Positions 1 to 64,000 are shown, numbered from the stretch's first letter. The stretch: 64,000 nucleotides of DNA from Zygnema circumcarinatum SAG 698-1b (GCA_037447605.1 CM074806.1:4402001-4466000), one strand, 5' to 3'. Program-made: numbers and translations. Notes: a model not told the origin generated them from the letters alone.

Positions 1-1599
1 AAGCAGTGAACCTATCTTGTCTCCACTAACCGCAAGATGAGGGAATACGAAGAAAATATCTGTTGTTTGAGGCAAACAAAACATCAATCAAATATGACTT
101 TCAGATGCAGAACAGGTCTGAGGGTTTGCGGAGAGTTTCAGGAGTTCATCCTTTGAGAGATGTGAATGAATGGAAAGCTTGTGTTCAGATGAAGGATGTG
201 AAGGGGAAGCTTTTTTCGGTTTGCAGATGAAACTTACACTTGGGACGAGTATCGCCGGACTCAATTTCAGGCGGAGGGCAATGCGATATTCCGGCTCTAA
301 GCCCCTTCTCGCCGCAGCTAAGGACCCCCCCCAGACCGGAAATGCTGAAGATTGAACCGAACTGCTTACTGATAAGAGTCTCAAGGGGGCGGCAAAGCTG
401 CACATTCGTCAAACAGCACAAGGAAGGGTTCAGTTTCTAGATTATTAGTTTTTTATTAGTTTTTTTCAGGCTATTTGAAGGGGGATTATTTGGTACATCC
501 GTCTGCAAGATTTCTTCAGGGGATGTGAATGTTATTCAGTCAAGAGTTTCGCAAGTTAGGATGTTGTACCTCATCACGACAAGTGCCAACCAGCGGTATG
601 CAGTTGCCCCTGCAGGGAGAAGTCGGAGTAAAAAAAGAAGAATTAGTGATAGACATTTCGGGTAGAAAGCGGCTCCATGCAAAACATTCTGATAACCAAC
701 AACTCTGCAACTTTAGCTGCTAAGAGGCTATCAGGATTATAGGGTTTCCAGAGTATCCCCTCAATTTGGGTTCTAAAGGGTTTTCCAGCTCACTTTTTGA
801 ATCCGAATCCGGCCAGCACTCTGCCACACGTGTGAATAAACTCTTTCGCTCCGACTACCTCCTTGCTGGAAGAGTTTACACGTGTTAAGAGATATTCTTG
901 AGCCCATCGTGGCACGAAATCTGCAGAATCTGTTTGAGTTGGCGAGTGACTGATGCTCAAGTCCATGTCTGGATTAAGAAAAAGGCGATGAAATCCGGCG
1001 AGGTTAGGTCAGCCAGGTTTGATCAATTCCAGTTCAAGCTCTGAGGAGTTCAGTCCCTTCTGAACAGCAGTCAGAAACCCAATGCGTGTTGGAATAAGAT
1101 GGGAGCAAGAGAGGGTCGGAGAAGGAACAGCTCCAAAAGGAAAGTTTCTACCGGAACATGCTGTGGTCGGGACAGAAGCTCACCAAGGGGACCCAATATC
1201 GATCGATATCAGAGGACAACCTTACGAAAATGCGCTACCAATTCAAGTTAATTCTTGCACCAAACATCCACAATCAAGGAGCAACCTGAATTCTCATTCA
1301 TACAGTGAAGAGGTGACGAGCGAATCCAAATTTTATTGATAAGTGCGGCTGTCGCTTTTCAAGAGGTCCCCCCTCAAATGGTACACCTCCTCAATCCCAG
1401 CACTCCAGCCATTCCTTCCCCCTCTACACAATATCAATATATCACATAACCACGTATCTTCTCTACCTTCTTCCCCTCATCAAGAAGCTTTCTCCACACA
1501 TGTACTCAGAAAGAAGAGCACTCATAAATTACATCACAATCTGTAAAAACTAAACTTGCTATACCACTCTGACGTCGACCTTTCCTCGAGCTCTCCAAT

Positions 1600-4500
1600 T
1601 TACGCAGCATGGATAAGGCGAGTAGCTCGCGGAATCGACCCACCGCCAGCATTCGCCGTTCCATGCTCCGTTGCTCCATTCGCAACTGTAGCCGCTGCCG
1701 CCTTCCCTTTCACTTCCCTTGCAGCCGCATGCACGGCCTGCCCCTCATTGGCTGCCGCCGCCGGTAGTAGCCCCATTTGAGCGAGCCATGCCGGCGGCTC
1801 GATGCCGGTCTGATCCTGAATTGTGCTCAGAAGGGGAGGGAGCGACTGGATGAAGTCTTGGAAGGGGTGGGCGGTCGAAGGCGTCGAGGAATCGCCGCCC
1901 GTCGTCCAAACGTTGATTTTAGGGTTGATGCCCTGCACCGCGTCCGCGCTACATTTGGCGAGTTCGCTGAAGAGCCCGCGTTCGATCATGAGGTATTGCA
2001 GAACGGATTCGTAGTCGCCGTTGAAAGCCTTTCCCTGGTAGATCATTGAAGAGAAGGAGGTATAAAGACAGGGTGGGTGTGAGTGCTGCAGATGGAATGG
2101 CGGAGAAGCTGGAGTGCTTAAGTTCTTAACTTGTTAATTTAGGACATGGCATTCATTTCAATTACTTTCGTTTGATTCGGTAGCATGCAGGAATCGGTGC
2201 AGTATCGGATTGTGAAGCAGCTTACCAGGCTTGCTAACCCTTCTGCTTGTGCTGTGGCGACGGCAAGCTCGCCTTCTGCCTCTTTCTCCTTTGTGAAGAG
2301 AACAGCATCCGCAGCTCTTTGCTGCGCATATGCCTTTGCATCGGTAGTCTGCGCAAGAAGTCATTTAAGCAGACGTCAGGAATACAGCAATCGTAATGTT
2401 TCTTAATGATAAAATCTTCGGAAAGGAAATCAGGCACTCTCACTTGCAGGTTTCACAGTTGGCTACAAGGTTTTTACAGGAACAGTTTCCAGGAAACCCC
2501 AAATCAAGCAAACATGCAAGAAACGGCAGGTCAGAAAAAGGCAGAAGTACGCACATCCATGAGAGCTTGATTCTGCGCCTTCCGCAGGGCCAAAATATTT
2601 GCCTTCTCGTGCTCTGTTTTCTCCAGGAGGCGGAGCTTTTCGACCTCTGTTTGCAGCTCCGCTGTACGCTTGGCAGCCGCATTTTCAGCTTCCAGCTGCG
2701 CAATTCTCGTCTGCACATTTTTGAAGGCTTACCAACATGTCAGTCTACCTCAAGGTATCTTCTAACCAAGCTACAGACTTCAAAGAGAGGAAGAAACAAA
2801 TGTATATAGCAAGGATAGCGCTATTTGCAATGATCTCTACATGTCCAATGACGTTTTAAAATAGTAGTCAAGAGTTAACTGAGGGATGTTCTATCACCTT
2901 TCGGTGATAGTCCGCGACCTTCACCGCGAGCTCTGCCTCCGATCCAAAAACAAGAGTTTTGTTGCGGTTTTCGAGAACCACTGTGTCTGCTTCAAGCAGA
3001 GAAACACCCTTGCGAGTTCTTGCTTCTTCAGTTTTTGCTCCAACATCTCCCGAATACTTCGCCTTGGCAACCTCAATCTTCGCTTGATTCACCGCGCCTT
3101 CGTGCGTCTGAGCAAAAAAAAAAAAAGTAGAGGTTTTTAGAAGTTGCTCTAATCTTTTGGTCAGTTTCTGGATCGCTAATCACTGAAAATGCTCAAACAA
3201 TAAGAACCTGAAGCATCTGAGTACAGTAGTTCGCTGGGCGAAAGGGATCATTGGATTCGACTTTTTCACCTTTTTCCGAATGTACTGGAAGTACTCCGAG
3301 CCCTGCACAGAGTAGCCAGAACAAAAGAAGCAGAAAAAAATTGCAGCCTTTAGTCGCATACAGGTAGTATACTCCTCACTGTAAGCCATGGATTTCTTAG
3401 CCAAGATTGCTTAGATCAAGTTACTCTAACCACAGAAGAGATCTTGATCTTGATCTTGATCTTGACTCTGATCGATGAGGAAAGGGAGGGAGGGCTCACA
3501 GCAGTATCAGAGAGCTGCTTGATGTTCGCATTGAAGATGACGAGCCCGAAGTGATCGAGCTCTGTCTGCACTCCGTCCATGATCTTAGTTCGAAACTCCT
3601 TCCGAGAATTGAAGATATCTTCCATCCGCATTGTTGCTGCAACGACTCTCGACTCGCCCTCCACGATGCCCCTCACCAGCTCCGTCAAATGCTCCTTTTT
3701 GTTGGTCGCCTGCATTGCGCCCCCACCTCCAACATTATTATTCATTTTTTTTTAAATTAGAAAAAAGAAGGGGGGCCTGAAAACTTTGAAATCCCAAGCA
3801 TCCGACAAACAATTAAAAGGTTAAGAAAAAAAAAAAAAATTAAGAACTTAAAAAAATGAAGGAATGAAGGTACCTGGGCCACTGTCTTGGCGTACGTTTC
3901 GATGCTCTTGGGATCATCTCTTGGGCCAATGGTGAACACTGCCGGCATTGTAAACTCCAATTTTTCAAAAGTCATCGCCTGCGTTGACCAGCAGACATGG
4001 CATTGTAAGAAGAAGTATAATCTTCAATATGGAAGCTTCAAGAGGACCTGAAATGAAGTATTGGAATTAGATGGAAGGCAGTCATCTGCAAGCAATTCTT
4101 TGTATATTTTTGCGAACTTACTTGAAGGGAGAGGCTGTAAATTCTCGGCGCCATGTCCAAAAAGTAGGCCTTCTGCCCAATTAGTCGCCACCCCTTCCTG
4201 GTGATCGCCACATCTCTAATGCCAAGTCCTGTACGGACCAGGTACTGCACAGGTAATGCAGGGAGGAAAGAATTAGCATTCAATATGGGGGCGTGAATGA
4301 ATGCTGAATTGAAAGATTGAACATCAAATCCTGGAGAGTGACCATGAGATGTTGGAAATCGACGTCGACATAGAAATTGATCTTCACATCATCATCATAT
4401 GAAACCCGCAACACTGCACTGAACTTGACCGTACGCCTCCTCCTCCTCCTCCACAGTCCCCCCCTCTCTCCAATTGCTCTCTCTTTCTCCCCTCGCTTTC

Positions 4501-5300
4501 TTTCCACCTCTCCATCCTCGTCTCAATTTGCACTCCCTCTCTCCGTCTCTGGTCCTCCCGCTGCCTATGTCTCTCCCTTCTCGCTCTCTTACTTACCCCC
4601 CACCTCTTGCTCTCTTCTTTCACTTCCTTCTATCTCTCGCACACTTATCACAAGGACTCTCCTCTTCCCCCCCCCCTCTCCCTATCTCTCCCTCTCCCTC
4701 TCTCCCAACCCTGACCTCTCCAAACCCACCACCAATCCCGTCCACTCCCTCCATCAACATCTCCATTCACTTCCCGCTTTCCTCCTCACTCCCATTGCCA
4801 CCTATTCCTTCCCCTTGTCGATCACACCACCCCCTCTCCCTCCCTCTCCCTCTATTTCCACCTCCGTCTCCCCTCCCCCTTCTTCCTCTCCCTGTCCCTC
4901 CCATCACCTCCCCCAATTCATTGTGCTCTGTGCCCCGCCCTCCACTCTCCCCTTCGCTACCCCCGCCCCCCCGCCCCATCTCCCTCCCTCTCCCCCCTTG
5001 TTCCACCTCCGTCTCCCTCCCCCTACATTTTCTCCCCCTCCCTCCATCCCACTCCCTCTTCCAATCACTCTGCTCTCTTTCCTCCTCTTCTCTCCCCTTT
5101 CTTTCCCAAATTCCTCCGTAATTCCACCGCGCAAATGCCACAATGCCTCCCACCCCCCAAACACTCTCTCTGCTCTCCCTCTTCCACCCCCTCTCTCTCT
5201 ACCCTCTCTCACTCACCGCGTCCCCAACCTTTAAATCCAAACCAACACAAGCTGAGGCCCCTCCTACCTCGTTCGACCCCGCCACCAGAAACAGCGCCAT
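1600..5300 (-). CDS. FLOT: Flotillin-like protein (SPFH/band 7 family), paralog A, 9 exons
   Basis: Exons 5300-5268 (MALFLVAGSNE), 4244-4122 (YLVRTGLGIRDV..), 3978-3874 (AMTFEKLEFTMPAVFTIGP), 3709-3500 (VEGESRVVAATMRMEDIF..FGLVIFNANIKQL), 3302-3270, 3107-2898, 2710-2555, 2348-2226, 2034-1600 (LQYLMIERG..PKINVW..QTGIEPPAWL). All junctions are GT-AG and in phase. Motifs match plant flotillins. Confidence 0.93.
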
Positions 5301-7440
5301 GGCGCCCGCCCGCGACCCGCGTCTCCCTCAACCCTAAACCCTCCCTCCTTTCCTCCCTCCCTCCCTGTCTCCCTCTCCCTCTCTCCCTCTCTCCCTCTCT
5401 CCCTCCCTCTGCTTCAGAGACTTGCCCTCCTCTCCTCCCTCGAGAGTTCGCGCCAGAGGAAGAAGGGAGCCCCGAGGGGGGGAAGGCGGGACGGTACGGA
5501 CAATGTCGGTGTGACATGCATTTGTCGCGAAGCGGGGGAGGGAAAATCTGCGCTGTTTGACCGAGGCGGATAAGACTGCCAATTGTACGGAAAAGTCTGG
5601 CTCCACGTCAGAAGTTGATGACGTGGACATTTTTGAGCCAGTCCGAACGCTTCTTTACATGTGCGGTCTTATAACAGAATTTTTAGTCGGTACGCGGTTT
5701 TGGGAAGATTGGGGTTGATCAGTTAGGGCGTTGACTTCGGGCACTCCACAAAATGATTGGTTTTAACTGCCCGTTGACTTAGCCGGGAAGCTAAGGCTCC
5801 TAAAAAATGGGCCGTCCAATGGGGGCGTCGGAAGGGAGGCGATGGAGGATCGGACGGTCAAGACACGCTCGGAAAACCTTTTCGTGCAGAAGGTGAAACG
5901 GAATTTGAGGGCAGGTCAGGAAGCTTGCTGCCCAAGAGTGCTGCCCGAAAAAACAAGGTTGCGCTGAGAGGGCAGGAAAAAGTTTGACTCTTTGTCGGGA
6001 TGGGATTTTGCTGATTTTTATATTTTGATTTTCAGTTTTAAACAGTGCCAGGTACGTTGAGACAATCATTATTGTGCAATTCCACTATTTCTTAAAACCG
6101 CCTGTAATTTATTGTTGTTCAATATAGGCAGGCTACGAAATCCGACGGTTCACGTTTCTGGATATTCATCGAATTTAGATACTAACGGTCAACGACTACC
6201 TAAATCGGGAATGCGATCGTGACACGTGGCATAAGTGTGGACATACACTCCTAAGGGATCATTTCTTAAAAAAATTAGAAAAATAAAACCATCAAGTTGT
6301 TTTCTTTTTTGGGATTTCAGTTCGAACATATTTACAAAGTTTAATCCGTATTTTTTTGGACAGACTTGCCGCCGCCCGCCCCAAATGCCCGCTGCCGGAC
6401 GGCTCTCTGGCTCCCGCTACGCTCTCCTTCCCTCCCCTCTCTCCCCCGTCACTCTCGCTCTCTCCCTCTCCTTTATCCGTCTCTCACTCTCTCCTCTCTC
6501 TCTCCCTCCTCTCCCTCCCTCTCCCTCCTCTTTATCCCTCCTCTCTCTCCCTCCCCTCTCTCCCTCCTCTCTCTCCCTCTCCCTCTCCTTCCTCCGTCTC
6601 TCACTCTCTCCCCTCCCCCTCTCCTTCCAAAGGACGTTTGCAGCCCCGCATTGCATCTGTCTCGTTTGAAGGTGCGATGACGCGTCACATTTGACCTGCT
6701 CTTCCCATTCTCCATGTGTGCTCCGTTTTGTTATCTTTTATTGAAAGCTGAACTGCATTTCTCACATGTGCCGGGAATCACCCTTTCGTGTCCAGCCCCT
6801 CCTCCTCTTTGCTTCATATCTCCCCCTGCCGCCTCTCTTTCTCTCTCTCCCTCGCTCTTTATCTCCCCTCCCTCTTCCCCCTTTCGAATTGCCCTCTCTC
6901 TCCTTAATCCCCTCTCCCCAACATCAATTCTTTCATTCTCCTCCTCTCTCGCTGCCACGATGCCACACTGTCCTCTATCTATTTCTCTCTCCCTCTTTGC
7001 CTATGTAACCTCTTCCCTCTCTCCCTCTCCCACTCCTCTCTCCGTCGTCCTTCCTTTCTTCCTCTGCCGCTTCCCCTCTCTCCTCCTCATTTGCCCTCTT
7101 TCTTTCTCCCTGTCTTTCTAAATTCCCTCTCTCCTTACTGTCTTTCCTTGCAACATCGCTTTCATTCCCTCCCTCCTTCTGTTGACACTCCCCCTCCCTC
7201 CCTCTCTCTCCCTCTTTCTCTCTCTCACACACTCAGGCATATTTTGCTTCCTGCAGCCCATAACTTGCCCTCGTCGTTCTCTCCGCCTCCATGGCCTCGT
7301 ATCGTGTGGCGGAGCCGAATCAGGTCACATTCCATCCCTCCCCCCTCTCCCCCTCCCCCTTCCCCCTCTCTCTCTCCCCCTTTCCCTCCCTCCCTCCCTC
7401 CCCCGTACTCTCACTCTTCACCCATCTCGTCTCTGTTCCT
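4430..7440 (+). repeat. Extended C/T-rich low-complexity tracts (about 4430-5420, 6420-6630, 6830-7420) spanning FLOT-A intron 1 and the divergent promoter
   Basis: Near purine-free CCCT/CTCT runs on the + strand, visible directly. The Pro/Leu/Ser-rich ORFs here are artefacts of this composition. Confidence 0.85.
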
Positions 7441-10365
7441 CTGAATGCCAATGCCTTTTGTTCTCGCATTTGAAGGGAGGTTCTTTGTTTGGGAAAAAAT
7501 ATGTCATGTGTAACGGAATGGTGTCCGGCAGGACTGACACGTGTCCCTCCCTCTGTACGCCTTGTGGCAGTATTTGGTGAAGACGGGATGGGGCATAAAG
7601 GACGTGCAGCTCTGCAAAAAGGGATGGATCTTTGTGGGGCAGAAGGCTGCCCTGCTCAACATGGCGCCTCTCAATTACAGCCTCTCTCTGCAGGTGGAAG
7701 AGAAATCTCTCCATGCTTCCAAAAATTATGGCAACACAAATTCAAGAGACATTTCCTCAGATTTGTGAAACTAATTCGAATAAAAGTTTCAATTCGAAGG
7801 GACAACAAGGATAGCTCCTACATTGCCCAAGTCGGGCATGCTTTTGTGCTCAATCATGGGTCACGCAAGTTCAAGTTGATGTTGGGCGGGCTGACAGGCG
7901 ATGACGGTCGAGAAGTTGGAGTTCACAATGCCCGCCGTCTTCACCATCGGCCCCAAAGACGAGGTAGCCGCCGTGCTCAAGTACGCCAAAACGGTGGCCG
8001 AGGTACGGCGCGACCCATGAGGGGAGGGGAGGAGGGGGATGGGGAGGGGAAGGGGAGGGGGAAGGNNNNNNNNNNGGGAGAAGGGAGGGGGGAGGAGGGG
8101 GGAGAAGGGAGGGGGGAGGAGGGGGGAGAAGGGAGGGGGGAATGGGGGAGGGGGGCGGGCTCATTTCGTTCACATAGCAGCCATGTGAGTGGGCCATGAC
8201 GTTCGTTCCGGTGTGCAGAAGGGCGAGACGCATCTGAACGAGCTGGTGAAGGGCATTGTGGAGGGCGAGTCACGCGTGGTGGCGGCGAACATGCGGATGG
8301 AGGACATCTTCAACTCGCGGAAGGAGTTTCGGACGATGATAATGGAGGGGGTGCAGTCGGAGCTCGACCACTTCGGCCTCTTCATCTTCAACGCCAACAT
8401 CAAGCAGCTCGCAGACACGCCGGTGGGTGGACCGGCCCCGTCTCTCTTCACTTTTTCTCTCCATTTATTTTTCTCGCGTCGGAAATTTTTTAGTGAGAAG
8501 GGCGAGGAAGGAAAGTGCAGATGGGTTTTGCTTGAAAATGGAATTTTTGAATTTTTTTTTTTTTTAAATGCTGGTTTCTCGTTTTTGTGTTGCAGGGATC
8601 GGAGTATTTCCAGTACATGCGAACAAAGGTGCTCTTCGGAGAATCCCACTTTTTTTTTTAACGTGCTCAACCATCAACTGTTCGTGACATTGATGGATAA
8701 ATGCTAGTGTTTTTTTCCTCAAATTTGAAGTATTAGCTTCCACCATTTCAGCTTACAATATAATTTAAAAATAAAATAAAAAATGAAATCCTTGATTAAA
8801 TTACCGCCCATTTTTGTGAATGATACCTGATCCTCACCTTTTTCTTGTGGTGGTGCTCCTTTTTCTTCAGACGCATGAAGGTGCTGTGAACCAAGCCAAG
8901 ATTGAAGTGGCGAAGGCAAAGTACGCGGGAGATGTGGGAGAGAAGGACGAGCAGGCGAAGACCCGCAGAGAGGTTTCTCTGATAGAGGCGGAGACAGTCA
9001 TCTTGGAAAACCGCAACAAGAATCAAATTCTCGCTGCGGATGCCGAGCTTTCCATGAAGCAGTCGGAGTATCATCGGAAGGTATACATTAAAAAATCAGA
9101 AAGAAGATAAGTTATAAATATGATATCGGAAGGTATAAAGGTATCTTGACTTTTCGATTCAATTGACTCCTACAAATTGTAGGGTTCTGGGGGTCCTTTA
9201 AGAACCCTGATTTCTGTGAGTCTCCTCTCTCTCACTCACTCACAATTGAGAGGGGTGGGTTTGAGCAGATGGAGATTGCGAGAGTGGAGGCGGAGAAGGC
9301 CACAGAGTCGCGCAAGGCGGAGCTGCAGAAGGAGGTGGAGTCGCTGCGGCTGCTGGAGGAGACGGAGAGGCAGAAGGCGAACATCCTCTCTAAGAACACG
9401 GCGGAGAACCAAGCAGCCATGGAGGTCAGTAGAATTCGTACCGACCATCTCCACTTTGGCTTCGTTTTTTCTTCGTGTAATGACCTCCTCTCTCTCGCTC
9501 TCTCTCTCTCAGCAGAAGGAACATACGACGACCAAAGAAAATAATTTGGACGTTTCCTAGAAGACGACTTTTACCAAGTACCTGCTTTCTTAGCTTCTGA
9601 ACTAGTTTTTGCTACTTAATTGCTCTTTTTTTTCTGCTTTTTGTTTTGTCTATTTTATCTTATCTCTCTCCCGTCTGCAGACCGCCGATGCTGAAAGGTA
9701 CACAAAGGAGCGGCTGGCGGAAGCTGCGCTTTATGCGAAGCAGAAGGAGGCGGAGGGTCTGCTCGCTGTGGCGAACGCGCAGGCCCAAGGGCTCACCAAA
9801 CTGGTACAAATCCCTTCAACTTTATGTTTTTCCAACCATGAACTTCTGCCGCACATTCTTTGAACTCTCATATAAAGACCTATTCCCTTCCCTAATTCCA
9901 CGTCCTTACCTTTCTCAGGCATCCAAGAAGCCCTGAGCCTATTCTTTAACGTTTTTTCTTTAAGGTTTAGAGTTCCTCTTTTCTCACACTGTAATGCCAT
10001 CACCATACATTGCCAATTCCCTGCTGCTTCAGGCTACTTCTTTCGGAAACGACCACGCAGCCGTCCTGCAATACCTGATGATAGAGCGCGGCCTCTATGG
10101 CGAACTCGCCAAGAGAAGCGCCGAAGCAGTGAAGGGACTGAACCCTAAAATCAACGTCTGGACGACGGGAAGCGGAGGCGGAGGAGATGGAGAAGGAGCG
10201 GGCGGCATCAACCCCTCCATGCGTCCAATTCACGACATTTTCCAGTCGCTCCCTCCTCTTCTGAGCTCCATTCAGGAGCAGACAGGCATCGCCGCCATGG
10301 CTCCGCGCAGCAGCGGAGTGAAGATCAGAGAGGCGGCTCTTGCAGCTGTGGAGGGGTCTGCTTGA
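7291..10365 (+). CDS. FLOT: Flotillin-like protein, paralog B, 9 exons
   Basis: Exons 7291-7323 (MASYRVAEPNQ), 7571-7693, 7898-8002, ~8219-8422, 8596-8628, 8871-9080, 9269-9424, 9681-9803, 10033-10365. Intron positions match paralog A. The C-terminus may be frameshifted (see findings). Confidence 0.92.
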
Positions 10366-11177
10366 GGGTGGGGGTCTGATTCTACATCCTGCTGCAGAGT
10401 TCGAGGATAGCGGTTAGGAAGGATTGCAGGCGGTGGTAGTGCAGAGAGATTGGAGTAGAAGGGTGGATGAATTTGAACACATGTCAGTGAGCTTTTTAGT
10501 GTTTCAGGGGATATGATTGGAATATGTTGGTGGGGGAGGGCCATACATACAAGTTTGTTACATGGATGGTTGTAACATTTGTGAATTAAGTTTTTAAAAG
10601 AAATATAAATGATTAGATGAGTAATTTTCGGTTTTTATGTTGAGGGGTGGACGGAAGTTTCCTTTCTCCCTTTGTTGATCACAGTGAACTAGACAAGAAG
10701 AAGAAGGGGGGGGTGGAGGGAGGGGGGGGAGGGGGGAGAGTGCTAAGGTTCTACTGCCATGTTTCCACCAAAAATAGTTCTAAATTGCTAGCAACGTTCA
10801 TACAGCGTTTCCGCTTCATCCATTTATTTGCCGGCTGCACTACAAGGTCTAACCTTTTTTGCTCTACAGGCAAAATCCTGCTGCTAGAATTTATGCGATC
10901 AACAATGGCAAATCCGCCCCCCTTCAATAATGGCAAATCATTTGAAGTGACCAATATCTGAGTTAGGGTTAGGTCCTACGGCAAGAAAAGAGCTGCAACT
11001 GGAACCTACCACCACCTGAAACCGTCACCTACCTAAAGCATAACTGTCAGCATATATATATGTCTATAGCCTTTGTCTTTTTTCCACAGCAAAGAACCCA
11101 CCAGCTAAACATGGGCTCTACAATAGTAAATTAGGTCATTCGTTCACTCTACTTAGCCCACATCTCCACTGATGTCG

Positions 11178-19148
<7,971 letters not shown>

Positions 19149-20369
19149 GACTGCTGCAGAGACTAAGAATAGCGCAGAGCTTGCTAGGGAAGAATAACAG
19201 TAGATATCCTGAAAGTAGCAACCATTCAGTGAAAGTTATGCCGCTTTTCTTTGTACAAAAACGAAGTTCCAAGCATATTCTGAGCTGCAGGGAGTCAAAA
19301 GGTGCCGCTTTTAATTGAGGCTTTTGTTTCTTGCCTCACTCTATCCACTCTTACTTCTCCAAATTCGGTCCACTCCTCCAAACTACGTCCACTAACTAAT
19401 AGCTGCACTTCCATGTCCCTTCAAACTGTCAATACACTTCTAACTGCAAGTAAATAGCAAAAAACCGTCGATCCTGGAACAAGAGTTGTGCAAACCACAG
19501 TAGGAAACGGCAGGAGAAGCCACTCAGCGCTTCCTTAACACCTAATTCCTCATCCTCAACTCAAAGCTGACGCTTTTCCTCGCTTTCGAGAGTGCATCCG
19601 CTAACCCTAATTCACCTCTACTCTTCTCCTGCCGCGTTCACGAGCCTCCCACATGAGCCTCTCCCCTCCTTCCAAGGGGTCCTACAACCTAACCTAACCT
19701 CAGCAAGATGGCCCTCCCTCCCAAAAAGTAACGCGAGAGAGAGAGGGAGAGAGGAGAGCGCGAGAGAGAGAAAGAGAGGCGCTCAGGAGATCGACACGTG
19801 CCCCCTGTTGGAAGGGGGAGCCCTGAAGGGGGCGCTGGGGGGTGGGGAGGAGTTCGCACGTGCGACGACTATCCGTTGGCGGCGGAGGAACTTTTGTTTC
19901 ACGGGCAACCCAAACCGAACGCCGTAGCCGTTGGGGTGGCTGCCCGAGGATTGAACGGGCAGACAAAAAACAATGTTCGGATTTGACTTTGGTTGACTGC
20001 GCCCAATGATTGGAAGTAGGTGGATGACAAAAGGTTTTCTCTCTGCCCGGAATAGTGCCCGAGAAAGGAAAAAAAATAAAGGGCCTGAATTGAATGCGCG
20101 TACGACAAAAGGGCCAAGAATTTGACGGCAAAGGGACGCGCCGCCGCCGGTCAGGGGAAAAGGTTTTAGTGGGAGAGGGCGGGCTGCCCTTTTTATACGC
20201 CTATTTGTACCCGATAAAGCGATACCTAGGACCATTCACGTTTTCGGGCCGTTGGGCTACGGATTCGCACGGGTGGATTCAGACCTTGCTGGCCGTATGC
20301 CGTACGAATTATTGTACGGACATCCGGTGCGCCGGTGGACGGCATAGGGATGGATGGACATAAAAACTA

Positions 20370-20488
20370 GGGTCAATTTACACAGCTTTTTAGGATAGAT
20401 ACACACCATTGGGTTGAATACGAATACTTAAATCTGATCGGAGAAATATACGTGTATCTAATCAAAAAGGTGTGTAAATTATCTTCCC
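20370..20488. mobile_element. Small degenerate MITE-like inverted repeat (~120 bp)
   Basis: Left GGGTCAATTTACACAGCTTTTTAGGATAGATACAC pairs imperfectly with right GTGTATCTAATCAAAAAGGTGTGTAAATTATCTTCCC. No TSD seen. Confidence 0.45.
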
Positions 20489-20543
20489 AGTAGAATTCTA
20501 ATAAACAATTCCGAAGTAAGGAAGGGAAGAGGGTGATGTTTGA

Positions 20544-20860
20544 TTGAACTCACGATGGCAAGGCCATCAAATGTACATGGATAGAATCGACATAGGGAAC
20601 CATAAGAAGCGGTCACAATGGACATAAGGACAAAGAGAAAGCCTCAAAACGGAAAGCGACTTCTAGGCTCGACAACAAGGCACTAGAAGCATCCCGAAGG
20701 GAAGTAGAGGAGAAAATTTCATTGAAGTCACGATGGCGAGGCCATCAAATGTACATGGACAAAAGCATGATGTGGAACCACGAGGGACTGGTCGCAAAGG
20801 ACCTAAGCACAATAGAACAAAGCAACGAGCGGAAGTAGAGGCCGTTTTATAAAACACTTT
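20544..20860 (+). mobile_element. Two same-orientation terminal remnants of the long-TIR element family
   Basis: Core TTGAACTCACGATGGC(A/G)AGGCCATCAAATGTACATGGA at 20544 and 20722. The first matches the reverse complement of ~24600-24731 and the second that of ~30170-30288. Confidence 0.75.
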
Positions 20861-21056
20861 TAGAATGGTTGGACTGATGTACAAATATAAGGTCGTACAG
20901 AGGAACTGTACGGCCAGGGCTAGTGGCTGGATTCAAGTTAGCAGGCGTTCAAAGTCTATGGTCGTAAAAACATGTAAAGAGTGTTCTAAAATCTCAAACT
21001 TGTAGATATTCGAACGTTCTAATTCAGAAAACTGAAACTCTATAAGTCACGGACAA

Positions 21057-21400
21057 ATGTACATCCTTATCCCAGAGTCCAAAAAAGTACGAGCTACAAA
21101 AGGAATTTGTCTTTACACCCTTACCACCCTATGAAAGAAATCCAATGAGGACATGCCATGTGCCAATGGTACACGTGTCGTTTGGTGATTCGTGCGGATC
21201 GCCACTGGTACAGGCTACATGTATATGAATCCAAAAAACAGTTAAACGGTGGTTTCAACTACAACACGACACGGAACCAACGTTTTCGTTGAAGGAAGGA
21301 GCAAGGAACGCCTCTCCAACCCGCCAGAGTCCCTGCTCTCTCCCTCTCAGGGGGCGCCACGTGGCGGCCTCTACACTCCGCAACAGGACAGCCATGGCTG
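21057..21400 (+). promoter_or_regulatory. Orphan copy of the CRTISO-like gene promoter/5' leader, ending at its ATG (21394)
   Basis: Colinear with 30350-30617 and 36945-37270 (CCAATG..ACACGTG..GGTGATTCG..GCAAGGAACGCCTCTC..GGCGCCAC..GCAACAGG..GCCATGGCTG). Confidence 0.8.
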
Positions 21401-21750
21401 GGTGTGGGGTTGCATTCTTCAGTGGCCGCTACTTTAGAACGATGCGAAAGCGCAAGAGGATGGCTCCTCCAAATTTTGGCCCGTCTAGTGGGATTGCTGG
21501 ATGGTGGCGGCATTGGGAGAGCTTGAGAAGCCTCCTTCAAAACGTTTTTGCAAAACGAATGCAAGAAGTGCCGCAAACTGTTTAGTAGCTCGTTATAATG
21601 TTGGGGTGGCATGGTCATCATGGGTCGTGAAAGGTTGGCCCCAGATTTAAGCCCCCAGTGTTGGGCCTCCAGTGCTTTTTGTGTCATCGATTTGCCCCAT
21701 TTTACCTCAAACTAGTCACAAGAAGTGAAGTATTATTCCGTACGGTACGG
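21397..21750. repeat. Dispersed repeat 'module B' downstream of mTERF copies (other copies ~26611-26978 and ~33316-33700)
   Basis: Three colinear copies, e.g. GGCCGCTACTTTAGAA..GCGAAAGCGCAAGAGGATGGCTCCTCC..GGCCCGTCTAGTGGGATTGCTGGAT. Confidence 0.85.
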
Positions 21751-22017
21751 TGATCAGGCAGCCGTAACTATTGGAGACTTCCAGGAAGCTTCCTGGACAT
21801 GTCTCTCTCTCTCTCACTCTAAAACAATGAAGCCCGAATAACAAATGCGCATTTCTTTGTGGTTTTCTTCTTTTCCTTTTTTTTTTTTTTTATGGAACGA
21901 AAGGTCACGTGGGGAGTTCAACTGACAGCATTGCCATAGCCAAACATACACAAAAAAAAAAAAAGTCTTTGGGCCTTACAATGCTCTCTCAGCACATGTT
22001 CAAACCACAGCTCCAAC

Positions 22018-23208
22018 TTACATCTGTTGCGGTATCAAGTGCACTTTAAACTTGTCCATAAAAGCAGCGTTCGTATATCTGAACAACAACCCCAGAGCAT
22101 ACTTTTTGTGATCAATTCCGGCCTCCACCAGCGCCCTGTACCTCGGCTTCAGCCGCTTCTCAAGAGATAAGCGCAGTATGTATGGGTCCATGTGGAGCTC
22201 CTCCTTGCTACGGCCCATCTCAGTCAATACGAAGTCAATCTTGGATTTAATAGTATCCCAAGACATGCTAAGCAGTGAGGAGTTCGCTTTCACCATTCTC
22301 AAGGCTGGAACGTCCCCGAAGTGCTGCTTCAGCTGCTTATACGTGTTATCCATTGTGCCCCATGGTGCTACTAGCATACTTGCGTTACACTGCAGCACTT
22401 TCTGAGCACTATCGGGCCCGAAAATCCCCTCCAATCCAGCCACAACATCCTTCAAGTGATGGCCCTTTTTTCTAACGATGGAGGGGAAAAGAAAAAACAA
22501 TCTCCCTCCTGCCTCGTCAGGGAAGGTCGACCTCACAGCCTCAACTCCCTCCTTTATTGTTTCAGGACTGCAGCGGAGAATGTGTGGGTACGTCTCCAGC
22601 ATGGCGCCTGTGACAGGGACGCCTAACTCCTTGAATAGACGAGCCTTCGCCTCAAGAGTCTGCACACGGTTAGTTAAAATTTCCGGCATTTTTCTTATCA
22701 CCTGCCCTAAGTTCGTCACCTTCATAGTGTTCCGAAGGAACTCGATCACGGGTTCCTGCCTCTCATCTGGAGCGAGAAGCAAGTTGTTGTGCCAGAAGCT
22801 GCGCTCTAATGCGTTGAAAAAGTCGTGGGAGTTGACCCCATGGCTCTGGAAGAAAGCTGCTTTAGGGAGGATATGCTTATAGCCCCTTACAAGGACACTC
22901 CTCTTCTTATCAACTATGCGGTGGACTTGCTGCTGAGTGCATCCCAAGCTCAGGAGAGCATCCACTGCTTCTCGGAGAGTCCTCGTAGATTCCGCAGCTT
23001 CGTCCTCATCCACGGTGGCTCTGCCTGCACTCGCTTTGTCAAGTTTTTTTCCCTCCTTGCTGCTGCTGCTGCTGCTGCTGTACCCATGGCGCCCTTGAAG
23101 GGACTGAGTGCAAGAGAGCTGTTCAAGGGATGGATGATACCATGGTAGGCGGAACGGAGATCCGTTCCAAACGGTCCGGCGAAAAAAAGGAAGAAAGGAA
23201 GCCGCCAT
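22018..23208 (-). CDS. mTERF: mTERF-family protein, copy 1, single long ORF with an N-terminal organellar transit-peptide-like sequence
   Basis: Likely start is MAASFLPFFRRTVW (the ORF track begins at an upstream GTG). Repeated mTERF motifs (KMPEILTNRVQTLEAK, YPHILRCSPETIK, PYILRLSLEKRLKPRYRAL). Confidence 0.9.
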   Translation of the reverse strand: MAASFLPFFRRTVWNGSPFRLPWYHPSLEQLSCTQSLQGRHGYSSSSSSSKEGKKLDKASAGRATVDEDEAAESTRTLREAVDALLSLGCTQQQVHRIVDKKRSVLVRGYKHILPKAAFFQSHGVNSHDFFNALERSFWHNNLLLAPDERQEPVIEFLRNTMKVTNLGQVIRKMPEILTNRVQTLEAKARLFKELGVPVTGAMLETYPHILRCSPETIKEGVEAVRSTFPDEAGGRLFFLFPSIVRKKGHHLKDVVAGLEGIFGPDSAQKVLQCNASMLVAPWGTMDNTYKQLKQHFGDVPALRMVKANSSLLSMSWDTIKSKIDFVLTEMGRSKEELHMDPYILRLSLEKRLKPRYRALVEAGIDHKKYALGLLFRYTNAAFMDKFKVHLIPQQM

Positions 23209-23314
23209 GGCGCGAACTTCTGAAGCATGCGGCCGCTGATAGAGAGTCACTTCCTCATGTCTTGCTGCACAAGGCTTCCAGCACTCAACCCTAATCTGTT
23301 AGAGCCAATTCTGA

Positions 23315-23368
23315 CCCTAATCCTTACCCTAATCCTAACCCTAACGCAAACCCTAACCCTAACCTTAA
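23315..23368 (-). repeat. Degenerate telomere-like (TTAGGG)~9 array upstream of mTERF copy 1 (also ~28812-28866 and ~36582-36636)
   Basis: + strand reads CCCTAA TCCTTA CCCTAA TCCTAA CCCTAA CGCAAA CCCTAA CCCTAA CCTTAA, a 6-bp period. Confidence 0.85.
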
Positions 23369-23464
23369 GCATGAGCTTGACCTCGCTCTAAAATCGTTCG
23401 CCATATCTCTAATCTGAGCCCTCTCCTGCCCGATATCATGCATTGACCTTGTTGTTAGCAATGC

Positions 23465-24196
23465 AAAAATGAAATCAGAAAGACATTACAGTACTGTAAA
23501 CGAGACAATCCAATACACTCCTATGCGTTGTATGGTCGGCATTATTAAATGCATTATCACATTTGGCATTCCCATGGTGATAGTAATGCACATTTCTCGC
23601 CCATTATCACCAATTGCACTCTCATCATTACTATCAAAAGGGGAAGAAAGAGGCGCACTGAGGGATGCGAGGCTGCAGAAGTGCAGAAGAACCTGCTTAC
23701 TGTACTATCCCCATTGCATAAAAAGTAAAATGTCACACAACATGGAACTGTTGCCGCACTGTGGAAAGACGCACTCCGGCACTGCAACGGGCCTGCAACT
23801 GCAACACGAACTGACCGTGTGCTACGCGTTGCATGGAACGGGTCACACGTGCCGCTCCCTTCAACGAGCGCCTGGCGCGGGTCCCCCTTGAGCATTTTGA
23901 CCTTTCTTGGGTCATGGTTTGATGATTATTGCAACGGAAATTAAATTTGGGCACACGCAGAGCACGGCAGTGCGAGATGCTATGTTCGGAAAAAACTGCA
24001 TTTCACGGACACTCATTTTGATGTAAATTTCGAGTTTTTGTACGAGAATCGAACAAACAAACAAACACAAACCAGAAGAACTTTTGCATACACAAACGGT
24101 AACAATGTTCGACCTGCCGTAGAAACAACAACACAATGCCCTCCTCCCTGACCTGCTAACTAAGCACAACTTTTTTTATTTATAGCCGATCATTAA
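23465..24196. repeat. Dispersed repeat 'module C' upstream of mTERF copies (also ~28965-29692; partial copies 26985-27459 and 36710-36945)
   Basis: Colinear copies. 23941-24256 appears identical to 29437-29752 by eye. Confidence 0.85.
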
Positions 24197-24731
24197 GTAG
24201 CAGAAAGGGTAAAATGGCATTGAACTCACGATGGCGAGGCCATCAAATGTACATGGACAACATCAGCATGGAGAACCACGAGGAACTAACCGGTGGCAAG
24301 CACCTAAGCACAAAGGATTAAAGATAGGAGCGGAAAACTACGCCTAGGCGCACCAACGCAGCCCTCCCTCGAAGCAGCCGCTGAGGTCACCGATGTGCGC
24401 CAAATCGCGCGGAGGGAGGGAGGGAGGGAGGGAGCGGCGGAAGGCCACCGCAAGAGCGATGGGCGCACTAACCAAACGGCGTCGTCGAGGCAACAAAGAA
24501 ACCTCAACAGCCATAGGAACAAACTCGTCGGCTCCCTCCTCGCGATGTGATGGGATGTGCCGCTCATCGATCGGTGACCCGGGTGCTTCTAGTGCCGTGT
24601 TGTGAGCCTAGAAGCAGATTTCCATTTCGAGGCTTTTCTCGTTTTCCTTCGGTCCTTTGTGACCGCTTCCACTGGAACCCTGTGTTGATTTTATCCATAT
24701 ACATTTGATGGCCTTGCCATCGTGAGTTCAA
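24197..24731. mobile_element. Non-autonomous long-TIR element (MITE-like), copy 1
   Basis: TTGAACTCACGATGGCGAGGCCATCAAATGTACATGGA near the left end and its reverse complement TCCATATACATTTGATGGCCTTGCCATCGTGAGTTCAA at the right end. No coding capacity. Confidence 0.75.
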
Positions 24732-25227
24732 CTAAATGAATGTTGTTTCTCGTTCTCTACGTCGATTGTAATGTACGGATGTAAGGTCGTACGGTAGAAC
24801 TGTACTGCTAATGGCTGGATTCAAGCTAGAAGGCGTTCAATGGCAATGGTTGTACGCTCGTTTAAGAAGTGTTCTCAAACTCAGAAATCAATGGAATCGT
24901 TAATTCATCATTTTAAAGATATTTGAACGTTCTAACTCTGGAATCTGAAACTCTAAAAGTCGCTTGTACAGACAAGTGTACTTGTGTCACACTAGGCGAC
25001 ACATCTGTATAACAGCTTGATGGTGGGTGTGCTGTTTTTTTCTGGTAAAATCAGATTGATAACCGATCTTACGTCGTTCCATGAGATGAGGATTTGGGGG
25101 CGTTTAGAGTAAGCTTTCAGTGTTAATGTCGAGTTTATGGACGATTCGAGATCAAGAGTGTTTTAGTCTACGCTTTTAGTTGTTGTTGTTGAGCTCATCA
25201 ACAGTGGCGTGTGATGGCTCTCTCCAG

Positions 25228-26285
25228 GTTGAGGTCATGCAACCAATGTCAATGTCCTGTTGGGCAACGGGCGTTTCTATGCAGTGCAAACCAATGCTCG
25301 GCTGGCTGCAGTTGAGGCACAGCTGAAGGAACTGCAGTTGCAGGACAAGCTGTTGGCCCCCGGAGACGTCCTTCCTTAAAGGGGTGAACGGGTGATCGCC
25401 TTTTTCAGTGGCGACAACAGTTGGGCCAGGGGGCTGGTGAGGATGCCTGGCCTGACTTCTCACTTAAAAATCAGAGTCAAGTCGAGTTTCGTACAGAGGT
25501 ATCAAGACTGAAGCGCACTATGTGCTTCCTATCTGTTAGTTGCAGATCGCTATCTCAACGGTATCCCAAGCTTATTGCAGACTGTGCATCCAAACCACAG
25601 GTCGTGAATGCTCCTCGGCCGGAGGAGACTGCTTCTGGAAGTGCAGAATACGAAATCTTTTATAATGACTATGGCAATCAGGAAGTCCTGCCCCTCTCTC
25701 GGCTACGACGCATCCATCCTTCAATGGCTGCAAGTGACGGCTTGGCCCTTCTATGCCAGCTGGCTCTCGTCCGCATCCCGAAACTTGAAGAGGACTTTGG
25801 AATGGAGGCGGCGGAGTGGTTGGGACGAAACATTGTGGGCCAAAAATATGTGGCATGGATTGAAGAAAGAGATTGGAGCAATGGGAAGGTGAAGGTGAAG
25901 GGGCAGGTGACCGGCCCCTGCCTCCTCGTCACACTCGTTCAAGCTGAGGCACCTTCCGGAACTCCTCCCATCTGCATCAACGCACAGATGCTACAGGTCA
26001 GTTCTTCGCATCCCTCGACGGCTGCCATACAATCTTCAAAGAAAAGGTTTTGGTTTACTTGTGGAATGGTCGGTTTGAAGACACCTTATGATGTAGAATG
26101 AAAGGGGGATGCGGTAATAGATGCAGGAGGGCTTTGCTCGCCTGGCAAAACGAGAGAGGCGTGATAGCGTGGAGTGAAGGGCGGCGCTGGACTGTCTGAA
26201 GGACCATGAGGAGGTAGCTGAACATGAGGCAGGACAGAGACATTGATGACGACGATGACGATCAGCGGCCGAAGTGGGGCCCACC
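25228..26285 (+). pseudogene. TSN: Tudor-SN (staphylococcal nuclease/Tudor) pseudogene fragment, last three exons with introns
   Basis: Exon 25228-25436 (LLGNGRFY..LP*RGERVIAFFSGDNSWARG, TAA at 25377), exon 25601-25996 (YEIFYNDYGNQEV..LCQLALVRIPKLEEDFG..EERD..INAQMLQ) and exon from 26127 (EGFARL..*RAALDCLK, TGA at 26175). Matches the plant Tudor-SN C-terminus. No 5' part is adjacent. Confidence 0.88.
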
Positions 26286-26344
26286 TCGTCAGTAGTTGCA
26301 GCCTCGACAGTTGCAGGGTGGCGGGGGTTGGTTCTCAAGGTGTG

Positions 26345-26484
26345 GGCGCCCCCTTATGGCGCCCCCTTATGGCGCCCCCTTATGGCGCCCCCTTATGGCG
26401 CCCCCTTATGGCGCCCCCTTATGGCGCCCCCTTATGGCGCCCCCTTATGGCGCCCCCTTATGGCGCCCCCTTATGGCGCCCCCT
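26345..26484. repeat. Perfect 13-bp minisatellite (GGCGCCCCCTTAT) x10 plus a partial unit
   Basis: Ten identical units from 26345 to 26474, then GGCGCCCCCT. Confidence 0.97.
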
Positions 26485-27469
26485 GGCATGAGGCCCTCGT
26501 GTGGCCGGAGACGAAGTTTTGGGGGCGGTGCGAGGAATAACGCGAGGGGTGGTTGCTTTTAAGTTCTTTTGCTTTTTTAGGGGCCGAAAGGCGGCACCCC
26601 TTGAGCACCTTCAGCTCCTAAAAATGCTTCGCTGTGTGTGGGGTTGCAATCTTCTATGGCCGCTACTTTAGAAAGACGCGAAAGCGCAAGAGGATGGCTC
26701 CTCCAATTTTTGGCCCGTCTAGTGGGATTGCTGGATGGTGGCGGCATTGGGAAATCTTGAGAGAGCCTTCTTCCTACCTCTTTTGCAAAGCGAATGCAAG
26801 AAGTGCCGCAAACTGTTCTGTAGCTCGTACGAATGTTGGGGTGACATGGTCATCGCGGGTCGTGGAAGGTTGGTCCCAGTTTTAAGCGCCCTGTGTTGGG
26901 GCTTCAGTGTTTTTTGCGTCATCGGTTTGCTCCATTCTACCTCCACCCAGTCACACGTCGTGAAGAGCTATTCCGTACAAAGCGCCGGCTTACTGTACAG
27001 TACTGCGCCCCCCATTGCATCCAATTTAAACTGTCACACAACATGGAACTGTTGCCGCACTGTGGAAAGACGACACGCCGGCACTGTAACGGCACTGTAA
27101 CTGGAACACGAACTGGCCGATAATCCGCGTTGCATGGAACGGAACACACATGCCGCTCCATTCAACGAGGGCCCGGCGCGGGTTCCATTTTGGAGCAATT
27201 TGAACTTTGGGTCGTGGTTTGATGATGACTGCAACGGGCATTGAAATTGGGCACACGCAGAGCACAGCAGTGCGAGATGAGATGTACGAAAAAAACTGCA
27301 TTTCACGGGCACTCGTTTTCAGTGAAAACTACGAGAATCAAACAAACAACGACCGAACCAAAAGAACCTTTGCATACACAAACGGTAACAAGGTTCGATC
27401 AACCGTAGAATCAACAATGCCCTCCCTCCCTGGTCTGCTGTCTAAGCACAACTTTTTTTGCCTCACGCA

Positions 27470-28545
27470 TCACCCTGGTATAAGCTGCCCTCTGTCCACC
27501 TCCTCATCCTCAGTATCCTCAGGTATCAAGTGCACTTTAAACTCGTCCATAAAAGCATCGTTCGTAGTTCTGAATATCAACCCCAGAGCATACTTCTTCT
27601 GATCAATTCCGGCCTCCACCAGCGCCCTGTACCTCGGCTTCAGCCGCTTCTCAAGAGATAAGCGCAGTATGTATGGGTCCATGTGGAGCTCCTCCTTGCT
27701 ACGGCCCATCTCAGTCAGTACGAAGTCAATCTTGGACTTGATGGTATCCCAAGACATGCTAAGCAGTGAGGGCTTCACTTTCACCATTTTCAAGGCTGGA
27801 AGGTCCCCGAAGCACTGCTTCAGCTGCTTATACGTGTTATCCATTGTGTCCCGTGGTATTGATAACATACGTGGGTTGTGAAACACTTTCTGAGATCTAT
27901 CGGGCCCGAAAATCCCCTCCAATCCAGCCACAACGTCCTTGAAGTGATGGCCCTTTTTTCTAACGATGGAGGGGAAAAGAAAGAGCACATCCTCTCCTGC
28001 CGCGTAAGGGAAGGTCGACCTCACAGCCTCAACTCCCTCCTTCATTGTTTCAGGACTGTAGGAGAGAATGTTTGGGAAGGTCTCCATCATGGCGCCTGTG
28101 ACAGGGACGCCTAACTCCTTGAATAGACGAGCCTTCGCCTCAAGAGTCTGCACACGGTTACCCCAAATTCCCGGCATTTTTCCTATCACCTTTCCTAAGT
28201 TCGTCACCTTCACAGTGTTCCGAAGGAACTCGATCACGCCTTCATACCTCTCATCTGGAGTGAGGAGGAAGTTGCTCTTCAAGAAGCTGCGCTCTAATGC
28301 GTTGAAAAAGTCGTGGGAGTTGACCCCATGGCTCTGGAAGAAAGCTGCTTTAGGAAGGATATGCTTATAGCCCCTTATAAGAACACTCCTCTTCTTATCA
28401 ACTATGCGGTGGACTTGCTGCTCCGTGCATCCTAAGCTCAGGAGAGCGTCCACTGCTTCTCGGAGAGCCCTTGCCGAATTCGCAGCTTTTTCCTCAGCCC
28501 TGGTAGCTCTGCCTGCAGTCGCTTTGTCAAGTTTTTTTTCCTCCT

Positions 28546-28577
<32 letters not shown>

Positions 28578-28705
28578 TATCCATGGCGCCCTTGAAGGGA
28601 CTGAGTGCAAGTGAGCTGTTCAAGGGATGGATGGTACCATGGTAGGCGGAACGGAGATCCGTTCCAAACGGTCCGGCGGTAAAAAGGAAGAATGGAAGCC
28701 GCCAT
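27470..28705 (-). CDS. mTERF: mTERF-family protein, copy 2, with a novel acidic C-terminal tail
   Basis: Intact ORF from MAASILPFYRR, colinear with copy 1. Ends ..HLIPEDTEDEEVDRGQLIPG* instead of ..HLIPQQM*. Confidence 0.9.
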
Positions 28706-29692
28706 GGCGCGGACTTCTGAAGCATGCGGCCGCTGATAGAGAGTCACTTCCTCATTTCTTGCTGCCCAAGGCTTCCAGCACTCAACCCTAATCTGTTAGA
28801 ACCAACTCTGACCCTAATCCTTCCTCTAATCCTAATCCTACCACAAACCCTAACCCTAACCTCAAGCATGAGCTCGACCTGACTCTAAAATCATTCGCCA
28901 TATCTCTAATCTGAGCCCTCTCCTTCCCGATAACATGCATTGACCTTCTTGTTAGCAATGCAAAATTGAAATCAGAAAGACATTACAGTTCTGTATCCGA
29001 GTCAATCCATTACACTCCTATGCGGTGTATTGTCGGCGTTATTAAATGCATTATCACATTTGGCATTCCTGAGGTGATATTAATGCACATTGCTCGCCCA
29101 TTATCACCAATTGCACTCTCATCATTACTATCGAAAGGGGAAGAAAGAGGCGCACTGAGGGATGCGAGGCTGCAGAAGTGCAGAAGAACCTGCTTACTGT
29201 ACTATCCCCATTGCATAAAAAGTAAAATGTCACACAACATGGAACTGTTGCCGCACTGTGGAAAGACGCACTCCGGCACTGCAACGGAACTGCGACTGAA
29301 CACGAGCTGACCGTGTGCTACGCGTTGCATGGAACGGGTCACACGTGCCGCTCCCTTCAACGAGCGCCTGGCGCGGGTCCCCCTTGAGCATTTTGACCTT
29401 TCTTGGGTCATGGTTTGATGATTATTGCAACGGAAATTAAATTTGGGCACACGCAGAGCACGGCAGTGCGAGATGCTATGTTCGGAAAAAACTGCATTTC
29501 ACGGACACTCATTTTGATGTAAATTTCGAGTTTTTGTACGAGAATCGAACAAACAAACAAACACAAACCAGAAGAACTTTTGCATACACAAACGGTAACA
29601 ATGTTCGACCTGCCGTAGAAACAACAACACAATGCCCTCCTCCCTGACCTGCTAACTAAGCACAACTTTTTTTATTTATAGCCGATCATTAA

Positions 29693-30288
29693 GTAGCAGA
29701 AAGGGTAAAATGGCATTGAACTCACGATGGCGAGGCCATCAAATGTACATGGCCAACATCAGCACGGGGAACCACGAAGAACTAACCGTGGCAAAGGACC
29801 CAAGCACAATAGAAAAAAGATAGGAGCGGAAAACTACGCCTAGGCGCACCAGCGCAGCCCTCCCTCGAAGCAGGCGCTGAGGTCACCGATGTGCGCCAAA
29901 TCGCGCGGAGGGAGGGAGGGAGGGAGGGAGGGAGGGAGGGAGGGAGCGGCGGAAGGCCACCGACACGAGCGATGGGCGCACTAACCAAGGAAAGGCATCC
30001 AAACGGGCCTCGTCGAGGCATCCAAGAAATCGCAACAGCCATAGGAACAAACTCGTCGGTCACGTCATGTCACGTCTCCCTCGTCGCGATGTGCCTCACA
30101 TCGGTGTCCTTCGCGGCTGCTTCTAGGGGCTGCGTTGTGCGCCTAGGCGTAGTTTTCCGCTCCTAGCTTCGTTCTATTGTGCTCAGGTCCTTTGCGACCA
30201 GTCCCTCGTGGTTCCACATCATGCTTTTGTCCAGTTACATTTGATGGCCTCGCCATCGTGAGTTCAATGGAATTTCCTATTCTCCTAC
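29693..30288. mobile_element. Non-autonomous long-TIR element (MITE-like), copy 2, with ~170-bp imperfect TIRs and a possible TAA TSD
   Basis: Left GTAGCAGAAAGGGTAAAATGGCATTGAACTCACGATGGCGAGGCCATCAAATG..GGAGCGGAAAACTACGCCTAGGCGCAC pairs with the reverse complement of the right end. TAA lies at 29690-92 and 30289-91. Confidence 0.8.
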
Positions 30289-30612
30289 TAAGTAGCTCTT
30301 GCGATGGCAAATCTAACTGTCTTGTTAGGAGCCCATTACCTAAAAAAGTCTCCCAATGAGTCTACGACACGTGTCCAATGGTACACGTGTCGATTGGTGA
30401 TTCGTGTTTTTTGGCTACTGGAACAAGTTCCATGTACATGAATACAACAAGCCGTTACACGCTGATCTCAACTAGGACGTGACACGGAACCAACGTTCAC
30501 TGAACGGAGGAGCAAGGAACGCCTCTCTCTAACCCGCCAGTCCCTACTCTCTCTCTCACATGGGAGGCGCCACTTGCCGGCCTCTAGTGAATCCTCTGCA
30601 ACAGGGCCAGCC

Positions 30613-31782
30613 ATGGCTGCTGCTCTTTTTCTCCCCCTTCTCACTGCCCATTGTAACGATTTTCTTAGACCTAACTTCCTTCTCTCAGAGGGAATCCGCC
30701 ACCCTCACAAATCTCAAATTAGGGTTGGCTCTGAAAACCACCACGCGGCAGCAGTACGCATGCTTTCTGGGCTCACAATCGCTAGGAGCGCCACACGGTG
30801 CAGACATAGGGCTTCCGTGGCAATTTATGATATTGCAAATTGGTCAGGGGAGAAGGATTCTATGGATGGAGGAGAAGACGAGGGGTTTCAGGGCGAGGAA
30901 GGAGAGGCAGCGCTTAAGGAGTCGGTGCTGCCGGAAGAAGTGGATGTAGTGGTAATAGGGGCCGGGCTTGGTGGTATATGCTGCGCTGCTCTGCTCGCCA
31001 AGTATGGCCTCAGGTACGTGCCAGCATGCAAACCCGGAACGCATTGTTTAGGTTTGTATGGATTGGAGTCATGCGGTAATGCTGAAGGTGTGCAAATACA
31101 GGTTCCCGGATGCGGAGTTTCTTCTCTCGATGTGTCTCTTCACCTTTCTCTGACCCCCCTTCCTCTCCCTTTCGTCTCTCCCAACTCGTCTCTTTCCCCT
31201 CTTTCCTTCTCTTCCTCTCTATCTTCCTCTCCCTCGACATGTCCTGCTCCCGCTCCCTCCCTTTCCTCTCCATCCCCTTCTCACTCCCTCTCTTCTCTCT
31301 TCTCTCTTCTCTTCTTTTTCATTGCCAATTTTTCTCCCCCTCCCCCTCGCTCCTCTTCTCTCCCCCTTCCCTCGCTACTCCCCCCTCCCCCTTCCCTTGC
31401 CCCTCCCCCTTTCTCCCACCCCCCTCCATCCTCCCCCTACTTTCCCTCCCCATTTCCCCTTTCCCATCNNNNNNNNNNCCCCCCCCCCCCCCCCCCCCTC
31501 TTCAGCCCTCTCGCCCCCCTCCTCAGCCCTCTTTCCCCCCCCTCCTCAGCCCTCCGCCCCCCCTCCCCCCTCTCTCTCTCTCTCAATCTTTCGAGTATCT
31601 GACGACGGCAGAGGGAGGGGGGAGGGAGGATAGGGGTGCCGAGCAGTGTGGGGGTCTGCGAGAGTCACACGATCCCTGGAGGCGCCGCTCACTCCTTTGT
31701 TCGCCGCGGTTTCCACTTCGACTCCGGACCGTCCTTCCACGCCGGCTTGTCCTTGGACAAATCCCTTAACCCGTTGAAACAG
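30613..31782 (+). pseudogene. 5' fragment (exons 1-2 only) of the CRTISO-like oxidoreductase gene
   Basis: Exon 1 30613-31013 (..VVVIGAGLGGICCAALLAKYGL) and exon 2 31647-31782 (VGVCESHTIPGGAAHSF..DSGPS). Homology to the full copy stops at ~31809. An N-gap lies in the intron. Confidence 0.85.
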
Positions 31783-33104
31783 GCAAGTTCCTGCATTTAC
31801 TCTCACTCAGCCAGTCTGATTGATACACCACTACACTTTTTGTGAACAACCTCAAGCCATCCTCCCAACCAGCCAATGCATCCATCCAAATGATGCAAAA
31901 GACTGCGAAGATAGGAAACGGTCCCACCACTGATGGGAAAATGATCCAATGGCTTAAATACCTGCAGAGGCACAGGCTGAGGGAAGGGTCGGCTCGTCGC
32001 TAGCAGACCTTCATATAAGGCATCAGTACTGTACCAGGAAGAGCACCGACAGACAGGTAAAACAAATGGCCAAAGCTGACTTGCAACGAATGCCTCCAGC
32101 ACATGTTCTCTGCTTCAAGTTCCATAAACAGAATGGCCCTTATAAATTTCAAACGGGACGTCGCAATTGGAGTTGAGAAGGCAGAGCTTGGCATGGTCGT
32201 GGTAATGGCAGAACCCCTACAGTGAGCGGACGAATGCACAAGAGCAATCCCTTCTCTTGAAGACACTGCAGGGAAAAGAGGAGCTCACCTGATGCATGGA
32301 CCTCTGGGCAGTCTGCGATGCCTGGACGAGAACCCACCCCCTGATGCCGTCGATCGTTCCATATAATAAGTGCTGCAGCTGCATCCACCCATCCCATAAG
32401 GCCTAGGAATGACTAGTGAACAAAGGCTACTCATACATGGATCACCTTCAGGTATATAGAAGAGAGACGAAGCGAAGACCTATCTTTCAAAAACTACTAG
32501 CAGCCAAGAACTGTTGGAAGCAAAGCTTGGAGTTACGGGGCACATCTATCAAAAGTACCGCATGGGCTTCTGTTTTTAGTGAACATAAGGTACTACTCCT
32601 TAGACAGAGCAGCACATATCCACCCTTCATGGCCTAGACCATCTTGTAACACCTGCTGTTTTTTAGCATGGCATTTGGGACTGTCATTCTGGAGGCTGCG
32701 TCAAAGCAGGTGAGACGAAAGGTGGTTTTGGAGTAGAGCTTCGTGTCAGCCCTTTGTGTGGCGCAGTCAAGCACTTTAGTCTTTGTGAAGATTCTTCAAT
32801 CTGTGGCAGGTTATGTATAGTGTAGAGGCTTTTTTATTCTGTTGTGCAATTTTGGATGAAGCGTGCTCAGGTTTGGTCGGTGATGAGCGCTTAAGTTCGG
32901 GAAGACGGAAAGCAGAATCTGTCTTAGTGAACTTCGGGAGTTGCTTGATCTGAATAGCTGGAGACTATCCAGTTCAACGATTGTCTCGAAAGCAATTGTT
33001 GCTGTTTGATGAGGCGCCTGATTGTCTGTGGGAAACAAACGTGAGAGTGGTGTCAGCTCGTGACTTACATGCTGATCTGAGCATCCTGATCTGATTTCTC
33101 ACAG

Positions 33105-33325
33105 GCCGCAACCAACAAAGCACGAGCATTCTTACCATTTTTACAAATGACAAGGAGAATGCCGGCCGTGGTGGACTATGTCCTCAGCGGGCACCGTTTC
33201 AAGCTCATTGTTCCACGGGAGATGTGTGCTATTGCTTTCTCACTTGCCGGAGTGCGGTGCCCTGAGAAGGGGGAGACGAGACAAACGAGACAGACGAGGC
33301 AATTGCATTCATGCGTCAGCTCCTA
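33105..33325 (+). pseudogene. TSN: Isolated upstream Tudor-SN exon fragment
   Basis: After a ttctcacAG acceptor: AATNKARAFLPFLQMTRRMPAVVDYVLSGHRFKLIVPREMCAIAFSLAGVRCP, then a frameshifted DEAIAFMRQ. Matches the plant Tudor-SN SN3/SN4 region. Confidence 0.85.
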
Positions 33326-33978
33326 AAAATGCTTCGCTGGGTGTGGGGTTGCATTCTTCAATGGCCGCTACTTTAGAAAGACGCGAAAGCGCAAGAGGAT
33401 GGCTCCTCCAGATTTTGGCCCGTCTAGTGGGATTGCTGGATAGTGGCGGCATTGGGAGAGCTTGAGAAGCCTTCTTCTTCCTAACTCTTTTGCAAAGCGA
33501 AGCAAGAAGTGCCGCAAACTGTTCTGTAGCTCGTAAGACTGTTGGGGTGGCATGGTCATCGCGGGTCGTGGAGGGTTGGCCCCAGTTTTAAGCGCCCTGT
33601 GTTGGGCCTTCAGTGTTTTTTGTGTCATCGATTTGCTCCATTTTACCTCCAACTACTGTAGTCACACGTACTGTAGTGGAGTGCTATTCCGTACGGTACG
33701 GCAGTCTAGCAGCCTTACCAAATGGGGACTTCTAGGAAGCTTCCTGGATGTCTCTCTCTCTCTCTAAATGATAAAGGACGAAAATCAAATGCGCATTACT
33801 TTTTGTGTTTTTTTTGTTTTGTTTTTCTTTTGTTTTGTTTCAAATGTTGGAACGGAAGGTCACCTGGGGAGATCGACTGACAGCATTGCCATTGCCAAAC
33901 ATGCGAAAAAAAAAAAGTCTTTTGGGCCCACAATGCTCTCTCAGCACATGTTTAAACCACAGCTCCAACTTACATCTG

Positions 33979-35006
33979 TTACCGTATCGACTTCAGTTTA
34001 AACTTCTTCATAAAAGCACCGTCAGTACCTTTGAACAAGACCCTCAACGAAAACTCCTTGTGATCAATTCCTGCCTCCACCAGCGCCCTGTACCTCGGCT
34101 TCAGCCGCTCCTCAAGGGAGAGCCTCAGTATGTACGGGTTAATGTGGAGCTCCTCCTTGCTACGTCCCATCTCAGTCAATACGAAGTCAATCTTGGACTT
34201 AGTACTATCCCAAGACCTGCTAAGCATTAAGGGCTGCACTTTCACCATTTTCAAGGCTGGAAGGTCCCCGAAGTGCTGCTTCAGATGCTTGTACGTGTTA
34301 TCCATTGTGTCCCATGGTTCTACTAGCATCTTTGGGTTACTCTGCAGCACTTTCTGAGCACCATCGCGCCCGAAAATCCCCTCCAATCCAGCCACAACAT
34401 CCTTGAAGAGATGGCCCTTTGTCCTAACGATGGAGGGGAAAAGAACGAGAACATTCCTTCCTGCCTCGAAAGGGAAGGTCGACCGCACAGCCTCAACTCC
34501 CTCCTTTATTGTTTCAAGACTGTAGCAGAGAATTTTTGGGTAGCTCTCCAGCATGGCGCCTGTGACAGGGACGCCTAACTCCTTGAATAGACGAGCCTTC
34601 GCCTCAAGAGTCTGCACACTGTCAGCCAAAATTTCCGGCATTTTTCCTATCACCTTTCCTAAGTTCTTCACCTTCACAGTGTTCCGAAGGAACTCGATCA
34701 CGCGTTCCTGCTTCTCATCTGGAGCGACGAGGAAGCTGCTGTGCCAGGAGCTGCGCTCTAATGCGTTGAAAAAGTCGTGGGAGTTGACCCCATGGCTCTG
34801 GAAGAAAGCTGCTTTAAGAAGGATATGCTTATAGCCCCTTATAAGGTCACTCTTCTTCTTATCAACAATGCGGTGGACTTGCTGCTGCGTGCATCCCAAG
34901 CTGAGGAGAGCGTCCACTGCTCCTCGGAGAGCCCTTGCCGAATTCGCAGCTTTTTGCTTAGCCACAGTGGCTCTGCCTGCACTCGCTTTGTCAAGTTCTT
35001 TTTCCT

Positions 35007-35045
<39 letters not shown>

Positions 35046-35073
35046 ATCCATGGCGCACTTGAAGGAACTGAGT
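33979..35073 (-). pseudogene. mTERF: mTERF copy 3, 5'-truncated (lacks promoter, ATG and most of the transit peptide)
   Basis: Homology to the other copies ends at ~35073, where the 3' flank of copy 4 begins. The 'M' at 35058 is a GTG and an in-frame TAG lies upstream with no ATG in between. The core frame is otherwise open. Confidence 0.8.
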
Positions 35074-35303
35074 ACCAAATGGAAGCTTCCAGGATGTCTC
35101 TCTCTCTCGCTAAACAATAAAGACGAATATGAAATGCGCATTTCTTTGTGGTTTTTTCATTTGTCTTTTTTTTTTTAATGGAACAGAAGGTTACTGGGGA
35201 GGTCGACTGACAACATTGCCATTGCCAAACATACAGAAAAAAAAAAAAAAGTCTTTGGGCCTCACAATGCACTCTAAGCACATGTTCAAACCGCAGCTCC
35301 AAC

Positions 35304-36476
35304 TTACATCTGTTGCGGTATCAAGTCCACTTTAAACTTCTCCACAAAAGCAGCGTTTTTAGAAAAGATTAAGGACCACAGCGAAAACTTCTTGTGATCA
35401 ATTCCGGCCTCCACCAGTGCCCTGTACCTCGGCTTCAGCCGCCTCTCAACAGAGAACTGCAGTATGGACGGGTTCATGTAGATCTCCTCCTTGCTACGGC
35501 CCATCTCAGTCAAGAAGAAGTCAATCTTAGACTTAATACTATCCCAAGGCCTGCCAAGTAGTAAGGGCTCCACGTTCACCATTTTCAAAGCTGGAAGGTC
35601 CCCGAAGTGCTGCTTCAGCTGCCTGTACGTGTTATCCATTGTGTCCCGTGGTACTGATAATATACATCGGTTATTTTGCAGCACTTTCTGAGCTCTATCG
35701 GGCCCGAAAATCCCCTCCAATCCAGCCAAAACATCCTTCAAGTGATGGCCCTTTTTTCTAACGATGGAGGGGAAAAGAACGAGCACATCCTCTCCTGCCT
35801 CGGGGAAGGTCGACCTCACAGCCTCAACTCCCTCCTTTATTGTTTCAGGACTGTAGGAGAGCATGGTTGGGTAGCTCTCCAGCAGAGCGCCTGTGACAGG
35901 GACGCCTAACTCCTTCCATAGACGAGCCTTCGCCTCAAGAGTCTCCGCGCGGTCAGTCATTTTTCCAATCACCTTCCCTAAGTTGGTCACCTTCACAGTG
36001 TTCCGAAGGAACTCGATCACGCCTTCCTGCGTCTCATCTGGAGTGAGGAGGAAGTTTCCGTGCAAGGAGGTGCGTTCTAAGGCATTGAAAAAGTCGTGGG
36101 AGTTGACCCCATGGCTCTGGAAGAAAGCTGCTTTAGGAAGGATATGCTTATAGCCCCTTATAAGGACACTCCTCTTCTTATCAACAATGCGGCGGACATC
36201 CTGCTGCGGGCATCCCAAGCTGAGGAGAGCGTCCACTGCTTTTTGGAGAGCCCTCGTCGAATCCGCAGCTCCTTCCTTAGCCACGGTGGCTTTGCCTGCA
36301 CTCGCTTTGTCAAGTTTTTTTCCCTCCTTGCTGCTGCTGCTGCTGCTGTATCCATGGCGCCCTTGAAGGGCCTGAGTGCAAGTCAGTTGTTCAAGGGTTG
36401 GATGATACCATGGTAGGCGGAACGGAGATCCGTTCCAAACGGTCCGACGAAAAAAAGGAAGAATGGAAGCCGCCAT
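35304..36476 (-). CDS. mTERF: mTERF-family protein, copy 4
   Basis: Intact ORF MAASILPFFRR..DLIPQQM*, with a 4-aa in-frame deletion (GKM----TDRAETLEAK) relative to the other copies. Confidence 0.9.
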   Translation of the reverse strand: MAASILPFFRRTVWNGSPFRLPWYHPTLEQLTCTQALQGRHGYSSSSSSKEGKKLDKASAGKATVAKEGAADSTRALQKAVDALLSLGCPQQDVRRIVDKKRSVLIRGYKHILPKAAFFQSHGVNSHDFFNALERTSLHGNFLLTPDETQEGVIEFLRNTVKVTNLGKVIGKMTDRAETLEAKARLWKELGVPVTGALLESYPTMLSYSPETIKEGVEAVRSTFPEAGEDVLVLFPSIVRKKGHHLKDVLAGLEGIFGPDRAQKVLQNNRCILSVPRDTMDNTYRQLKQHFGDLPALKMVNVEPLLLGRPWDSIKSKIDFFLTEMGRSKEEIYMNPSILQFSVERRLKPRYRALVEAGIDHKKFSLWSLIFSKNAAFVEKFKVDLIPQQM

Positions 36477-37263
36477 GGCGCGGACTTCTGAAGCATGCGG
36501 CCGCTGATAGCGAGTCACTTCCTCATTTCTCGCTGCCCAAGGCTTCCAGCACTCAACCCTAACCTGTTAGAACCAACTCTGACCCTAATCCTTACCCTCA
36601 TCCTAACCCTAACGCAAACCCTAACCCTAACCTCAAGCACGAGCTTGACCTCACTCTAAAATCATCCGCCATATCTCTAATCTGAGCCCTCTCCTGCCCT
36701 GCTGTCCTGCTGAAATCAGAAAGACATTACAGTGCTGTAACCGAGACAATCCAATACACTCCTTTGCGGTGTATTGTCGGCATTATTTAATGCATTATCA
36801 CATTTGGCGTTCCGATGGTGATATTAATGCACATTTCTCGCCCATTACCACCAATTGAACTCTCATCATTACTATCAAGAGGGGAAGAAAGAGGCGCACT
36901 GAGCGACGCGAGGCTGCAGAACTGCAACAGCGCCGGTTTACTGTTATGTACATCCTTACCGCAAAGCCCAAAAAGTGCGACCTTCAACAGGAATTTTGTA
37001 AAACACCCTACGAAGTCTCCCAATGAGTCTATGACACGTGTCCAATGAAACACGTTTCGATTGGTGATTCGAGGGTCGCTACTGGAATCTTTTTCAGAAA
37101 GTAGTTAAACGCTGATTTTGATTAGAACAGAACACGGAACCAACTATGACTGAACGGACGAGCAAGGAACGCCTCTCCATCCCGCCGAGTCCATGTTGTC
37201 GCCCTCTCATGGGAGGCGCCACGTGGCGGCCTCTAGTGCAGCCTCCTCCGCAACAGGGCAGCT

Positions 37264-40200
37264 ATGGCTGCTGCTCTCTCTCTCCCCCTTCTCACTGCCC
37301 ATTGTAATGCTGCCCTTAAACCTAACGTACTTCTCTCAGAGGGAATCCGCCACCCTCACAAATCTCAAATTAGGGCTGGCTCTGAAAACCACCACTCGGC
37401 AGCAGTACGAATGCTTTCTGGGCGCACAATCGCTAGGAGCGCCACACGGTGCAGACATAAGGCTTCCGTGGCGAGTTCTGATATTGCAAATTGGTCAGGG
37501 GAGGAGGATTCTATGTATGGAGAAGAAGTCGAGGGGTTTCAGAGCGCGGAGGGAGCGGCAGCGCTTAAGGAGTCGGTGCTGCCGGAAGAAGTGGATGTAG
37601 TGGTTGTAGGGGCCGGGCTTGGTGGTCTATGCTGCGCTGCTCTGCTCGCCAAGTATGGCCTCAGGTACGTGCCAGCATGCAAACGCGGAACGCATTGTTT
37701 AGGTTTGTATGGATTGCAGTCATGCGGTAATGCTGACGGTGTACAAATACAGGTTCTCGGGTGCGGAGTTTCCTCTCTCTCTATGTCTCTCTTCACCTTC
37801 CTCTGACCCCCCTTCCTCTCCCTTTCGACTCTCCCAACTCTTCTCTTTCCCCTCTTTCCTTCTCTCCCTTTCTAACTTCCCCTCCCTCGACATATCCATC
37901 TCCCTCTCCCGCTCCCTCCCTTCCCTCTCCATCCCCTTCTCACTCCCTCTCCACGCCCAATTTTTTCTCCCCCTCCCCCTCGCTCCTCTTCTCTCCCCCT
38001 TCCCTCTCTACTCCCCCCTCCCCCTTCCCTTGCCCCTCCCCCTTTCTCCCATCCCCCCTCCCCGTTCCCCCTTCCCTTCCCCCTCCATCCTCCCCCTACT
38101 CCCCCTCCCCCTTCCCCCTCCATCCTCCCCCTACTCCCCCTCCCCCTTTCCCCTTCCCCACCCCCCTCAGCCCCCCCTCCCCCAGCCCTCTCCCCCCCCC
38201 TCCCTCAGCCCTCCCCCCTTCCCCCTCAGCCCTCCCCCCCCCTCCCCTCTCTCTCTCTCTCTCTCTCTCAATCTTTCGATTACCTGACGAAGGCAGAGGG
38301 AGGGGGGAGGGAGGATAGGGGTGCCGAGCAGTGTGGGGGTCTGCGAGAGTCACACGATCCCTGGAGGCGCCGCTCACTCCTTTGTTCGCCGCGGTTTCCA
38401 CTTCGACTCCGGACCGTCCTTCCACGCCGGCTTGTCCTTGGACAAATCCCTTAACCCGTTGAAACAGGCAGGTTCCTGCATTCACTCTCACTCAAACTAT
38501 TTCACTTCTTGCTGGTTGGTGTTGAAGGACATGTTCTGGTGACGAATGTCGTCCAATAGCAAAGGGTCGAAACGTTCAACTTTTTTGGTTATGATGAGTG
38601 TTTTTCGTTCTTGATCAGGTCCTCGATGTGTTGGGAGAGAAAGTGGAGTGTGTGACATATGACACATGGATAGGATACCTTCCGGAGGGCCGCTTCACAT
38701 TTAAGGCGAATGCGGAAGCCTATCGAAGTGAGCTCGCAAGAGTAGCAGGGCAGGTGAGAGCAGAAAGCGCATTCACTTCAAGTTTTTCCTCCTTGTGAAG
38801 CTTTCCAATCTTCTTCATGTTTGGACCAATGACAGATAGCTCACTTCACGAGGTGACTTTCTCGAGTGGAGTTGTTCCATGCTCCCGTTGTGACGCTGTA
38901 GTTCTATTACTGAAACATGCCAGGTGGCCCTCAAGGAGTGGATAGAGCTGGAAAAGCGAGTCGCCCCATTGGCTGCTGCAGCTGCTGCATTGCCGGCGAG
39001 TGCCCTTAGGAGTGACCCGGGTGTTGTGTTCACATTAGCAAGGTATCTTCCCGGTCTTCTTCCCACACTTCCGTGGGCTCCATGGCTGCTGCGGCCCTTC
39101 TCCGTTGTTGTTAACGAGGTGAGTCCCTACATGGTGGTGGGCATATCTGTGAATTTAGACAAACCCCAAAAGAGATAAAGGTCAGGTGGAAAAGTATTCT
39201 GTGTCTGCAGTGATGCAGAGCTGATCTGCATCACTTTTCAGGCTCGCATCACATGTGGTTCAAGATAAATCGATGAAATCTCCTTGTTCGGCAGGTTGTG
39301 CAAAACACGTTTCTGCGGCGTCTTATCGATCTCGAGTGCTTTGTTCTTAGTGGCATGCTCGCTGACAGGTACGTTCAGATGCCTCTCTCCCTCATTCATA
39401 GATTCCCCTTCTCTCTCCCTCACACACATTTCCTCACGCACCCTCACTCTCTATCTGTGCCTCTATGTCGCTATTCTACATTGCTACTCTCTTTTGCCAT
39501 TCCGTTCTTCAAAAACGTTAGGATCAATAGGACTGCACATTCAAATACTGATAATGATTGATTGGTTCGTGCAATTCGATTGAATTTTGTGTTCACAATT
39601 CTTCCCCCACTACAGCACCATTACAGCAGAAATGGCGTTCATGTTTTTCGAAAGATCTCGCCCCGAAGGAACGATCGATTACCCTATGGGAGGAGGGGGG
39701 GCCATAGTTGATGCCCTTGTTCGAGGGTTAACTAAGCATGGAGGGAGACTGTTTCTGGGAACACATGTGAACGAGATTATGATCGAAGATGGGAAAGCAT
39801 GCGGTGTGAAAGTAGGGTTAAAAAAAGGGAAAATGGAAAAAGTTATTAGGGCGCGAAAAGCTGTTGTTTCAAATGCATCGATTTGGGATACAGCAAAACT
39901 GCTGCCGACGGAGTCAAAATTTCGACCCATCAAAGAGTATGAGAGCAGAGCAACATCGACAGGAGAAACCGGAAGCTTTCTACATCTGCATTTGGGAATA
40001 GATGCGACAGGTAGACCTTCCTTCTCTATGAGTCCATTAAACACCCTTTCGAAGCCTTAGTTTCGCAAACCCTATTAGTCGATTGAAACTCCAAATTATC
40101 ATTCTAACTATATGAAACCCTAATGGCATGCAGGATTGCCGGAAGACTTGGAGTGCCACCATCTCATAGTGAACGACTGGGAGATGGGAATTGAAGCGCC

Positions 40201-40836
40201 CCTTAATGTTATTATTGTCTCAATTCCGTCTGTCTTTGATCCCAGTCTCGCCCCCCCTGGCAAGCATACAGTGCACTGCTACACAGCCGGAAACGAACCC
40301 TACGATTTGTGGAAGGGAATGGATCGGATGAGCCCAGAATACGCCGCCTTGAAGAAAGAGCGAGCCGAGGTGGGCCCAAATCCACCCAAAAAAAAAATAT
40401 TTTTAATTCCATTTGAAGTTATTACACTGCACTGCCCTCCCCCTCCCTCCCCTCTCTCTCCTCTATCATATGTAAACCATCTTCTCATATGCAATACACG
40501 TGTTGAGTTGTGCAGGCCTTGTGGCTTGCACTGGAGAGAGTGATTCCTGACATCAGAGAGAGGACGGAGTTGGAGCTTATAGGAACACCTCTCACTCACG
40601 AGCGCTATGTTCGGAGGAATAGGGGCACTTATGGGCCGGCTGTGAAGGCAGGGGAAGGCTCATGGCCGGGCCCTAGAACGGAAGTTCCATGTTTACTATG
40701 TTGCGGGGATTCCACGATGCCTGGTATTGGGGTCCCGGCAGTGGCAGCTAGTGGGCTTATGGCAGCCAATGCCCTTCTTTCAGTTTGGGATCAGCTTGAC
40801 ATGTTGAACACAATCGAAGGAGTGGGGAAGGCATGA
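37264..40836 (+). CDS. CRTISO/CrtH-like FAD-dependent oxidoreductase (phytoene dehydrogenase superfamily), probably plastid-targeted, 8 exons
   Basis: Exons 37264-37664 (GAGLGG FAD motif), 38332-38467 (ESH..PGGAAHSF..FDSGPS), 38619-38753, 38924-39118, 39295-39368, 39616-40010 (YPMGGGGAIVDALVRG..HLHLGIDA), 40134-40369, 40516-40836 (GTPLTHERY..YGPA..GDSTMPGIGVPAVAASG). Intron 2 has a GC donor. Confidence 0.92.
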
Positions 40837-41124
40837 CGGAGGGGGGGTAATGCATCGTGAATTTGAAAAGTGGGTGACAAACTTCGAACTCTTCTTATTC
40901 ACACTTCTTGGACCTGATGCAGCCGCTATAGATTATCGTTTGATGTGCTAAGTTCTGGCAGATTTTATTTAAGTAACCCCTTATAGCTCCATCCAGTCAA
41001 AACGTCCGTCACTCAGACTTTGAGCATCTTATAAGCAATACGATTGGCAGCATGGAAAGCATTTGTTACTTACAGCTTGTAACCAAGCCCAACACCTTCA
41101 AACGAGGGTTACTCAAAAGCGGCT

Positions 41125-41706
41125 TCAGTTTACGTTTTTTGCTTCCATGTTCGTTTGGACATAAGGAGAAATAATGTCTTTACAAACTTCAGGAGGGAAT
41201 GCTTGTCTATTCTTCTGGGCACAAGGCATACAAAATCGCTTTGTATAAAAGAGACTGCAAGAAGATGCAGGGCAGACTTGTTCCCCACACACACAGCAAC
41301 GTCCTCCTAAAAAGAGAGCTCTTTCCCTTTCCGTGAAGGGGTCCCTGCAGACAAACGCATCCTCCAAGAACCTGTGCAGAGAGCATTGCAGAGCATCCGT
41401 GTCAATATTCTGCCGTCGTTTCAAGTCCCTGTTCGATTCTGCTGCTTGAATGAGTCATGAAAAGGAATCATGTTCAGCTTTTCTAGAAAGAGAACTCGTA
41501 GGGTTGAAATAACAGTTGGTCTGCTACCATGTACTGAAAACGTAGCAGAAGCATATGGCTTGGATCTCATCCAGGCTGCGGAGAAAAGCAGCACATGGTT
41601 GATTTTCTCTGACTTACACTATCTTTGGTGCATATGGCGGCTTGCGACCAAAGTAATCATAAGGCGCCTCTAGACCGCACTGAGAGCAATGGAAGTGGCC
41701 GCCCAT
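41125..41706 (-). CDS. CDPF1: Cysteine-rich DPF motif domain-containing protein, 2 exons
   Basis: Exon 41706-41618 (MGGHFHCSQCGLEAPYDYFGRKPP) and exon 41371-41125 (FLEDAFVCRDPF..LGGRCCVCGEQVC..CSLFYTKRFCMPC). Confidence 0.88.
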
Positions 41707-42876
41707 GCTGTGACCCTCACCTGTTGTACAACACAAAAATGGCAAAAACAAGAAAGTATTCAGAAAGTGAGGACTTTTATTTGCATGTAAAGACACGAGT
41801 TCGATGTAAGGATGAAAGGACAAAGGAAAAAGCACCTCTGTGTCTCATTACACAGTAGTAAAAGTGAATGAGGCGCGTTGAAGGTCTCAAACTTTAAGTA
41901 TGTGACGGCTGGTGTTTGGAACTTCAGCCATTCCCGCAAAAATCGCCGCCGAATTCAAGTTAGCAAACGTGCTTTGCTTTCTTTAACGAAATTTAGATGT
42001 GATCAGTCTTTAAAAGTGACAGACTACATGAGTCGATTTAAGTGTTTCTTTTGTGAAGTAAATTGTCCTCTTAACGCATTAATTCATGCATGAGAGGCCA
42101 AGAAACCGCTTCCTGGTCGATTTAAAGGATTCTCCAACCAACAAGAGTATAAATAAAAAAAAATGATGGAGTAATTCAATAAGAAAAAGTGGAAAAGGGG
42201 GAAGCTGCAGACATTACCGGCGGCCAGAGATTAATGAGAAAAAAATTGGAGCAGGCGGGAAATTGGGGTGCTATTTACTATCAGAATTGACCCCTAGACA
42301 TTAGTTCCTTCCACGAATCCCTTCCTCCGATGTAGCTGAAAAGGTTACACCTTCGATTCTTGCGATGGGGAGGGGAAGATAGAGAGAGAGAGAGAGAGGG
42401 AGAGAGGGGGAGAGGGGGAGAGAGGTCGAGAGAGAGAGAGAAAGGGAGAGAGAGAGAATGTGATGAAGCCATGCGAGAAGAACTCTCCCCTCATCAATCT
42501 GCGCCTCTCCCTCGCTCTCTCATAGCCCCACACTCTCCGCTCGTGCTCACAGACAGCCATCATCAGTATCGCCATATCTCGATTCGATAATAACCCAATA
42601 CGATATATATGCAATATATCCTTGTTCGATATTGATCAGTATTTGGCTGAAACTGTCGATATTTGCAGTGCAGGGCTGGGGCTGCTGCTCCCAGCAGGTG
42701 CAGATATCTCCCTCCTCGCTTAAAGCACAGCATGCAGTGCCTGCAGGAATGCGGCTGGATATTGCAGTGAAATATGAAAGAGAGTTTTGCACTGCGTTGC
42801 AGAATTGAGGACAGATTTTCCAATCGACTTTTCGTCCAGCAATGCTTGCTGGTGCTTGCATTAAAACAAAGGAAAT

Positions 42877-45800
42877 ATGAGTCGACAGGAGGGCCCTCAC
42901 AAGGCCCTGGATGCGCAGCACACGCTTCAGGCTGCGCAGGGCAGCCAGGAAGCGTTTGAGGTCGCGGCTTGTGCAGCAGGAGGATGGAGTGTGGAGCTTG
43001 AAAGGGGGCTGCGCTCCAATAAACCAGGTGAAGGCTTGTGTAGTGCTTTTTTTTTTTTTTTGAGCATGTGTCTGAGTCATCCTGTAATTTGGCCCTGTTG
43101 CGGCATGTTCAACAAGTTAGGGAGTCATGAATCTCATAGACTATAGCCAACTCTGTTCAACAATTAAGCTCACTTTGAGAATTTAGTAAGCAGGCATTGC
43201 AGTTCCTCCGGTGAACTTGGACCTGTAGCTTAAAATTGGCCCTAAATACTCATCCTAAATAATAATCCTGAATACCTAATCTTCTCGATAAGCGAGCCCT
43301 CTCGTTGACTTGTTACGCTATCCGCCCTTCATTGTTGGGTTGAAGGAGACTTTTTTTCTCTCAGTCATGCTGCTCGTACTTTCCGCATTTGATGATATTG
43401 CATTGTTTTCTCAAATCCGTTGTCCATGGCCTGAAAATGATGGAGATCCTCGTGCCTTGGAATTGCATTTTTAGGAGCTCAAATCGAAGCTATTTTTCGA
43501 CTCGGTCCTCGACTTGCAAGATGGGGCCTTGAGCCGCCTTTATCTCCGGACCTCGCAAGTCTTGCAAATACAGAAGCAAGCTCCGACTTGGCCCTAGCCA
43601 ATGCCCTCGTTCTTCGTCTTGTCGACACGTTTAGGACAGGCACAAACTCTATACGCCTTTGCATTCTCAAAACCTTTTTGCAACACCTTTACGCCCAACT
43701 ATCGACCACAGACATGAAATATTTACGCGAATCAGCAGTTGATTCTGACAGATATGGGACTTGGTCTCAAGATTCTGTCATATATGAGGGTGAACTTGAC
43801 AAAGGTGTGAGAGGAAGTATGAGGAGAAAAGGGGGCCTTCTGGACCCTGGGAAGCTTCTGAACCCTAGCTTGGTTTTGAAGAGGGTTAAGGCTGTGCTTG
43901 TAAGCCCTGATTCGACTGCTCGAGCCCTCGCTTTTCGCATGATCGGATGTATGGCTCATCTAGCATCGGATGCCATCGACATCCATCGCCTTGTTATGGA
44001 TGGCCTCAACTCTCCCCATACGCATGAGGTCAGTCTCAAATTGCATTGTTCACTCGCTTTTCATTCTTTTAAATCTTCTTTCCACAACTGGAACAAAGAA
44101 AATAAAAAGTTCAAACTGTTTCCTTTTACTTTCAGGTGGAAGGTGCCTTTTTCGCGGCTTCTTTCCTGTCGCAAACCTCTCCCTCATTCGCAGATGCTCT
44201 TTTGGGAAAGCTTGAAACCTTTCTATTTCAGCGCCAAAAGCTGTGGCCCTATCGAGCCCGTGCCATTTGGCTCCTTCTGCACATGCATGGAGAGGCTTCT
44301 CGAGCTTGTGCAGCCCACCAAGTGAGTAAGTTCATTCGTTTGTGCCCTTAACAGCTCTCGCCCACTCTGTACAGTCCGCTCTAGGCTTAGGGCAAACTGC
44401 ACATTGTTCCCTTTTTTTCTTTTCGAAAGTTTGATTTCCAATTCTATGTGTGCAGATTGGAGAGCTCCTTTTGAAGAAAGAGCCGGACTCTAACACTGCA
44501 ACACTTGTGATCCAAACATTGACTGTTCTTGCCAAACGGTCACTTGTTACAATTCACAAACAGGTATCTCTCTCTCTCTCTCTCTCGTTTCCCTTCTCTC
44601 TTTCGTTGCCCTTCACACTCTCCCATTACCCTTCTCTCTCTCTCGTATGTACTGAAATTATTGTAGATTATCATTATTATTTTTTTCATCTCTAAGAGCT
44701 TTGTCTACTATTTCCTTCCTTTGTCTTCTTTCTTTTTTTGCTATCCCAGCAATTTACTATTTCTCTCGCTGACTTCCTTATTAATGGTTTCCTTTCACCC
44801 CAGGCCCCTCTTTTACTCACTTTCATTGCGTCCGAATCTCGAACTAGGGTTCGAGAAACAGCTCTAAAAGGCCTTCAATTCTTGGCTCCGTCAATACTTT
44901 GGATGGGAGAATTTCATCCTTATGATCTGAATCCTCTTGTTATTGTCGTATTATCGGATCCACCGGCAGACATTTTGAAGCTTTGTCTTGATATACTTTT
45001 CACTGTAAGGACATACCATTTTAAAACGAAACTTGTTTTACATCTTTAAAAACATTCAGGTCATTCAGGTCTCAGATTTCAGCCAAAATTGCCAGTCAAC
45101 AAATATGATTAATATAAGCTTTCTTCTAATGCTGCATTCTCATTTCGAATGTCTCCTTCTTCAGCTCTCTCGCTCCGCAGTCATTTTGAATCGGCTGGCA
45201 ACTATGTCGGAACTTCTCAGCTCCCTTGAAGGCCTATTGCTGCATCCTGATTGGTCAGTAGCACTGCCAGCTGTCAAGTTGTTACTGCGTCTCTTGGAAA
45301 TATGTGGAACCTCAAAACATGCAGACCAAGAAAAGAGTGGGAAGAAATTTCTTCTCTCAGATCAGCACAAGTGGGACGTTTCTTCATTAAGAGTCCCACT
45401 AGCTATGGACATAGACAACAATCCCCAAGTGCTGCAAGTGAAAGTGGAAAAGGGAGAGGGGGAGGGAGGTGTTGGTGGTGGGATGGAGGAGGGAGAGGCT
45501 GCAAATGAAGGGAGCGACCTGAAATTGGAAACAAGCAGGGAGGATTTATCTGTGAGGATTGGGATGATATTATGTGAACGGCTGGTACAGTTTCTTCATA
45601 AAGCAGCCCAGAATTCACAAAGTGGAAAAGGAAATAGAAAAAAGGTACCGATGAATCCTTATGGTAGTGAAGATATTGGGTTGAGGAAAGATCGAGGTGA
45701 TGGGCCAGAAAATGTGGAAATCAAGCAAGTTCTTTTTTTTCTAAGCCGTGTTGTGAGAGTGAGCTCAGATGTAGCAGACATAACAGCAGATTCTTTACTT

Positions 45801-48216
45801 AGTCATATGGAGTTTTTGGCCAATGAAGGGAGAGGAGTCGGAGACGTAGTTGGGGATCAAAAGCAGCCAAAGGAAGAAAAGTTGGTAAAGGAAAATGCGG
45901 GAGTGACAGGAGGTGCAAATGCGAGTTTGAATGGCAGGAAAGGAGCGAGAGAGGGAGAGAGTTCAACAAGGGAAGAGAAGGAGAAAGGGAATGTATTGGG
46001 AGGCCTTTGCAAGGCTGCAGTCATGTGTGTGGAGATGGCTTCTGAAAAAAGTGAGCCACGCTTTAAAAACATAGTGGAAACTTTAGAAAAGTGGGATTTT
46101 TCCGGTGAAATTTTACTCAGCATACTTTCTTCACTGTATTCCTTTTTTGGAAACCTGAACAAGTCATTAAGCGAGGGGAAAATTTCTGGGCATTCTGGAA
46201 AGCTAGTGAGTGGAGGAGGAGGAGGAGGAGGGAGGAGAGAACAGTGGGAGGGAGGGGAAAGAGAGAGGAATAGCAACAACAAAAATTGGTTGGAGGAAAG
46301 AACAGCCATTCTATTGCATAAGCTGCTTGATTCGAATAAGTTTTGGCAGGCTTATAGAGCTGCTAGACTCGCTTCTATGAACGGAATTTGGAGCGGAGTA
46401 GCTGAAGTATATGGGCTTTTAGCCAAACAAGTGGAATCTGAGGCTGCAGGCCTTTGGCTGCAAGCCTTGAAATTAACAGCAGAAGTGGACAATATATTCA
46501 GTAGAGAAAGGCCGAATGCAAATCCTAAAGATGGGACACTGTTAGGTAGTAAACTTCCTAGAACGGACATCGAAACAGTCGACGGTGACGGAGTTTCAGA
46601 GATCCATGCACGTGAGCAGTTAAGAATGGCCATCGTGGGGCTCCATGGTGCTGTGACTCAGTTAGCCGTAAACTGTAACGGTGGACAAGGAAATGTGGCA
46701 TTCCAGCTGCATTTCTTAGAATTGAAATTACGGTTTTTTTCCTGTGTGAAACTGGCAACAGATATTGTAAATTCTGGAGGGCTGAAAGCTGGGAGTGATA
46801 GTGAGGGGAAATTCAGTCGACCCCATTTAGGAAAAGGGAAAATGGACGAGGAAAACGACAATCCCCCAATATACAGTAGATCGGCTTTAAGAAAGGGAGT
46901 GATAAGAGTGTGTATTGTACAGCTTAATCACTTAGCTTATGATTATGAGATGGTAGCTGCTTCATATCTGGGCATGGATCGAGATAGTCGGAGGGATCTG
47001 CTGAGAAGAGCAGAAACTTGCCGATACTTGGCACGATATGCTGCAATTTTAACTGAAAATGTTGAAGATTTTGGAGAAGCGGCTGGCCCGTTGGTTGGAG
47101 AGAGGGAGAGGATGTTTGCGGGAGAAAGGGTGGGAGAGGGAGAGGAACAGGAGGGTGAGAGAGGCGGTATGAGATCGGGAGAAAGCAGAATGGATGGGAA
47201 CGCTGGAGGGATGCAGGTAGAGGAGGAAAGGGGGAAACGAGAGGTGAGAGAGGAGGAGAGAGGCGAAGATATGAAGCTTAGGAAGTGTGGATATGAGTTG
47301 GAAGCGGTTGGATCTTTTCGAAAGAGGAGGAAGAGGAGTATTGCTATTGGAGAAGAGAGATATGGAAGTCTTTTAGGGTTTGTTGAGAACGCCATAGCTG
47401 CATCTGCTGCAAGTTCCCACCTCCCCCCTTTCTTCTTTGTGTGCCGGTAAGTTCGATCATATTGACATCATATTTACAATGTACTTAACTGCTGCATAGT
47501 CCTCTAAGGGACAAACTTATGCTGTTTCTTATTCTTCGTCTTATTCTTAGTACCTTTCTTGCAGGCCCCGGCCTACCGTGAACCTAACTCTTGCTATTAC
47601 TCGAGGAGCTACTGCCAACGAGTTTCGAGTTGCACCTGGAGAAGGCCTGCCGCTAAGTATTGGAGCCCAAATTCTAAACCCTCCCAAACCCACCTTGCAT
47701 ACAGGAGCCACTCTCTATGTAAGACTTTCCCTATACTCTCCGTCGGATGCTGCTGTAATGGCTGATCATGGAGCTCTCCTTCTTAGAACCTTCCACGAGT
47801 GGGAACAGGTCGGGTGGGATGCCGAGAATTTGGCTAAGGGGTCGGCGAAGGCTGCTAGTGAGAAAGAGGATGACCCCTCTCATACTGGAAGCGATGGTAA
47901 TGTTGTAGGCAAGCGGCCGTTAGGAGCCCCAAGTTGTGAAGGAAAAGGAGGGAGGTCGAGGGAGGAGGAGCTTGAAGGAGCTCTCTTCAGTAATGAAAAG
48001 CGGAGGGGTGTTGCGGAGAGTGTTGTGAGGGCGCCTATGAGTGCCACGTGGCATGCTGTGGGCCACTGTGTGCTTGGAACAGAGGAGGTGGAGGAGGGCG
48101 TCTATCATGTGCTCTTCCAAGCGGTGCTTGTGCTCGGGGAGAGTGGGGGGAGGGAGCAGTGGTCAATTCCCATAAGCCAAAAGAGGGCTGTAGTCAAGTT
48201 GACCGTCGGGCGATGA
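42877..48216 (+). CDS. INTS7: Integrator complex subunit 7
   Basis: Exon 1 42877-43027 (AACAAGGWSVELERGLRS), exon from ~43475 (ANALVLRLVDTF..ARALAFRMIG..DIHRLV..S), short exons at 44.1-45.0 kb, a large exon ~45164-47447 (KFWQAYRAAR..GIW) and last exon ~47565-48216. The N-terminal motifs match plant INTS7. Internal junctions are approximate. Confidence 0.8.
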
Positions 48217-48372
48217 CTGGTGGGGACGTGGTTGGCGTTTAGAGCATGAGACATGGAAGTCATAAAAGCCATGTTGCATGTTGGGGCCTAAAGCTGTTGT
48301 TTGGTGATCGGTTGTTTGTGGGGATGATTGGTCCCAAGTTTTGATTCATGAGAAAGTATGTCAATTGCCACC

Positions 48373-48625
48373 GTCCCTTCCCCTCTGTCCCTCCCCCTCC
48401 CTCTCCCTCTGCCCCTCCCCCTCCCTCTCCTTCTGCCCCTCCCCCTCCCTCTGCCCCTCCCCCTCCCTCTCCTTCTGCCCCTCCCCCTCCCTCTGCCCCT
48501 CCCCCTCCCTCTCCTTCTGCCCCTCCCCCTCCCTCTCCCTCTGCCCCTCCCTCTCCCTCTGCCCCTCCCTCTCCCTCTGCCCCTCCCCCTCCCTCTCCCT
48601 CATCCCCTCCCCCTCCCTCTTCTCG
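48373..48625. repeat. C-rich minisatellite built from 6-bp blocks (CCCTCT/GCCCCT/CCCCCT) in 12-24-bp units
   Basis: Directly visible tandem repeat downstream of INTS7. Confidence 0.9.
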
Positions 48626-49939
48626 CCCTCAGCCGTCTTCCTCAGATGTTAACTAACCAAAAAACAAAGAAATAACCATGAGTAAAAAAGGAGTAATCCA
48701 ATCAATGAATCAACCTCCATAGTGAAACTTAATGAAACCACGAACCCTGAGAAAGGCACTGCGGGGTCCCAAAAAGTCATTTTCCATAAAAATAAAAACA
48801 AAATAAAGTTGCACCAGCAATGAAATTGTTTATGGTACGGTTCGTGGCAATTTTCAATGCCACCGTCAGCGAGAAACCACTAACGGAAAACCTCCGCTGA
48901 TTGACTCCGGGTTTTCTGGATCCGTACAAGTTTTCACCTTTTCAGATACCGTACGGACCATTATTTTGTACACGATCTCAGCCGTTGAATCTGGCCCACA
49001 AACCAACCAGATCCCTCCGATCTCGATTTATTTGTACGGACGCACGTACGAAATTTTTGTACAACAAAATTTCCGGCAAAAACGAGCTCCGTAGGACGGA
49101 TGGGGCACGCACGGGCAGCCGTTTGTTTTTTTGTGCCCGGTCACGTCACGCCTGATCCTCCACCAATGGGAGCGCTCTGAAGGAAACGTCTTATTACATT
49201 ATTGCTCCCACACTGCAGAAAAACTTTGACTGTTTAAAAAACATTTTATTCCGCCTTACGCCCACAAAAAATACGGAATTTGACTCAAGCCAACAATCGC
49301 CGTGAAGTAATATTAACAAAATTACTTCTCAAATTTTTTTTGTCTGCCCGGAGAAACAAGCAAGTACAGTCCCAATCCAGACGATTTATTTTTTATTTTT
49401 TAGGGTTTGGATGGGGAAGCACATTCTCTCCCCATCTTCTCCCCTCCGTCATCGTTTCCTCCTCCCTCTCTCTCCCTCCCTCCCTCTCTCTATCCCGCCC
49501 TCCCACTCTCGCTCCCCCGGCAGCCATGGCAGCATAGCTGCAGCATCACCCGCCTCCTGTACCAGGTGACGCTCCGCCATGGCGCCAACTTGCTCCCAAG
49601 AATGCTGAGCTGATCTGCTCCATCTGCCATGGCATATCTGGTTTAGGGTTATTCATCTCCTGTCTGAGGCCAGCTATTCTCTCTGCTCGTCACGTGGCAG
49701 TAGGAGGTTCCTTCTCTGCAATCCTTTCTTGCCTTAGGAAACTTTTTAGGGTTTGCTCCTCTGTGATATCTGCCAGCTGGCGCCGGCACTGCTTGGCAGA
49801 AGAAGGAGAAGAGTAGGAGGAACGCAGAGTAAACGCAGGCACGCGCATCCGGCAGAGAGATAGCTATAGAGAGAGAGGGGGACGGAGGAGAGAAGAGAGA
49901 GGGAGAGAGTGAGGGAGGGGCAGAAGAAGAGGGGAGAAG

Positions 49940-52896
<2,957 letters not shown>

Positions 52897-54016
52897 TGAT
52901 AGGGGGGGGAGAGAGAGGGGGGGAGCGAGAGAGGCGGAGAGAGAGCGAAAGACAGAGAGAGAGAAGGGGAGAGGGGGGGGGGGGTTGGGTTCCTAGCACT
53001 GCCTCTTGAAGGGGCCTCATTCTCTGGAGTTGCACTTGCACTGTGTGGGGATGTTCCTCTAGCCAAAATTTGCAGAATCGTCTGGGCATATCTCCTTTTT
53101 TCGAGGCACTCCGTGCTCAGCTAATGGACCAACTCAGTCCTAATGACAGAGTCCGTGTGTTCTGGGATGGGCTAGGAGTGGGAGTGGACAGGTGGGATGG
53201 GGTGAGAGAGGAGTTGCAGAGAGAGGGAGTGCAGTGGGATTGAGGTTGGGAGTGGGAGTGGAAGAATGGTAAAGATGGAGCTGGAAAGTGATCCAAAAGG
53301 CAGCGTTTGAGAGTGGTGGAGAGGGAGGGAGAAAGAACGCGCACTTGCACGAGAGAGAGAGAGAGAGAGGGGGTGGGGAGAGAGTTTTTTGAAGCTCGTT
53401 TGCAACAATGTGACTAGCCGTTCAACTTCAATTTGTGAATGGAAGTTATCCGCTTATCCGTTGTTCGGTTTATCCGTTGTGGGCAACTTTGATGTTACTT
53501 TGGGAGATAATAATTTAATCACTTTGCCCTTACCTTGATTGACTGTGTTACGAGTCGTCGGTGGGGTCCTGTCCTGTCCATCTTCCTCTACTTATTCTCT
53601 CTCCCTCTCGCCCCCTTTTTCCCCCTCTCCCTCCCTCTCCCTCTTCTCCCTCTCCCCTTTGGCGCTGTGGACCACAGGTTGTGAAAGTATAAACAATGCT
53701 TCGAGGTGCTTCAAGCCAAACCTGGTTGGAGTCTGTAAACTTGCTAGATAGGATGTACGCGTGTCAAACCAGGATTGGTCATGTAATTACATATATTAAG
53801 GATACTCTCCATAGAGTCCCAGCAGTAGTCCAAAAAACCAGTTTGTATGATAATTTTTACTTTTTATTTTACTGAGGGTCAACTCTCAACAGAGCCCCAG
53901 CAATGGTCCAAAAAAATAAAATCCATCACAATTTTTATTAAGGAGTGGGACTGAGGGGCTACAATTGAGAATAGTAGCTTTAACGTAAAGAGTCTGAATG
54001 AGTAAAATTTGGCCCT

Positions 54017-55486
54017 TTATTTAGCCACAAAGGACGCCCCGCATCCACAGGCAGATGCCGAATTAGGGTTAGCAACAACCTGCAAATTAAAAGTCAAAAA
54101 ACATTGTTTAATTTCATATTCATTTACTATTAGACAAGTACTTCAAATACTTGCCCGACAATTCCCTCCCTCTTCACTTCCCTCCCGCCGGCCCCTCTCC
54201 CTCTCTCCCTCCCTCTCTCCCTCCCTCTCTCCGACGACATGATTGTATGCTCATTCCCGCACAGAACTCACTTGAAATGACGAGCGAATCAACTCCTCCG
54301 AGAAGTCAACAGTCGCTCCTTTCACAAAAGAATATGAAAGTTCGTCTACCAGCAGTTTGGCTCCATCCTTCTCAAAAACTCTGTTCAGAATTTCAATATC
54401 AAAGTGAAAGGTTAGGAAGGCAACATAAAGGCTTCCTTATCCTTTTGAAGTTCTTTGGACTTGGATCTTCGTAACCACTTCTAATCCCCTCAGACAAAAG
54501 AAATCGCTGATTCGTACTCCGCGGCTACATTGAAAGCGAAAAGAGTTTTGAAACAGGTGCACAAAACCTTAATTTATTTTTTAAACTTAAGGCAAGACAC
54601 CCCTATTTTCAGCTCATCAGCTATTGGTCTTCCATGTCTAGCACCCCCTCGCCCTTAAACTCAATTCAAAAGTAAGCGCAAAAGCAAGTTGGAATCTCAC
54701 CTGTCGTCAGCCTTCGGTCTTGAGTCTAATGAAAAGGAGTATTGAAACCCAGAGCAGCCCCCTCCTTCAACGCTCAGCCGCAGAATCACAGGCTCTCCAG
54801 ACGGACCCTCTTGCTGCAACTCATGAAGCCTCTGCAATTCCACAAAAAAGATCTCACCACCTTTTCGACAAGCAGAACGATGAAGCCGATTATGGGTGAT
54901 CTGCCTTTTGACATAAAGTACTTTTTCTGAGTTAAAAAGGCAGGCTCCTTATTTCCTAGAGAAGAACAGTGTGAAGCTCGGCTCTGTCGCTTCATCTCCT
55001 TCTTCCCGACTCTTTCCCTTTCTCTCTTTCTCGCTCTTTCTCTCTCCCTCTCTCTCTAACTCTCTCTTCTGCCTCTTCCACACTACCACTTTTCACTACT
55101 ATCTCTCGCATTCAAATGACTTTCCACACATGCATACACACAGCCCATTTTGCTTATTGAGTTGTTCAAAGCAATCTTCTCTACAGAAATCCAATGTAAA
55201 AAAGCGACAGCTGGCTCACCCGGGCACAGCTATCCGTCAGAGTCACCCCCTCACCCTCTCCCGCTCCCTCCCTCTCCTCCTCCCCCTGTACAGCATCACT
55301 TCTCTCCGTCGCATCGCCATGCCTCCTCGCCTTTATCTCGGCCTGCACACATCGCCATGGCTGTGGCCTCCATGGAGCTTCCAGCCATGGCTGCCTTGCA
55401 GGCCCTGAAGAAACGTGAAGCCCCCTCCTTAGAGCGGCCATGGCTGCCATCATACCATCTGCGGCAAAGGAACGAGCAGCAGACAT
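54017..55486 (-). CDS. ISCA2: Iron-sulfur cluster assembly protein IscA-like 2 (mitochondrial), 4 exons
   Basis: Exons 55486-55220 (..VTLTDSCAR), 54831-54701 ([15 protein letters not shown]), 54380-54272 ([35 protein letters not shown]), 54079-54017 ([14 protein letters not shown]). Three exons are absent from the ORF track. Confidence 0.93.
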
Positions 55487-55815
55487 GGCTGCTCAAGGGA
55501 GGTGGGGGAGAGGGAGAAAGAGAGGGAGGAGAGAGAGTGAGAGGGCGCCGCAAGGATCGGAAGAGGGAGGGAAGGGCGAGAAGGGGAGATGGAGGGAGGG
55601 ACACGAGACGTAGGAAAGGATACAGGGAGGGCGAGGGAGAAACCCTAATTTGGAAGTTGAGAAGTTTCTTCGTAACTTTCACGCTTTAATGAGCCACGAA
55701 GCTTCTCCGCAGCTTCGTCCCGGCATACGAGGCGCCATGGATTTTCTTCGTATGAGCAGCTCTCCATCGAAACTTCAACTGCTGTACGGAGTCGCCAAGT
55801 GGCCTTCCCTCAGTG

Positions 55816-57755
55816 ATGGCTACTGGGCTCTCTGTCAGGCCTTCAGCGCTTCTTCCCAGCAGCTCCTTCAAGCAGCCATGGCTGCCGAGGAGAGAGAGCT
55901 TCCATCTCCAACAAAAGAAAGGAAAAGAGTTAAACAAAGAAAGGACCACAGACCCATTTATCAAAACAAGTTTTTCTCGCAGTTTGTCATCAGGATTAAG
56001 GCTCTCACTCATATCACATGCGTTAAACGAGCGACGGCAATGTGGGCTGTGTGAATTGGAAAAAAGAGAGAGCAACAATGGAAGAGCAACTTTTAAGGTT
56101 AGGTCAAGTAGGGAAGAAGCGGGGGGTGGGAGGAAGGAGGAGCTTCAAGAAGGAAAAATAATAGGATCCATGTCGACGGCAGAAGAGCAGAGGGAGCCAT
56201 GGTTAGTCCGAGTGACTGTCGATGCCCTGACGGAGGGGTTGCGTCTGTTGGGCGTTGGGAGGTAATGTAGATACGAATAATCTACTGAGCTCATTAATAT
56301 TAAATAATTCTGCGATTGCAATAGTATTGATCTGCTTAACCTAATTTAATTATGTGTATGTGTCCATTATTTTCCGAAAAATATTACTAACCTATCTCTC
56401 CCCCCCCCCCCCTCCTCCCCCCCTCCTGATTTCTTTTGCATGTTGCGTAGATTGCCCGCCGTGGAGAAAGTGGCAGAAGAAGCGGTTTTTGCAGCAAATA
56501 TTTTGGAGGCAATACGCGCAGATTACGAGGAAAGAGCGTATTTTCTCACTGGTGAGAGATTTTTTTTCACCTATTTCAGGTCGAATTCATTGACAAGTTT
56601 GCCCTCCATATGATCACTTCTCTGAATCTTTTTGCTGAACTTTTTGGAGTGCTTGTGTGAATGTAATGCAGGGAACATAACGGACAGCATATATGCAGAG
56701 GACTGTTATTTCGGCGATCCGACCGTTAAATTCACAGGTAACTGCGGTTCTTTTTGCTACTAAAAATGGGTCAAATCGCAACCAACTTTGCAGGTTCAGT
56801 TTTTTTTTTCTTCAGTTTTTAGCTTTCCTTTGCGTTTTGTTAATTGAATGTATTCTGAGGAGTGAGGAAGAGTTTGTGAGTGCAGGGAGGGAGAGATGGA
56901 AAAGCAACATCCAGCTATTGGTGCCCTTCTTTTTGGAGCCTTCTATTGAACTAAAGGACATTCAAAGGGTGTGTTAGTTATAATCCCAATCATTTCAAGA
57001 GCCTCAAAAGACTTTCAATGCGAAAAGTATTGCGAGAACAATGTTCAGTTGATTAATAAACAATGAGTAATAAAACGATGAGTAAATTTGTTAAATTAAA
57101 ATTTGAGTATGGCGGTTGATAACCTTCTTTTTCAGGTCGATGAGGAGGACAGAAGCTCCCTCGTGGTTACTCAATGGAGGCTCCGGTGAGGTGGCATTAT
57201 GCCCTTCACCTTTTTTTTTTTTTTTTTGTGCAAATATTAGCTTTTGATAAAGTAAAGACCTAAGTCCTCTTCTTATTATTTTTGTTCACTGTAATTTTCA
57301 GGACATATTTACGGTTCCCCTGGAGGCCTCTCATAGACATCAACGGGTCCACCGTTCACACCCTCGATGCCTCCAAAGTCAAAGTACAAGATCCCTCAGC
57401 AGAACCCTAAAAGCCTTCATTTGTATTTTTTATTCTTTTTCCTAACCAAACCGTTTATATGTGCGGGTGTGCAACTGGCCGTTGAGCAGACAGCCTTAAA
57501 CTTCAGCTGAGACTGGTTCACTGTCCAATTGCTGTTAAGGGGCAGGGCTGTGGCCAAGTCTGACCTTACTTCTGCCCATCTCCTTCTCTCGTTTCTCCTC
57601 AATCTTTTTGTTTATTTATTTGATTTTGCCTTCATTATGTGGAGGGATGTCAGGTGGTCCGACACGTTGAGAGTTGGGAAGTTTCCGGAGTGGCAGCCAT
57701 AGCCCAAATGTTCGTCCCCTCCTCAAAGGCAGTTTGGCCCCCTCGCAAGTCCTGA
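55816..57755 (+). CDS. DUF2358 / SnoaL-like (NTF2-fold) protein, probably plastid-targeted, about 7 exons
   Basis: Spliced peptide: ..[82 protein letters not shown]..*. Last exon 57654-57755. Confidence 0.88.
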
Positions 57756-58264
57756 CCCATGCCATGCCATGCCATGGGGGTGGCCCTAAGCACCATGGGC
57801 TGCTTATCTCCCCACACTCAGGACGGCTCCCTGTTTTTAAAAGCATTCATTTGGATGACAGTTTAGCTAGTGCATGTATAGCATGTCCCTCCCTCGATGT
57901 ATTTAATTTCTTTGTAAAACTTCTTATGGTATTGTAAATGGGTACGCATGTTTCCTTTACGAAAACTGTTCCATGATAGGATGCAACCCTTTTATCACAT
58001 GACATGGTGATGTACATGAGTGGGCATGCTGTGAAGGTCATGATATCATGACAGCTGTCGAGTAGTATCATTACCTCAATCAGACAATTACAGGTAGATA
58101 AATGTCAAAATATACGATACAGCAACACCTGACACCCAAGAACTTCAAAGGAGTATCCGGCCTTTGGAAGCCCATAAGAAGATCTGAAAGCTAATCGAGC
58201 TCATAATTAGAGCAAACAGGCCCTTGGGCAATTCCGATCCTCTCTCTCACCATTTACGCCCCCC

Positions 58265-60064
58265 CTACACGTTGTAATTCTCCACATACCATTTGTAGGT
58301 CTCAGTGAGTCCATCCTTGAGAGAGATCTTGGCTTCCCATCCCAAAGCAGCAAGCTTTGCATTGTCCATAAGTTTCCTAGGTGTTCCGTCCGGCTTTGTG
58401 GAGTCCCATGTGAGCTCACCCTCGAACCCAACAACCTCCTTCACCAACTCAGCCAATTCCTTGATAGTGACTTCCTTCCCACTGCCCATATTGAGGTGTG
58501 GTAAGTCGCTGTAGCTGTTCATCAGGAACAGGCACGCGTCTGCAACCCACAAACATCATTTTCCCCACTCTGAAAGGTCACACCTTGCTCTGATTCATGC
58601 TGGCTGCAAATTGCCAGAGGGCCTCAACTTGACAAAACTGCCTTATTTGTAACTTGAGTGAAAACAACCACTCTGAAAGGCAGCATCTTCCTCACCTGCC
58701 AGATCGTCCACGTGCAGAAATTCTCGGAGGGGTGAGCCAGTGCCCCAGCAAACCACCTCCTTGGCTGCATTCTTCTTAGCTTCATGGAATCTGCGGATGA
58801 GGGCCGGCAGCACATGGGAATTCTCGGGATGGAAGTTGTCGTGTGGTCCATACAAGTTGGTTGGCATGCCGGAAATGGCATCCCATCCGTACTGCAAAGG
58901 TTAACAGCAAGCAGCAAGAATTAAATAAAAAATGAAGCATCCACTGGTAGTTGTGACTTTTGCAATCTGGACCCACAAGAGCAATTAGGCAAATAAACCA
59001 ATCAAACCCACGTAGAGAAAAGTTGCAGTTGCTGAAGACTTAGCAGTGTAAAGGCAAAAGTGCTGCCAACCAGATCCAAAACGACCTCCACATTTCGGCC
59101 AAATGTAATTTTCAGAGCTAATACTTGTTAGTATTTATTAGTTCAGACCTAGAAACAATATAACGTCCCGCTTCATGAGAAAGCCTCCATTTTTTAACAG
59201 TAGACGAGGAGCGAAAATGTACGGGCGGATGGAAAGGATGGAAGGGACCTAATCTTTACAGGCCCTTAAGGAAGTTGGCTGCCTTTTGAAGCTTTTCAGA
59301 CAAACAGTGCTCCAAATTCCATTTCAAACTGTTATTTTTTTTGCCACACACTGTTTGATATGCAGGAATAGGCACCAAGTCACCACTTGGTAAACTGCAG
59401 TGAAGCTCTGACATAGAGACTCACCATGCGAAACTGGTTATCCACTACAAGAAGCAGCATTGCCGCGAATACGAGCACAAGGGGAGAGGGAGAGAGAGAG
59501 TAAGAGATGAATATAAATCCAACCGTGGGACTTCGACACACAGACACACTGACAAGTCGGATTACCATACAGAAACGTTCTGCATCCTTTGCTCACCTGC
59601 AAGCGGTAGGCTTGACACATCTTAATCCCCGCAATCTTCGCAATGGCATACCACTCATTGGTGGGCTCGAGCGGGCCCGTGAGAAGCGAATCCTCCGGAA
59701 TCGGCTGCGGAGCAAACTTGGGGTAAATGCAGGAAGACCCGAGGAAGAGGAGCTTCTTCACGCCGAACTTGTACGCCGCATCAATCACATTCACTTGGAT
59801 CTGCAAGTTGAGTCCGATGAAGTCCGCGGGATATGTGTTGTTGGCGTGGATTCCGCCGACCTTTGCTGCAGCAATAATCGCATAGTCAGGGCGCTCGCTC
59901 TCATAGAAGGCCTCTACATCCGCCTGCCGCGTGAGATCGAGCTCCTTGTGAGTGCGCGTGACGAGGTTGGTGTAGCCCTCGCTTTGCAGACGCCGCACTA
60001 CGGCAGCTCCAACAAGGCCGCGGTGTCCCGCCACGTAGATCTTCGCCTCCTTCTCCATCACCAT
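58265..60064 (-). CDS. GER1: GDP-L-fucose synthase (GDP-4-keto-6-deoxymannose epimerase/reductase), 3 exons
   Basis: Exons 60064-59597 ([33 protein letters not shown]), 58891-58696 ([23 protein letters not shown]) and 58539-58265 ([11 protein letters not shown]). Confidence 0.96.
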
Positions 60065-60623
60065 GGCTGCTGCAGCTGCGCCTGCTGTTAGAGTGTTGAA
60101 GGGGAAGGATAGGGGAGCAGATGGGGAGAGAGGTCGACTGGAAGAGGATGCAGAGAGGAGATGAGGGAGAGGGTGGGAGGGGGTGGGAGAGAAGTGAGAG
60201 GAGCGCGCGAGAGAGAGAGAGCGCGAGAGAGGGAGATAGGGAGAGGAGGGTAGAGAAGGAGAGAGTAGAGAGACGAAGCAGGAGAGGAAAGCAACCATCC
60301 CTTCTGGGTCCCTCCCAGGACTTCATGGGACCGGCCATTCTATTTAACATTATAGATCCAGTCGCAGTTCCAGTTAAGCTTACAGTTGAAGTCATAGTTT
60401 CATTCCAGTCCAGTTTTTTTTCAGTTAAAGTTACAGTTAGAGTTTCAGAATTTATTTAGGGAATTTTTAAAACGAATGGCTGCTTTTACCAAACCCGTTC
60501 ATACATGGTCGTCGTGCCAGATTCGCGTCTGGAACCGGTTCCGGTCTGCCCTCCAACGGCACAGAGGCGCATGGGACGCCTTGTCTTTCTCGCCCTCTAC
60601 CTCTCCCTCCCTCTCGCTCTCTG

Positions 60624-60663
<40 letters not shown>

Positions 60664-60740
60664 CCTCTGCGAGGCGTGCCCTCCACGTGTCAGCCCTGCC
60701 GCGCCCGCCCGGTGATGCGAGGACCGCTGGGGGCCCCGCC

Positions 60741-62941
60741 ATGGCGACGGGGTGGCCGCCTCCAGCAGCCTCCCCCCCCGGTACATTGTCGCTTCCCGCT
60801 CTCCACCCCCCTGCAGGAACGACAACATACCTTTTCATCGGTGCTGGCTGGGCATTAGGGTTAGGGTTATGATCAGAAAGCTTCATGGCTCACAAGTTAT
60901 GGTCAAGCATGCCTCATATTACTGTCAGGGCAAGGGTGAGGGTGGTTATGATCAGGATCATTGGTAGAGGTAGATGCAGAGGTATGGTTAGGGTTAGATT
61001 TAGGGTTAGGTCGGGATCAGGATTAGGATTAGGTTTGGGTTAGGGTTAGGGTTAGGATTAGGGTTAGGGTTAGTGTTAGGGTTAGGTTTAGGATTAGGGT
61101 TACGGTTAGGGTTAGAGTTAAGGTGAAGTCAGGACGAAGGCTGAGGTCGATTCAGAGCTAGGGTTAGATTTAAGGGGTAGCATTTGGATAAAGGTTAATG
61201 TTTTTTGTAAGCATCAGAGCTAGAATAGGTTGTCTATGATTAGAGTCAGGGAAAATTAGGGTAACTTCAGGTTTGGGTTAGGGAGAGGTTTGCGGCTTGC
61301 ATTGGGTTTAGAGTTAACTAGAGTCGTGCTTAGAAAGAGAATTTGGGTTGGGTTGAATAAGCAGTATTTTCCTTGTCCTGAAGTTTGCAGTCTCTCGGGG
61401 AATGCAGGCTGCAGGCGGCGGACCTCTTTGGAGCATTTAGAGGATGTTAATGTGCAGCCACTGCCCATTCACGTAGTGACACGTGTCAGTCAGCTTCCTG
61501 CATCATTTAGGGAGCCCTCTGTGCACTGTCCTATTGTGATCGGGTTCGACTGCGAGGGAGTCGACTTGGCACGCTATGGACGGCTATGTATCATGCAGGT
61601 ACAGCAGTGTTCTTTCTTTTTTTTATTCCTCCCGGTTGGATCGATTTTCCCGGAATAAATAAGTACCCTTTCGAGACTTAGAAGGCACGCATGATGCCGG
61701 CCAAGCTGTTATTTTGCGGTTGTGATAGGCTTCTGGATACTATATAGACTATGTCCTACTCTTGCCCTCTTAGCTCTGTCATTTTGATGATGGATTTCTT
61801 GCATTATGTTCAATTTTTGGAAATCCATGGGTTTGTTGTTCTTCTGATAGTGGGATTTATTTGTAATTAGCACTTGTCAGCGTAGGCGACACCTTTATTG
61901 TCCGTAGGCTGTCTTGTTGAGTCAAAATGCTGCGTCTTTTTGGCGATGAGACTCTCCGTGAATCGAATAGGAGCCGTCAGAGATAAGCTGGAGAATTGAA
62001 TGTGTTCAAGAGAATGTGCGATTTTTTTTTTTTTTTTGTTTTTTTTTTCTGAGATTTTGAGGGCTTTCATTTTGGGCTGGGTGTGGCAGCTGGCTTGGGA
62101 GAATGAGGTTTATCTTGTAGATGCTGTTGTCGGAGGGGAGACGCTTATGGAGGGGTGTCGGAAGGGACTGGAGAGCCCATATGTGACGAAGGTGGTGCAT
62201 GACTGCAAGCGCGATAGTGAGGTAAAGTTTCTTGTATGGTTCAATGGCTTGTGCGTCGATTCAGCTTTAAGTTGCTTCATAAGAAAAGTCCTCAAATTCT
62301 TCCTTAGTTTACTCACGATCGCGAATTGTCGTTACTAGTGGAAAACACACCGAATCACACACAATTTGACTTTGATAGGTGTAAGTATGAAGTTGCATGC
62401 ATAAGGAGTAACCACAATAGAAGAAAGGACACCACTCTTAAGAGGCATGTTTGAGTTTCTTGATGTAGTTGCTAGTTTTGTTTCAATAGTCTCTGTTTCC
62501 ATATGGGAGCGGTGTCCTGATTATAGAGCATTTGTCCTTGTGCAGTTTTAATCTAGTGGCGACTGTTTCTCTTAACCTTGTTGAAAACCATCATTGCGTG
62601 ATCTGTTTGCAGGCGCTGTACTTTCAGTATAATATCAAGTTGCAAGGCGTTTTTGATACGCAGGTATTTGCCTGTTGCCCACTTTTCCAAGATCTCTAGC
62701 GATCATGTTTTGAAGAAGTTGATTTCTGTTTAAAGCCAGTTATAGGTTTCGCCCCCGAAAAATTTTCCCTGCTCCCTTCGTCTCCAACTCCACTTCCCTA
62801 CTGTCTCGCCTACTTGTTCTTCTCATCCACTCCCGGCCCAGTGACCCAGTAACTTCGTCCATTAGTCCCTTAACCCCCTGTCTCTCCCCCTCTCTCCCTC
62901 CCCCTTTCTCCTTTCCCCTCCCTGTCCCCCTCCCTCTCCCT

Positions 62942-62972
<31 letters not shown>

Positions 62973-64000
62973 CATCCCCATCTCCTCCCCTCTCCCCACT
63001 TTCGCTCCCTCTCCTTCCCCTCCCCCTCTCTCGCCCTCCCCTCCGTCGTACTCTCCCACTCCCTCTCCCTGTTTCCCCGGAAAAAAGCAGGTCAGCGTTG
63101 CACCTAGAAACGAGAGGGGGTTGGCATGCTGCAGATCGCCTTCTCTATGATAGAGGAGTTGGAGGGCCGTCCAAGGAGGGTCGATGACTGCATCTCTTTT
63201 GTTGACCTGCTCGCTGATGAACGCTATTGCGGTACGTTTCAGTCTTGGTCACGGGCAGCATTAACATAGAGGTTTCTTTCTAGTAAAAATCTGTGTTTTA
63301 CTAATTTACATTAGGAGCATTACATTAAGGTGCCCCAGTTGTTAGAAAGCATTCCAGCCCAAGTGCTGAAGTCGATTTTGAGGGCTTTGTTCTTAATGGT
63401 TCGTGCCAAGGTTTAGGATTTTAGAAGCTACATCCCGGGTATGGTTTGCAAATGTTCAAATACATAAAAAACACTTTAATGAACGAAACTTAACATGCGG
63501 AATGTGCATATGTCGCTTTTTTATGGCTGCAGGGGTTGTGTACGATGAGAAGCAGGAGGTGCGAGACATCATGCGGCAGGTAGGCGATAGAACAGGCTCA
63601 GAAAACATTCATTCAAGTTCAATTGTCTCCATCATAACACTTCCTCCCTCCCTTCCTCCCTTCCTCTCCTTCCTCTCCTTCCTCCCTCACTTCCTCCTCA
63701 CCATTCTGCCCCTCTCTCGACCACCCCTTGACCTTTCTCAGGATAAAGAGTTCTGGGTGCATCGGCCATGGACACCCATGATGGAGAGAGTGGCAGCAGA
63801 TGATGTGCGGTTCCTCTACCGCATCTACTCTCGCATGAGAGAGAGGTTGGAAGGACAGCAATGGGCCCTGCAAGTGCTGGCGAGGAGAAGCTCCCTCTAC
63901 TGCCGCTGCTTCTGTGTGGGAGAGATGGACTGGCCCGGGGATAGTCCTATCGCAGGAGGTAGGGTTCTTCTTTCATTTTTACGAGCGTTTTATATTCGGT
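60741..64000 (+). CDS. 3'-5' exonuclease (DEDDy, EXD1/At2g25910-like), truncated by the window end
   Basis: Putative exon 1 60741-60780, then 61408-61598 (VIGFDCEGVDLARYGRLCIMQ), 62090-62221 (KVVHDCKRDSE), 62613-62663 (ALYFQYNIKLQGVFDTQ), 63135-63231, 63533-63579, 63742-~63958 (FWVHRP..AADDVRFL..Y..M). Exon 1 is inferred from phase compatibility only. Confidence 0.85.
60988..61180 (+). repeat. Interstitial telomere-like (TTAGGG)n array, about 22 near-consensus units decaying rightwards
   Basis: e.g. GGTTAGGGTTAGGGTTAGGATTAGGGTTAGGGTTAGTGTTAGGGTTAGG. Smaller patches at 60855-60866 and 61255-61320. Confidence 0.93.

Follow-up and report, generated by a model that had tools for sequence, protein, structure and literature searches.

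We identify what is likely to be a recent, lineage-specific tandem array of nuclear mTERF genes in the streptophyte alga Zygnema circumcarinatum SAG 698-1b, whose products are predicted nucleic-acid binders that diversify at the registers expected to contact their target. The array comprises four minus-strand ORFs, c1 to c4 (Table 1), and lies in a window of 64 kb, i.e. the whole stretch of DNA that was analysed, in which a tblastn search recovered no further mTERF copy. Variability among the copies is in register across the repeats of the fold, and the ratio of non-synonymous to synonymous change (omega) is above 1 at the contact registers and below 1 in the scaffold. A preliminary description of this DNA had spoken of four paralogs: four ORFs do lie where it placed them, but c3 is 5'-truncated and hence not a full paralogue.

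All four copies match the Pfam mTERF profile (PF02536) with E-values of 1e-20 to 1e-29 (1.3e-28 for c1 and 6.8e-29 for c3) and scores of 74-101 bits against a gathering cut-off of 23.1, which bears out their earlier assignment to this family. The AlphaFold model of c1 (pLDDT 86 overall and >95 across the domain) displays eight three-helix mterf motifs of about 30-34 residues, each made up of two alpha-helices and a proline-capped 3-10 helix, in a superhelix. Its best Foldseek matches are MTERF1-DNA complexes (target-normalised TM-score 0.68), and the top 15 are all MTERF1, MTERF3 and MTERF4. PDB sequence searches with the four copies alone returned marginal matches only; a profile built from 69 sequences matched the MTERF1, MTERF3 and MTERF4 chains at E-values of 1e-25 to 1e-30. 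The fold, along with a basic excess in the mTERF domain (K+R over D+E by 7 to 13), suggests that the array proteins bind nucleic acids. The N-terminal 45 residues are presequence-like, being rich in Arg and Ser/Thr with four R/K and one D/E, and from this presequence-like segment alone we infer organelle targeting.

The four proteins are 75-84% identical to one another, with c2 showing 84% identity to c1. The reading frame of c1 is open as far up as a GTG at 23250, and its ATG stands in the context GCCATGG. c3 is without a start codon and some 50 residues of the presequence: its homology to the other copies stops at 35073, an in-frame TAG lies upstream at 35112-35110, and a search for an in-frame ATG found none before approximately residue 138. 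The studied region ends, at 36476, exactly on the ATG of c4. A relative aligns to the ORF without gaps, in agreement with an intronless coding sequence. The scaffold and motif strings quoted in the preliminary description are all present, including the in-frame deletion in c4 of the P-E-I-L stretch.

Table 1. Features of the mTERF array and its surroundings (positions counted from the first nucleotide of the window)
Feature	Position	Strand	Remarks
mTERF paralogue c1	22018..23208	-	intronless CDS, 396 codons, ATG at 23208
mTERF paralogue c2	27470..28705	-	acidic C-terminal extension of 15 residues
mTERF paralogue c3	33979..35073	-	5'-truncated; ORF still open, 359 codons
mTERF paralogue c4	35304..36476	-	4-codon in-frame deletion that removes the 3-10 helix of motif 3
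Duplication unit 1 (c1 + flanks)	21397..24731		self-BLAST
Duplication unit 2 (c2 + flanks)	26611..30267		duplication map
Duplication unit 3 (c3, truncated)	33316..35073		self-BLAST
Duplication unit 4 (c4)	35081..36944		self-BLAST; adjoins unit 3 at 35073/35081
Conserved 5' flank of c4 (promoter + 5' UTR), telomere-like repeats	36477..36944	-	
Equivalent 5' flank, c1	23209-23703		
Equivalent 5' flank, c2	28706-29200		
Partial copy (first exons) of FAD/NAD(P)-binding oxidoreductase-like gene	30346..31809	+	84% identical to 37013-38494
Oxidoreductase-like gene, 5' part	37013..38494	+	apparently complete gene; divergent from c4
Foldback/MITE-like element	29692..30289		inverted arms of ~220 nt; inside unit 2
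Equivalent foldback element	24196-24736		unit 1
Solo arm of foldback element	20539-20834		

In a self-BLAST, 22031-24731 matched 27522-30267 at 90% and 21397-23109 matched 33336-35073 at 86%. The copies run head-to-tail and the boundaries of the units vary between them. Judged from these matches, the copies arose via segmental tandem duplication. Units of 5.5, 6.5 and 1.3 kb would have copied the gene along with its promoter, and one duplication would also have taken in the first exons of the neighbour, which is transcribed divergently; of the resulting copies, three are complete and c3 is truncated at its 5' end. The 5' flanks are 89-93% identical between copies. The neighbour, whose sequence gives NAD_binding_8 and FAD_binding matches, has its ATG about 790 nt from that of c4. 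The duplication map bears out the tandem array described earlier; its copies are recent duplicates, and the truncated c3 is a sign of birth and death among them.

Alternatively, a Pack-type element flanked by long terminal inverted repeats might have carried the mTERF copies as passengers, multiplying them by transposition without selection on them as genes. Inverted repeats at 20539-20640 and 24635-24736 (84%) do bracket c1, and a further pair at 20703-20834 and 30155-30286 stands at 91%, but these arms are parts of a 600-nt foldback element inside units 1 and 2, plus the solo arm. Moreover, c1 alone is bracketed, as units 2, 3 and 4 are without a left arm, units 3 and 4 are without any arm and unit 4 is without the element, and the head-to-tail neighbours with their differing unit boundaries are as expected from unequal crossing-over. 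We consider amplification as such passengers highly improbable, and we rejected Pack-type transposon capture as the general mechanism because the units do not share one set of terminal inverted repeats at their ends.

Between c2 and c3 the assembly carries a gap, at 31469-31478, within poly-C/CT-rich sequence and at least 2.5 kb from any copy. It falls within the first intron of the partial oxidoreductase-like gene copy, and an alignment across it shows collinearity with the paralogous stretch at ~38150, which has no gap; thus, no mTERF copy or reading frame of the array is touched by it. Four public studies, independent of one another, provide contigs of the same organism that match c3, c4 and the c4/c3 junction (35053-35323; the junction contig was found in three runs); they carry no substitutions and differ by no more than one base, within a poly-A run. 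Hence, the arrangement of the array is not an assembly artefact. High-depth contigs in run X1 extend to 36925. The runs are Logan contigs whose library type is unrecorded, and no more than a single spliced joint, in a neighbouring gene, suggests that run X1 is RNA; on the basis of these contigs the mTERF copies are probably expressed. We considered, and rejected, a leader intron and a splice between c4 and c3, as the contigs contained no such joint; loose contig ends at 36699 and 35308 proved to be sequences of other paralogues rather than splice junctions.

To locate the differences between the copies relative to the repeats, we used a rotation test in which the variability vector of each repeat was rotated independently. 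Variability is in register across the eight mterf motifs (P=0.0005), which confirms the hypervariability at repeat-specific positions reported earlier. Its maxima are at +1, +4 and +5, counted from the motif proline, and the body of helix 1 (offsets +10 to +22) is almost invariant. An HMM alignment to human MTERF1 puts R162 at -2, R202, F243 and R350 at +1, and R251 and Y288 at +9, all of which are direct-readout or base-flipping residues in that protein (PMC4705650; PDB titles). The contact registers were placed by repeat register and the MTERF1 alignment. Assignment of +4 and +5 depends on F322, as named in the title of a mutant structure, and on R169, which we take to be a DNA contact of MTERF1. 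The variable positions of the algal proteins accordingly appear to coincide with the DNA-reading registers of human MTERF1, in keeping with the proposal that they lie where nucleic acid is read. Relative to the nearest outgroup protein, the contact registers are 18% identical and the remainder 44-47%. Among the copies themselves the informative sites are in conflict (20/12/9), which indicates mosaicism, with exchange between copies.

We then examined selection with codon models, using our own scripts rather than PAML or HyPhy, on the four sequences. In a partition model the five registers (-2, +1, +4, +5 and +9), a partition fixed after the variable patches had been seen, have an omega of 2.8 (likelihood ratio test versus omega=1; P about 3e-6 whichever of the three topologies is used), and this set has the top pN among all 278,256 possible sets. 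The strict, literature-verified registers {-2,+1,+9} have an omega of 1.98 (P=0.015), which is modest support for positive selection on the verified registers alone. Omega at the remaining repeat positions is 0.5-0.8, which leaves much of the gene under weak constraint. M2a is favored over M1a (2dlnL 27-36, P<=1.4e-6), with approximately 15% of codons at omega 5-6, though recombination between copies can inflate such site-model tests. Across the copies, therefore, dN/dS at the variable sites exceeds 1 in the partition, strict-set and M2a models alike, as the preliminary description would have it. A word-based protein search with c1 gave no match and one with the nearest relative (P0001) recovered itself only; accordingly, no closer family members were added to these tests.

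The same data bear on the possibility that the copies are redundant duplicates decaying under relaxed constraint, with the in-register pattern merely marking positions that tolerate change. Whole-gene dN/dS is 0.75-1.02 and private changes have an N:S of 2-3.75, near the neutral ratio; c3 is truncated and c4 is minus one 3-10 helix. Relaxation, however, cannot lift omega significantly above 1, yet the contact registers reach 2-2.8 and the M2a class 5-6. Likewise, dN at the contact registers (0.25-0.39) exceeds both dS (0.11-0.15) and the divergence of the non-coding flanks (0.07-0.175), which dS approximates, and the helix-1 body is under purifying selection (omega 0.29, P=2e-6). There are also no stop codons or frameshifts across ~1,600 codons, all indels are in frame and the promoter region is conserved; by a rough estimate pure neutrality predicts a few stops per copy, so that the intact ORFs argue against it. 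Counts of private changes reveal no faster decay of c3 than of the intact copies. We hence regard decay under relaxed constraint as decidedly improbable.

Under the preferred reading of a diversifying array, the hydrophobic scaffold of each mterf motif is held by purifying selection, and the residues round the motif proline (-2, +1, +4, +5, +9) diversify by positive selection and by short-segment exchange between copies. In human MTERF1 the motif prolines follow the DNA major groove, and the same registers would there read or flip bases. By extension, each algal paralogue would recognise a different DNA or RNA site, likeliest in an organelle genome or its transcripts, and the array would thus supply new binding specificities.

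The preliminary description had gone further in proposing a restorer-of-fertility-like system. Taken strictly, this means that the array competes in an arms race against organellar elements that are selfish or change fast, and that selection favours paralogues able to silence or process certain organellar transcripts, in the manner of RFL-PPR genes and of the Triticeae mTERF candidates. We think this reading unlikely. The array does bear an RFL-type signature, namely tandem arrangement, a truncated member, exchange and omega >1 at contact positions, and a clustered mTERF clade of wheat evolves in an RFL-like manner (PMC7759465), with Rf9, Rfp1 and Rfm3 as mTERF candidates. On the other hand, male sterility does not exist in the algal lineage, the Triticeae mTERF restorers are themselves mere candidates, and diversifying selection may just as well mean that ordinary tasks of organellar gene expression were divided among the copies by subfunctionalisation. 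The evolutionary pattern of the array resembles that of restorer-like genes; a restorer-like role, drawn from this analogy, is a guess.

It is also a long shot that this streptophyte alga independently evolved an RFL-like repertoire from mTERF instead of PPR repeats, tracking rapidly changing or selfish elements of the organelle genomes. Its fuller form, in which several recombining arrays encode organellar DNA/RNA binders open to re-targeting, and c3 and other truncated copies act as donor cassettes, is similarly speculative. Were such a repertoire real, restorer-type nuclear-organellar arms races would predate the origin of land plants or lie outside it. Setting restorers aside, the diversifying array suggests that mTERF genes expanded recently and independently, under positive selection, in an alga close to the root of the land plants. 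If so, organellar nucleic-acid binders that can be re-targeted rapidly evolve time and again, independently of flowers or male sterility. We know of no recognition code for the mTERF family; the three intact proteins of the array, which differ in their contact residues on identical scaffolds, would be a compact natural series for working one out.

The non-flowering affinity noted earlier stands: this is a streptophyte, and the nearest relatives of the array proteins are 39% identical, followed by proteins of Mesotaenium and Closterium, the best named matches. Of the 20 top relatives looked up, eleven carry a name; all eleven are either Zygnematophyceae or transcriptome entries without a label, with no seed plant among them. 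The one Closterium homologue locus inspected, a single case, is a single gene with introns.

Comparison with human MTERF1 (PDB: 3MVA, 5CRK) reveals the same eight-motif fold, with DNA-reading registers that are those varying in the algal copies, at a sequence identity of only 17-18%. MTERF1 is one conserved gene with one DNA target, whereas the algal copies form an array whose binding is predicted, and not one of the five arginines that MTERF1 uses for readout is conserved as such in them. With RFL-PPR clusters and the mTERF restorer candidates the algal genes share their organization as arrays of organelle-type helical-repeat binders, copy birth and death, recombination and positive selection at ligand-contact residues (in the alga, omega above 1 from four sequences and our own models). 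They differ in that RFL clusters are built of PPR and the algal array of mTERF repeats, and restorers are genetically defined by suppression of cytoplasmic male sterility, a definition inapplicable as such in an alga.

The closest parallels by pattern are in seed plants, where clustered mTERFs under diversifying selection have already been described, so that the algal pattern is not new in kind. The Triticeae restorer candidates cited in the preliminary description (wheat Rf9, rye Rfp1 and barley Rfm3) are indeed in the literature, still as candidates only, and in wheat one clade of mTERFs is clustered and evolves as RFL genes do (Walkowiak et al. 2020, PMC7759465). Seed-plant M-class (group VII) mTERFs are also clustered, with diversifying selection at nucleic-acid-binding sites, and this clade is reported as seed-plant-specific (Zhao et al., bioRxiv 10.1101/2022.01.18.476766). 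Like the algal genes, the M-class and wheat clusters are mostly intronless, of ~370-400 codons, tandem, and form species-specific paralogue clades; they show diversifying selection in PAML, partly at predicted nucleic-acid-binding sites, and have been likened to RFL-PPR genes. What the algal array shares with the M-class is tandem clustering, an intronless coding sequence and diversifying selection at predicted nucleic-acid-facing sites, a likeness of pattern; its nearest relatives are the 39% identical proteins, followed by those of Mesotaenium and Closterium. Given these relatives and the reported restriction of the M-class to seed plants, the algal expansion is probably an independent one, outside land plants.

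Four tandem mTERF paralogs, designated c1 to c4, lie on the minus strand of the window (see table), and all four score 74-101 bits with the Pfam mTERF model (PF02536), whose cut-off is 23.1 bits. The encoded proteins are 75-84% identical to each other, and a tblastn search recovered no fifth mTERF copy in the window. The conserved and variable strings quoted in the preliminary description were all found in c1-c4, and the copy alignment contains the four-codon deletion that it had noted in c4. Translation of c1, c2 and c4 probably begins at an ATG 14 codons inside the open reading frame, judged from the context GCCATGG; in c4 this is base 36476, where the preliminary description had placed the end of the array. 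The nearest relative aligns with the array protein over residues 83-407, i.e. almost the entire domain and the C-terminal tail, with a single two-residue gap near the end, and hence the coding sequences are intronless over this region.

Features of the mTERF array and its surroundings
Feature	Coordinates	Strand	Remarks
c1 ORF	22018-23250	minus	ORF search
c2 ORF	27470-28747	minus	ORF search
c3 ORF	33979-35058	minus	ORF search
c4 ORF	35304-36518	minus	ORF search
Duplication unit 1 (carries c1)	21397-24731		self-comparison
Duplication unit 2 (carries c2)	26611-30267		self-comparison
Duplication unit 3 (carries c3)	33316-35073		self-comparison
Duplication unit 4 (carries c4)	35081-36944		self-comparison
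Telomere-like repeats, c1	~23280-23390
Telomere-like repeats, c2	~28780-28890
Telomere-like repeats, c4	36545-36650	minus
FAD/NAD(P)-binding oxidoreductase-like gene	37013-40543	plus	divergent from c4
Duplicate of oxidoreductase-like first exons	30346-31809	plus	next to c2; apparently partial
470-nt dispersed repeat	23709-24177, 27010-27459, 29206-29673
Foldback/MITE-like element, inverted arms ~220 nt	24196-24736 (unit 1), 29692-30289 (unit 2)
Solo foldback arm	20539-20834		left of c1

An AlphaFold model built from a 69-sequence alignment (pLDDT 86; >95 across the domain) predicts eight motifs, each made up of one long and one shorter helix plus a 3-10 helix. Foldseek searches recovered human MTERF1 bound to DNA as the top matches (target-normalised TM-score 0.68), with MTERF4 and MTERF3 ranking next. 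With positions counted from the 3-10-helix proline of each motif (c1 residues 115, 156, 189, 222, 256, 290, 324 and 356), variable columns concentrate between offsets -4 and +9, peaking at +1, +4 and +5; offsets +10 to +22, corresponding to the body of helix 1, are nearly invariant. The observed concentration was reached in 0.05% of trials in which each repeat was rotated independently. Taken together, the reading frames, the Pfam matches and this in-register test bear out the proposal of a tandem four-copy mTERF array hypervariable at repeat-specific positions.

A profile alignment to MTERF1 (residue number = chain index + 72) placed R162 at -2, R202, F243 and R350 at +1, F322 at +4, R169 at +5, and R251 and Y288 at +9. 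R169 is a putative DNA contact, as is F322, for which a mutant structure exists; all the residues placed by the alignment together define the five registers -2, +1, +4, +5 and +9, with -2, +1 and +9 as the verified ones. The base-flipping structures of MTERF1 carry mutations at R162, F243 and Y288. Direct readout is assigned to R162, R202, R251 and R350, and the prolines of the motifs follow the major groove (PMC4705650).

The copies differ by a dS of 0.11-0.15, comparable to the divergence of the non-coding flanks (0.07-0.175), with whole-gene dN/dS values of 0.75-1.02. For the 40 codons of the five registers, all six pairwise comparisons give a dN/dS of 1.5-8.7, and the MTERF1 register set ranks first for pN among all 278,256 five-register sets. 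In selection tests on four sequences, run with home-made scripts, with recombination known and the partition fixed after viewing the alignment, a codon partition model with shared branch lengths gave an omega of 2.8 at the five registers, with omega=1 rejected under each of three topologies (P about 3e-6), 1.98 at the verified registers alone (P=0.015), and 0.29 for the helix-1 body that forms the scaffold (P=2e-6). The expectation of dN/dS above 1 at the variable sites was thus upheld on these four sequences. Without a prior partition, M2a was favored over M1a (2dlnL 27-36), with ~15% of codons at omega 5-6, and 6 of the 11 high-posterior sites inside repeats fall at +1, +4 or +5. Identity to the nearest outgroup protein is 18% at the contact registers versus 44-47% for the rest. 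The analysis supports, with the above caveats, diversifying selection at the contact registers. Parsimony-informative sites are divided 20/12/9 over the three possible groupings and clustered by segment, a conflict that indicates exchange between copies, resulting in apparent mosaicism.

Self-comparison revealed that c4 and the oxidoreductase-like gene, divergent neighbors with ATGs ~790 nt apart, were duplicated together once (27522-31809 and 35317-38494). Unit 3 stops at 35073, directly beside the 3' flank of unit 4 (from 35081), leaving c3 without its first ~50 codons; c3 has no in-frame ATG before ~residue 138 and an in-frame TAG at 35112-35110. Units 1 and 2 contain ~1.1 kb of inserted repeats, namely the 470-nt dispersed repeat and the 600-nt foldback element, both of which are missing upstream of c4. 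We considered a Pack-type element with long inverted repeats around the copies, but this holds for c1 only, and its arms come from the internal foldback element and a single solo arm, which speaks against capture. Unequal crossing-over offers the simpler reading of the array. Over a 300-nt stretch (23803-24102 and 29299-29598), units 1 and 2 show 100% identity, against ~90% otherwise, suggesting either a young insertion or a tract of recent conversion.

Each complete copy is preceded, at 40-150 nt before the ATG, by ~90 nt of telomere-like repeats (TTAGGG/TTTAGGG type), embedded in a 450-nt flank in which the copies share 89-93% identity; these repeats may serve as a promoter or 5' UTR element of the telo-box kind. 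A plus-strand ORF of 226 codons (25421-26101) with a weak Tudor-domain match (E 2e-5) separates units 1 and 2. The window also contains long CT-rich, proline/serine-coding low-complexity tracts (4377-7600, 31110-31600 and 37709-38300) and two assembly gaps (8066-8075 and 31469-31478), each within or next to low-complexity sequence of skewed composition. The second gap interrupts a poly-C/CT-rich tract and is separated by 2.7 kb from c2 and by 2.5 kb from c3. This tract corresponds to the first intron of the partial oxidoreductase-like copy, and the paralogous 37013-38494 aligns collinearly across the gap site with equal spacing, so the mTERF copies are unaffected by the gap.

Contigs from four public runs, from four studies of one organism, cover the genes at 99-100% identity. 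Parts of both c3 and c4 are recovered exactly, and contigs of three runs span the c4/c3 junction. Over the genes they are fragmented into 130-150 nt pieces, several continuing into near-copies not equal to those in the window, as would be expected if further paralogs exist elsewhere in the genome. Loose contig ends occur in all four runs at 35308, where contigs enter a CAG/AGC-type triplet repeat, at 36699, where they enter sequence similar but unequal to the c1/c2 upstream region, and at 32665; their departure from the window sequence indicates that the organism has further paralogs or alleles. One run (X1), whose library type is not on record, shows high depth on genes and near zero between them, together with one GT..AG joint (32706>33102) in a neighboring spliced plus-strand transcript downstream of the partial oxidoreductase-like copy; this pattern makes it probable that X1 is RNA and that the copies are transcribed.

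In an exhaustive profile search, no more than three proteins reached E≤1e-30. Two transcriptome proteins with 37-39% identity rank highest, followed, among named proteins, by those of Mesotaenium endlicherianum and Closterium; the one Closterium homolog locus inspected is a single gene with introns. Elsewhere in the window, a GDP-L-fucose synthase exon (59438-60298, minus strand) has its best named match in Mesotaenium endlicherianum (82%), the listed land-plant proteins being at 72-81%. These similarities place the genome among streptophytes other than flowering plants, probably in an alga related to Zygnematophyceae.

Among known systems, candidate genes for Rf9, Rfp1 and Rfm3 include mTERFs, and a clustered mTERF clade with RFL-like evolution is described in wheat (PMC7759465); the restorer-of-fertility or cytonuclear-conflict function proposed for the present array is speculation. 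The M-class mTERFs of seed plants, termed higher-plant-specific, are tandem and mostly intronless, with diversifying selection partly at nucleic-acid-binding sites (bioRxiv 10.1101/2022.01.18.476766). The present array shares this evolutionary mode; however, it belongs to a branch of the family for which we found no close land-plant relative, and it probably arose independently of the seed-plant clusters.
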